64,000 nt of DNA from Pseudomonas aeruginosa PAO1 (GCF_000006765.1 NC_002516.2), one strand, 5' to 3'. Positions 1 through 64,000 are shown, counted from the stretch's first letter. Notes: a model not told the origin generated them from the sequence alone. Program-made: numbers and translations.

Positions 1-2
1 TC

Positions 3-934
<932 letters not shown>

Positions 935-965
935 GGCGCAGGCGGATGCTGCGCCTCATCCGGTA

Positions 966-1832
966 CTACAGGTTGGAACGGAGCCGCCACAGTTCGGGGA
1001 AGAGGATGGTATCGAGCATGCTGCGCAGATACCCCACTCCCTCGGTTCCGCCCGTGCCGGGTTTGAAACCGATGATGCGCTCCACCGTGGTCACGTGACG
1101 GAAGCGCCACTGGCGGAACGAGTCCTCCAGGTCGATCAGTTTCTCCGCCAGCTGATACAGGTCCCAGTAGCGTTCCGGCGCCTGGTAGACCTGTCGCCAC
1201 GCCGCCTCCACCGAGGCCTCGTAACAGGTGCCGGCCGCCGCGTCCCGGGCGAGCCGCTCCTGGCTTACCGGCAACCCCTGGGCGGCCATCAGGCGGATCG
1301 CTTCGTCGTATAGCGACGGCGTATGCAGGGCCTGCTCCAGGGCCGCCAGCAGCTCGGCACGGTGAGCATGGGGCTTGAGCAGGGTGGCGTTCTTGTTGCC
1401 GAGGATGAATTCGATCTCGCGGTACTGGTAGGACTGGAAACCGGAAGACTGGCCCAGGTACGGGCGGATGGTGTTGTACTCGGTCGGCGTCATGGTCGCC
1501 AGCACCGCCCAGGCGTGTACCAGCTGGTCGAAGATCCGCGAGACCCTGGCGAGCATTTTCAGCGCCGGACCGAGCTTGCCTGACTTGACGTGCTCCCGGG
1601 CGGCTCGCAGTTCGTGGAGCATCAGCTTCATCCATAGCTCCGAGGTCTGGTGCTGGATGATGAACAGCATTTCGTTGTGGTCGGGCGAAAGCGGGAACTG
1701 GGCGTCCAGGACCTTGTCCAGCTTCAGGTAATCGCCGTAGCTCATCGCATGGGTGAAGTCCAGGGCGGCGTTATGCCACTCAGCCTCTCCGTCCGTTTCT
1801 CCCTGGGCCTGGGAGTGAGGGCAAGGACACAT
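966..1832 (-). CDS. kynA: Tryptophan 2,3-dioxygenase
   Basis: [50 protein letters not shown]; start placed at MCPCPHS (1832). Confidence 0.96.
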
Positions 1833-1948
1833 GTGAATCTCCTGAATTCGGCGGCAGGCGTCGGAAGTCGATGAGCGACCTGCCGGCAACGTTGTCGGGG
1901 GTGGCTTCGACACGGTCGAAAGCGCGCTCATTTTACGATGCGCCCATT

Positions 1949-1958
1949 CGAATATTCG
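1949..1958. promoter_or_regulatory. Perfect palindrome CGAATATTCG upstream of kynA (candidate operator)
   Basis: 10-bp palindrome ~120 bp upstream of the kynA start; related CGAATTTCG at 2021-2029. Confidence 0.35.
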
Positions 1959-2157
1959 TGCAAAGCATCCTTTCCTGCCCGTCCCCGATGAAATCTAATT
2001 CGACGGATCGATGGAAAAATCGAATTTCGGATCACTCGCGGGTCGTGGCCGAGAAAAGCCCGGATAGCGGATCCGTGACCATTAGGCCTCGTCCCGAGAG
2101 CCTGGATTTCGACCCGCCACTCCATCCAGCGAAGCGACACGAGGCCCGCCGTCGAAC

Positions 2158-2748
2158 TCAGCCGGCGCGCCCGAACACCCTGTCCAGGTGCGCCTGGTAG
2201 GCAGCGACGGTAGCCGGGACGTCCGGGCGCTTCATCACATCCACCGCGAGGAACGTCGGCAGGCCGGACATGCCGAGGAACTGGTTGGCCTTGTGGAAGG
2301 GGAAATACACCGCATCCACGCCTTTTCCTTCGAAGAAGTCGCTCGGATCGTCGAACGCCTGCCGTGGTGCATTCCAGGTCGCCGAGATCATGTAGCGCTT
2401 GCCCTGCACCAGACCGCCGCTGCCATATTTCTGCGTGCTGTCGGAGCGGGTACGACCGTCGTTGGCATAGAGGCTGCCGTGTCCGGCCGTGAAGACTTCG
2501 TCGATGTAGCGCTTCACTGTCCACGGGGCGCCCATCCACCAGCCGGGCATCTGGTAGATCACCACGTCGGCCCAGAGGAACTTGTCCACCTCCGTCGGGA
2601 TATCATAGCCACCGTCGATGAAGGTCTGGCGCAGGTCGAAGCCACGGCGGTCCAGATGGGCCAGGGCGGTTTCGTGCAGGGTCTGGTTGAGGCGACCGTC
2701 GGAATGGGCGAAACGCTTTCCGCCGTTGAGCAGGAGAATGTTTTTCAT
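2158..2748 (-). CDS. mdaB: NAD(P)H:quinone oxidoreductase, flavodoxin-like (modulator of drug activity B)
   Basis: MKNILLLNGGKRFAHSDGRLN, QMPGWWMGAPWTVKRYIDEVF, YMISATWNAP. Confidence 0.92.
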   Translation of the reverse strand: MKNILLLNGGKRFAHSDGRLNQTLHETALAHLDRRGFDLRQTFIDGGYDIPTEVDKFLWADVVIYQMPGWWMGAPWTVKRYIDEVFTAGHGSLYANDGRTRSDSTQKYGSGGLVQGKRYMISATWNAPRQAFDDPSDFFEGKGVDAVYFPFHKANQFLGMSGLPTFLAVDVMKRPDVPATVAAYQAHLDRVFGRAG

Positions 2749-3171
2749 GGTGTTCCGTACATGCTGGAACCGCAGCGGATATGCCTGCCGATCCCGGGTT
2801 GAAGAGAGCGGCAGGTTAGATAGGCGCAGGGAACGGAAAAAGTCGTACGGCGGTAAAACAGATTTGATCCGCACTCACGAATCGCCAGAAGAGCTGGGAT
2901 GCGCGTCTTCATTGCGCCCCCACGCAGCCAGCCCTCGATGACCGGCACGAACTCTACCCGCAGCGAGCCATCACCAACGCAGTACGCACTGGCTCGCCAG
3001 CATTCGAACGCATGTGAGTACCCAGGATTGCAGCAACAGGCTGTGACGCGCTCGACTCAAACGCTCCTTCCTACGCGCGGGACGAACGCTCCTTGGGAAT
3101 CCGCAAGGAGTAGATTAGGATTCTTCCCGCACTCGCCTTAAGTCATTGGCCCGTATAGATAAGGATATCTC

Positions 3172-4212
3172 ATGAAAACCATCGCTCGGCGTCTGAGCCC
3201 CTTCGCGATCCTGCTCCCGGCAAGCCTGTTGTCAGCCTGCGCCTCCCTAGGCAACGCCGGACTCGGCGGCTCCCAGCAGAACCCCACCAACCAGCTCCTG
3301 AACATGATCGATGAGGCTACCCGCGAAGGCATGTCCGTGGTGCTGGTACCGGCACTCATGCCCAACAAGAGCGTGACGGACCTCTCCAGCTACTCGCATC
3401 GGGTCATATTCAAGAACAAGGACGTGCCCGGGATCGCCTACATGCAGGCCTTTGCCAACAACGACCTGGAGAAGATCAAGGAAGCCGTCTATCTGTGGGA
3501 CTTCCTCGAGGTCAACATCGTCCCGCCGGGAACCTACCTGCTGTCCGGAGGGATCGACTACAAGATCGACAGCACCCTTGCCCAGATCAAGGCGCCAAAG
3601 GGGCAGCCGGCTGCCAGCCCACTTGGTTCGGTGAACCTGTCCGCCGTGCTGTATCGCCGGTTCGTGAAGGAGAACTACTGGCGCGACGCCTCCTATGCAG
3701 ACAAAACCTACACACAGAATGTCTGCAGCGCCGTGCACATGGCCTCCGGCCAATGCGTGGGCTGGACCGAGCAGCAATACAGCCAGCGGGAAATGGTCTC
3801 GGATGCCGGTTGGGCCGAAGGCACGAAGATCGAGGATGTTCCCTCCATCAAGCTGCAAGCGCAGATACCCGACGCCTATGCCCCGCTGTCCTTCACCATT
3901 CAGCCTGGGCAGATCCTGCTCAGCGATCGGTTCCACTTGAAGACCCCGGCCGTGAGCTATGCCAGGAAGACCTGCAAGGCCGTGGACACGCAAAACATCA
4001 AGTGCGCCTTGCAGGATATCCAGGTCTTCATGAGGCCAGCGCCCATGGAGCTGACGAAAAGGTTCATCGATCGCGAGCAGCCAAGGCTGGATGAAACGGG
4101 CCGCCAGGTGCTCGCGCGGATCCAGCCGATGAAAACCGAGATACTCGGCGAAGCAGGCATGGAAGACCTGACCTGGGGCCTGCCGGTTTCCTTGAAACGC
4201 AAGGCAAGATGA
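3172..4212 (+). CDS. Hypothetical lipoprotein (PA2581-like)
   Basis: 346-aa ORF, AAGGA RBS, signal peptide with lipobox LSAC (Cys23). Confidence 0.8.
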   Translation: MKTIARRLSPFAILLPASLLSACASLGNAGLGGSQQNPTNQLLNMIDEATREGMSVVLVPALMPNKSVTDLSSYSHRVIFKNKDVPGIAYMQAFANNDLEKIKEAVYLWDFLEVNIVPPGTYLLSGGIDYKIDSTLAQIKAPKGQPAASPLGSVNLSAVLYRRFVKENYWRDASYADKTYTQNVCSAVHMASGQCVGWTEQQYSQREMVSDAGWAEGTKIEDVPSIKLQAQIPDAYAPLSFTIQPGQILLSDRFHLKTPAVSYARKTCKAVDTQNIKCALQDIQVFMRPAPMELTKRFIDREQPRLDETGRQVLARIQPMKTEILGEAGMEDLTWGLPVSLKRKAR

Positions 4213-4562
4213 AACGGGCCCTCCGCCGAGCGCCTTCCGCTCGCGGTCGCCACAACGGTTGATCGATAGAGGCCCGGAAGGCAGGCGGCAGGACAGACCG
4301 GCTCGGCTGGTCATGTTCGATGACGCCCAGCCGATGACCGACCCAGACCGGATCTTGCGTCCAGATGAAAGCCGCGCACGGGGCTGGATTGCAGGCAACG
4401 GCCGAAAACGTGACAGGTGCTGGGGTACTCCTCGGACACTCCGGGAAAGTAGCAATTACGGAGCGGTTATCGGGAAAGGGAGGCGGTTGCGAGACCGTAA
4501 AAGTATGAAAGCGTTATGGGGGCACCCCAAGGAACTTGCTTCAGCAATACCGGACAGGAAAG

Positions 4563-4600
4563 AAAAAAGCCCCGTAACTCACTGAGCTACGGGGCTTTCC
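4563..4600 (-). terminator. Rho-independent terminator of tRNA-Cys
   Basis: Minus strand AAAGCCCCGTAGCTCAGTGAGTTACGGGGCTTTTTT: GC stem followed by U6. Confidence 0.85.
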
Positions 4601-4603
4601 TGT

Positions 4604-4677
4604 TGGAGGCTGAGGTCGGAATCGAACCGGCGTTCACGGATTTGCAATCCGGTGCATAACCACTCTGCTACTCAGCC
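4604..4677 (-). tRNA. tRNA-Cys(GCA)
   Basis: GGCTGAGTAGCAGAGTGG...GATTGCAAATC...GGTTCGATTCC...CCTCCA, 74 nt, encoded CCA. Confidence 0.98.
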
Positions 4678-4743
4678 TTTGAGCGAAGCGACATGCGTTT
4701 GGCATATCGCTGAAATCTCTTTCCTGACGCGACTTTGAACTTA

Positions 4744-4756
4744 TAACCCTTTGATT
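4744..4756. promoter_or_regulatory. IHF consensus site
   Basis: TAACCCTTTGATT matches YAANNNNTTGATW exactly. Confidence 0.5.
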
Positions 4757-4796
4757 TAAAAAGATTTTTAGCTCACCCATCGCTGGAATGGACGCA

Positions 4797-4825
4797 ATTA
4801 TGGACGGATTCGCCGGGCTTGGCAA
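4797..4825 (-). promoter_or_regulatory. Sigma70 promoter for tRNA-Cys
   Basis: TTGCCA-N17-CATAAT on the minus strand. Confidence 0.7.
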
Positions 4826-4966
4826 GCGCTCTACGAAAAAAACTTTGCAGATCAGGCTATTGCGTAGCACAAGCCGGGAGAAACGGGCCCAGACGTCCGC
4901 GAAATGGGCCCGCAGCGACCGGCAACCGAGAGGCGCGTCAGGATCCGACGCGCCCTGCCCCGGCGA

Positions 4967-5500
4967 TCAGTTCGCCTCGGGGCTCGCTTCGGTTGCGGGC
5001 GCTTCAGGCGTCGGCGCCTCCGTGGCGGCCGGCGCTTCGCCACCCGCCTGTGCACGCTTGGCGCGCTTCTCGCGCATCTGCTCGCGCTGCCGGCGAGACG
5101 CCTGCCGCCGCGCATACACCGCCTGCTCGGCGGTTACCTTGCCGGCAACCTGGCCTTGCAGATCCAGTCGCGGCGCATCTTCCACCATACAACTCCAGTA
5201 GCGGCTGCCCTGGCACCAGGTGGCGATGGCCTGTTTCAGTTGTTCGGCGGTGATTCCCAGTAGTTCGAGGTGCTGCTGCGCATCCTGGAGAATACCCTGC
5301 TTGAGCGGAACCTTGGCCGCGGGACTTTTCGGAAACGCCAGCGGAAAATGCCGTTGCAGCCTCCAGATAGCCTCGACTCCCGGCTCGACGGCTTCACGTT
5401 TCTTCGCGCGTCCCGCGGAGCTTTTGGTTTGAGCCGGTTTCGCCTGCGCCGCCTGTGCGCGCAGACGGTCTCTCAGCTCGGCAAGTTGTTCAAAACCCAT
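4967..5500 (-). CDS. proQ: ProQ/FinO-domain RNA chaperone (PA2582-like)
   Basis: FPLAFP...KVPLKQGILQD...YWSCMVEDAPRLDLQG...VTAEQAVYAR is the FinO core; EAP-rich tail. Confidence 0.85.
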   Translation of the reverse strand: MGFEQLAELRDRLRAQAAQAKPAQTKSSAGRAKKREAVEPGVEAIWRLQRHFPLAFPKSPAAKVPLKQGILQDAQQHLELLGITAEQLKQAIATWCQGSRYWSCMVEDAPRLDLQGQVAGKVTAEQAVYARRQASRRQREQMREKRAKRAQAGGEAPAATEAPTPEAPATEASPEAN

Positions 5501-5590
5501 CGTTCGCTTCACTAGTGCTGGTTCATTTCTGCGAGAGATTACCCGATACATCCGCTCGCGGCACGCAAAACGGCAACCAGTCGGGCACTT

Positions 5591-8569
5591 TCATTGCGAA
5601 TCGACGCTCGTAGGCATGAGCGGCTCTCCCCCGTTCAGCGCCCGAGCGAGCTCATCGAGCGTAGTCGGCTTGAACAGGACCCGGTCCATGCCGGCAGCCA
5701 GGCAACGCTCCAGCGCATCCTTCTCGGCGCTGGCGGTAAGCGCTATCACCAAGCAGCGACGCCGACCGCCAAGGGCTTCTTGCGACCGGATCCGTCGCGC
5801 CAGCTCGTAGCCATCCATCCGCGGCATCATGCCGTCGGTAATCACGACGTCGAAGTCTTCGCCCTGCCAACGTTCGAATGCTTCCTCGCCATCTTCCGTG
5901 GAGGTCACCCGGTGCCCAAGGCTTTCCAATTGCATGGTCAGGGTCAGCCGATTGAACGGATGGTCTTCCGCAAGCAATATCGAGAGCGCCCTTGCCTCTT
6001 TCCGCTCCTCGACCTCGGCAACTCCGGAACGCGCTTCGCTGGACTCGCTGGGCGGAGGCTCGGTCAGCGGAAGATCGAACTCGACCGAGAAGCAGGAGCC
6101 GTTGCCCAGTTCGCTGCGCAGGCTGATCTGGCCGCCCATCAGGTGCACCAGGCGTCGGCTGATATACAACCCCAGGCCGCTGCCGGACGCCTGGCCAAGC
6201 GCAGGCGAGCCGACCTGCGAGAATGGCCGGAACAGCCTGGCCTGGTCCTCCTCCGAAATACCGAGGCCGGTGTCGCTTACCTCGAGCAGCAAATGAAGCC
6301 TCTCCGCCTCGCGCCGCCCCACCGCCCGCACCGTTACCCCTCCGCGCTCGGTGAACTTGATGGCATTGCCCAGCAGGTTGAACAACACCTGCTTGAAATG
6401 CAGGGGATCCACCAGCACCCATTGCTCGAGATCCCCGTCGAGTTCCAGTGCCAGGGAAAGATTCTTCTGCCGCGTCAGCCCACCAACCAGCGGCAGGATT
6501 CCTCTGATCAACTCGCCAGGAAGCACTGGTTCGGGAGCGGAATCGAACCGACCGGATTCGATCCGCGACAAATCGAGAATATTGCCCAGCAGAAGCAGCA
6601 ACCCCTGGGCCGCCTCTTGGGCAATGCTCAGCGAATCTAGGTCCAACACGCCCTTCTCGCCCTTTTTCAGCACCAGTTCCTGCAGGCCGATGACCGCATT
6701 CAATGGCGTACGGATCTCGTGACTCATCGTCGAAAGAAACACGCTCTTGGCACGGTTGGCAGTGTCGGCTTGCTCTTCTGCCTGGCGGGTCTTGCGCACC
6801 TGGCGCATCAGGTAGAAACCCCAGATGAGGGAGATGGAAATCAGTACGCCGAACAATCCGCCGATCTGCAGAATCTTGCTCCGGTGATCGCGCCAGAAGT
6901 CCGCCCCTCCCTTGGCGAAGCGAGGCTCCCAGCGGTGGAGGATTTCCGCCACTTCTTCCGGAGCGATCGCCAGCTGCGCCTTCTCCAGGATGCCCTGCAG
7001 CTCCGGCTGGTTCCTCGCCACGCCGATGCTGATCGGGATGGAGAGGTCATCGAGGATACCGACGACCTGGATCCGGTTGTCGAAATGCTGGGCGGACAGA
7101 TAGCGACCGGTATAGTCGCTGCTGATGGCGGCCTCGCTCTGGCCGGCGTCTACGCTGCGCATGGCGGCGAGGAAGGTCGGATAGACCTGGAGCTTGATCT
7201 CCGGGTGTTCGCGTCGAATGAAGTCGTTGAGAAAATAGCCAATCGTCGTCGCCAATCGCTTGCCCGCCAGGTCCGCGAGGCCATGGACACGCCCCACCCT
7301 TTCATCCCGGCCACCCTGGCGGGCGCCCATCAGCACCGTGGCGCTGCGTAGATAGGGCGTCAGCACTTCGAGGCCGGAATCGAAGCGCTCCGACGAAGGC
7401 ATGGTCGGCGTAACCAGTGCCTCCTCCGCATCCAGTCGACTTTTCGTCTCGACGAAGTTCCGTGCTCCAGTGAAGGAAAACCGCAGGCCACTGCGCTTGC
7501 CGATCAGGTCCAGATAGTCACGCCCGATACCACTCAGCCTCCCCTCGTTATCCAGTTGCCCGAGCGCGCCAAGGGAATGGTTGATCACCACCGGCACGAC
7601 CGGGTGCGCGGAGAGCCAACGCTGCTCCGCCGGCGACAGCGTCACCCGGGGCTCGTCGAAGCGCAGGCGCCGCCCGGCGCTCCAGCTGCGCAACAGTTCG
7701 TCGCCGTAGCGCCCGCTAATATGCGGCAGGGCGCGATCGATGAGCGCGAGCAGAGGTTCGTCACCTGGCCGGAGCAGGAAACGGAAACCCTGGCTGTCGA
7801 TGGGTGCGAAGTTCTCGATGCGCAAGTTCAGCAGGTAATGGGTCTGGATGAGGTAGTGCGTGGAAACTGCGTCCCCCAGCACGCCATCGACATCCCCCAT
7901 GCTCAGCGCTTCCAGGGCAAGCTGCGGCGAGTCGAACCAGATGATCCTGCTGTGCGGATAGGCAGCTTTGATACGTTCGGCGGGAAGATAGCCCTTGACC
8001 GTGGCCAGCCAGGACTCCGCCTGCGAATCGAACGGGGCACCGCTGGAAGACACCAGTACCGGCCGGTCGGAAAGATACGCAGCGGATGCCAGCAAGCCGT
8101 GTTGTCGGGCCTCGACCTCGCTACCGACGCCAAGCAGGTCGATCTCCCCTTGCGACAACGCGTCGATTGCCGCCTGCCGCGACGGAAAGTCCCTGACGCG
8201 CAACGGCCGCTCGAACACCAGGGCCAGGTAATCGGCCGTGAAGCCCTTGTAGGAGCCTGCGTAGAAGATGGACAACGGCGGATAGTCGGGGGAAACCACG
8301 CCTACCGTCAGCGGCTCCCGTGCATCCAGCCACTGCCTGGCTCGTTTATCGAGCCAGGGACGCATCGTTGTCGTCGTACGCCCATCCGGCAGGATGGATT
8401 CGGCTTCGACGGGCAGCGGCTGCAGAGCGATCAGCAACAGGCAAAAGACCGCGGACAGCAACGACCTTGTCAGCATGTCGAGTCTACGATGGCAAAGTTC
8501 TCCGGCCGGACAGAAAGCAGCGCATCCGCGACCCGGAGCCTGCGGATACATCGGCAACGATGCCGCCAT
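5591..8569 (-). CDS. Hybrid sensor histidine kinase with two periplasmic SBP domains, HisKA, HATPase and receiver (BvgS/EvgS-like; PA2583-like)
   Basis: H-box MSHEIRTPLN, N-box NLLGNAIKFT, G boxes DTGLG and GSGLGL, receiver DVVITDGMMPRMDG; the real start may be ATG 8476 (MLTRSLL signal/TM segment). Confidence 0.92.
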   Translation of the reverse strand: MAASLPMYPQAPGRGCAAFCPAGELCHRRLDMLTRSLLSAVFCLLLIALQPLPVEAESILPDGRTTTTMRPWLDKRARQWLDAREPLTVGVVSPDYPPLSIFYAGSYKGFTADYLALVFERPLRVRDFPSRQAAIDALSQGEIDLLGVGSEVEARQHGLLASAAYLSDRPVLVSSSGAPFDSQAESWLATVKGYLPAERIKAAYPHSRIIWFDSPQLALEALSMGDVDGVLGDAVSTHYLIQTHYLLNLRIENFAPIDSQGFRFLLRPGDEPLLALIDRALPHISGRYGDELLRSWSAGRRLRFDEPRVTLSPAEQRWLSAHPVVPVVINHSLGALGQLDNEGRLSGIGRDYLDLIGKRSGLRFSFTGARNFVETKSRLDAEEALVTPTMPSSERFDSGLEVLTPYLRSATVLMGARQGGRDERVGRVHGLADLAGKRLATTIGYFLNDFIRREHPEIKLQVYPTFLAAMRSVDAGQSEAAISSDYTGRYLSAQHFDNRIQVVGILDDLSIPISIGVARNQPELQGILEKAQLAIAPEEVAEILHRWEPRFAKGGADFWRDHRSKILQIGGLFGVLISISLIWGFYLMRQVRKTRQAEEQADTANRAKSVFLSTMSHEIRTPLNAVIGLQELVLKKGEKGVLDLDSLSIAQEAAQGLLLLLGNILDLSRIESGRFDSAPEPVLPGELIRGILPLVGGLTRQKNLSLALELDGDLEQWVLVDPLHFKQVLFNLLGNAIKFTERGGVTVRAVGRREAERLHLLLEVSDTGLGISEEDQARLFRPFSQVGSPALGQASGSGLGLYISRRLVHLMGGQISLRSELGNGSCFSVEFDLPLTEPPPSESSEARSGVAEVEERKEARALSILLAEDHPFNRLTLTMQLESLGHRVTSTEDGEEAFERWQGEDFDVVITDGMMPRMDGYELARRIRSQEALGGRRRCLVIALTASAEKDALERCLAAGMDRVLFKPTTLDELARALNGGEPLMPTSVDSQ

Positions 8570-8711
8570 GTTAGCAGGTAGATGGATACTTTTCCCAGGA
8601 ACCCACGCCTGTCGACACTCGCTCTGGCAGCCGCCTTATGCCCGGCTCGCGAAAACCCTCGACTCTTTCGCGTCGCCGGCTAGATCGATGAAGCCGCTTG
8701 CGATGACGTGC

Positions 8712-8889
8712 GCACTGGCCGTGGCATGCCTGCACTCGAAAGCCCAGTTCGAGCCGCACATCGCCGAGGGCAACTGGTAGCGTGCTGGAAGGTTGGTGCG
8801 ATCCATTCCCGGGCTATTACCTCCATCACCCAAGTCAGAGGCAACCTTCGCCGACCTTCTCAGTGGTCGTCGAAGCGCTGCGATACCGA
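8712..8889 (+). pseudogene. Decayed 3' fragment of a LysR-family (CrgA/PgrR-like) regulator gene
   Basis: ALAVACL..QFEPHIAEG, then a frameshift/stop at ~8770-8781, then VLEGWCDPFPGYYLHHPSQRQPSPTFSVVVEALRYR, the typical LTTR C-terminus; no HTH seen upstream. Confidence 0.75.
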
Positions 8890-9155
8890 AGCGCTGGCCT
8901 TGGGACGACTCGGTCGAACGTGGCAGCCAAAGCAACAGGCGCACGAAGGCGGTCCAAGGTGCAATGAATCGAGCCCCCTGGAGTGCGACAGCCACACTTC
9001 TGATGTGCCGAGGCAGCATCTTGCGGCAAGCCGCCTCGCTGGCGAGACGAAGGGCTTCGCGAAACGTACGGCCCCGGTCGCCGGGAAAGCGGCAAGGAGA
9101 ACCGCCCCTCGGCGCGGACGCTCCACGAACGGGTACGGGACTTGGAGGCGGAACG

Positions 9156-9180
9156 AAAAAAGGGCCCGAAGGCCCTTTCT
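9156..9180 (-). terminator. Rho-independent terminator of tRNA-Gly
   Basis: AAAGGGCC-TTCG-GGCCCTTTTTT on the minus strand. Confidence 0.9.
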
Positions 9181-9222
9181 CAATGATCTACAGACTTCAT
9201 TGGAACTCTATAGATCTATATT

Positions 9223-9298
<76 letters not shown>

Positions 9299-9319
9299 AT
9301 CGTCTTGGTGACGGGCGCC

Positions 9320-9347
9320 ATTCTATAGCATCGCGGCGCCGTGTCAA
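9320..9347 (-). promoter_or_regulatory. Sigma70 promoter for tRNA-Gly with GC-rich discriminator
   Basis: TTGACA-N16-TAGAAT-GGCGCCCG; an IHF-like CAACTCCTTGATT (9345-9357) overlaps the -35. Confidence 0.8.
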
Positions 9348-9366
9348 CTCCTTGATTCAAAAAAGT

Positions 9367-9927
9367 TTATTTCTCTTTCGGGGTGGTCGACAGATGCGGC
9401 CACGCGGCCAGCAGGTAGTGCACCATGGACCACAGGGTCAGCGCCGCGGAGATGATCAGCAGCACGTAGCCGAGAATCACCCAGAAGGTCATCAGCGGCG
9501 GATTCGCCAGGAGAATGACCAGCGCCAGCATCTGCGCCGCGGTCTTCCACTTGCCCAGGTTGGACACCGCGACCTGCGCCCTCGCCCCCAGTTCGGCCAT
9601 CCACTCACGCAAGGCGGAAACCACGATCTCGCGGCCGATGATGATCACCGCCGGCAGGGTCAGCCACAGGTTGGCGTGCTCTTCCACCAGCAAGACCAGC
9701 GCAACCGCCACCATCAGCTTGTCCGCGACCGGGTCGAGGAAGGCGCCGAACGGCGTGCTCTGGCCGAGGCGCCGGGCGAGGTAGCCGTCCAGCCAGTCGG
9801 TGGCGGCGGCCAGGGCGAACACGGCACTGGCGGTCAGGTAGCTCCAGGACGTCGGCAGATAGAACAGCAGAATGAAGATCGGAATGAGCAGGACGCGCAG
9901 TAACGTGAGCAGATTGGGGATATTCAT
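9367..9927 (-). CDS. pgsA: CDP-diacylglycerol--glycerol-3-phosphate 3-phosphatidyltransferase
   Basis: MNIPNLLT; [10 protein letters not shown]...[13 protein letters not shown]-alcohol motif; follows uvrC. Confidence 0.97.
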
Positions 9928-9960
9928 CGGACCATCTAGGCTGCGAGGTGAGCCGGCATT

Positions 9961-11787
9961 CTACTCGCTGTGCAGGACGGCATAAATCTGCTCGGCAAGC
10001 TTTTTACTGATACCGGGGGCTTTGGCCAGTTCATCGATACTCGCCCGCGACAATTCCTGCAACCCGCCGAAATGCTTGAGCAGGTCGCGCCGACGTTTCG
10101 GGCCGACGCCAGGGACGTCCTCCAGCGTCGACGTCCGCCGTGCCTTGCCGCGCCGCGCACGGTGGCCGGTGATGGCGAAACGGTGCGCTTCGTCACGTAT
10201 CTGCTGGATCAGGTGCAGCGCCGGCGAATCGGCCGGCAGGGTGAACTCGTGGGAGGCATCGTTCAGGTAGAGGGTTTCCAGCCCCGGCTTGCGGGTCACG
10301 CCCTTGGCCACGCCGAGCAGGATCAGACCGGCGACCGCCAGTTCCTGGAGCACCTCCTGAGCCATGGCCAATTGCCCCTTGCCGCCATCCACCAGGAGAA
10401 TGTCGGGCATCTTCCCCTCGCCGTCCTTCAGGCGACTGAAGCGGCGGGTCAGCGCCTGGTGCATCGCCGCGTAGTCGTCGCCGGCCGTGACGCCTTCGAT
10501 GTTGTAGCGGCGATAGTCCGACTTCAGCGGCCCTTCCGGGCCGAACACCACGCAGGAAGCCACGGTGGCCTCGCCGCTGGAGTGACTGATATCGAAGCAC
10601 TCCAGGCGTTGCGGCGGCTCCGCCAGGTCGAGCGCCTCGGCAAGGGCTTCGAAGCGTGCCGCCACATGCTGGCGGTTGGCCAGGCGTGCGCCCAGGGCCT
10701 GTTCGGCGTTGGTCACCGCCAGTTGCTGCCAGCGTGCGCGGGTACCACGCACCCGGTAGCTGATCTCCAGTTCGCGGCCTCGCGCTTCGGCGATCGCCGA
10801 AACCAGCACCGGGAAATCCTCGTGCGTCACGTTGACGATCAACTCCGCCGGCAGGTCGCGCTCCTGGTGGCTGAGATAGTACTGGCCAAGGAACGCCAGC
10901 AGCACTTCGCCCACCTCCTCCTCGATCGCGACCTGCGGGAAGAAGTTCTTGCTGCCCAGCACCCGCCCGCCGCGTACGCTGATCAGGTGTACGCAAGCGC
11001 CGCCAGGGGTGACGATGGCGGCGACGATGTCGACGTCGCCGTTGCCACCTTCCATGCTCTGCTGGTCCTGGACCCGCCGCAGGATCGCCACCTGGTCGCG
11101 CAACTCCGCCGCCTTCTCGAAGTCCAGGCGCATCGCCGCCTGCTCCATGCCGACGTTCAGCTCGTCGGCCAGCGCGTTGCTCCTTCCTTCGAGGAACATC
11201 ACCGAGTGGCGCACGTCCTCGGCGTACTCCTCAGGACTGACCAGCCCCACGCAGGGCCCCTTGCAGCGCTTGATCTGGTATTGCAGGCAGGGCCGCGTAC
11301 GGTTGCGGAAATAGCTGTCCTCGCACTGGCGGACGAGAAACGCCTTCTGCAGCAGGTTGAGGCTCTCGCGGATCGCTCCCGCGCTCGGATAGGGACCGAA
11401 GTAACGCCCCTTGCGCTTCTTCGCGCCGCGGTGCAGGGACAGCCGCGGATACTCATCCTCGCTGGAGAGGAACACGAAGGGATAGGACTTGTCGTCCCGC
11501 AGCAGGATGTTGTAGGGCGGCCGCCACTCCTTGATCAGCGTCTGCTCCAGCAGCAACGCCTCGGTTTCATTGGCGGTGATGGTGGTTTCCACCTGGGCGA
11601 TGCGCGCCACCAGCGCAGCGGTCTTCGGCGCCAGGCCGGACTTGCGGAAATAGCTGGCCAGGCGCTTCTTCAGGCTCTTCGCCTTGCCCACGTAGAGAAG
11701 CTTGGCCTCCGCATCGAACATGCGGTAGACGCCCGGACGATTGCTACAGGTAGCGAGGAAGGCGCTCGCGTCGAAAACGGCGCTCAT
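9961..11787 (-). CDS. uvrC: Excinuclease ABC subunit C
   Basis: [40 protein letters not shown]-terminal HhH. Confidence 0.98.
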
Positions 11788-12432
11788 CTAGCTGGCGGCA
11801 TCGACCATGCCGTGGCGGACGGCGAGCAGCGCCAGTTCCACGTCGCTGGTGATCGAGAGCTTCTCGAAGATGCGGTAGCGATAGGTATTCACGGTCTTCG
11901 GCGACAGGCACAGCTTGTCGGAGATGCTCTGCACCTTGTGGCAGTTGGCGATCATCAGGGCGATCTGGATCTCGCGCTCGGACAGCGAATCGAAGGGGGA
12001 ATCGTGCTGCTGCGGCTGGAAGGACTTCAGCGCCAGTTGCTGGGCGATCTGCGGGCTGATATAGCGCTGGCCGGCGAAGACCTGGCGAATCGCCTGGACC
12101 ATTTCCTCCAGCCCCGCGCCCTTGGTCATGTAGCCGGCGGCGCCGGCCTGCATGAGGCGGGTGGGGAACGGATCCTCTTCGCAGACGGTGACTACCACGA
12201 CCTTGATGTCGGGCTGGCTGCGCAGCAGCTTGCGGGTCGCCTCCAGGCCGCCGATACCGGGCATCTTCACGTCCATCAGGACGACATCCGGCTTCAGTTC
12301 GCGGGCCAGTTTCAGACAGTCTTCACCGCAGTCGGCCTGGCCGACCACTTGCAAGCCTTCGATGTCGGCCAGCATGCGGGTAATACCGGTGCGTACCAGA
12401 TCGTGGTCGTCGACCACCAGCACCTTAATCAC
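11788..12432 (-). CDS. gacA: Response regulator GacA (UvrY ortholog)
   Basis: Receiver DVVLMDVKMPGIGG plus LuxR HTH LSPKTVNTYRYRIFEKL; abuts uvrC. Confidence 0.98.
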   Translation of the reverse strand: MIKVLVVDDHDLVRTGITRMLADIEGLQVVGQADCGEDCLKLARELKPDVVLMDVKMPGIGGLEATRKLLRSQPDIKVVVVTVCEEDPFPTRLMQAGAAGYMTKGAGLEEMVQAIRQVFAGQRYISPQIAQQLALKSFQPQQHDSPFDSLSEREIQIALMIANCHKVQSISDKLCLSPKTVNTYRYRIFEKLSITSDVELALLAVRHGMVDAAS

Positions 12433-12772
12433 GCTGCACCTCGTCGCGCATTAGCAGACAACCGCCCACACGGGCCCCCAGGAGATTTCGGCAACCTTAA
12501 CAGAAAGCCATCCCATGACCTAGCTTGGCGCAAAGGCGTCATAAATCAAGCGTCATGGAAACATCATTCGACGGCATCGAACGGGCGCTGCTAAGTATAC
12601 CGCCAGCCCCCGGCGAGCGGCAGACCGGATCGCAGCAAAAACCGGCGAACCTGTGGAGAGCCCAGCGACGCCGGGCCTGGTAAAGCGCAAGCACCCTGGT
12701 TGCCCGGGACTTCTCCATAGCGACCATCGCCGAAGTCGAAACAGGCGACCAAGACGCCACTGGCACCGGCGG

Positions 12773-13921
12773 CTACTGTGCGGCCATCTCACCGACACCG
12801 GTGAAAAGACGCTGGTGGAGGCGCCTGCGACTGGCATTCGGCACCAGGCGAACGAGGGTATTCCTCAGCCAGACGCTCCAGGGCGATTCCCACTGACCAA
12901 GGCGGCCGACGATCCAGGATTGCTTCCTGATGAACTCGATCCGCGCCTCGCGTTGCTGCTGGAACAGGATCAGCGTCTCGGCGCGCGGCGCCAGGCACCA
13001 CAGGCGCGCCAGCAGGAAGGCGTCCTCCAGGGCCATGGCCGCGCCCTGCCCCAGGTTCGGCGTCATGGCGTGTGCGGCGTCACCGATCAGCACTACCCGT
13101 CCGCGGCACCAGGAGGCGCCGGCCAACTCCTCGAGGTCGTTGTGCACCAGCGTGGTGGCGCTCGGTATGAGCCGGGCGATGCTCGCGCCGATGCCGTCGA
13201 AGTCCGCGTAGTGGGCGGCCAGCCGTTGCGGGGTTACGAAGCCCTCCTCGTCCTCGGGCTCCTCCCGGCGCACCTTCAGGGTCGCGTAGACATACATCTC
13301 GCGCGGGCTGATCTGGATGAAGCCGAGGCGCTTGCCGTGCCCCCAGACCTCTCCCGCCAGCTCGGCGTCCTCCAGCCGATGGGGAACGACCAGGCGCCAG
13401 CAGGTTTCGCCGGAATGACGCAAGGTCGCCTCCGGCCAGACATAACGTCGCACGCTCGAACGAATGCCATCCGCACCGACCACCAGCGAACAGTCGTGGA
13501 CAGTGCCGTCGCTCAGGGTCACGCGTTCGTGGTCGAGTCCGTCGAGGATCTGCACGATGGAGACCCCGACCCGAATGCGCGACTCATCCAGCCCCTCCAG
13601 TAGCGCCGCATGCAGTTCGTGGCGCTGCAACGCCAGGCCGCCGCGGGAATTCCCACCCAGACTGGAAGGCATCGACATCAGCATCGAACCGTCGTGGGCG
13701 TATACGTTGATGCCGGCCAACGGCATGCCACGGCGGAACAGCCGGTCGAGATCCAGGGTGCTGGACAACGCCGTCAACGCATTGCTCGCCAGGGTGATGC
13801 CGGTACCGATGGGCCTGATCTCGCTGGCCCGCTCGACCAGCAGCCAGTCGATGCCTGCCTTGGTGAATTCGCGCGCCAGCGCCAGGCCGGCGATCCCGGC
13901 CCCCTGGATAAGAACGGTCAT
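12773..13921 (-). CDS. pqsH: FAD-dependent monooxygenase converting HHQ to PQS
   Basis: MTVLIQGAGIAG (GxGxxG), VGADGIRS, LIGDAAHAMTPNLGQGAAMALED; 382 aa; position next to gacA. Confidence 0.92.
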   Translation of the reverse strand: MTVLIQGAGIAGLALAREFTKAGIDWLLVERASEIRPIGTGITLASNALTALSSTLDLDRLFRRGMPLAGINVYAHDGSMLMSMPSSLGGNSRGGLALQRHELHAALLEGLDESRIRVGVSIVQILDGLDHERVTLSDGTVHDCSLVVGADGIRSSVRRYVWPEATLRHSGETCWRLVVPHRLEDAELAGEVWGHGKRLGFIQISPREMYVYATLKVRREEPEDEEGFVTPQRLAAHYADFDGIGASIARLIPSATTLVHNDLEELAGASWCRGRVVLIGDAAHAMTPNLGQGAAMALEDAFLLARLWCLAPRAETLILFQQQREARIEFIRKQSWIVGRLGQWESPWSVWLRNTLVRLVPNASRRRLHQRLFTGVGEMAAQ

Positions 13922-14026
13922 CCGTTGCTCCTTAGCAGCGGCATCCGTCGCGACTTCGCGCGGTCGCGACAGGCCTGCCCGAGACGATGAAAATGTCCAT
14001 CCTAGCCGCCCCGGACAGCCCACCGA

Positions 14027-14046
14027 CCCTATCAGAAGATCGAGTT
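14027..14046 (-). promoter_or_regulatory. Putative las/rhl box upstream of pqsH
   Basis: Minus strand AACTCGATCTTCTGATAGGG fits NNCT-N12-AGNN; -10-like TAGGAT at 13999-14004 gives class II spacing. Confidence 0.55.
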
Positions 14047-14538
14047 GACCCTGCTCGCCGACACCTCGCCGCTCGCTTTTCCTGTCCTCCAGGCCACCGG
14101 GAGTCCGGCGCGCCGGGAAGGCAAGCGTGGCCCGGGCACGGCACGCGTGGCCGGAAATCCCCGCTAGCCGCCGCCCGCCGCGGCGCTACGGTTTTCCTTG
14201 GCCAGCGGCCTCCCGAGCGCCGGCAAGCGGCGATGGCGCCTGAAGCTCAGGGCGACCGGCCCGCGCCACCACCGCCCACGACGATCATCCAGGCGCAGCC
14301 ACCCCGGCGAGAGTGGCCGGGACGGCAGTGCTCAGCCGGGCCACGGCAAGCATGCACGACCGATCGGCACGGCGTCGCGGAGGCGCGGCTATACGCAGAC
14401 CCCGCTCCTGTCAACCCCTTACGCAAGGTAGTGATTGCCGGAAGCCCAGCGTACGAAAATCAACCGAAACGACATCCGCATGGAATAACGAAGCCCTGAC
14501 GCCTTCAGGGCGATAGCATCGCGTGCAAGAGGTAACCG

Positions 14539-15567
14539 ATGAGCCCGTCCGAAAACATCCAGTACGATTTCGAGTGGCGACCACTCAACAACTACCTCGC
14601 CGTGCAACGCATCACGCCTCCGGACATGCGTCAGGGTTCGGCTGCCGAGCCGCGCCTGCCCAGCGAAGCGCTCTACGAGTGGATCGTGCTGAACGGACGC
14701 TCCCCCCTGGAAGGCCTGAGCCTGGGGGAGCACTACCGCCTTTCCGACTACGGCGTCGCCGGGCTGGCATTGCAGAGTGCCGGCACCGTGGGCGAAGCCT
14801 TGCAACTGATCAAGACCAACATGCTGCTGTTCCGCAAGGATATCCGCGGGATCGCGGTGCGACGTTCCAGTTGCGACACCGTGGATGTGGATATCGACCT
14901 GCAGGACAAGCCGGACTGGCCGCAGTCGGCCCGGCTGTATCACGCCAACGTCCTGGCGTCGGCCGCCTACGCGGTGTTCCGCGACCTGCTGCTGGGCGAG
15001 CTGGAACTGGTCCGCCTGCGCCTCCCGGAAAGGAACGGCGACGTGCGGGCATACGAGGAGTATTTCCGGGTGCCGGTGTATTTCGCCGGCGCAGGCATCA
15101 CCTTCACCCTCCCCGAGGAATTGCTCGAGGCCGAGATCGCCACTGCCAACTCCGCCGTGTTCCAGGCCTCGCTGGCGCTCGGCAGCAAGGCCTTCAACAC
15201 CCGCGTCACCCGCGAGATGGGCGGCTACCGCCAACGCATCGTGGCACTGCTGGAGGTGCTACAGGACCGCTACCCGAGCATCGCCTGGGTCGCCCGGCAG
15301 TTGAAGGTCACCGAGCGGACGCTGCGCCGACGGCTCGCCGACGAGGGCACCAACTACCGGGAAGTGCTCGACCTGGTCCGCCACGACAGGGCGCGCCAAC
15401 TGCTGCGGGACGAGCGACTGCGCATCGAGGAAGTCGCCGAGAGGCTGGGCTACATGGATACCTCCAGTTTTCGCCACGCCTTCCGTCGCTGGACGGGACA
15501 GTGCGCCAACGACTATCGCCAGGCCCGCCTCGCCGGCAAGACCGCGCGGCGCCAGGGCGAACGCTAG
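14539..15567 (+). CDS. cdpR: AraC-family regulator with Arabinose_bd_2-type N-domain (PA2588)
   Basis: TERTLRRRLADEGTNYREVLD...VAERLGYMDTSSFRHAFRRWTG; divergent from pqsH. Confidence 0.85.
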   Translation: MSPSENIQYDFEWRPLNNYLAVQRITPPDMRQGSAAEPRLPSEALYEWIVLNGRSPLEGLSLGEHYRLSDYGVAGLALQSAGTVGEALQLIKTNMLLFRKDIRGIAVRRSSCDTVDVDIDLQDKPDWPQSARLYHANVLASAAYAVFRDLLLGELELVRLRLPERNGDVRAYEEYFRVPVYFAGAGITFTLPEELLEAEIATANSAVFQASLALGSKAFNTRVTREMGGYRQRIVALLEVLQDRYPSIAWVARQLKVTERTLRRRLADEGTNYREVLDLVRHDRARQLLRDERLRIEEVAERLGYMDTSSFRHAFRRWTGQCANDYRQARLAGKTARRQGER

Positions 15568-15582
15568 CCGGCATGATTCCCT

Positions 15583-16797
15583 TCAGGGCAATTTCTGCGG
15601 ATAGGGGCGAAAGGCGAACAGGCTGCACGCAGCCAGGGAAAAAGCCGCGAGCAGCACCCATTCGGCCGTCCCGTAGCCTTCGGCGCGGTCGTACAGCCAG
15701 CCCAGCAGGTAAGCGCCGAGACTGATCGACAGGGCGAAGGTGAACGGCTGGATCGAACCGTAGATCACACCGAAGCTGCGCAGGCCGAAGTAGCGCATCA
15801 ACAGGTACTTGGTGGTGCCGCTTTCCCCTCCTCCACCCAGGCCGACCAGGAACACCGCCAGCCATAGACCGCTCGGTGTGTCGCCCACCAGGAACCAGGC
15901 CATGCCGAGCACCGCCGCCAGGGCGAAGGGCAACGCCACCCGAGGCGTCGCCACGCGGTCGAGAAGCCAGCCCATCAGCGGCTGCGACAGCATCATGCCG
16001 ACCCACAACGCCGACAGCGCGGTGCCCGCCTCGCCCCGGGACAAACCGCGCTCCACCAGCATCGGCACGCCATGGGTCATGATCCCGGACATCACGAACA
16101 CCGCCAGTACCTGGTTGCCCAGCACCAGCCAGAAACTGGCGCTGCGCCAGGCCTGGGGCGCCGTCGATCCGCTCAGCGCGGTTTCCGCTACGGCCGTGCC
16201 GGCGGCCACGCCAGCATCCGGCGCTGGCTCGCGGAACAGCCAGGCCAGCAGCGGCAGCGCCAGGCCCAGTTCGAGCACGCCGTAGACCAGGAAAGCGCCG
16301 CGCCAGCCCCACGCTTCGAGGCTCTGGTGGCCGACCAGCAGGCCCAGCGGCCCGCCCACCCCGAAGCCCAGGCCTAGCAGGCCGTAGGCCACGCCCAGGC
16401 GTTGGCGGAACCAGAGTCCGAGGATACGTCCGTAAGGCAGGTTGCCTGGCGCCAGCAGGCCGATCAGCAGGAACAGCGCGTAGAGTTGCCAGACGGCATT
16501 CACCGCCGCCAGGCCGAGCAGCGGCAGCGACAGGGCGGCGGTCAGCCCGAGCATTGTCCGCCGCGCGCCCCAACGGTCGATCAGCCAGCCCTTGAGCGGG
16601 CTGGTGATGGCGACCGCCAGTCCGAACAGCGTCACCAGCAACGACACCTCGGCGCGGTCCCAGGCGTACTCGGCGCTCATCGGTGCGATGAACAGACTGA
16701 AGGTGTTCAGCAGGATGCCGGTGGGCCCGAGCATGATCGCCACCACCGACGCCAGCAGCACACCGCCGCTGGTCGCGGAAAATTCTCGTTGCGCCAC
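15583..16797 (-). CDS. MFS transporter (PA2589-like)
   Basis: ~12 hydrophobic segments, motif A GWLIDRWGARR; GTG start 16797 with AGAGGG RBS. Confidence 0.88.
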   Translation of the reverse strand: MAQREFSATSGGVLLASVVAIMLGPTGILLNTFSLFIAPMSAEYAWDRAEVSLLVTLFGLAVAITSPLKGWLIDRWGARRTMLGLTAALSLPLLGLAAVNAVWQLYALFLLIGLLAPGNLPYGRILGLWFRQRLGVAYGLLGLGFGVGGPLGLLVGHQSLEAWGWRGAFLVYGVLELGLALPLLAWLFREPAPDAGVAAGTAVAETALSGSTAPQAWRSASFWLVLGNQVLAVFVMSGIMTHGVPMLVERGLSRGEAGTALSALWVGMMLSQPLMGWLLDRVATPRVALPFALAAVLGMAWFLVGDTPSGLWLAVFLVGLGGGGESGTTKYLLMRYFGLRSFGVIYGSIQPFTFALSISLGAYLLGWLYDRAEGYGTAEWVLLAAFSLAACSLFAFRPYPQKLP

Positions 16798-16807
16798 GCC
16801 TGGCCCT

Positions 16808-19462
16808 CTAGAAGCGGTATGCCGCGCGTAGGTAGTAGAAGGCGCCGTTGAAGCCGATCTGCGAGGCATAGGTGTCGTAGCGCAGCACGTCGCCATAGGT
16901 GGTGTTCTGCGCGGGCAGCTTGTCCGGACGGACGTCGAACAGGTTGTCGGCGCCGGCGGTCAGCGTCAGGTCGGCGCTGAGCCGGTAGCGCGCGGCGATG
17001 TCGGTGATGTACTTCGGGTCGTTGACGAAATGGTTGAATTTCTCCGTCGACCAGGCGTCCGGCCCTACCGTGTAGTCGAGTTCCGAGCTGGTCCGGCCGT
17101 AGCGCGTCAGGCGCAGGCTGACCTCCCAGTCCTGGCGGCTCCAGGTGCCGCCGAGGGAAACCTGGCTGCGCGGGGTGGAGCTGGTGATCCAGGCGACCTG
17201 CTGGGCATTGAGCAGCGGCTCGCCGTTGGCGCCTCGATGGTTCTTGCGCAAGGTGGTGCGGTTGAAGTTGGCCGACAGTTCCCAGTCGACCTGCCCGTAC
17301 TCGCCAAGCGCGACGAGGTAGTGACCGGTGATGTCGACACCGCGGGTGCGGGTGTCGGCACCGTTGGCCAGGTAATGGGTACTGACCGTACTGGCACTGG
17401 CCGGCAACGAGATCCCCGCCGCGGCCAGGGCATCGATGGCTTCCTGGCCGGAATAGGTGGCGCTGTCGACGATGCGGTCGCGGATGCTGATCTGGTAGGC
17501 GTCGATGTTCAGCCCGACGTTTTCCCACGGGCTGAGTACCAGGCCAAGGTTGAAGCTGGTCGACTTCTCCGGTTGCAGTTCGTCGGCGCCGAGCATCTTC
17601 GCCGCCGGCGAGTTGGCCGCCAGCAGGCCAAGGGCGATGGTCGGGCCGACGCTGAGGCCGGTGTAGTGCTCCTGGACCAGGGACGGCGCGCGGAACCCGC
17701 TGCTTACGCTGGCGCGCAGCGCCACCCGCGGATCGAACTGGTAACGGGTGGCGAACTTGCCGTTGGTGGTGCTGCCGAAGTCGCTGAATTTCTCGTGGCG
17801 CACCGCCACGTCGACCTCCCAGGCTGGGGTCAGGGAGGTACCCAGGTCCAGGTAGGACGCCCAGGCGTGCCGCGACCATTGCCCCTCGCTGAGCGGCGAG
17901 AGGCCAGCCAGGGATTCCGCCCCGCCGCTGTAGTAGGACGCCGGGTCGCCGGCGTCGATGCGGTAGCTTTCCCGCCGGTATTCCGCACCCAGCGACAACG
18001 CCAGCGGAGCAGCGAGGAAATCCAGTTCGAATTCCCGCCCCAGGTCCAGGTTGCTGGTCCATTGGCTGTTGCGGTAGCGCGCCAGGTCGAAGCTTCTCGG
18101 ACTGTTGCCGGTTTCACGGTAGATCGCCGCGTTCACCGACTGGGTCATGCCGATATCGGGACGGTCGGCGCCGTAGCCACTGCTCAGGTCCCAGTGCCAG
18201 GCATCCAGCAGACGCTCGCCGCGCACCCCGGCGAGGAACGCATAGTCGTCCTCGTCGCTGTTCGGGCGCGGCGTGAAGCCGTCCGGATACAGCGTCGGCG
18301 CCACCGAAGCCAGGCGATAGTTGGCCGCCGAGGAGGCCTTGCGCCGGGTATAGGTGCCGAAGCCGTACACCTCGATATCGTCGCCCAACCCGAAACCCGA
18401 GTTGAGCGCCAACGATTGCCGGTGGAACGCGGGATCGCCCATGGAAATATTGTCGCGCCGACCGGTGCGCTCATCGATGCCGCTGCGCATCGTGCGCTCC
18501 TGCTCGCGATATTCGGCGGTGAGGTTGACGAAGCCGCTATCGCCGAAGGCCAGCCCGATGTTCCCCCCGCCGCCATGGGTGAAGCCGTCGCCGTCGCCGG
18601 TCTGCCCGACGTCAGCGGCCGCCGACCCGCCGCTGTCGGCGGACTTGAGGATGACGTTGATCACCCCGGCGATGGCGTCCGAACCGTACTGCGCCGAGGC
18701 GCCGTCGCGCAGCACCTCGACCCGCTCGATGGCGTTGATCGGGATGGTGTCCAGATCGACCCCGGTGGAGCCCTTCTCCAGCCCCCCGCTGATATTGAGA
18801 TTGGCCGTTTCGTGGCGACGCTTGCCGTTCACCAGCACCAGCACATGGTTGGGGCTCAGCCCGCGCAGCGACTGCGTGTGGGTCAACGCCGAGGCGTTGA
18901 ACGGCTGGGCCTGGCGGGTCAGCGAGGGCAGCAGTTTGACCAGTGCATCGCGCAGGTCGACCGCGCCGCTGCTGCGTAGCTGGGTAGCGCTGACCACGTC
19001 GATCGGGCTCAGGCTGTCCTGCGCCCTCACATCGCTCTTGCGCGTGCCGGTGACCACCACGGTGGACAAGGTCGGTGCCACCGCCGCACCTCGCGTCTCC
19101 TGCACAGGCGCCTGTCCGCGGCGCAGGACGAAGGCACCGCTTTCGTCCTGCGCGTATGCCAGCCCGCTGCCGGCCAGGGCACGCCGCAAGGCGTCCTCGA
19201 CACTGAGCCGGCCGCGGATATCCGGTCCGCGCAACCCCGCCACCAGGCGCTGGTCGAAGGCGATCGGCACGTGTCCCTGGCGCACGATGTTCAACAACAC
19301 CTCGGCCAGTTCGCCGGGCGCTATGTCGAATACCCGGGGTGCCGTGGCCACGTCGCGCGGCCCACCGTCGGCGGCCTGCACCTCGCCCTGCAGCGCGCAG
19401 GCGAGCCCCACCGCACAGAGCACGGGGGTCAACGAACGAGAGGAAAGACGTACATCGGGCAT
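16808..19462 (-). CDS. TonB-dependent outer-membrane receptor with N-terminal STN signalling domain (PA2590-like)
   Basis: Signal peptide, STN-like FDIAPGELAEVL...GRLSVEDALRRALAGSGL, TonB box STVVVTG, plug IERVEVLRDGASAQYGSDAIAGVIN, C-terminal AAYRF. Confidence 0.92.
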   Translation of the reverse strand: MPDVRLSSRSLTPVLCAVGLACALQGEVQAADGGPRDVATAPRVFDIAPGELAEVLLNIVRQGHVPIAFDQRLVAGLRGPDIRGRLSVEDALRRALAGSGLAYAQDESGAFVLRRGQAPVQETRGAAVAPTLSTVVVTGTRKSDVRAQDSLSPIDVVSATQLRSSGAVDLRDALVKLLPSLTRQAQPFNASALTHTQSLRGLSPNHVLVLVNGKRRHETANLNISGGLEKGSTGVDLDTIPINAIERVEVLRDGASAQYGSDAIAGVINVILKSADSGGSAAADVGQTGDGDGFTHGGGGNIGLAFGDSGFVNLTAEYREQERTMRSGIDERTGRRDNISMGDPAFHRQSLALNSGFGLGDDIEVYGFGTYTRRKASSAANYRLASVAPTLYPDGFTPRPNSDEDDYAFLAGVRGERLLDAWHWDLSSGYGADRPDIGMTQSVNAAIYRETGNSPRSFDLARYRNSQWTSNLDLGREFELDFLAAPLALSLGAEYRRESYRIDAGDPASYYSGGAESLAGLSPLSEGQWSRHAWASYLDLGTSLTPAWEVDVAVRHEKFSDFGSTTNGKFATRYQFDPRVALRASVSSGFRAPSLVQEHYTGLSVGPTIALGLLAANSPAAKMLGADELQPEKSTSFNLGLVLSPWENVGLNIDAYQISIRDRIVDSATYSGQEAIDALAAAGISLPASASTVSTHYLANGADTRTRGVDITGHYLVALGEYGQVDWELSANFNRTTLRKNHRGANGEPLLNAQQVAWITSSTPRSQVSLGGTWSRQDWEVSLRLTRYGRTSSELDYTVGPDAWSTEKFNHFVNDPKYITDIAARYRLSADLTLTAGADNLFDVRPDKLPAQNTTYGDVLRYDTYASQIGFNGAFYYLRAAYRF

Positions 19463-19540
19463 GGTCGAATCGTCCTGGATGGAATTCGCCCATGAGTGCA
19501 ATCCGACGCCGGCTTTTTCAGCGTCGGGCAATATGAATTT

Positions 19541-19556
19541 CGCATAACCTTATGCG
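19541..19556. promoter_or_regulatory. Perfect dyad CGCATAA-CC-TTATGCG upstream of the TonB receptor operon
   Basis: 7-bp inverted repeat in the 120-bp gap between vqsR and the receptor gene. Confidence 0.45.
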
Positions 19557-19581
19557 CCCGGGTTCCTCCACAGGCGGCGCA

Positions 19582-20388
19582 CTAGCGTGCGTCGGCGAGC
19601 CGCGGCGCGGGCGGGTTGATCAACAGCGCGAATATCTCGGAGTGGGACTTCACGTTCAGCTTCGCGTAGATGTGCCGGCGATGCACCTTGATAGTGGCGA
19701 TCGACAGCGTCAGCCGATCCGCTATTTCCTTGTTCGAGTATCCATCCAGCATCAGCCGGATGACATCCGACTCCCGCGCGGTCAGCGGCGATATCAACCC
19801 TCTCCAGGGCTGGACTTCCACCTCCGCCGCTGCGATCGGTTTCGCCTCCTCCCTGACCGCATCCTCGAAGTGGATGCGTTTTTTCATCAGCGCGATGACC
19901 CACGGGCGAAGCAGCTCGAACAGCGCGATCTGCTCGGCACCGAAGCGGCTCTCGCTGCCCAACGACAGGCATAGGGTTCTTTCACCATCCAGCGGGACGT
20001 TATATTGAACTTCGTCCGTCACCACATAATGCGCAAAGTACGTATTGTAATATTCGGTCGTTTCGAAATCTTCGGAGACGATATCCGCAAGATGAAAAAG
20101 CCCGCCGCGCCGACAGTTCCTGGATACCTGGTAGAAAGGATCTTGCAGATAAAGTCCGGTTATATATCGACTGATCAGCGGGTCCGGCTCGACTTCTTCT
20201 CTCTCCTCCTCCATGAAGGAAAGAATCAAGGGACTGGAATCGCTGAATATCAGGGCCGCCCAGTTGTCGACGGGGGCGAACTGGCCGAGGGTCTGCGCCA
20301 GGATCCGCCAGAAGAACGGCCGGTCCAGCGCTTCGAGCAACTTTCCCAGTGACTCGTGCCAGGCGCCGCCGTGCAATGCGATATCCAC
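19582..20388 (-). CDS. vqsR: LuxR-family regulator VqsR
   Basis: 268 aa; C-terminal LTARESDVIRLMLDGYSNKEIADRLTLSIATIKVHRRHIYAKL; visibly AT-rich; las box upstream. Confidence 0.9.
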   Translation of the reverse strand: MDIALHGGAWHESLGKLLEALDRPFFWRILAQTLGQFAPVDNWAALIFSDSSPLILSFMEEEREEVEPDPLISRYITGLYLQDPFYQVSRNCRRGGLFHLADIVSEDFETTEYYNTYFAHYVVTDEVQYNVPLDGERTLCLSLGSESRFGAEQIALFELLRPWVIALMKKRIHFEDAVREEAKPIAAAEVEVQPWRGLISPLTARESDVIRLMLDGYSNKEIADRLTLSIATIKVHRRHIYAKLNVKSHSEIFALLINPPAPRLADAR

Positions 20389-20482
20389 ACAACTACTCCT
20401 CTGGGATTAGTCACTCGGCGTTATGTCATGAAGAGTTCCAATGTGCATAATATCGATGCCTTCGAAGATAGCCACAGGTCAG

Positions 20483-20502
20483 AACTACCAGTTCTGGTAG
20501 GT
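20483..20502. promoter_or_regulatory. las box between vqsR and the polyamine-binding protein gene
   Basis: AACTACCAGTTCTGGTAGGT, near-perfect dyad close to lasB OP1 (ACCTGCCAGTTCTGGCAGGT). Confidence 0.88.
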
Positions 20503-20540
20503 GCAAAATCCAACTTGTTTCGTTTCGGAAAGGAAATCCA

Positions 20541-21644
20541 ATGAAAAAAGTTTGTGCACTGGCGTTATCGATCCTGACGACGATCGGTGCGACAGCGGCG
20601 GACAGTGCATGGGCTGCGCAAACCAGCGTCCATCTTTACAACTGGTATGACTTCATCGCCCCGGAAACGCCCAAGGCTTTCCAGAAGGAAACCGGCACCC
20701 GTGTCGTCCTCGACACCTTCGACAGCGCCGAGACCGCGCAGGGCAAGCTGATGGTCGGCCGCTCCGGCTACGACGTGGTGGTGATCACCTCCAACATCCT
20801 GCCCGGGCTGATCAAGGCGGGCGTCCTCCAGGAACTCGACCGCGACCGGCTCCCCCACTGGAAGAACCTCGACGCGGACATCCTCGGGAAGCTTCAGGCC
20901 AACGATCCCGGCAATCGCTATGCCGTACCTTATCTCTGGGGAACCACCGGGATCGCCTACGATGTGGACAAGGTCCGCAAGCTGCTCGGCCCCGACGCGC
21001 CGGTCGACTCCTGGGACCTGGTCTTCAAGGAGGAGAACATCTCCCGCCTCAGCCAGTGCGGCGTGGCCACGCTGGACTCCTCCACCGAGCTGGTGTCCAT
21101 CGCCCTCAACTACCTGGGCCTGCCGCACAACAGCCAGAATCCCGAGGACTACCAGAAAGCCCAGGAACTGTTGCTGAAGGTTCGCCCCTACATTCGCTAT
21201 TTCGACTCCTCCAGAGTCGACACCGATCTCTCCAACGGCAACGTCTGCGTGGTGGTCGGCTGGCAGGGCACGGCCTACATGGCCCAGGTCAACAACGAAC
21301 AGGCCGGGAACGGTCGCCATATCGCCTACAGCATTCCCCGGGAAGGCTCGCTGGTCTGGGCCGAGAACATGGTGCTGCTCAAGGATGCACCGCATCCGCA
21401 GCAGGGTTATGCGCTGATCGACTACCTGCTGCGTCCGGAGGTCATCGCCAGGACCTCCAACTACGTGGGCTATCCGAATGGCAACCAGGCGGCGCTGCCG
21501 CTGGTAGAGCGGAAACTGCGGGAAAACCCGGCGGTTTACCTGAGCAAGGAAACCATGGCGACCCTCTTCCCGCTGGAAACCCTGCCACTGAAGGTCGAGA
21601 GAATCCGTACCCGGGTCTGGAGCCGGGTCAAGACCGGGAGCTGA
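20541..21644 (+). CDS. Periplasmic putrescine/spermidine-binding protein, PotD/PotF family (PA2592-like)
   Basis: LYNWYDFIAPET, SGYDVVV, PYLWGTTGIAY, IPREGSLVWAENMV. Confidence 0.9.
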   Translation: MKKVCALALSILTTIGATAADSAWAAQTSVHLYNWYDFIAPETPKAFQKETGTRVVLDTFDSAETAQGKLMVGRSGYDVVVITSNILPGLIKAGVLQELDRDRLPHWKNLDADILGKLQANDPGNRYAVPYLWGTTGIAYDVDKVRKLLGPDAPVDSWDLVFKEENISRLSQCGVATLDSSTELVSIALNYLGLPHNSQNPEDYQKAQELLLKVRPYIRYFDSSRVDTDLSNGNVCVVVGWQGTAYMAQVNNEQAGNGRHIAYSIPREGSLVWAENMVLLKDAPHPQQGYALIDYLLRPEVIARTSNYVGYPNGNQAALPLVERKLRENPAVYLSKETMATLFPLETLPLKVERIRTRVWSRVKTGS

Positions 21645-21850
21645 CACCCGCCCGAGACGCCCCCTGGAAGCGCGGGAGCGCCCGGAGCCAGAAAAATCCA
21701 GCGAGGTCCGCCAGGACCGGCGTTCGCGTCTTTCACCGGGCGAGGCTCTGCCTCGTCCGTCAGGATGCGGCTTGCCGGCTGACCTGCGACCGATAGAGAT
21801 ACCTCTCCCCCAGGGCGGGAAAGCCCCGGGCATGCCTGATGGAGAAAACC

Positions 21851-22423
21851 ATGCTTATCCATTTCTGCCCCAGGCTGCTGACGCCTGCGGGGTTCGACCT
21901 GCCGTGCGAGTTGATCGACATCCGCATCAAGGAGTTCGACCTGCACCTGCTTGGCGGGCGCGACGTGGTGGCGCGTCACCCCCTCCCCGACAAGCGCTAC
22001 CACGTGGCCTGCCGCAAGTCCGGCTGCAAGGCGGTGAATGGCCTGCTGGTGGACGTGGAAAAGCACGTTCCGCTGTTCACCGTGGACACCCGCTGGAGCA
22101 TCGACGCCGAAGTGGTCCTGCGTCACCGCGTCGAGTACGTGGTGCTCGACGCCGAGCACGATGCGGTGAGCGACTACATGCTGCTGTGGTGCGACGAGGT
22201 GCCCAACTACTTCCTCGGCCAGAGCACCCCGGCCATGCAGGTTCCGTTGATGGAGCTGATGCGCGGCAATGCGTTGCAGACCGAGCGGCAGGATGTGTTC
22301 CGCCTGCCGACGCTGAGGTCCGAACGCCTGCGCCAGGGCAACGCCGATGCCAACCAGCATCTTCCGAGCCGTGAGCAGGCGTTCCACGTCAAGGCCGAGC
22401 AGATCAGCTATGGGCTGGCCTGA
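21851..22423 (+). CDS. qteE: Quorum threshold expression protein QteE
   Basis: 190-aa ORF MLIHFCPRLLTP... with GGAGA RBS, downstream of the PA2592-like gene; alternative start 21839; identity from recalled locus position. Confidence 0.75.
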   Translation: MLIHFCPRLLTPAGFDLPCELIDIRIKEFDLHLLGGRDVVARHPLPDKRYHVACRKSGCKAVNGLLVDVEKHVPLFTVDTRWSIDAEVVLRHRVEYVVLDAEHDAVSDYMLLWCDEVPNYFLGQSTPAMQVPLMELMRGNALQTERQDVFRLPTLRSERLRQGNADANQHLPSREQAFHVKAEQISYGLA

Positions 22424-22489
22424 AGGACGCGCGCCAGCGGCAAGCTACGCTGGCCGCCGGTGCCGCGCATCACAGAGCAGCCGCGCCGC

Positions 22490-23449
22490 TCAGTGCCGCG
22501 GCTGCCATACCTCCACGGCGCGCGCATCCACCGGTTTGGGTAGCAGTCCCTGGGCGTGGAAGGCGTCGGCGATGCGCTGTTGCTCGTCGAGACCATCTGC
22601 GCTCACCGGTTGTACGTCGTAGCTGCGCCGCGCATTCGCCTGCTCGACGGTAGCGGCATCGAGATTGCCCCACAGCGGCCCCAGCACCTTGGCCGCGTCG
22701 GCCGGGTGGCTCTTGAGCCAGCGCCCGGTGCGCTGCAGTTCGGCGAAGACCTGCTGGAGCACTTCAGGATGTTTCCTGGCGTAGTCGCTGGAGGCGAGGT
22801 AGTAGCGCTGGTAGCTGGCCAGGCCCTGGCCGTCGGCCAGTACCCGCGCGCGTTGCTGGCGCTGGGCGCTTGCCACGTAGGGGTCCCAGGTCACCCAGGC
22901 GTCGACCTTGCCGTTCTCGAAGGCGGCGCGGCCGTCGGCTGGCGTCAGGTAGGCTGGCTGGATGTCGGAGAACTCAAGCCCGGCGCTGGCCAGCGCGGCG
23001 ATCAGCAGGTAGTGGCTGCCGGCGGCCTTGGTCACGGCGATGCGCCTGCCCTTCAGCTCGGCCAGGGACTTCAGCGGCGAATGTTCGCCGACCAGTATCG
23101 CCTGCGCCGCGGGCGAAGGTGTTTCGCGGGCGAAGTAGGTCAGGCGAGCACCCGCCGCCTGGGCGAACACCGGCACGGTGTCGGCGACGTCGGCGGAGAG
23201 ATCGACGTTGCCGACATTGAGTGATTCGAGCAACGGCAGGCCGCTGGGGAACTCATGCCAGGACACCCGGATGCCCTGCCTAGCCAACTCGCGCTCGAAG
23301 GTGCCCTGGCTGCGGATCAGGGTCAGCAGAGTCGAGGATTTCTGGAAGCCGATGCGCAGGACCTCCTCGGCCTGTGCGCCACCAATGCCCGACAGGACGA
23401 CGGAAGCGGCAAACACGATGGCCAAGCGACGCAGGAACGGACGAGACAT
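22490..23449 (-). CDS. SsuA-like aliphatic sulfonate-binding protein (PA2594-like)
   Basis: LRIGFQKSS, WHEFPSGLPLLESLNVGNVD, VDAWVTWDPY; AGGAG RBS. Confidence 0.9.
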   Translation of the reverse strand: MSRPFLRRLAIVFAASVVLSGIGGAQAEEVLRIGFQKSSTLLTLIRSQGTFERELARQGIRVSWHEFPSGLPLLESLNVGNVDLSADVADTVPVFAQAAGARLTYFARETPSPAAQAILVGEHSPLKSLAELKGRRIAVTKAAGSHYLLIAALASAGLEFSDIQPAYLTPADGRAAFENGKVDAWVTWDPYVASAQRQQRARVLADGQGLASYQRYYLASSDYARKHPEVLQQVFAELQRTGRWLKSHPADAAKVLGPLWGNLDAATVEQANARRSYDVQPVSADGLDEQQRIADAFHAQGLLPKPVDARAVEVWQPRH

Positions 23450-23548
23450 GCGATGACTCCTGGGATAGGTGCGAGCGCCCGCAGGGACGGGAGTTCCAGC
23501 TGCCGGCGACGGAACGGATAGATTATTTGAATAAAAAACAATCGATAA

Positions 23549-23563
23549 ATAACTTATAGTTAT
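23549..23563. promoter_or_regulatory. AT-rich dyad ATAACT-TAT-AGTTAT (T-N11-A, LysR/CysB-type candidate)
   Basis: Perfect 6-bp inverted repeat in the AT-rich region upstream of the PA2594-like gene. Confidence 0.45.
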
Positions 23564-23584
23564 CAATTAATGCCCGGGCAGCGC

Positions 23585-24541
23585 CTACCGGATATCCGCA
23601 TCCGACGCCTGCCTGACCGCAAAGCCGCTGGCGAAGGTCGGCCGCACATCGAGGCGCTGCGGAATCAATCCATGGGCCTGGTAGAAATCGGCGGTCTCCT
23701 GCTGCTGGCCGAGCGTTCGCTCATCCAGCGCCTGCCAACGCAAGCGCCGGCGTTCGAACTGCAAGCGCGCGGCGTCCTCGGGGAAGCCGATGATCTGCGC
23801 CAGGCTTCGCGAATACTCGTCCAGGTGCAGGTACGCCCAGCGCTGGGCGCTGGCCAGGCGTTGCAGGTAGTCCTGCAGCACGGCGCGTTTCGCCGGGTCG
23901 GCCAGTGCGCTATCGGTAGCAGCGAGGAAGCTGTTGCCAGCCCACAGGCCGCGACCGTCGACCAGTACCCGAGCCTTGTCGGCGGTCTCCGCGAACGCGG
24001 TGTAGGGCTCCCAGGTCGCCCAGGCATCCACGGAACCATTGGCGAGGGCCATTTTCGCGTCCACCGGGCCGAGGAAGCGGAATTCGACGTCCTTCTCGCC
24101 CAGCCCGACCGAGGCCAAGGCCTTGAGCGCGACGAAGTGGCCGATGGAACCGCGCCCGGTGGCAATGCGCTGACCTTTCAGGTCGTTGGCCGAGCGCAGC
24201 GGCGAATCCCCTCTCACCAGCACGGCGGTACCGTAGGGATCGGATTTGTCGACGGCGATGGCCTTCAGCCGGGCACCGGCGGCCAGGGCGAAGAGCAATG
24301 GCGCGTCGCCGATGATGCCGGCATCCACCGCACCGGCATTGAGTGCTTCGGCGAGGGGGGCGGCGGCGGGGAATTCGAACCAGCGGATGTCGTAGGTCAG
24401 GTCGTCCAGCGCGCCGGCAGCCTCCAACTGGGCGCGCATGTTGCCCTTCTGGTCGGCCAGGCGCAGGGTCACGCGCTCGTCGGCACAGGCCTGGCCGACG
24501 AGCAGGCAGAGAAGCAGGAACAGGCTCAGGGTCTGACGCAT
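23585..24541 (-). CDS. SsuA-like ABC substrate-binding protein (PA2595-like)
   Basis: Signal MRQTLSLFLLL; WFEFPAAAPLAEALNAGAVD, DAWATWEPY; GAGGAG RBS. Confidence 0.88.
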   Translation of the reverse strand: MRQTLSLFLLLCLLVGQACADERVTLRLADQKGNMRAQLEAAGALDDLTYDIRWFEFPAAAPLAEALNAGAVDAGIIGDAPLLFALAAGARLKAIAVDKSDPYGTAVLVRGDSPLRSANDLKGQRIATGRGSIGHFVALKALASVGLGEKDVEFRFLGPVDAKMALANGSVDAWATWEPYTAFAETADKARVLVDGRGLWAGNSFLAATDSALADPAKRAVLQDYLQRLASAQRWAYLHLDEYSRSLAQIIGFPEDAARLQFERRRLRWQALDERTLGQQQETADFYQAHGLIPQRLDVRPTFASGFAVRQASDADIR

Positions 24542-24552
24542 TCCGTAACTCC

Positions 24553-25539
24553 TCAACGCTGGCCGACGCGGAGGTCGGCGGGCAACTGGCGGGCCACTTC
24601 GGCGGCACCGGCGGACAGGCTGAAGTCGAACGCCGGGGCGACCTCCAGCGACTTCGGCAGCACGCCTTCGGCATGGAAGAAATCGGCGGCGGTCTGCAAG
24701 GTGGCGGCAACCTCCGGACCGAAGACCACAGGACTGATGCGCGCCTCGCCAACCCAGCGCCGAGTGACTTCGCGCGGCATGTTCAGATCCTTGGCCAGGG
24801 CCTCGGCGAACGCCTCCGGGTGCCTCAGGGCCCAGGCCTGGGCACGCGCCAGGCGGGTCAGCAGGTCGCTGATCGCGGCCTTCTTGCGGGCGATCGCAGC
24901 GTCGCTGGCCAGGGCATAGGAGTAGCCGGTCATGATCCCGGCACCGTTGTCGATGACCCGCGCCTGATCGAGCAGCACGGCGCTGGAGGTATAGGGCTCC
25001 CAGGGCACCCAGGCGTCTACCGAGCCACGCACCAGGGCGGCGCGGCCGTCCACCGGACCAAGGAAGGAAAAGCTTACGTCCTGCGGTCCGAGGCCGGCGC
25101 GACGCAACGCGCCAAGGGCGAGGAAATGCCCCCAGCCGCCGCGATTGACGGCAATGCGCTTGCCCTTGAGGCCGGCCACCGAACGGATCGGCGAGTCCTT
25201 GCCGACCACCAGCGCCACGGTCGCCGGGTTGAAGTGCCAGGCGCCCACCGCCTTGAGCGGCGCGCCGGCAGCGTAGACGAAGAGGAACGGGATGTCGCCG
25301 GTAAAGCCTATGTCCAGGGCCCCGGCGTTGAGCGCCTCGAGCACCGGTGCACCGGAGGGGAACGCCGACATTTCCAGCTTGTACGGCAGGTCGTCGAGCT
25401 CGCCGGACGCGCGCAGGGCGGCGTAGCGGTCGCCCTTCACATCGCCCAGGCGCAGGCTGATGAGGTCGGCGGCGCTGGCGGCTCCAGCCAGCAGGGTCGC
25501 GGCCAGCAGGCCGGCAAGCACACACAGGGGTCGTTTCAT
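24553..25539 (-). CDS. SsuA-like ABC substrate-binding protein (PA2596-like)
   Basis: Signal MKRPLCVLAG; FPSGAPVLEALNAGALD, DAWVPWEPY. Confidence 0.88.
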   Translation of the reverse strand: MKRPLCVLAGLLAATLLAGAASAADLISLRLGDVKGDRYAALRASGELDDLPYKLEMSAFPSGAPVLEALNAGALDIGFTGDIPFLFVYAAGAPLKAVGAWHFNPATVALVVGKDSPIRSVAGLKGKRIAVNRGGWGHFLALGALRRAGLGPQDVSFSFLGPVDGRAALVRGSVDAWVPWEPYTSSAVLLDQARVIDNGAGIMTGYSYALASDAAIARKKAAISDLLTRLARAQAWALRHPEAFAEALAKDLNMPREVTRRWVGEARISPVVFGPEVAATLQTAADFFHAEGVLPKSLEVAPAFDFSLSAGAAEVARQLPADLRVGQR

Positions 25540-25645
25540 GGGCAATCTCCAGGCAGCTCCGCACGGAGCCGGGGCTATCTGGGCTATCCGTTCCGCCGGT
25601 GCGGTCGCCGACAAGGCCAGGGTCGAGAATCGTGGGAGGTACGTT

Positions 25646-26797
25646 TCAAAGACTCAGCGCCGCCCTCCCCGCCGCGCTCCAGACGCTATCTTTCTGTGGC
25701 GTGTGGACACGTCCGCAAAGCACGTCGCGGTAGTGCCGCTGTAGCGGATTGTGCCGGCTGAGGCCGTGGTTGCCGCTCAGTTCCAGGGCCTTCTCGACCA
25801 CCGCCAACGCGTTGTCGATGACCGCGACCTTGAGCAGCCCGGAGTCGCTGGCGGGCAACTGTCCGCAGCACGCGGCATCGAGCAGCAGGCGGTTCTGCAG
25901 GAGCAGGCCGTCGATCTCGCCGAGCGCCTCCTGCATCCTCGGCAGGCTCGCCAACGGCGCGCCGAGACTGGCCGGCACGCGCTCGCGCAGCCAGCCGGCG
26001 AGCCACTCGCGGGCGCTCCCGGCGATACCGTCGTAGAGAGCGCCAAGCAACACCGCGCTAGCCTGGGCGAAGTCGCGCAGCACGGCCTGGTCCGGCGCCG
26101 GAGGCTGGTCGTGGGGATGCAGGCCGATGGCGTTTTCCAGAGGCACCGCCACCTCTTCGAAGAGCACCTCGTGGCTGCCGCTGGCGCGCATGCCCAGATG
26201 GTCCCAGCTCTCCACGATACGGATGCCTGGGCTGTCGCGGCGCACCAGCCAGGTACCCACGCGGGGGATCGGCTCGTCGCTGCGCGCCCATACCGCCAGC
26301 CAGGTCAGGCCGGGAATGCCGGTGGTGTAGAGCTTGTGCCCGGACAGCTGCCAGCCGTCGCCGACACGCCGCGCCAGCGTACCCGGCAGACCGCCGCGTG
26401 ACGGCGAACCCAGCTCGGGCTCCACGCGCAGGCTATTGATCAACGCCCCCTGCTCCAGCACCTCGCGCGCCACGCGCCGCTTGAGCGCGCCGGGCCAATC
26501 GGGGTTATCGGCCAGGCGCCGCAAATGCAGGTACTGCATGCACAGCACCAGGGCCGTGGAGGGTTCGCCGCGAGCCACCGCGCCGATTACCCGGCGCAGC
26601 TCGCCGAGGCTGGCGCCGGGACCGCCGAGCGCAGGCGGCAAGGCCAGGGCGAGCAGCCCGTGGTGTCGCAGCAGGGCCAGGTTGGCATGGGGAAAATCTC
26701 CGCTGCGGTCATGGGCATCGGCGCTTTCCGCCAGTTGCCGGGTCAGTTCTGGCAGCCGTTCATCGAACGCCGCCGAGGGAGTCTGCAGGACGGCCAT
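25646..26797 (-). CDS. Acyl-CoA dehydrogenase-superfamily enzyme (DszC/SfnB/YdbM-like; PA2597-like)
   Basis: SGDFPHAN, LSGHKLYTTG, WDHLGMRASGSHEV, PLQRHYRDV. Confidence 0.85.
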   Translation of the reverse strand: MAVLQTPSAAFDERLPELTRQLAESADAHDRSGDFPHANLALLRHHGLLALALPPALGGPGASLGELRRVIGAVARGEPSTALVLCMQYLHLRRLADNPDWPGALKRRVAREVLEQGALINSLRVEPELGSPSRGGLPGTLARRVGDGWQLSGHKLYTTGIPGLTWLAVWARSDEPIPRVGTWLVRRDSPGIRIVESWDHLGMRASGSHEVLFEEVAVPLENAIGLHPHDQPPAPDQAVLRDFAQASAVLLGALYDGIAGSAREWLAGWLRERVPASLGAPLASLPRMQEALGEIDGLLLQNRLLLDAACCGQLPASDSGLLKVAVIDNALAVVEKALELSGNHGLSRHNPLQRHYRDVLCGRVHTPQKDSVWSAAGRAALSL

Positions 26798-26801
26798 GGG
26801 A

Positions 26802-27884
26802 TCAGGCCGTGGCGCGCCGGCGCTCGCGCTCGGCGACTTTGGCGCGGGTCAGCGGGATCAGCTCGCGGCCATATTCCACGGCATCGGCGAGGGGATCGAA
26901 ACCGCGAATGAGGATATTGCGCACGCCCAGGTCGTAGTAGGCGAGCAGGGCGTCGGCCACCTGTTCCGCGGTACCGACCAGGGCGGTGGAGTTGTGCCCG
27001 CCACCGACCAGCCTGGCGATTCCGGTCCAAAGGCGCTCGTCGAGGCGCTCGCCCTGCTCCACCGCCTTGAGCAGACGCTGGGCGCCGACGCTCTGCGGCT
27101 TGCCCTTGGGGAAGCCGGCCTCGCCCAGGCGCGCGCCGGCGCTTGCGCGTATCGCCTCGGCCTTGGCCCAGGCCTCGTCCTCCGTGCGCCCGAGGATGGG
27201 CCGGAACGACAGGCTGAATTCCACTTCGCGACCATTCGAGCGCGCCTGTTCGCGCACAGCGGAGATGGTTTCGGCGGCCTGTGCCAGGGGTTCGCCCCAG
27301 AGCATGAACACATCGGCCTGCTTGCCGGCGACCTTCAGCGCGGCTTCCGAGGAGCCGCCGAAATACACCGGAATGTGCGGTTTCTGCTGCGGACGGATGG
27401 CCGAGAAGGCGTGCTCCACGCGGTAGTGCGCGCCGTGGAAATCGAAGGGTTCGGTGCTGGTCCAGGTGCGCTTGAGCAGTTCGATGAATTCGTCGCTGCG
27501 GGCATAGCGCTGGTCGTGGTCGAGATAATCGCCGTCCTTGCGCTGGTCGGCGTCGCTGCCGCCGCTGATGATATGCACCGCCAGGCGCCCGTCGAGGAGG
27601 TGTTCGAGGGTCGCCAGCTTGCGCGCGGCCAGGGTCGGGGCGACGAAACCGGGGCGGTGCGCCAGCAGCAGACCGATCCGGGAAGTGGCCAGGCCAGCGG
27701 CGGCGGCCACCAGGAATCCATCCGGCTGGTCCGACCAGTAGCCGACCAGGATTCGATCGAAGCCGGCCTCTTCGTGGGCGCGTGCGAAAGCGGCGATGTA
27801 AGGCTTGTCGAGGATAGGTCCGACCGGCGCGTGGGTCTCCGAGGCCAGGCGATGGCCGATCATGCCGAGAAACTGGATGCTCAT
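26802..27884 (-). CDS. Luciferase-like FMNH2-dependent monooxygenase (SsuD/MsuD-like; PA2598-like)
   Basis: AHEEAGFDRILVGY, LLAHRPGFVAPTLAARKLATL, IPVYFGGSSEAA. Confidence 0.9.
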   Translation of the reverse strand: MSIQFLGMIGHRLASETHAPVGPILDKPYIAAFARAHEEAGFDRILVGYWSDQPDGFLVAAAAGLATSRIGLLLAHRPGFVAPTLAARKLATLEHLLDGRLAVHIISGGSDADQRKDGDYLDHDQRYARSDEFIELLKRTWTSTEPFDFHGAHYRVEHAFSAIRPQQKPHIPVYFGGSSEAALKVAGKQADVFMLWGEPLAQAAETISAVREQARSNGREVEFSLSFRPILGRTEDEAWAKAEAIRASAGARLGEAGFPKGKPQSVGAQRLLKAVEQGERLDERLWTGIARLVGGGHNSTALVGTAEQVADALLAYYDLGVRNILIRGFDPLADAVEYGRELIPLTRAKVAERERRRATA

Positions 27885-27893
27885 GGTCCGTAC

Positions 27894-28838
27894 TCAGTGG
27901 AAGGCTTCGTTGAAGGACGTGTCGATCACCGTGGAAGTGTCGAACGGCTTGGGCAAGGCACCGGTCTGCAGCAGGAAATCCGCGGTCTCCTGGTAGTCGG
28001 TGGCGGCCTGGGCGTCTACCGGGCCGACGCTCATGCCGGCCTGGCCGATCCAATGGCGGGAGACTGCCCGGTCGAGATTGGCCTTCTGCGCCCAGAGGTC
28101 GGCGTACTGCTCCTTGTGTGCCTCGACCCAGGCCCGTGCCTTGCGCAGGCGGCCGAGGAAGTCGGCGATCTGCGCGCGCCTGGGCTCGATGGAAGCAGCG
28201 TTGGCGGCGATGCTGGACAGCCCCGGCATCAGGTCGCGGGCGGTGAGAATCGGCCGTGCGCCGGAAACCACGATCTGCTGCGAGATATACGGCTCCCACA
28301 CCGGAAAGGCATCGATGCTGCCGCGCGGCAAGGCGGCGGCGGCGTCGATCGGCATCAGCTTGACGAACTCCACGTAGTCCTTCGGCAGGCCGGCTTTCTC
28401 CAGCGCGCGCAAGGTCAGTTGCTGGCTCCAGGCACCGGGCCAGTAGGCGACTTTCCTGCCCTTGAGATCGGCAATGCTGCGCACCGGAGAATCCTTCGGC
28501 ACCAGCAGGGCTATGGTATCGGGGTTCTGCCGCGAGACGCCGACCAGCTTCACCGGCGCGCCCTTGGCGGCGAGGAAGATGAAGCCCGAGTCGCCGAGGA
28601 AACCCAGGTCCAGCGCTCCGGCCTGCAACCCTTCGGCCACCGGCGCGGCGGACTGGAAATGCTTCCATTCGACCTGGTAAGGCGCGCCTTCGAGAACTCC
28701 CGAGGCCTCCATTGAAGCCCGCACGTTGTAGTAGTTCTGGTCGCCCACACGCAACGTCGGCAGGTCTGCGGCCTGGGCCAGGGAGGCACCGAGCAGAAGC
28801 GTGGCGAAGCTGGTTAACAGGTATTGCTTGAGTTTCAT
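27894..28838 (-). CDS. SsuA-like ABC substrate-binding protein (PA2599-like)
   Basis: Signal peptide; WKHFQSAAPVAEGLQAGALD, DAFPVWEPY. Confidence 0.88.
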   Translation of the reverse strand: MKLKQYLLTSFATLLLGASLAQAADLPTLRVGDQNYYNVRASMEASGVLEGAPYQVEWKHFQSAAPVAEGLQAGALDLGFLGDSGFIFLAAKGAPVKLVGVSRQNPDTIALLVPKDSPVRSIADLKGRKVAYWPGAWSQQLTLRALEKAGLPKDYVEFVKLMPIDAAAALPRGSIDAFPVWEPYISQQIVVSGARPILTARDLMPGLSSIAANAASIEPRRAQIADFLGRLRKARAWVEAHKEQYADLWAQKANLDRAVSRHWIGQAGMSVGPVDAQAATDYQETADFLLQTGALPKPFDTSTVIDTSFNEAFH

Positions 28839-28847
28839 CGGAGCTCC

Positions 28848-29936
28848 TCAACCGGCGTGCCGCAACAGCGGCAGGCGGGCGATATGGTCATGTATGGCGG
28901 GAATCAGGCCCTGGCCGTAGCGCACGGCGTCGCCGAGCGGATCGAAGCCTCGAATCAGGAAGGTCGAGACGCCCAGCCGGTAGTACTCGCCAAGCGCAGC
29001 GGCAACCTGCTCGGGGGTGCCTACCAGGGCGGTGGAGTTCCAGCGCGCCCCGGTCAGCCGGGCCACGCCGGTCCACAAACGGCTGTCGAGCACTTCGCCC
29101 TGCTCGGCAGCGGCCAGCAGGCGCTGCGAACCGACGTTCTGCGGCTGGTGGTCGCGCAGCGGCAGACCGAGGCGCGCACGGTTCTCGCGGACCTGTTCGA
29201 GCACCTCGGCGGCACGCTTCCAGGCGGCCTCCTCGGTATCCGCGACGATCGGCCGGAATGACACCGAGAAGCGCAGATCGCGTCCCTGGGCCTTGGCGGC
29301 GGCGCGCACTCGGCGGATATGCCCGTCGACCGCGGCCAGCGGCTCGCCCCAGAGCATGTAGGTGTCGGCGTGCCTGGCGGCGACCTCGATGGCTGCGTCG
29401 GAGGAGCCACTGAAATAGATCGGTATGTGCGGCGACTGGCGCGGGCGCACCGCTGGCGAGGCGCCCTGGAAGCGGTAGAACTCGCCGTCGAAATCCACCG
29501 GTCCCGTGGCGGTCCAGATAGCACGCAGGGCTTGCAGGTATTCGTCGGTACGGGCGTAGCGGCGGTCATGGTCGAGGTAGTCGCCATCGCGCGCGAGGTC
29601 CTCGTCGTTACCACCACTGACTACGTTCAGGGCCAGGCGGCCCTCGCTGAACTGATCCAGGGTAGCCAGTTGGCGTGCCGCCAGCGGCGCTGCAATCACC
29701 CCCGGGCGATAGGCCAGGAGAACGCCAAGGCGCCGGGTGGCAGCGGCGACGAAGGAACTGACCACCGCGCCCTCGGCGGCATTGCTGAAATACCCCACCA
29801 GCACCCGGTCGAAGCCGGCGTCCTCATGGGCCTGGGCGAAACGCCGGACGAAACCGGCGTCCACAGCCTCCCCCAACGGCTGGTCCACCTCGGAACTCGG
29901 TGTGGCGGTGATCATGCCGAGAATTTCCACGCTCAC
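28848..29936 (-). CDS. Luciferase-like FMNH2-dependent monooxygenase (PA2600-like)
   Basis: AHEDAGFDRVLVGY, LLAYRPGVIAAPLAARQLATLD, IPIYFSGSSDAA. Confidence 0.9.
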   Translation of the reverse strand: MSVEILGMITATPSSEVDQPLGEAVDAGFVRRFAQAHEDAGFDRVLVGYFSNAAEGAVVSSFVAAATRRLGVLLAYRPGVIAAPLAARQLATLDQFSEGRLALNVVSGGNDEDLARDGDYLDHDRRYARTDEYLQALRAIWTATGPVDFDGEFYRFQGASPAVRPRQSPHIPIYFSGSSDAAIEVAARHADTYMLWGEPLAAVDGHIRRVRAAAKAQGRDLRFSVSFRPIVADTEEAAWKRAAEVLEQVRENRARLGLPLRDHQPQNVGSQRLLAAAEQGEVLDSRLWTGVARLTGARWNSTALVGTPEQVAAALGEYYRLGVSTFLIRGFDPLGDAVRYGQGLIPAIHDHIARLPLLRHAG

Positions 29937-30070
29937 GCTGTTGCCCTCGCCTGGGCCGCTCGACTGATAAGGTTGGCGGCTGTCGTTATAAGAAAAACAT
30001 CTGCATGGGTGCTTTTCTTAGAAGCTACAGGCTGAAACTACATGATGGAAATTCATTTTTGTCATATCTT

Positions 30071-30091
30071 AATATGCTAAAAGCGCATATT
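30071..30091. promoter_or_regulatory. LysR-type dyad AATATGC-N7-GCATATT upstream of the monooxygenase operon
   Basis: Perfect 7-bp inverted repeat containing T-N11-A. Confidence 0.6.
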
Positions 30092-30254
30092 TAGCTTTTC
30101 CGTCTTTTCGTTTCCCAAGGCGGACACTATGCGTAGCCGCCCTCGCTCCCTCTTCCCTCTGAAGCGAAAAGGGGCTCGCAGGGGAATGTTGATCCCGACT
30201 GCAGCCCCTTCTCATTCACGCTCCCGTCTCCCGGGGATCTCCCGGCGCCGCTAC

Positions 30255-31151
30255 TCAACCGGCTTGCATATCCAACCCCTCGGCCACCGCCCTGCCGAAC
30301 AGCCGTGCCGGCGTCTCCAGATTGCCCAGCAGGCGCGGACGCACCAGCCAGAGCTGGATCAGCGGCTGGAAATCCTCCAGTTGCAGCACCTGCAACTGAT
30401 CGCGGTAGCGGCTACGCGCCAGGGCCGGCGCCGGCACCAGGCCGAGACCCCGGTCCGCGGCGACCAGGCCCAGTTGCAGCTCGCTGCCGAAAGTCTCGAG
30501 GTTCAGTTGCAGGCCCAGGCCCTGATCGGCCAGGGCCCGTTGCAGGCCGGCACGGAAGCCGCAGCCATCGGGGTTGAGCACCCAGCCATGGTGGTAGCAA
30601 TCGAGCAGGCGTCGCGCCTGGATGGCACTGTCGCGGGCGACCACCACGCAGAGTTCCATGCGCCCTAGGGGCGTGGCGCCGAGTTCTTCGGGGAACACCT
30701 TGCTTGGCGGAAACAACACCACTGCCGCGTCCAGTTCGGCATTCTCCAGGCGCGCCAGCAAATGGCTGCCCCAGCCAGTGCCGACCTGCGCGCGCAGCTC
30801 CGGGTACTCGTCGGCCAGCCGCCGAAGGGCATCCAGCAACACCACCTCGCCGATACTCTGCGGCACGCCCAGGCGCAGCACGCCACTTGGTGTGGCGTCA
30901 CCGGCCACCAGTTCACGCAGGCCATCCACCTCGCGCAGCACCCGCCGGCACTGTTCGTAGACCCGCAGTCCGCTGGCGGTGGGTTTGAGCGGCTTGGTAT
31001 TGCGGTCCAGCAATGCCACTCCGAGGGACTCCTCCAGGCTCTGTACCCGCCGGGTGATCGCAGACTGGGTCAGGCCCAGGCTCTCGGCGGCCTGGCTCAG
31101 GGAAGCGTTGCGGATCACCGCGACGAAGGCGTCGATGTCATCGATTTTCAT
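30255..31151 (-). CDS. LysR-family regulator (PA2601-like)
   Basis: N-terminal HTH SLSQAAESLGLTQSAITRRVQSLEESLG. Confidence 0.95.
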   Translation of the reverse strand: MKIDDIDAFVAVIRNASLSQAAESLGLTQSAITRRVQSLEESLGVALLDRNTKPLKPTASGLRVYEQCRRVLREVDGLRELVAGDATPSGVLRLGVPQSIGEVVLLDALRRLADEYPELRAQVGTGWGSHLLARLENAELDAAVVLFPPSKVFPEELGATPLGRMELCVVVARDSAIQARRLLDCYHHGWVLNPDGCGFRAGLQRALADQGLGLQLNLETFGSELQLGLVAADRGLGLVPAPALARSRYRDQLQVLQLEDFQPLIQLWLVRPRLLGNLETPARLFGRAVAEGLDMQAG

Positions 31152-31163
31152 GGGGCCGGCACC

Positions 31164-31188
31164 AATTGCATTTCTCGCATATTAGCTT
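31164..31188. promoter_or_regulatory. LysR-type site TGC-N7-GCATATTAGCTT between the LysR and dioxygenase genes
   Basis: T-N11-A dyad in the divergent promoter region; resembles the site at 30071. Confidence 0.55.
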
Positions 31189-31263
31189 AGATGCAAAATG
31201 CATTTCAGGAATAAAAAAGCGTTTGCTACCGTACCGCCAGAACTTCCCGGAGTGAATCCCCGC

Positions 31264-31869
31264 ATGTCATCCATCCTGCGCCTCGACCGCCTGCGCCAGT
31301 TCATCGGCGAGCTGGCGACACTGCTCGACAGCCGTCCCGACGAATCCACCCTGCTCGCCCAAGCCCACCCCCTGCTGGCCGAGCTGGTGCACCAGGACGA
31401 CTGGCTGCCGGAAGACTGCGCCCGCCCCGATCCACAGCGCTACCAACAGTACCTGCTGCATGTCGACTCACGGCAGCGCTTCTCGGTGGTCAGCTTCGTC
31501 TGGGGGCCGGGCCAGATCACACCGGTACACGATCATCGGGTCTGGGGCCTGATCGGCATGCTCCGCGGGGCCGAATACTCGCAGCCGTACGCCTTCGATG
31601 CGGGGGGGCGTCCGCATCCCAGCGGAGCCCGTCGACGCCTGGAGCCCGGCGAGGTCGAAGCGCTGTCGCCACGCATTGGCGACGTGCACCAGGTGAGCAA
31701 CGCCTTCAGCGACCGCACATCCATCAGTATCCACGTCTACGGCGCCAATATCGGTGCGGTACGGCGTGCCGTGTTCAGCGCCGAAGGTGAGGAAAAACCC
31801 TTCATTTCCGGCTATTCCAACAGCCGCTTGCCCAATATCTGGGACCTGTCGAAAGAGAACCCCGCATGA
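31264..31869 (+). CDS. 3-mercaptopropionate dioxygenase (Gln-type cysteine dioxygenase homolog; PA2602-like)
   Basis: Cupin 3-His TPVHDHRVWG...GDVHQV, Ser-His-Tyr SISIHVY, RYQQYLL. Confidence 0.9.
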   Translation: MSSILRLDRLRQFIGELATLLDSRPDESTLLAQAHPLLAELVHQDDWLPEDCARPDPQRYQQYLLHVDSRQRFSVVSFVWGPGQITPVHDHRVWGLIGMLRGAEYSQPYAFDAGGRPHPSGARRRLEPGEVEALSPRIGDVHQVSNAFSDRTSISIHVYGANIGAVRRAVFSAEGEEKPFISGYSNSRLPNIWDLSKENPA

Positions 31870-33449
31870 GCCAGATCGCCGTACGCACCTTCCACGATAT
31901 CCGCGCCGCTCTCCTCGCCCGCCGGGAGCTGGCGCTGCTCGACGTGCGCGAGGAGGACCCGTTCGCCCAGGCCCATCCCCTGTTCGCCGCCAACCTGCCG
32001 CTGTCCAGGCTGGAACTGGAGATCCATGCCCGGGTGCCGCGCCGCGACACGCCGATTACCGTCTACGACGACGGCGAAGGCCTGGCGCCGGTCGCCGCGC
32101 AACGCCTCCTCGACCTCGGCTACAGCGACGTGGCCTTGCTCGATGGCGGCCTGTCCGGTTGGCGCAACGCCGGCGGCGAGCTGTTCAGGGATGTGAACGT
32201 GCCGAGCAAGGCCTTCGGCGAACTGGTGGAGGCCGAGCGCCACACGCCATCGCTGGCCGCGGAGGAAGTACAGGCTTTGCTCGACGCCAGGGCCGAGGCG
32301 GTGATCCTGGATGCCCGTCGTTTCGACGAATACCAGACCATGAGTATCCCCGGCGGCATCAGCGTGCCCGGCGCCGAACTGGTGCTGCGCGTCGCCGAAC
32401 TGGCGCCGGACCCGCGCACCCGGGTGATAGTCAACTGTGCCGGGCGCACTCGTAGCATCATCGGTACCCAGTCGCTGCTCAACGCCGGCATCCCCAACCC
32501 GGTGGCGGCATTACGCAACGGCACCATCGGCTGGACGCTGGCCGGTCAGCAACTGGAACACGGCCAGACGCGACGCTTCGGTGCGATCTCCCAGGACACT
32601 CGCAAGGCCGCCGCCCAGCGCGCCCGTGCCGTCGCCGACCGCGCCGGCGTCGAACGCCTCGACCTGGCCGGTCTGGCCCAATGGCAGGACGAGCACGACC
32701 GCACCACCTACCTGCTCGACGTACGCACGCCCGAGGAATACGAAGCCGGTCACCTGCCTGGCTCCCGCTCCACGCCCGGAGGCCAGCTGGTTCAGGAAAC
32801 CGACCATGTCGCCAGCGTGCGCGGCGCGCGCCTGGTACTGGTGGACGACGATGGCGTACGCGCCAACATGAGCGCCTCCTGGCTGGCCCAGATGGGCTGG
32901 CAGGTCGCGGTACTGGACGGACTCTCCGAGGCCGACTTCAGCGAGAGGGGCGCCTGGAGCGCGCCGCTGCCGAGGCAACCCCGGGCCGACACCATCGACC
33001 CGACCACCCTCGCCGACTGGCTGGGCGAACCGGGCACCCGGGTGCTCGACTTCACCGCCAGCGCCAACTATGCGAAACGCCACATCCCCGGCGCCGCCTG
33101 GGTATTGCGCAGCCAGTTGAAGCAGGCACTGGAACGGCTGGGCACGGCCGAGCGCTACGTACTCACCTGCGGCAGCAGCCTGCTGGCGCGCTTCGCCGTG
33201 GCGGAAGTCCAGGCACTCAGCGGCAAGCCGGTGTTCCTTCTCGACGGCGGCACCAGCGCCTGGGTCGCCGCGGGCCTGCCGACGGAAGACGGCGAAAGCC
33301 TGTTGGCGTCGCCGCGCATCGACCGCTACCGCCGCCCCTACGAAGGTACCGACAATCCGCGCGAAGCGATGCAGGGCTACCTGGACTGGGAGTTCGGCCT
33401 GGTGGAGCAACTCGGTCGCGACGGAACCCACGGCTTCTTCGTGATCTGA
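31866..33449 (+). CDS. Four-domain rhodanese/thiosulfate sulfurtransferase (PA2603-like)
   Basis: Four repeats starting LLDVRE/ILDARR/LLDVRT/VLDFT; loops VYDDGEG, VNCAGRTRS, LVDDDGVRA, LTCGSSLLA; ATGA overlap with the dioxygenase. Confidence 0.9.
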   Translation: MSQIAVRTFHDIRAALLARRELALLDVREEDPFAQAHPLFAANLPLSRLELEIHARVPRRDTPITVYDDGEGLAPVAAQRLLDLGYSDVALLDGGLSGWRNAGGELFRDVNVPSKAFGELVEAERHTPSLAAEEVQALLDARAEAVILDARRFDEYQTMSIPGGISVPGAELVLRVAELAPDPRTRVIVNCAGRTRSIIGTQSLLNAGIPNPVAALRNGTIGWTLAGQQLEHGQTRRFGAISQDTRKAAAQRARAVADRAGVERLDLAGLAQWQDEHDRTTYLLDVRTPEEYEAGHLPGSRSTPGGQLVQETDHVASVRGARLVLVDDDGVRANMSASWLAQMGWQVAVLDGLSEADFSERGAWSAPLPRQPRADTIDPTTLADWLGEPGTRVLDFTASANYAKRHIPGAAWVLRSQLKQALERLGTAERYVLTCGSSLLARFAVAEVQALSGKPVFLLDGGTSAWVAAGLPTEDGESLLASPRIDRYRRPYEGTDNPREAMQGYLDWEFGLVEQLGRDGTHGFFVI

Positions 33450-33545
33450 AGCCATTACCCGACGAAATCGGAGAGTCATCGAATCGACGCCGGGCAGGCT
33501 GCGGAAACGACCCGGAAGTGCGGAAGAGCGGCGCCCCGAAAATGC

Positions 33546-33570
33546 AAAAGCCCCGCTCAGCGGGGCTTTT
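33546..33570. terminator. Bidirectional Rho-independent terminator
   Basis: AAAAGCCCCGCTCAGCGGGGCTTTT between convergent rhodanese and tRNA-Ser. Confidence 0.9.
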
Positions 33571-33583
33571 CAGTACGCGGATA

Positions 33584-33673
33584 TGGCGGAGGCGGTGAGA
33601 TTCGAACTCACGGAAGAGTCTCCCCTTCGACGGTTTTCAAGACCGTTGCCTTAAACCACTCGGCCACACCTCC
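33584..33673 (-). tRNA. tRNA-Ser(TGA)
   Basis: GGAGGTGTGGCCGAGTGGTTTAAGGCAACGGTCTTGAAAACCGT...GTTCGAATCTCACCGCCTCCGCCA, 90 nt with long variable arm. Confidence 0.98.
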
Positions 33674-33688
33674 GCATCGCGGGGCGCC

Positions 33689-33716
33689 ATAGTACCGGAT
33701 AGCAACACACTGTCAA
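33689..33716 (-). promoter_or_regulatory. Sigma70 promoter for tRNA-Ser
   Basis: TTGACA-N16-TACTAT-GGCGCCCC. Confidence 0.8.
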
Positions 33717-33802
33717 ACTCTATCGATTGGCCCTGGCAGAGGCTTTGCTATCATGCCCATCAGTACGTCATGGACCCGTTCCCGTTAAGGAGTACCCACA
33801 CC

Positions 33803-34471
33803 ATGCAAGAACAGCAATATCAGCTGAACTCCGCCGTCGCGGAACAGCGTGAAGTCAGCGGCGTTCTGCGCAATACCTACGGCCTGCTGGCACTCACCCT
33901 GGCCTTCAGCGGCCTGGTGGCCTACGTTTCGCAGCAGATGCGCCTGCCCTATCCGAACGTGTTCGTGGTGCTGATCGGCTTCTACGGCCTGTTCTTCCTC
34001 ACCGTGAAGCTGCGCAACAGCGCCTGGGGTCTGGTCAGCACTTTCGCCCTGACCGGCTTCATGGGCTACACGCTCGGCCCGATCCTCAACATGTACCTCG
34101 GCCTGCCCAACGGCGGCAGCGTCATCACTTCGGCGTTCGCCATGACCGCCCTGGTGTTCTTCGGCCTGTCCGCCTATGTGCTGACCACCCGCAAGGACAT
34201 GAGCTTCCTGTCCGGCTTCATCACCGCCGGCTTCTTCGTCCTGCTGGGCGCCGTGCTGGTATCGCTGTTCTTCCAGATCAGTGGCCTGCAACTGGCGATC
34301 AGCGCCGGCTTCGTCCTGTTCTCCTCGGCGATGATCCTCTACCAGACCAGCGCGATCATCCACGGCGGCGAACGCAACTACATCATGGCCACCATCAGCC
34401 TGTACGTGTCGATCTACAACCTGTTCATCAGCCTGTTGCAGATCTTCGGCATCGCCGGCGGCGACGACTGA
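33803..34471 (+). CDS. yccA: Bax inhibitor-1/YccA family membrane protein
   Basis: [35 protein letters not shown]; next to tRNA-Ser as in enterics. Confidence 0.92.
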
Positions 34472-34487
34472 TAGAAAACGCCTCCGG

Positions 34488-34515
34488 AAAAGCCCGTCCC
34501 CGCGACGGGCTTTTT
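34488..34515 (+). terminator. Rho-independent terminator of yccA
   Basis: AAAAGCCCGTC-CCCGC-GACGGGCTTTTT. Confidence 0.85.
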
Positions 34516-34581
34516 CATTTGCGGACCGGCAAAACACAGGCATTGGTTTATCATTCGAAGAAATCCTTCGCGTATCGCAGC

Positions 34582-34977
34582 ATGAAATTCGCCATCGCCC
34601 TATTCGACCCTCCCCACTCCCCCGCCGCCCGCCGCGCGCTGCGCTTCAGCGAAGCCGCGCTGGCCGGCGGGCACGAAATCGTCCGCCTGTTCTTCTACCA
34701 GGACGGCGTGCACAGCGCCTCGGCCAACGTCGTGAGCGGCCAGGACGAGTTCGACCTGCCCGCCGCCTGGCGCGAGTTGGTCGAGCGCAACGGCCTGGAC
34801 GCCGTGGTCTGCATCGCCGCCGCCCTGCGCCGCGGCGTGCTGAACGCCGAGGAAGCCGAACGCTACGGCCGTCCCGGCGCCAACCTTGGCGCACCATGGG
34901 AACTGTCCGGACTCGGCCAGTTGCACGAGGCGGCGCAAAGCGCGGACCGCCTGGTCTGCTTCGGAGGCGACCGATGA
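34582..34977 (+). CDS. tusD: Sulfurtransferase complex subunit TusD (DsrE)
   Basis: LFFYQDGV, VCIAAALRRG (active Cys), SGLGQL. Confidence 0.93.
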   Translation: MKFAIALFDPPHSPAARRALRFSEAALAGGHEIVRLFFYQDGVHSASANVVSGQDEFDLPAAWRELVERNGLDAVVCIAAALRRGVLNAEEAERYGRPGANLGAPWELSGLGQLHEAAQSADRLVCFGGDR

Positions 34978-35333
34978 GCCAGTCGCTGCTGATCATCAGC
35001 CGCCAGTCGCCCTGGTCCGGCCCGAGCGCCCGCGAGGCGCTGGACATAGCCCTGGCCGGCGGCGCCTTCGATCTACCGGTCGGCATGCTGTTCCTCGACG
35101 ACGGCGCGTTCCAGCTGGCTCCCGGCCAGCATCCTGCGCACCTGCAGCAGAAGGACCTGCAGGCCAACCTGCAGGCCCTGCCGATGTTCGGCGTGGACGA
35201 CCTCTACGTCTCGGCCCGTAGCCTGCGCGAGCGTGGCCTGGCTGAAGAGCGCCTGGCCCTCGCGGTCGAGGTGCTCGACGACCAGGCCCTGCGCGACCTG
35301 CTGCAACGCTACGACCAGGTGATTACCCTCTGA
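34974..35333 (+). CDS. tusC: Sulfurtransferase complex subunit TusC (DsrF)
   Basis: AREALDIALA, LFLDDGAFQL, SLRERGL. Confidence 0.92.
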   Translation: MSQSLLIISRQSPWSGPSAREALDIALAGGAFDLPVGMLFLDDGAFQLAPGQHPAHLQQKDLQANLQALPMFGVDDLYVSARSLRERGLAEERLALAVEVLDDQALRDLLQRYDQVITL

Positions 35334-35638
35334 TGGCCACGACCCTCCACGTACTGTCCCGCTCGCCGTTCAATGACGGCCGCCTGGGCAGTTGCCTGTA
35401 CCTGCTCAACCCCGGCGACGGCCTGCTGCTCTGCGGCGACGCCGTGCACGCCCTGCTGGCCGGCAGCCACGCCTGCCAGGCCCTGGAACTGATGCCGGCG
35501 GAAATCGAACTGTTCGCCCTGCTGGAAGACCTCCAGGCGCGCGGTATCGAGGACGTCCCCGCTCGCCTGGTGGCGGTGGACTACCCCGGCTTCGTCGAAC
35601 TCGCCACCCGCTTCGACAAGGTCAACAGTTGGCTATGA
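35333..35638 (+). CDS. tusB: Sulfurtransferase complex subunit TusB (DsrH)
   Basis: TLHVLSRSPF, DGLLLCGDAV, EDLQARGI, VDYPGFVEL. Confidence 0.92.
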   Translation: MATTLHVLSRSPFNDGRLGSCLYLLNPGDGLLLCGDAVHALLAGSHACQALELMPAEIELFALLEDLQARGIEDVPARLVAVDYPGFVELATRFDKVNSWL

Positions 35639-35970
35639 CGCTCCTTATGCTGGAAGGCCGGGAAATCCGGCTGGACAAGGACGGCTACCTCGCCGCCCTC
35701 GACGATTGGTCGGAGCCGGTGGCGGAAGCCCTGGCCGCCCGCGAGGAGCTGGCCCTGACCGCCGAGCACTGGGAGATTCTCCAACTGCTCCGCGAGTTCT
35801 ATGCGGAGTTCCAGCTGTCTCCGGCCAACCGCCCGCTGATCAAGTACGTCGCCCAGCGACTGGGTCCGGACAAGGGCAACAGCCTGCACCTCAACCACCT
35901 GTTCAAGGGCGCCCCGGCCAAGCTTGGCGCGAAGCTGGCCGGCCTGCCGAAACCGAGCAACTGTCTATGA
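35635..35970 (+). CDS. tusE: Sulfur relay protein TusE (DsrC)
   Basis: LDKDGYL, LTAEHWEI, C-terminal AKLAGLPKPSNCL. Confidence 0.94.
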   Translation: MTLLMLEGREIRLDKDGYLAALDDWSEPVAEALAAREELALTAEHWEILQLLREFYAEFQLSPANRPLIKYVAQRLGPDKGNSLHLNHLFKGAPAKLGAKLAGLPKPSNCL

Positions 35971-36950
35971 CTCTCTCGACTCCCGCCGAACATCCGTTCG
36001 CCCAGTTCGTCCGCATCCTCGGCAAAGGCAAGCGCGGAGCGCGCAGCCTGACCCGGGAGGAAGCCCGCGAGGCCCTCGGCATGATCCTCGACGGCAGGGT
36101 CGAGGACACCCAGCTGGGCGCCTTCCTCATGCTCCTGCGGCACAAGGAGGAAAGCAGCGAGGAACTGGCCGGTTTCACAGAGGCGGTGCGCGAGCGCCTG
36201 CAAGTCCCGTCCTTGCGCGTCGACCTCGACTGGCCCAGTTACGCCGGCAAGAAGCGCCACCTGCCCTGGTACCTGCTAGCCGCCAAGTGCCTGGCCGGCC
36301 ATGGCGTGCGCATCCTCATGCACGGCGGCGGCGCGCATACCGCCGGACGCCTGTACAGCGAACAGTTGCTGGCGGCGCTGGAGATCCCGCTCTGCCACGA
36401 CTGGCTGCAGGTAGAACAGGCCCTGGAGCGCGGCCACCTGGCGTTCATTCCGCTCGGTGCCTGGATGCCGGTGCTGCAACGCATGATCGATCTGCGCAAT
36501 ACCCTCGGCCTGCGCTCGCCGATCCATTCGCTGGTTCGCCTGCTCAACCCCCTGAATGCGGATTGCATCCTGCAGAGCATCTTCCACCCCGGTTACCAGG
36601 AAACCCACCGCGAGGCCAGCCGCCTGCTCGGCGACCGGGCCATCGTCATCAAGGGCGAAGGCGGCGAGATCGAAGTCAACCCGGACGTCGTCGCCCACCT
36701 GTATGGTTGCGACCAGGGCGAAGCCTGGGACGAGGAATGGCCGGCATTGTCGACGCACCGGCACATGAAGCCGGAACAGCTCGACCCGGGTTTCCTTCGG
36801 GCCGTCTGGGACGGCCGCGAAGGCGACGCCTATGGCCACCTGGCGGTGCTCTCCAGCATGGCCCTGGCGCTACGGGCCCTTGGCAAGAATCGCGAAGAAG
36901 CCTTCAAGGAAGCCGCGCACTACTGGGCGACCCGAAACGAATCGATCTGA
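35967..36950 (+). CDS. YbiB/TrpD-like glycosyl-transferase family 3 protein (PA2609-like)
   Basis: ILGKGKRGARSLTREEAREA, QLGAFLMLLRHKEES, LDWPSYAGKKR, IFHPGY, VIKGEGGEIE. Confidence 0.85.
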   Translation: MTLSTPAEHPFAQFVRILGKGKRGARSLTREEAREALGMILDGRVEDTQLGAFLMLLRHKEESSEELAGFTEAVRERLQVPSLRVDLDWPSYAGKKRHLPWYLLAAKCLAGHGVRILMHGGGAHTAGRLYSEQLLAALEIPLCHDWLQVEQALERGHLAFIPLGAWMPVLQRMIDLRNTLGLRSPIHSLVRLLNPLNADCILQSIFHPGYQETHREASRLLGDRAIVIKGEGGEIEVNPDVVAHLYGCDQGEAWDEEWPALSTHRHMKPEQLDPGFLRAVWDGREGDAYGHLAVLSSMALALRALGKNREEAFKEAAHYWATRNESI

Positions 36951-37037
36951 TCGATACGAATAGCCCTTTATTTATATAAATTTATCGATCGCCCGACACT
37001 AGACTGTTCCTCCAACGACGTATGGAGGAACCCGCTC

Positions 37038-38012
37038 ATGGGACAGTTGATCGATGGCCGCTGGCACGACCAGTGGTATGACACACAGAAAGACGGCCGC
37101 TTCCAGCGCGAAAACGCCCAGCGCCGCCATTGGCTGGGCGAGCCGGCGTTCCCCGCCGAGGGCGGGCGCTACCATCTCTATGTCTCGCTGGCCTGCCCCT
37201 GGGCCCATCGGACCCTGATCGTGCGCAAGCTGAAGGGGCTGGAGTCGCTGGTCGATGTTTCGGTGGTCAGTTGGCTGATGCGCGAGAACGGCTGGACCTT
37301 CGACCCCGCCCACGGCTCCACCGGCGATCGCCTCGACGGCCTGGCCTTTCTGCACCAGCGCTACACCCGCGACGACCCGCACTACAGCGGCCGGGTCACG
37401 GTGCCGCTGCTGTGGGACAAGCAGGCGCAGAAGATCGTCAACAACGAATCAGCCGATATCGTCCGCATCTTCAACAGCGCCTTCGACGCCATCGGCGCCA
37501 ACGCGCTGGACTTCTACCCGGAGCCGCTGCGCGAGGAGATCGAACGCCTCAACGGACGCATCTATCCTGCGGTCAACAACGGCGTGTACCGTGCTGGCTT
37601 CGCCACTCGCCAGGACGCCTACGAGGAGGCCTTCGTCCAGTTGTTCGAGGAGCTGGACTACCTGGAAGGCTTGCTCGGCGAACGCCGCTACCTGGCCGGC
37701 GAATACCTGACCGAGGCCGATATCCGCCTGTTCACCACCCTGGTGCGCTTCGATGCGGTGTACCACGGACACTTCAAGTGCAACCTGCGGCGCATCGAAG
37801 ACTACCCGAATCTCTCCGGCTGGTTGCGCGAGCTGTACCAACGCCCGGGCATCGGCGAGACAGTGGACTTCGAACATATCAAGGGGCACTACTACGCCAG
37901 CCACCGCACCATCAACCCGACCGGGATAGTACCGCTGGGCCCGCGTCTCGACCTGGCGCGCGCGCCAGGCCGGGAACGACTTCCCGGCAAGGGCATCTGG
38001 GGAGAAGGCTGA
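37038..38012 (+). CDS. Glutathionyl-hydroquinone reductase (YqjG/omega-like GST; PA2610-like)
   Basis: YHLYVSLACPWAHR, RVTVPLLWDK, VNNGVYRAGFA. Confidence 0.93.
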   Translation: MGQLIDGRWHDQWYDTQKDGRFQRENAQRRHWLGEPAFPAEGGRYHLYVSLACPWAHRTLIVRKLKGLESLVDVSVVSWLMRENGWTFDPAHGSTGDRLDGLAFLHQRYTRDDPHYSGRVTVPLLWDKQAQKIVNNESADIVRIFNSAFDAIGANALDFYPEPLREEIERLNGRIYPAVNNGVYRAGFATRQDAYEEAFVQLFEELDYLEGLLGERRYLAGEYLTEADIRLFTTLVRFDAVYHGHFKCNLRRIEDYPNLSGWLRELYQRPGIGETVDFEHIKGHYYASHRTINPTGIVPLGPRLDLARAPGRERLPGKGIWGEG

Positions 38013-38016
38013 AGGC

Positions 38017-39414
38017 TCAGGCGTCCTCGCGGGCGCCTTCGAACCAGGCCAGCTTGTCGCGCAGTTGCACGACTTCGCCGACGATCACCAGGGTCGGCGC
38101 ATGCACTTCGTGCTCAGCCACCAGTTGCGGCAGGTTTTCCAGGGTTCCGGTGAATACCCGCTGCTGGGCGGTGGTCCCCTGCTGGATCAGCGCCGCCGGG
38201 GTCTGTGCGGAGCGACCGTGGGCGACCAGTTGCTCGCAGATCACCGGCAATCCCACCAGGCCCATGTAGAACACCAGGGTCTGGCCAGGCGCTACCAGGT
38301 CCTGCCACGGCAGGTCGGTGGTGCCGTCCTTCAGATGACCGGTGACGAAACGAACCGATTGCGCATGATCGCGATGAGTCAGTGGAATCCCGGCGTAGGC
38401 CGCGCAGCCGCTGGCCGCGGTGATTCCCGGCACGACCTGGAAAGGTATGCCGTGGGCAGCCAGTTCGTCGATTTCCTCACCGCCGCGGCCGAAGATGAAC
38501 GGGTCGCCACCCTTCAGGCGCAGCACGCGCTTGCCCTGGCTGGCCAGCTCCACCAGCAGGCGGTTGATCCGATCCTGCGGCACCGCATGTTCGGCGCGGC
38601 GCTTGCCGACGTACAGGCGTTCGGCATCGCGGCGGCATAATTCGAGGATCGACGGCGCCACCAGGCGATCGTAGAGCACCACGTCGGCCTGCTGCATCAG
38701 GCGCAGGGCACGGAACGTCAGCAGGTCCGGATCCCCCGGCCCGGCCCCGACCAGATATACCTCGCCCGTGGCTATGTGCGCGAGGCCGCCGGCCAGGTGC
38801 TCCTCCAGGAGACGCTCGGCTTCCGCCGGACGGCCGGCCAGGACACGCTCGGCGATCTCGCCCTGGAACAGGTTTTCCCAGAACACCCGGCGCTGCTGCA
38901 GGTCGGGTAGCAATTCCTTGACCCGGTGGCGGAAGCGGCTGGCGAGTCCGGCCAGTTGCCCGTAGGTCGAGGGAATCCAGGTTTCCAGCTTGGCCCGGAT
39001 CAGCCGCGCCAGCACGGGCGCATCGCCGCCGCTGGAGACCGCCACCACCAGCGGCGAACGGTCGACGATGGCCGGGAAGATCACGCTGCACAGGGCCGGC
39101 GCGTCCACCACGTTGACCGGTATCCCGCGCGCATTGGCCGCTCGCGACACCTCGGCGTTCAGCGGTTCGTCGTCGGTGGCGGCGATGATCAGGGCGCAGC
39201 CGGGCTGGTCGCCGTCCTGGTAGTCGCGTTCGAGCAGCTCGCCGCCGCCCTGCTCCACCAGATGCCGCAGTTCGATGTGGATCTGCGGCGCGACCACGCG
39301 CAGGCGCGCGCCGGCGTCGGCCAGCAGGCGCGCCTTGCGCAGGGCGACTTCGCCGCCGCCGACCACCAGCGCGAGGCGCCCTTGCAAGGAGTGGAACAGC
39401 GGCAGGAAATCCAT
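38017..39414 (-). CDS. cysG: Siroheme synthase
   Basis: [37 protein letters not shown]. Confidence 0.97.
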
Positions 39415-39415
39415 G

Positions 39416-42143
<2,728 letters not shown>

Positions 42144-42152
42144 GGCTTGCGC

Positions 42153-42779
42153 TTACTCCTGGATCACGTCGACGCCCGGCGGAACGTCGAAGGTGAATTG
42201 CTTGGCATCCAGCGCCTCGTTCATCTTCACGTCGAAGAACAGGATGTTGGTGCGCTGGCCGACGCCATCGATCATCTGCATGTCGTTCACCTTGCCGCTG
42301 CGGAACGACAGGCGCAAGGTGTCGAAGAGGGTGTCCTTGGTCTTCGGCTTGAGCACGAAATCGACTACGTTGCCGCCTTCCTTGTAGGTGATGGCGAAGC
42401 TTTCGCTGATCTTCGAGATGTCGCCGGAGAGCAGCAGCGCCGGCGTCTGGGTCAGGCGCTGATCGAGCTTCTGGATGGTCACCTGCTCCAGGTCCGGGTC
42501 GTACAGCCAGACCTTCTCGCCGTTGGAAATGAGCAATTGCTCGTTCGGCGCATCGGTATGCCAGCGGAACAGTCCCGGCCGCTTCAGGCTCAGTTGGCCG
42601 GCGGTTTCCTGCAGGCGCGTGCCGCTACCGTCCAGGGTCAGCTGGGAAAAACGCGCGGTCAGGGTCTGGGCCTTGTTCAGCAGGCCGGTCAGGCGCTGGA
42701 CGGCGGCGCTGTCGTCGGCATGGGCCAGCGAAGCGCCCATGGCCAGGGCGGCAACGAACAACGTGCGGATCAGTCGCAT
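42153..42779 (-). CDS. lolA: Outer-membrane lipoprotein chaperone
   Basis: [26 protein letters not shown]. Confidence 0.96.
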
Positions 42780-42804
42780 CGGAATCCTCTAAAACCTGTC
42801 GGGT

Positions 42805-45240
42805 TCAATCACGAACCGGCGCCGGCGCGATGACTTCGCGGGAGCCGTTGGTATTCATCGGGGTGACCACGCCGGCCATCTCCATCGCCTCGATCATCCG
42901 CGCGGCGCGGTTGTAGCCGATCTTCAGCTTGCGTTGCACGGCGGAGATCGATGCCCGGCGACTCTCGGTGACGAAACGTACCGCCTCGTCGTAGAGCGGG
43001 TCGTCCTCGCTGCCTTCGCCGGAGCCGTCGCCGCCATCGAAGGAACCGCCACCGCCGCCGCCTTCGTCGACGCCAGCGAGGATGTCCTCGATGTAGTCGG
43101 GCGCGCCGCGCAGCTTCCAGGCCTCGACCACCCGGTGCACCTCGTCGTCGGAAACGAAGGCGCCGTGTACGCGAATCGGCAGGCCTGTGCCCGGCGGCAG
43201 GTAGAGCATGTCGCCGTGGCCGAGCAGTTGTTCGGCGCCCCCCTGGTCGAGGATGGTGCGCGAGTCGATCTTGCTGGAGACCTGGAAGGCGATCCGGGTC
43301 GGAATGTTGGCCTTGATCAGGCCGGTGATCACGTCCACCGACGGCCGCTGGGTCGCCAGGATCAGGTGGATACCGGCCGCCCGCGCCTTCTGCGCGATAC
43401 GGGCGATAAGCTCCTCGACCTTCTTGCCGACGATCATCATCATGTCGGCGAATTCGTCGACCACCACCACGATGGTCGGCAGGGTGCTCAGCTGCGGCGG
43501 CTCGTCGTCCGGGCTTTCGCGACGGAACAGCGGGTCGGTCAGCGGCGTGCCGGCCTCCTCGGCGTCCTTCACCTTGCGGTTGAAGCCAGCCAGGTTGCGC
43601 ACGCCCATGGCCGCCATCAGGCGGTAGCGCCGCTCCATCTCCGCCACGCTCCAGCGCAGGGCGTTGGCGGCTTCCTTCATGTCGGTGACCACCGGGCAGA
43701 GCAGGTGCGGGATCCCTTCGTAGATCGACAGTTCGAGCATCTTCGGGTCGATCATGATCAGTCGCGCCTCACTCGGCGTGGACTTGAACAGGATCGACAG
43801 GAGCATGGCGTTGACCCCCACCGACTTACCGGAGCCGGTGGTACCGGCCACCAGCAGGTGCGGCATCTTCGCCAGGTCGGTGATGATCGGCCGACCGCCG
43901 ATGTCGTGGCCCAGGGCCAGCGGCACGGTGGACTTGTGCTCGTCGTACTCCGGCGACGACAGCACTTCGGAGAAGCGCACCATCTGCCGGTCTTCGTTGG
44001 GAATCTCGATGCCGACAGTGGTCTTGCCGGGAATCACTTCCACCACCCGCACGCTGATCACCGCCAGCGAGCGCGCCAGGTCCTTGGCCAGGTTGGAAAT
44101 GCGGCTGACCTTGACCCCCGCCGCGGGCTGGATCTCGAAACGGGTGATCACGGGGCCCGGATGCACCGAGTCCACGCTGACCTCGACGCCGAACTCCTTC
44201 AGCTTGATCTCCAGCAGGCGCGACATCGCCTCCAGCGACTCGGGCGAGTAGCTCTTCTGCTTCACTTCCGCCGGGTCGAGCAGCGACAGCGGCGGCAGGG
44301 TGCCCTCCACCGCCGTATCGACGAACAGCGGCGCCTGCTTCTCTTTCAGCACGCGCTTGCTCGGCTCCGGGGCCTTCGGCGACGGTGGCGGATCGATCTT
44401 CGGCGGCGGGCGCTTCTCCCGCTCGCTCATGTGCTTGGCCAGGGCCTCTTCGCGTTCCAGCAGGCGCTCCTTGGCCTTGGACTGTTCGCGGCGGTCCGGC
44501 ACGCTCGGCGCCACCACCTCGGCGACGCGCTCGTCGACCTCGCGCAGTTGCGCGACCAGTTGCTTGCGCTCGGCGCGCGCGCCCATCCAGCGATTGAAGG
44601 CGTTCTGGATCAGTTCGAAGAAGTCCAGGGTGATCTTGCCGGTGACATCCATCACCTTGAACCAGGAGAGGTCGGCGAACACCGTCAGGCCGAAGAGGAA
44701 CAGGGCGAAGAACACCAGCGTGCTGCCCTGCACGTTCAGCGCATCCACCGCGACGCGGCCCAGGCTCTGGCCGATGGCGCCGCCGGCCGAGGCGCTGGCC
44801 GGCATGTGGCCGCTGGCGTGGAAATGGATGTAGGCCAGTGCCGAGCCGGCCAGGATCAGGAAGATCAGCCCGACCAGGCGCCAGGAAAACAGCCAGGTGT
44901 TCCATTCCCACGGCAGGTTGCGGCGGCGGAATACCTGCCAGGTCTTGATGCCCAGCAACAGCGGAAAGAGGTAGGCGAAGTAGCCGAGCGTCATGAACAG
45001 GATATCGGCGGATACCGCACCGAGCCGACCGGCGGCATTCTGCACCTGGTCAACCTGGCTCGAGTGACTCCAGCTCGGATCGGCCGAGTCATAGGTGAGC
45101 AGAGCCATCCACAAGTAGAGGCAGAGCGCGCCCAGCGCGATCAGGACCCCTTCCTTCAGGCGGGAATGCAGTTGCTGACGCCATGCGGCGGCATGGCTCG
45201 CGGTGGTCGAATCCTTCAAATCGCTATTTTTCCTGCGCAC
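42805..45240 (-). CDS. ftsK: DNA translocase FtsK
   Basis: N-terminal TM segments, [20 protein letters not shown], gamma domain [13 protein letters not shown]; GTG start 45240. Confidence 0.97.
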
Positions 45241-45389
45241 GGCTGGTGCTTTAGAAGCTGTCTTGGTCAAAACGCGCCTATTGTACGGCTTTAGGGAAAC
45301 TCTGAAAAATCACACCCGAAATCAGCGGCAATCCGTGCGTGGCTGATCCCGGCCCCGGGGTTTTGCCGGCCTTTTGCGGATAGGTGTAG

Positions 45390-46418
<1,029 letters not shown>

Positions 46419-46455
46419 TCGGACCCGGGGGAGGCCCGCCCTCCCCTACCCCGCC

Positions 46456-47136
46456 ATGCTGACCTGGCTTTCCCGCACCGACTTCGACTTTCCACCCCTC
46501 GACAAGGCCCTGCAGGAGCCCAACGGGCTGCTCGCGGCCGGCGGCGACCTCAATCCGCAACGCCTGGTCGCAGCCTATCGCCACGGCTGCTTCCCCTGGT
46601 ACCAGGATGGCCAGCCGATCCTCTGGTGGTCGCCCGACCCGCGCACCGTCCTGTTCCCCGACGAACTGCACGTTTCCCGCAGCCTGGCCAAGTGCCTGCG
46701 CCAGCAACGCTTCGAAGTCACTTTCAACCGTGACTTCCGGGCGGTGATCCAGGCTTGTGCCGCGCCGCGTAACTACGCCGACGGCACCTGGATCACCACG
46801 CCGATGCAACTGGCCTACCAGGAGCTGCACCTGCGCGGCATCGCCCACTCCGTGGAAGTCTGGCAGGAGCGACAACTGGTCGGCGGCCTCTACGGCCTGG
46901 CCATGGGCAGGCTGTTCTTCGGCGAATCGATGTTCAGCCGCGCCGACAACGCTTCCAAGGTCGGCTTCGTCACGCTGGTCCGCCATCTGCGCGACGCCGG
47001 CTTCGTCCTCATCGACTGCCAGATGCCGACCCGCCACCTGCACAGCCTGGGCGCCCGCGCCATCAGCCGGGGGGAATTCGCCGACTACCTGCAACGCTAT
47101 CGCGACCAGCCTCCTACCGGCGACCTGGATTTTTAG
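46456..47136 (+). CDS. aat: Leucyl/phenylalanyl-tRNA--protein transferase
   Basis: [31 protein letters not shown]. Confidence 0.96.
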
Positions 47137-47190
47137 GCGAGTTTCCGTGCCTGGCATAAACTTGCTTATGGGTCCCTGCTGGAGTTCACC

Positions 47191-47898
47191 ATGACCGAAC
47201 TCGCCCGACTGAAGTTCTACGCGACGCAACCGCACCCGTGCAGCTACCTGCCCGAGGAGCAGGCAACCACCCTGTTCCTCGATCCCAGCCAGCCCATGGA
47301 CACGCAGCTGTACGCCTCGCTGTCGGAGGTCGGCTTCCGCCGCAGCGGCGACCATCTCTATCGTCCGCACTGCCAGCATTGCACCGCCTGCATCGCCGCG
47401 CGCATACCGGTCGCCGACTTCAGCCCGAACCGCCAGCAGCGGCGCATCCTCAAGCGCAATGCGGAACTGCAGGTGATCCGCAAGCGACCGAGCTTCAACG
47501 AGGAGTACTACGACCTCTATCGGCGCTACATCGAGCAACGCCACGCCGACGGCGACATGTATCCGCCCAGCCGCGACCAGTTCGCCACCTTCCTGGTCCG
47601 CGACCTGCCCTTCTGCTGCTTCTTCGAGTTCCGCCTGCATGGCCGCCTGCTGGCCATAGCCGTGACGGACGTGCTGCCGAACGGACTCTCGGCCGTCTAT
47701 ACCTTCTACGATCCCGACGAAGAGCAGCGCAGCCTGGGACGCTACGCGATCCTCTGGCAGATCGCCGAGACCGAACGCCTGGGCCTGCAGGCCGTCTACC
47801 TGGGCTACTGGATCAAGAATTGCCGCAAGATGAACTACAAGACCCAGTACCGGCCCATCGAACTGTTCGTCAACCAGCGCTGGGTCGCCCTCACCTGA
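47191..47898 (+). CDS. bpt: ATE1-like aminoacyl-tRNA--protein transferase (bacterial Bpt, Asp/Glu leucyltransferase)
   Basis: [37 protein letters not shown]. Confidence 0.9.
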
Positions 47899-48002
47899 TA
47901 GCCGTGTGGCGCTATTGTCGATTTTCTGGCACAATGCACGCCGCTTTTCACGGCCCACCTCTCATTGAAAGGGCCACCCATAGATACCGAGGGCTCTACT
48001 GC

Positions 48003-48221
48003 ATGTCGAAAGAAGACAGCTTCGAAATGGAAGGTACTGTCGTCGACACCCTGCCCAACACCATGTTCCGTGTGGAGTTGGAAAATGGGCACGTCGTCAC
48101 CGCGCACATCTCCGGCAAAATGCGCAAGAACTACATCCGCATCCTCACCGGCGACAAGGTCCGCGTGGAACTGACGCCCTACGACCTGAGCAAGGGCCGC
48201 ATCACCTACCGCGCCCGCTGA
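48003..48221 (+). CDS. infA: Translation initiation factor IF-1
   Basis: [11 protein letters not shown]...[19 protein letters not shown]. Confidence 0.98.
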
Positions 48222-48258
48222 GTCGACACGAGCCGCTGCGGCTCGCCGATTGCAAAAG

Positions 48259-48286
48259 AAAACGCCCGGCATCTGCCGGGCGTTTT
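48259..48286. terminator. Bidirectional terminator between infA and clpA
   Basis: AAAACGCCCGGCA-TC-TGCCGGGCGTTTT. Confidence 0.9.
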
Positions 48287-48302
48287 CGTTGCCGCGCTCG
48301 GA

Positions 48303-50579
<2,277 letters not shown>

Positions 50580-50606
50580 GGCTTCACCTCGCTCCCAAAC
50601 ATCCGA

Positions 50607-51005
<399 letters not shown>

Positions 51006-51200
51006 TTATGGACCGACATGATGTTGATCCGTTTCTCAGGCGTATGGTTCAGCGCCTTGACTAACTGCAAAAGGGTGTTACAAACAATGGAATACCCCTA
51101 CAGGGTATCAGGGGTTCCGCACCCGTCTCGACCCAGGTCGGACGCGGGATCGTAGTGGATGATACTCCAGCGTTGGAGTCCTTTGCAGAGGGATATGAGC

Positions 51201-51473
51201 ATGCTCAGCGGTAAGGTCAAGTGGTTCAACAACGCCAAGGGCTACGGGTTCATCCTGGCCGAGGGCCGAGATGAGGACCTGTTCGCCCATTACTCGGCCA
51301 TTCAGATGGACGGTTACAAGACACTCAAGGCGGGCCAGCCGGTCAATTTCGAGATCATCCAGGGACCGAAGGGACTGCATGCCATCAACATCAGCCCCGC
51401 CACCGCGACAACCGCCGCACCCTCCGCCCCCGCCCCGCAGGAAGAGCCGCAGGCGACGCCCATCGAAGCCTGA
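51201..51473 (+). CDS. cspD: Cold-shock domain protein CspD
   Basis: [24 protein letters not shown]; divergent from clpS. Confidence 0.95.
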
Positions 51474-51495
51474 CCCCAGCGCGGATGCGGAAATG

Positions 51496-51523
51496 AAAAA
51501 GGCCGGTGCGAACCGGCCTTTTT
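51496..51523. terminator. Bidirectional terminator between cspD and icd
   Basis: AAAAAGGCCGGT-GCGA-ACCGGCCTTTTT. Confidence 0.9.
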
Positions 51524-51545
51524 CTCGTTCGGGCGCTAGCCCTTC

Positions 51546-52802
<1,257 letters not shown>

Positions 52803-52921
52803 GCTGAACTCCGTGTTGTGGTTAAAACCCTGTTGCAGCCTTCTAGGGTAGCCCAGTTGTCCGCCCGGAAACCACATCTTCCTTAGTCTAAACAGGCGAG
52901 CGCATCAGCCCGGCGAGAGGG

Positions 52922-52930
52922 TGGTATACT
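52922..52930 (+). promoter_or_regulatory. Extended -10 promoter for idh
   Basis: TGGTATACT (TGn-TATACT) ~230 nt upstream of the idh start. Confidence 0.55.
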
Positions 52931-53061
52931 GCGCGCCATGACTTCGCAGTCATCGAGGTCCGAGCAGTCTGGGACCAGACCCTCTCCCCTCGCAGCGTCG
53001 GGTTCGCCACCATGAACCCGCCGTACAACGCTCTACTGGCGCCCCTATATCCCGCGGCATA

Positions 53062-53123
53062 TCTCGATTTCGATTCAACCCGATGTTGAGCGAAGGCATC
53101 GCGTCCACCAACGCGTATCGAGA
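53062..53123 (+). ncRNA. Putative three-way-junction cis-regulatory RNA in the idh leader
   Basis: Pairings TCTCGAT/ATCGAGA, TTCG/CGAA with TCAAC/GTTGA, and CGCGT/ACGCG, found by eye. Confidence 0.4.
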
Positions 53124-53160
53124 CTCTGTGCGCGCCCAGCAAAAAAGAGAGTTACCGTAG

Positions 53161-55386
<2,226 letters not shown>

Positions 55387-55406
55387 TGGCGTCACGCTGA
55401 CGAAGC

Positions 55407-55440
55407 AGAAACCCCGGGCCTACGCTCGGGGTTTCTTTTT
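55407..55440 (+). terminator. Rho-independent terminator of idh
   Basis: AGAAACCCCGGG...CTCGGGGTTTCTTTTT. Confidence 0.85.
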
Positions 55441-55472
55441 ATCGAGGCCTTTTCCGTACCGAGGAGACATCC

Positions 55473-55943
55473 ATGAGCTGGCATCCCCATGTCACCGTAG
55501 CGACCATCGTCGAGGACCAGGGCCGCTTCCTGCTGGTCGAGGAACAGGCCGACGGCCGCGAGGTGCTGAACCAGCCCGCCGGGCACCTGGAGCCCGCCGA
55601 AAGCCTGCTCGAGGCCGCCCTGCGCGAAACCCTCGAGGAAACCGGCTGGGAGGTCGAGCTGAGCGCCGTCACCGGCATCTACCTGTACACCGCGCCGTCC
55701 AACGGTGTCACCTATCAGCGCGTATGCTTCGCCGCCCGCCCCGTGCGCCACCACCCCGAACGCGCCCTCGACGACGGCATCATCGGCCCGCGCTGGCTGA
55801 CCCGCGACGAACTGGCCGCCCAGCCGCAGCGCTGGCGCAGCCACCTGGTGCTGCGCTGCATCGACGACTACCTGGCCGGCGGCCGCTATCCCCTGGCGCT
55901 GATCCGCGACACCCACGTGTCGCCCTCCCTACCCCAGGCCTGA
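55473..55943 (+). CDS. nudJ: Nudix hydrolase, NudJ-like
   Basis: Nudix box GHLEPAESLLEAALRETLEETG; PHVTVA start; upstream of mnmA. Confidence 0.85.
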   Translation: MSWHPHVTVATIVEDQGRFLLVEEQADGREVLNQPAGHLEPAESLLEAALRETLEETGWEVELSAVTGIYLYTAPSNGVTYQRVCFAARPVRHHPERALDDGIIGPRWLTRDELAAQPQRWRSHLVLRCIDDYLAGGRYPLALIRDTHVSPSLPQA

Positions 55944-55986
55944 TAGAATCCGCGTTTTACGAATTCGCCCGTGACGCCTGATCGCT

Positions 55987-57110
55987 ATGTCTGAATCCGC
56001 CCCCACCCCACGCCGCGAGCGCGTGATCGTCGGCATGTCCGGCGGCGTCGACTCGTCCGTCTCCGCCCTGCTCCTGTTGCAGCAGGGCTATCAGGTCGAA
56101 GGCCTGTTCATGAAGAACTGGGACGAGGACGACGGCACCGAATACTGTACCGCCCGCGAGGACCTGGCCGACGCCCAGGCCGTCTGCGACCGGATCGGCA
56201 TCAAGCTGCACACGGCGAACTTCGCCGCGGAATACTGGGATAACGTGTTCGAGCACTTCCTTGCCGAGTACAAGGCCGGCCGTACGCCGAACCCGGACAT
56301 CCTCTGCAACCGCGAAATCAAGTTCAAGGCGTTCCTCGACTACGCGCTGATGCTCGGCGCGGACCTGATCGCCACCGGCCACTATGTGCGGCGCCGCGAC
56401 CGCGACGGGCGCACCGAGCTGCTCAAGGGCCTGGACCCGAACAAGGACCAGAGCTACTTCCTGCACGCGGTGGGCGGCGAGCAGATCGCCCGCAGCCTGT
56501 TCCCCGTCGGCGAACTGGAGAAGCCGGAAGTCCGCGCCATCGCCGAGAAGCATGGCCTCGCCACGGCGAAGAAGAAGGACTCCACGGGCATCTGCTTCAT
56601 TGGCGAGCGACGCTTCACCGATTTCCTCAAGCAGTACCTGCCGGCCCAGCCGGGCGACATCGAGACCACCGAAGGCAAGGTCATCGGTCGCCACAGCGGC
56701 CTGATGTACCACACCATCGGCCAGCGCCAGGGCCTCGGCATCGGCGGTCTCAAGGAAGCCGGCGACGATCCCTGGTACGTGCTCGGCAAGGACCTGCAAC
56801 GCAACGTGCTGCTGGTCGGCCAGGGCAACGACCACCCGCTGCTGTTCTCCCGCGCCCTGCTGGCCTCGCGAATCTACTGGGTCAACCCGGTCGAACTGGA
56901 GCGGCCGCGCCGCCTGCGGGCCAAGGTGCGCTACCGGCAGAGCGACCAGGACTGCGTCCTGGAGAAAACCGCCGAAGGCTACCGCGCGGTGTTCGACGAA
57001 CCGCAGCGCGCAGTGACCCCGGGGCAATCGGTGGTGTTCTACGACGGCGACGTCTGCCTCGGCGGCGGCGTGATCGAAACGGCGGAAGCCTGGGATTTCG
57101 GAGGACGCCC

Positions 57111-57114
<4 letters not shown>
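55987..57114 (+). CDS. mnmA: tRNA 2-thiouridine(34) synthase
   Basis: [37 protein letters not shown]. Confidence 0.98.
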
Positions 57115-60069
<2,955 letters not shown>

Positions 60070-60086
60070 GCACGCAACCCTTTTGC

Positions 60087-60111
60087 ACGCCCGGCTGCGC
60101 CGGGCGTTTTT
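60087..60111 (+). terminator. Terminator-like hairpin after purB
   Basis: ACGCCCGGC-TGC-GCCGGGCGTTTTT. Confidence 0.75.
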
Positions 60112-60128
60112 GTTTCAAGGACTTAACC

Positions 60129-61298
60129 ATGAATGCTGATACTCCCCTGCAACTTCTGGGCGGACTGACCGCTGCCGAATTCCTCCGCGACTACTGGCAG
60201 CGCAAACCGCTGCTGGTCCGCCAGGCGATCCCGGACTTCGAAAGCCCGCTGTCCGCCGACGAGCTGGCCGGGTTGTCGCTGGAGGAGTCGGTGGAATCGC
60301 GCATCGTCCTCGAACACGGGAAAACCCCGTGGGAAATGCGCCGTGGCCCGTTCCAGGAGGAGGACTACCAGCACCTGCCGGAACAGGACTGGACCCTGCT
60401 GGTGCAGGCGGTCGACCAGTTCGTCCCGGAAGTCGCCCAACTGCTGGAGCAATTCCGCTTCCTGCCCAGCTGGCGGATCGACGACGTAATGATCAGCTAC
60501 GCCGCTCCCGGCGGCGGCGTCGGTCCGCACTTCGACAACTACGACGTATTCCTGCTTCAGGGCCACGGACGCCGGCGCTGGAAAGTCGGACAGATGTGCA
60601 GCAGCGACAGCCCGCTGCGCGAGCACGCCGACCTGCGCATCCTCGCCGACTTCGAACAGAGCGACGAGTGGGTCCTGGAGCCCGGCGACATGCTCTACCT
60701 GCCTCCGCGCCTCGCCCACTACGGCATCGCCGAAGACGAGTGCATGACCTACTCGATCGGCTTCCGCGCGCCCAGCGCCGCCGAAGTGCTGACCCATTTC
60801 ACCGACTTCCTCGGCCAGTTCCTCTCCGACGAGGAGCGCTACACCGATGCCGGCCTGCAACCGGTAGGCGACGATCCGCACCAGATCCAGCGCGACGCTC
60901 TGGAGCGCCTGCAGGGCCTGATCCAGGAGCACATGAGCGACGAGCGCCTGCTGCTGACTTGGTTCGGCCAGTTCATGACCGAGCCGCGCTATCCCGAACT
61001 GGTTGCCGGCGAGGAGATCCCCGAAGAGGAGCTGTTCGGCGCCCTCGAGGATGGCGCGCTGCTGGTGCGCAACCCCAGCGCCCGCCTGGCCTGGAGCGAG
61101 ATCGACATCGGCCTGGTGCTGTTCGCCAGCGGCCAGAGCGTACTCCTGCCCGGCCAGCTCAAGGAACTGCTGAAGCTGGTCTGCTCGGCCGATGCGTTGC
61201 ATCTGGAAAACCTCGGCCAATGGCTGGCCGACGACGATGCGCGTAAGCTGTTGGCGGAGTTGGTCAAACAGGGCAGTTTGGAGTTTGCAGATGAATAA
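60129..61298 (+). CDS. roxA: JmjC/cupin 2OG oxygenase, RoxA/YcfD-like (ribosomal protein uL16 Arg hydroxylase)
   Basis: FLRDYWQRKP, WRIDDVMIS, GVGPHFDNYDVFLLQG (HxD), [15 protein letters not shown]. Confidence 0.85.
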   Translation: MNADTPLQLLGGLTAAEFLRDYWQRKPLLVRQAIPDFESPLSADELAGLSLEESVESRIVLEHGKTPWEMRRGPFQEEDYQHLPEQDWTLLVQAVDQFVPEVAQLLEQFRFLPSWRIDDVMISYAAPGGGVGPHFDNYDVFLLQGHGRRRWKVGQMCSSDSPLREHADLRILADFEQSDEWVLEPGDMLYLPPRLAHYGIAEDECMTYSIGFRAPSAAEVLTHFTDFLGQFLSDEERYTDAGLQPVGDDPHQIQRDALERLQGLIQEHMSDERLLLTWFGQFMTEPRYPELVAGEEIPEEELFGALEDGALLVRNPSARLAWSEIDIGLVLFASGQSVLLPGQLKELLKLVCSADALHLENLGQWLADDDARKLLAELVKQGSLEFADE

Positions 61299-61716
61299 GA
61301 TCCGCGTACGCGTAGCCGACTGGCAGAAGGACAATGCCGAGCTGCGCCGCATCCGCGAAGCGGTCTTCATTGCCGAACAGTCGGTTCCGCCGGAACTGGA
61401 GTGGGACGCCGAAGACGACGAAGCCGTGCATTTTCTCGCCTATGAAGGCGAATACGCGATCGGCACCGCGCGCCTGCTGGGCGACGGGCACATCGGCAGG
61501 GTCTCGGTACTCAAGGACTGGCGCGGCCTGAAGGTCGGCGACGCGCTGATGCGCGCGGCCATCGAGGAAGCCGAGCGACGCGGCCTGAAGCGCCAACTGC
61601 TGACCGCGCAGGTCTACGCCATTCCCTTCTACGAGCGACTGGGCTTCAAGGTCGACAGCGGCGAATTCCTCGATGCCGGCCTGCCCCATGTCGACATGGT
61701 TCGCGACAGCGACTGA
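61291..61716 (+). CDS. GNAT acetyltransferase, ElaA/YjcF-like (PA2631-like)
   Basis: IREAVFIAEQ, IGRVSVLKDWRGLKVG, AQVYAIPFYERLGF, LPHVDM. Confidence 0.9.
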   Translation: MNKIRVRVADWQKDNAELRRIREAVFIAEQSVPPELEWDAEDDEAVHFLAYEGEYAIGTARLLGDGHIGRVSVLKDWRGLKVGDALMRAAIEEAERRGLKRQLLTAQVYAIPFYERLGFKVDSGEFLDAGLPHVDMVRDSD

Positions 61717-61722
61717 GGCCCG

Positions 61723-62343
61723 ATGAGCGACACCCCGGAGACCTCGCCGGCCGACCTGCCGGCCATCGAATTCAGCTCTCCGGGGCGCTTTGCGGTACGC
61801 AACCCGGCAAGCGCCGCACCACCCGCGGAACGCTGGGAACCAGCGCCATTCCGCCTCGGCGAACATGAGCCGCTGGAGCGCTTCGAGCATCCGCAGGAAG
61901 CCCGCGCCCATGCCCTGGCCCTCCTGCAGCAGGCCCGCCGCTCGCTCTGCCTGCACAGTCCCGACCTGGAAAGCTGGCTCTATCACCACAGCAGCATCCA
62001 GGAAGCCTGCACCCGTTTCCTCCTGGCCAATCCACGCAATCGCCTGCGTATCCTCGTTGGCGACAGCGCCCAGGCCGTGCGCAACGGCCACCGCCTGATC
62101 AGCCTTTCGCGCCGCCTGTCGAGCAACTGCCTGATCCGCCGGCTCAACCCGGACTACCCTAAAGAGGACGACGCCTTCCTCCTGGCCGACGACCAGGGCC
62201 TGCTACTGCGCCCGAAACCGGCGCAACCGGCGGGCTACGCCTGCTACCGTGCCGCCGGGCGGGTGCGTCAACTCCAGGCCCGCTTCGAGCAGGCCTGGGA
62301 CACCAGCCTTTCCGACCCGGACCTGCGGAGCTTCCTCCTGTGA
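61723..62343 (+). CDS. Conserved hypothetical protein, possible degenerate PLD-like fold (PA2632-like)
   Basis: 206-aa ORF within the operon; segments ARRSLCLHSPDL, RLRILV, AFLLADD, FEQAW. Confidence 0.75.
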   Translation: MSDTPETSPADLPAIEFSSPGRFAVRNPASAAPPAERWEPAPFRLGEHEPLERFEHPQEARAHALALLQQARRSLCLHSPDLESWLYHHSSIQEACTRFLLANPRNRLRILVGDSAQAVRNGHRLISLSRRLSSNCLIRRLNPDYPKEDDAFLLADDQGLLLRPKPAQPAGYACYRAAGRVRQLQARFEQAWDTSLSDPDLRSFLL

Positions 62344-63161
62344 CCCTGTTGCGCACCACCCTGCTCTCCTCGCTGCTGGCGACGGTCGTTCTCGGCGCCT
62401 CGGCCGCCCCGCGCACCGAAGTGATCCCGCTCAACTACCGCACCGCCGACGACGTGATGGCGGTGGCCCAGTCGGTCATCGGCAGCGAAGGCAAGGTCAC
62501 CGCCTATGGCAACCAGTTGATCGTCAATGCCGAGCCGGCGAAGATCCGCGAGTTGCAATCGGTCCTGCAGCAGATCGACTCGCGCCCGCATCGCCTGCTG
62601 ATCACCGTGGATACCAGCGAGAACCTGCAACAGGACAGCCGCGGCTATTCGGTGGATGGTTCGGCCAGCGCCGGCAACATCGAGATCCAGAGCGGCCGCG
62701 GCGAGGTCAACGGCAAGGATCGCGTCCGCATCATCCGTCGCTCCACCGACAGCCGTTCCGGCGGCAGCCAGCAGGTCCAGGCCACCGAGGGCTACCCGGC
62801 GCTGATCCAGGTCGGCCAGAGCGTCCCCATCACCAGCACCGCCACCGGTCCCTACGGGCAGATCTACAGCCAGACCGAATACCGCAACGTCAACCGCGGC
62901 TTCTACGTCACCGCGACGCTGACCGGCAACCTGGTGCACGTCACCATCAGCTCCAGCAATGACCGCCTCAGCCAGAGCCATCCCGGCGTCATCGATACCC
63001 AGAGCACCGACACCCGGGTCAGCGGCAAGCTCGGCGAGTGGATCACCCTGGGCGGCGTCAGCGAACAGAACCAGGCCGACCAGCGCGGCTTCGTGCGTCG
63101 CTACTCGACCCAGGGACGCGACGACACCAGCCTGCGCCTGAAAGTCGAAACCCTCGACTGA
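62340..63161 (+). CDS. Exported short secretin-like protein (Secretin_N/NolW-like domain; PA2633-like)
   Basis: Signal peptide, then TEVIPLNYRTADDV...NQLIVNAEPAKIRELQSVLQQIDSRPHRLLI and a beta-rich C-half. Confidence 0.8.
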   Translation: MTLLRTTLLSSLLATVVLGASAAPRTEVIPLNYRTADDVMAVAQSVIGSEGKVTAYGNQLIVNAEPAKIRELQSVLQQIDSRPHRLLITVDTSENLQQDSRGYSVDGSASAGNIEIQSGRGEVNGKDRVRIIRRSTDSRSGGSQQVQATEGYPALIQVGQSVPITSTATGPYGQIYSQTEYRNVNRGFYVTATLTGNLVHVTISSSNDRLSQSHPGVIDTQSTDTRVSGKLGEWITLGGVSEQNQADQRGFVRRYSTQGRDDTSLRLKVETLD

Positions 63162-63294
63162 CCGACGGCGCTCTTTCCAGCGCGAATTGCCTCCCGCTCC
63201 GGCAAAGCCGCGGGGCGCGGGCTCTTGCGGGCATTTTCGATGCAAACGGAAACATCTCGACCAGACAAGACCATCCGGTCACTCTTAGACCTTC

Positions 63295-63322
63295 GTGTAG
63301 TAGTCTTGAAAAAACACTACAA
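63295..63322. promoter_or_regulatory. RccR-type 28-bp operator upstream of aceA
   Basis: GTGTAGTA-N12-CACTACAA, matching the recalled ATGTAGTG-N12-CACTACAT form. Confidence 0.65.
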
Positions 63323-63327
63323 AACGT

Positions 63328-63356
63328 TTGACGACGGATTTTTTCCAGAGCATGAT
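63328..63356 (+). promoter_or_regulatory. Sigma70 promoter for aceA
   Basis: TTGACG-N17-CATGAT immediately downstream of the operator. Confidence 0.7.
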
Positions 63357-63755
63357 GGCCCCGCTCCCGCTAATCAGGGGCTCTGAAACGACGAGCTCCC
63401 GGTGCCTGCGCCGATACGCCCTCGGCCTCCACCGTGTTGATCTGCCCACAAGGCGGCTTGACGAGATTGCGACTGGAACGAAGTTGTCCTGAGGGACGGG
63501 GAAGCGTTTACGTATCAGCCAGATCGAAAGACTCGACAGCGAGTCGCCCACCGGCAACCACGAGCCGAACGGCACTTGATCCAGTCGAGAAGCACGGTCC
63601 GCGAACTGTTCGTCTCCACCCCCTCCTCGGCGTCATTCTTCGCCACGGTCATTCTCTCGCCATGCAGCGGTGAGCCACCCGCAAGACAACCTTCACCAGC
63701 AGGTTTTGAGTGGGTCAGTCGGTGCTCAACCAATACATTTCTTGAAGGATTGACC

Positions 63756-64000
63756 ATGTCCGCATATCAGAACGAGATCAAGGCAGTTGCCGCGCTGAAA
63801 GAGAAGAACGGCAGCAGCTGGAGCGCGATCAACCCCGAGTACGCAGCTCGCATGCGTATCCAGAACCGCTTCAAGACCGGCCTGGATATCGCCAAGTACA
63901 CCGCGGCCATCATGCGCAAGGACATGGCCGAATACGATGCGGACTCCTCCGTCTACACCCAGTCGCTGGGTTGCTGGCACGGCTTCATCGGGCAGCAGAA
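63756..64000 (+). CDS. aceA: Isocitrate lyase, 3'-truncated by the window edge
   Basis: MSAYQNEIKAVAALKEKNGSSWSAINPEYAARMRIQNRFKTGLDIAKYTA...QSLGCWHGFIGQQ; AAGGA RBS. Confidence 0.95.
   Translation, partial: MSAYQNEIKAVAALKEKNGSSWSAINPEYAARMRIQNRFKTGLDIAKYTAAIMRKDMAEYDADSSVYTQSLGCWHGFIGQQ

Follow-up and report, generated by a model that had tools for sequence, protein, structure and literature searches.

Known systems for sulfur acquisition from organic compounds

Several described bacterial systems share enzymes with the PA2594-PA2603 locus of Pseudomonas aeruginosa. The ssuEADCBF system of E. coli and Pseudomonas resembles it in its SsuA-family binding proteins, its FMNH2-type monooxygenases near SsuD/MsuD, and its induction by sulfur starvation. 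Nevertheless, PA2594-PA2603 has neither the SsuE reductase nor SsuBC, has four divergent binding proteins where ssu has a single one, and encodes monooxygenases that score at half the SsuD cutoff, with a partly changed sulfonate motif. It further includes a thiol dioxygenase, a rhodanese, and a LysR regulator of its own. The msuEDC system of Pseudomonas likewise combines an acyl-CoA-dehydrogenase (ACAD)-fold flavoenzyme (MsuC, which converts sulfinate to sulfonate) with the luciferase-like desulfonating enzyme MsuD. Here, however, the ACAD-fold enzyme PA2597 is remote from MsuC (37 bits), no MsuE is found, the substrates are likely larger and carboxylated, and the sulfinate would arise in situ through the thiol dioxygenase.

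In the 3-mercaptopropionate catabolism of Variovorax paradoxus and Advenella mimigardefordensis (Mdo, CoA activation, AcdDPN7), an enzyme of the same dioxygenase family also acts first and an ACAD-fold enzyme follows the sulfinate; TctC-type uptake of precursors is known there. That route supplies carbon and runs through CoA esters, whereas PA2594-PA2603 has no CoA-activating gene, is controlled by sulfur limitation, and includes luciferase-like monooxygenases. The dszABC and sfn systems use the same superfamilies of ACAD-fold oxygenases and luciferase-like C-S cleaving enzymes, and need a separate flavin reductase, but the Dsz and Sfn equivalog models lie far under threshold at this locus, which has no DszB-type desulfinase. 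Finally, persulfide dioxygenases also occur paired or fused with rhodaneses, and there, too, translation couples a sulfur dioxygenase to rhodanese domains. These persulfide dioxygenases have a metallo-beta-lactamase fold, whereas PA2602 is a thiol-acting cupin of the cysteine dioxygenase family.

The locus is itself already known: crystal structures exist for two of its proteins, and its genes are listed in sulfur-starvation studies. No paper was found in the literature that describes the whole system or its substrate, in agreement with a preliminary description made from the sequence; biochemical or genetic results on PA2594-PA2600 were not found either.

Gene content and organization of the locus

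The window analyzed is a 64,000-nucleotide stretch of the P. aeruginosa PAO1 genome, in which positions 22490-33449 correspond to PA2594-PA2603. Real reading frames were chosen by codon-position GC, and domains and families were assigned with Pfam and NCBIfam models. All ten genes of the preliminary description were recovered, intact and contiguous: four SsuA-family binding proteins, two SsuD/MsuD-like luciferase-type monooxygenases, one ACAD-fold flavoenzyme, one LysR regulator, one thiol dioxygenase, and one four-domain rhodanese. The features are as follows.

22490..23449, minus strand: PA2594-type SsuA-family periplasmic binding protein (TIGR01728, 205.8 bits against a cutoff of 163.5; signal-peptide-like N-terminus)
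23450..23584, minus strand: 135-bp gap within the operon, 50% GC
23585..24541, minus strand: PA2595-type SsuA-family binding protein (above the TIGR01728 cutoff)
24553..25539, minus strand: PA2596-type SsuA-family binding protein (TIGR01728, 316.9 bits)
25646..26797, minus strand: PA2597-type ACAD-fold flavoenzyme (all four Pfam acyl-CoA-dehydrogenase domains, ACAD N/M/C)
26802..27884, minus strand: PA2598-type luciferase-like monooxygenase, SsuD/MsuD paralogue (Bac_luciferase, 263 bits)
27894..28838, minus strand: PA2599-type SsuA-family binding protein (TIGR01728, 219.3 bits)
28848..29936, minus strand: PA2600-type luciferase-like monooxygenase, first gene of the operon (Bac_luciferase, 241 bits)
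29985..30125, minus strand: AT-rich promoter core of the PA2600-PA2594 operon (141 bp, 37% GC)
30165..30214, minus strand: terminator-like GC-rich hairpin with a U run, just past the LysR stop codon
30255..31151, minus strand: PA2601-type LysR-family regulator (HTH_1 and LysR_substrate)
31152..31263, no strand assigned: divergent control region between PA2601 and PA2602 (112 bp, 49% GC)
31264..31869, plus strand: 3-mercaptopropionate dioxygenase PA2602 (CDO_I; 201 of 201 residues identical to PDB 3USS/4TLF)
31866..33449, plus strand: four-domain rhodanese PA2603, PDB 1YT8 (four Pfam rhodanese stretches)

Some gene boundaries required attention. The PA2594 reading frame reaches to 23566, with the ATG at 23449 as its probable start; PA2596 probably starts at about 25539; and PA2600 begins with GTG, where other species have ATG. 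The PA2602 start was corrected from 31198 to 31264, from the PDB construct and an orthologue alignment. The gene at 23585-24541 is unbroken, although nested within a longer spurious ORF, and the gap at 23450-23584 is the position of an extra ACAD-fragment gene in some relatives. The hairpin at 30165..30214 (fold z-score -2.45, with 5 of 200 shuffles folding equally well) gives modest support to a predicted separation of the LysR transcript from the downstream operon. The best overall explanation, in which we place slightly more belief than doubt when it is taken as a whole, has the locus read as three transcripts: the seven-gene operon PA2600-PA2594, the LysR gene PA2601, and PA2602-PA2603.

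Thiol dioxygenase and rhodanese

PA2602 converts 3-mercaptopropionate into 3-sulfinopropionate, as established by the crystal structures named above and by the genetics of Pseudomonas protegens. The latter species produces 3-mercaptopropionate, an antibiotic-like thiol, whose level is reduced by the dioxygenase: in strain CHA0, deletion of the dioxygenase raises extracellular 3-mercaptopropionate, while deletion of the rhodanese does not significantly affect it (PMC12947264).

The start of PA2603 overlaps the stop of PA2602 by 4 bases, and the rhodanese gene adjoins the dioxygenase gene in each of the 20 related loci where the latter is present. The only cysteines of PA2603, C191 and C435, lie at the active-site loop position of domains 2 and 4; in domains 1 and 3, Asp takes the place of the loop cysteine. 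By its fold and its loop cysteines, PA2603 belongs to the rhodaneses and is a putative sulfurtransferase.

Luciferase-like monooxygenases and the ACAD-fold flavoenzyme

PA2598 and PA2600 share 53% identity, and the PA2598-type gene adjoins the ACAD-fold gene in most of 42 loci. Both proteins fall short of the SsuD equivalog TIGR03565 (231.5 and 249.5 bits, respectively, for a cutoff of 518.2), and MsuD is their top PDB match (208.6 bits between PA2598 and 7JV3). The sulfonate-binding motif of MsuD comprises W195, R225, R296, and an RGG(A/S) loop (MsuD numbering, PMC8234197). In both PA2598 and PA2600 the Trp is conserved, R225 is replaced by Ser and H227 by Arg, and the RGG(A/S) loop is not kept, the loop being longer and the Arg absent from the aligned position. 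The substrate, therefore, may not be a simple sulfonate. The preliminary description had credited the cluster with sulfide-to-sulfone and sulfonate-to-sulfite steps; these go back to family names alone, and the enzymes fail every equivalog threshold and part of the sulfonate motif.

PA2597 misses every NCBIfam equivalog cutoff. It is probably a flavin-dependent oxygenase, and its closest PDB matches are 5GJ7 and 5Z8T (196 bits), labelled 'Flavin-containing monooxygenase' with no stated substrate. The methanesulfinate monooxygenase MsuC (6U76/6UUG) is a remote match that scores far lower than 5GJ7/5Z8T (36.9 bits, E = 2e-8), and close MsuC membership was rejected on this ground; that PA2597 acts in the manner of MsuC is possible. 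ACAD-fold enzymes acting on sulfinates do exist, namely 6U76/6UUG and the 3-sulfinopropionyl-CoA desulfinase 5AF7/5AHS. When the AF2 model of PA2597 (pLDDT 84) was compared with known structures, acyl-CoA dehydrogenases and ACAD-fold oxygenases scored alike, so that the fold alone does not discriminate between them.

The top NCBIfam match of PA2597 is SfnB (TIGR04022). This match, together with structural neighbours that are ACAD-fold oxygenases, is in line with a Dsz/Sfn-type thioether route: a sulfoxide or sulfone would be formed by PA2597 from a thioether, for example 3-methylthiopropionate or thiodipropionate, a luciferase-like enzyme would split its C-S bond and so produce a sulfinate or a thiol, and the dioxygenase would take the 3-mercaptopropionate released. 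Such a non-sulfonate substrate would fit the changed sulfonate motif seen in both monooxygenases, and the known precedent for TctC uptake concerns thiodipropionate. We nonetheless regard this route as quite unlikely, since all three models are far under their cutoffs: SfnB (94.9 bits for PA2597, cutoff 430.9), DszC (NF043015; 30.9 bits, cutoff 850), and SfnG (154-159 bits for the two monooxygenases, cutoff 383). DszC is absent from the PDB matches of PA2597 at E <= 1e-5, neither the DszC nor the DszA structure is among the close matches, and the monooxygenases lie nearer to MsuD/SsuD than to SfnG. The label 'DszC/SfnB-like', given earlier to PA2597, holds at the level of the superfamily and no further.

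The second NCBIfam match of PA2597, aligned over its full length, is 3-sulfinopropanoyl-CoA desulfinase (NF042439), and its fold also matches the desulfinase 5AHS. PA2597 could, on this basis, be an AcdDPN7-type desulfinase that releases sulfite straight from a sulfinate (free or as CoA ester), with the luciferase-like enzymes serving other imported sulfonates. Clusters of the P. mosselii type, where the ACAD-fold gene has no adjacent luciferase-like gene, would suit such an arrangement. The score of 85.4 bits, however, compares with a cutoff of 600, the desulfinase 5AF7 reaches 53.6 bits against 196 for 5GJ7/5Z8T, and none of the cluster versions examined contains a CoA ligase or transferase. 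A desulfinase role is, in our view, very improbable.

Binding proteins and uptake

All four binding proteins exceed the TIGR01728 (SsuA_fam) cutoff (196-317 bits against 163.5) and have signal-peptide-like N-termini. Their pairwise identity is 28-46%, and with scores of 140-276 all four stay below 299, the cutoff of the stricter PRK11553 model. Among them, PA2595 is the one whose orthologues in other genomes are easiest to recognize: in Klebsiella and Serratia they are 67-68% identical to it and are followed by a permease and an ATPase.

The preliminary description spoke of a full pathway, a claim that does not survive for the locus in cis. Searching the 64-kb window by tblastn with the permease and ATPase encoded in the clusters of P. 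kuykendallii and Klebsiella gave no Ssu-type permease or ATPase (best E = 0.11), and neither TctA nor a flavin reductase (Flavin_Reduct homologue) is present anywhere in it. A flavin reductase does occur in the locus of one related Pseudomonas metagenome-assembled genome (MAG).

In relatives, uptake is associated either with a dedicated ABC system or with a TctABC carboxylate transporter, and in four species TctB-TctA-TctC-TctC stands in place of three binding proteins. In Variovorax, thiodipropionate is taken up via a TctC protein (PMC8102459). This replacement and this precedent together hint at a carboxylate substrate. The earlier proposal of a substrate related to 3-mercaptopropionate is reasonable, given that PA2602 is the characterized dioxygenase of that compound and that TctABC replaces binding proteins in some relatives.

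Conservation and regulation

The genes for the rhodanese, the dioxygenase, the LysR regulator, and the ACAD-fold enzyme stay linked in five or more different layouts, found in Klebsiella and Serratia as well as in several lineages of Pseudomonas, so the core remains together through rearrangements. PA2597 is, by synteny, an invariant partner of the dioxygenase-rhodanese-LysR set. The layout with dioxygenase-rhodanese divergent from LysR-monooxygenase-ACAD occurs in 12 species of the Pseudomonas clade, in Klebsiella huaxiensis, and in Serratia. A single operon unites the dioxygenase, rhodanese, and ACAD-fold genes in P. syringae and in a Pseudomonas MAG, and in some rearranged operons these genes overlap. 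P. mosselii and another Pseudomonas show the order LysR-permease-ATPase-ACAD, and two P. putida strains combined suggest one super-cluster, by a join that we infer.

Published data place the cluster in the sulfate-starvation-induced regulon of P. aeruginosa, in line with the preliminary description, which had treated its genes as one system. In sulfur-starved PAO1, the log2 fold changes of transcripts are 4.7 for PA2594, 5.2 for PA2598, and 4.9 for PA2600, and 2.3 for PA2602 and 2.6 for PA2603; the proteins PA2594, PA2595, PA2598, PA2599, PA2600, and PA2603 also increase (PMC12581299 supplements). Further listings of cluster genes in sulfur starvation are consistent (PMC8466066, bioRxiv 10.1101/477984). 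Both halves are, therefore, induced, with a gap of about six-fold between them (log2FC of about 5 versus about 2.4, from PMC12581299).

This unequal induction would fit two independent neighbours: a CysB-type starvation operon, PA2600-PA2594, for alkanesulfonates or sulfones, and a PA2601-PA2603 unit detoxifying 3-mercaptopropionate that is self-made or environmental. The production of this thiol by P. protegens, and its reduction by the dioxygenase, point the same way, as do the dioxygenase-rhodanese pair standing alone in Stutzerimonas kirkiae and the ACAD and luciferase-like pair found without dioxygenase in Oxalobacteraceae, Alphaproteobacteria, and Bryobacterales. Against such a division, the genes remain linked through at least five gene orders, seen in two genera of enterobacteria and several lineages of Pseudomonas, overlapping genes included, and in loci without the dioxygenase the LysR orthologue still accompanies the ACAD operon. 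The two promoters, moreover, have in common a 9-mer that, in five relatives, is absent from tauABCD and other sulfur genes nearby. On balance, two separate units appear unlikely.

The AT-rich promoters of the preliminary description are real (37% GC for the operon promoter core and 49% for the divergent region, against 65-68% in the surroundings), and so is the LysR-type box, as a T-N11-A dyad is present. PA2601, which lies upstream of the monooxygenase operon and is transcribed away from the dioxygenase gene, shows the LysR-type hallmarks: HTH_1 and LysR_substrate domains, a divergent target, and the T-N11-A dyad in its control region. Its orthologues (50-93% identity) hold the equivalent position. 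The PA2600 promoter core contains the dyad ATATGC-N7-GCATAT at 30072-30090, and the 9-mer at 30069-30077 reads GCATATTAA in this window and GCATATTAG in 12 relatives. At the divergent region, GCATATTAG lies at 31177-31185, 79 bp ahead of the dioxygenase start, inside TGC-N7-GCA (T-N11-A). No sigma-54 (SfnR-type) promoter was seen on reading the upstream sequence.

Within this window, the 9-mer is not above chance (4 matches with at most one mismatch, for 3.4 expected), so that its weight comes from conservation only. It occurs exactly twice, at both promoters, in each of 11 orthologous loci (17.7-21.1 kb); Zestomonas thermotolerans has an identical pair of sites, and the extended box is likewise present in Klebsiella. 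In S. kirkiae, the box precedes the dioxygenase, yet no LysR gene is nearby; PA2601 is, therefore, no more than a candidate for the box binder.

Proposed pathway

Taken together, the locus is somewhat better explained than not as one LysR-coordinated sulfur-limitation unit, which draws sulfur from small 3-mercaptopropionate-type organosulfur acids (thiols, sulfinates, and sulfonates) and has sulfite as its end product. Both the substrate and the separate steps of the pathway are what we infer. Several observations speak against this reading: the remote kinship of PA2597 with MsuC and the desulfinase, the changed sulfonate motif of both monooxygenases, the P. mosselii-type clusters with no luciferase-like gene beside the ACAD-fold gene, the unequal induction of the two halves, and the lack of a significant effect of rhodanese deletion in CHA0. 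The four secreted SsuA-like proteins would capture differing thiol, sulfinate, or sulfonate substrates and pass them to an ABC permease/ATPase, placed elsewhere in the genome because the P. aeruginosa locus carries none. In the cytoplasm, the thiol would be dioxygenated to the sulfinate, on which PA2597 would act, most likely by oxygenating it to the sulfonate, by analogy with MsuC and methanesulfinate. PA2598 and/or PA2600 would then cleave the C-S bond with reduced FMN from a reductase encoded in trans, freeing sulfite for cysteine synthesis. The rhodanese may handle sulfane sulfur or thiosulfate tied to pathway intermediates, and PA2601 would bind the common T-N11-A box at both promoters.

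More tentatively, and with a likelihood well under even when taken as a whole, the locus may represent an undescribed, CoA-independent route by which 3-mercaptopropionate-type compounds are assimilated, from thiol to sulfinate, sulfonate, and sulfite. It would combine a cupin thiol dioxygenase, an ACAD-fold sulfinate oxygenase, and a new desulfonating subfamily of SsuD-like enzymes, all controlled by a dedicated LysR regulator acting at the conserved box, in a module common to Pseudomonas and Enterobacterales whose uptake components (orphan binding proteins, ABC systems, or TctABC) would be interchangeable.

Gene Content of the Locus

In the window, which has a GC content of 65%, the real genes were chosen among many overlapping ORFs on the basis of codon-position GC content. 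Seven of them, all on the minus strand, fill 22490-29936 with gaps of 4-11 bp, except for two of 106 and 135 bp. Published locus tags identify the locus as PA2594-PA2603 of Pseudomonas aeruginosa, with the dioxygenase as PA2602 and the rhodanese as PA2603 (PMC12947264), the LysR regulator as PA2601, three binding proteins as PA2594, PA2595, and PA2599, and two luciferase-like proteins as PA2598 and PA2600 (PMC12581299 among the sources). The species name also fits protein clusters assigned to P. aeruginosa, which are 98-99% identical to proteins of the window.

Genes of the cluster, the seven-gene run being given in order of transcription
28848-29936, minus strand, luciferase-like monooxygenase (PA2600), first
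27894-28838, minus strand, binding protein (PA2599), second
26802-27884, minus strand, second luciferase-like monooxygenase (PA2598), third
25646-26797, minus strand, acyl-CoA-dehydrogenase-fold (ACAD-fold) protein (PA2597), fourth
24553-25539, minus strand, binding protein, fifth
23585-24541, minus strand, binding protein, sixth
22490-23449, minus strand, binding protein, seventh
30255-31151, minus strand, LysR gene (PA2601), separated from the seven-gene run by a 318-bp spacer
31264-31869, plus strand, thiol dioxygenase gene (PA2602), divergent from the LysR gene
31866-33449, plus strand, four-domain rhodanese gene (PA2603), overlapping the dioxygenase gene by 4 bases

The preliminary description had seen here four SsuA-like binding proteins, two SsuD-like monooxygenases, a DszC/SfnB-like enzyme, a LysR regulator, a thiol dioxygenase, and a tetra-rhodanese side by side; this observation is confirmed as a whole, and Pfam and NCBIfam profiles confirm all the gene families named. 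The dioxygenase is identical across 201 residues to PDB 3USS/4TLF, titled '3-mercaptopropionate dioxygenase', and the rhodanese is a full-length match to PDB 1YT8 (1166 bits). A broken gene at 23570-24550 was ruled out by codon-position GC, the 659-aa ORF being a spurious extension that contains a clean, intact 318-aa gene (23585-24541). The base composition of the cluster is ordinary.

A tRNA-Ser gene (UGA anticodon, 33584-33673, minus strand), directly beside the rhodanese gene, bounds the cluster on the right. Together with a Bax1-I family gene (33770-34471), it lies between the cluster and four small plus-strand genes (34519-35970), 1 kb past the cluster, with DsrE, DsrE, DsrH, and DsrC domains (TusDCB/TusE-type sulfur relay). 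That a second sulfur-transfer set lies so near the rhodanese may be coincidental, or it may not. Further away, the SrbA sRNA (Rfam RF02872, 231 bits) is matched over its full length at 63373-63611 (plus strand).

Conservation and Linkage

Species-representative genomes were scanned with the ACAD-fold protein, and further loci came from contigs on which a homologue of the dioxygenase, of the ACAD-fold protein, or of the LysR regulator is encoded. For most of the 42 loci obtained, which were mapped by tblastn, the ACAD-fold gene had served as the seed; the figures are therefore counts of arrangements and not frequencies.

The layout of the window, with the dioxygenase-rhodanese pair divergent from LysR, followed by the PA2600-type monooxygenase, the PA2599-type binding protein, the PA2598-type monooxygenase, and the ACAD-fold gene, is kept in 11 Pseudomonas-clade species and in Zestomonas thermotolerans. 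In Klebsiella huaxiensis and a Serratia strain, the same divergent pair faces LysR, the PA2598-type monooxygenase (66-70% identity to the window), the ACAD-fold gene (57-63%), the PA2595-type binding protein (67-68%), another binding protein, a permease, and an ATPase. A third type, found in P. mosselii and another Pseudomonas, is without an adjacent luciferase-like gene; here, the dioxygenase-rhodanese pair again diverges from LysR, and LysR is followed by the permease, ATPase, ACAD-fold, 2-hydroxyacid dehydrogenase, class II aldolase, and binding-protein genes. In a Pseudomonas MAG and P. syringae pv. helianthi, the dioxygenase, rhodanese, ACAD-fold, and binding-protein genes form one operon, divergent from LysR. 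The loci of two P. putida strains, on an inferred join across the two strains, suggest a cluster of about 14 kb with LysR-ACAD at one end and the dioxygenase-rhodanese pair at the other.

The core genes, whose conservation was among the checks proposed for the cluster, are linked in several arrangements across Pseudomonas lineages and two Enterobacterales genera. A competing explanation is that the two gene sets are independent neighbours. Each does occur by itself: Stutzerimonas kirkiae carries the dioxygenase-rhodanese pair alone, and the pair of ACAD-fold and PA2598-type monooxygenase genes is found without the dioxygenase outside Pseudomonas and Enterobacterales (Oxalobacteraceae, Alphaproteobacteria, Bryobacterales, and 'delta' MAGs), accompanied in Oxalobacteraceae by a LysR orthologue (54-61% identity). 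The recurrent linkage, the one-operon arrangements, and a promoter element common to both sets speak for a single system, and the cluster is likely, with good confidence, to be one co-regulated, co-conserved sulfur-scavenging unit.

Several loci carry additional genes. In Collimonas, Duganella, Elstera, and several Pseudomonas (mapped loci L011, 12341-14189; L038, 10203-11949; L039, P. mosselii, 11188-12947; L034, 1-884; L023, 2176-4000), the ACAD-fold gene again has the 2-hydroxyacid dehydrogenase and class II aldolase pair beside it, and the P. mosselii-type clusters also contain M19 dipeptidase, amine oxidase, and RidA genes alongside it. This suggests extra carbon-skeleton or amino-compound steps, absent in the P. 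aeruginosa version. In P. citronellolis (L002, 13397-14305) and several relatives, a 302-aa gene, whose sole domain is an acyl-CoA-dehydrogenase N-terminal one, lies between the PA2595 and PA2594 orthologues, where the window has a 135-bp gap. An ABC ATPase-like gene is part of an insert of about 3 kb between the PA2599 and PA2598 orthologues of P. carbonaria (L007, about 5750-8870).

A Shared Promoter Element

Invariant blocks emerge when the two intergenic regions are aligned over 12 species. The 9-mer GCATATTAG occurs in exactly two copies in each of 11 orthologous loci (17.7-21.1 kb), one 70-90 bp upstream of the dioxygenase start and the other about 130 bp upstream of the first gene after LysR, both oriented toward the gene downstream.

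Copies of the 9-mer in the window
31177-31185, dioxygenase side, exact match to GCATATTAG
30069-30077, operon side, sequence GCATATTAA, right half of ATATGC-N7-GCATAT, a T-N11-A arrangement

With at most one mismatch, the dioxygenase-side copy is present in 19 of the 20 dioxygenase-carrying loci, even in P. putida and S. kirkiae, both without an adjacent LysR gene; P. mosselii, with no copy within this threshold, is the only exception. The second copy (at most one mismatch) is found in every locus where LysR is followed by the operon, and Klebsiella has the same extended box sequence upstream of its monooxygenase gene. The 9-mer is absent from nearby sulfur genes of these loci, including tauABCD in five relatives, and the box is absent or diverged in the LysR-ACAD promoters of Oxalobacteraceae and P. 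putida. As the 9-mer is not over-represented within the window alone (4 matches versus 3.4 expected), the evidence for it is its conservation across loci. PA2601 is the obvious candidate for binding the box. Sigma-70 and terminator scans gave nothing usable at the two cluster promoters, and a hairpin after PA2601 has modest support as a terminator-like element.

The AT-rich divergent region (31152-31263) also holds the ChIP-seq peaks of two unrelated regulators, BsrA, at -74 of PA2602 and near the shared box, and GliR, whose peak falls on the PA2601/PA2602 promoter (PMC8407307, PMC8151288).

Published Expression and Genetics

According to the supplement of a 2025 study on sulfur starvation of PAO1, transcripts are raised for PA2598 (log2FC 5.2), PA2600 (4.9), PA2594 (4.7), PA2603 (2.6), and PA2602 (2.3); the proteins PA2594, PA2595, PA2598, PA2599, PA2600, and PA2603 are raised as well, and PA2602 is not listed among them (PMC12581299). 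Cluster genes appear among sulfur-related genes in further studies (PMC8466066; bioRxiv 10.1101/477984). The orthologous pair of dioxygenase and rhodanese genes in P. protegens CHA0 is described as one transcription unit; deletion of the dioxygenase increases extracellular 3-mercaptopropionate, and deletion of the rhodanese has no significant effect on this compound (PMC12947264).

The literature yielded neither a substrate for PA2594-PA2600 nor an account of the ten genes as one system, which bears out the earlier statement that no complete description was known.

Enzymes

The best solved relatives of PA2598 and PA2600 are MsuD (7JV3, about 210 bits) and SsuD (185-200 bits), then SfnG (106-124 bits), and both proteins reach only half of the SsuD equivalog cutoff. 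MsuD binds sulfonate with W195, R225, R296, and an RGG(A/S) loop (PMC8234197). Compared with this set, PA2598 and PA2600 retain the Trp, with Ser in place of R225, Arg in place of H227, and a longer and different loop at the RGG(A/S) position. From these scores and the altered motif, it is concluded at the sequence level that they form a separate monooxygenase subfamily, with a predicted change of the pocket.

The predicted structure of PA2597 is a good model (pLDDT 84). Its top matches are 5Z8T (34% identity), which bears the title 'Flavin-containing monooxygenase', 5GJ7, and the sugar N-oxygenase KijD3, followed by ordinary acyl-CoA dehydrogenases; no papers citing 5GJ7 or 5Z8T were found in the literature. 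Oxygenase, dehydrogenase, and desulfinase are all candidate functions. A desulfinase role is one of the rival readings of the cluster; 3-sulfinopropionyl-CoA desulfinase comes at rank 30 of the structural matches, and PA2597 scores far under the cutoff of the desulfinase model, as it does for SfnB and DszC.

PA2603 has just two cysteines, C191 and C435, at the active-site loop positions of domains 2 and 4, and Asp at this position in domains 1 and 3. Since the cysteines are restricted to domains 2 and 4, the protein would consist of two tandem inactive-plus-active modules.

Uptake and Missing Parts

No homologues of ABC permease, ATPase, TctA, or flavin reductase are encoded in the 64-kb window. 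A dedicated permease and ATPase are present at the operon end in P. kuykendallii, Klebsiella, and Serratia. A TctB-TctA-TctC-TctC set replaces the last three binding proteins in three GTDB loci (P. carbonaria, Ectopseudomonas oleovorans, and Pseudomonas sp. CR1201) and in Zestomonas thermotolerans. Carboxylates are the cargo of Tct systems, and this replacement hints, by analogy, at the substrate chemistry, being the only clue to it apart from the dioxygenase itself. A thioether route is a less likely rival explanation; Variovorax thiodipropionate uptake requires a TctC protein (PMC8102459). The P. aeruginosa lineage appears to have gained the PA2600-type monooxygenase, the PA2599-type binding protein, and extra binding proteins, and its version of the system appears to depend on membrane components and a flavin reductase whose genes lie elsewhere.

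A cognate ABC transporter just downstream in relatives was ruled out, the binding protein, ATPase, permease, and TauD of P. citronellolis being a separate tauABCD. The site of tauABCD in some relatives, after the last binding-protein gene, is occupied in the window by genes for a DUF6012 protein (21839-22423, plus strand) and an orphan SBP_bac_8 binding protein (20541-21644, plus strand). Upstream of the region, 16808-19531 (minus strand) encodes a TonB-dependent receptor whose N-terminus carries an STN signalling domain; in Collimonas, Duganella, P. mosselii, and Klebsiella, TonB-dependent receptors likewise occur with the ACAD-fold clusters.

Proposed Mechanism and Significance

The dioxygenase reaction, the induction by sulfur limitation, the gene linkage, and the shared box are established. 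In the proposed mechanism, a shared importer would receive acids of the thiol, sulfinate, or sulfonate type from the secreted binding proteins, and dioxygenation would turn the thiol into the sulfinate, on which the ACAD-fold enzyme would act; the two solved ACAD-fold sulfur enzymes, MsuC and AcdDPN7, both take sulfinates. A luciferase-like enzyme would then release sulfite, and the rhodanese would handle sulfane sulfur. This picture as a whole is held somewhat more probable than its alternatives, and the specific order sulfinate, sulfonate, sulfite is a tentative and rather doubtful proposal. Of the full sulfur-stripping pathway initially proposed, what stands is one linked unit induced by sulfur starvation; completeness does not, the window containing neither a transporter core nor a flavin reductase.

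The locus belongs among the known sulfur-starvation two-component monooxygenase clusters and is not a new kind of system. It differs from them by an added thiol dioxygenase-rhodanese module and dedicated LysR regulator, by distinct enzyme subfamilies, and by interchangeable uptake modules. An annotation list is thereby turned into a defined hypothesis: a conserved unit with a shared control element, a distinct monooxygenase subfamily, and an uptake part swappable with a carboxylate transporter.

In P. aeruginosa, PA2594-PA2600 are some of the genes that sulfur starvation strongly induces and for which the literature gives no substrate. The enzymology of bacterial 3-mercaptopropionate dioxygenases is well studied, and the cluster bears on the physiological role of the pseudomonad enzyme and on the fate of its sulfinate product. 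It is, finally, relevant to the sulfur supply of pseudomonads in settings poor in sulfate and rich in thiols or sulfonates.
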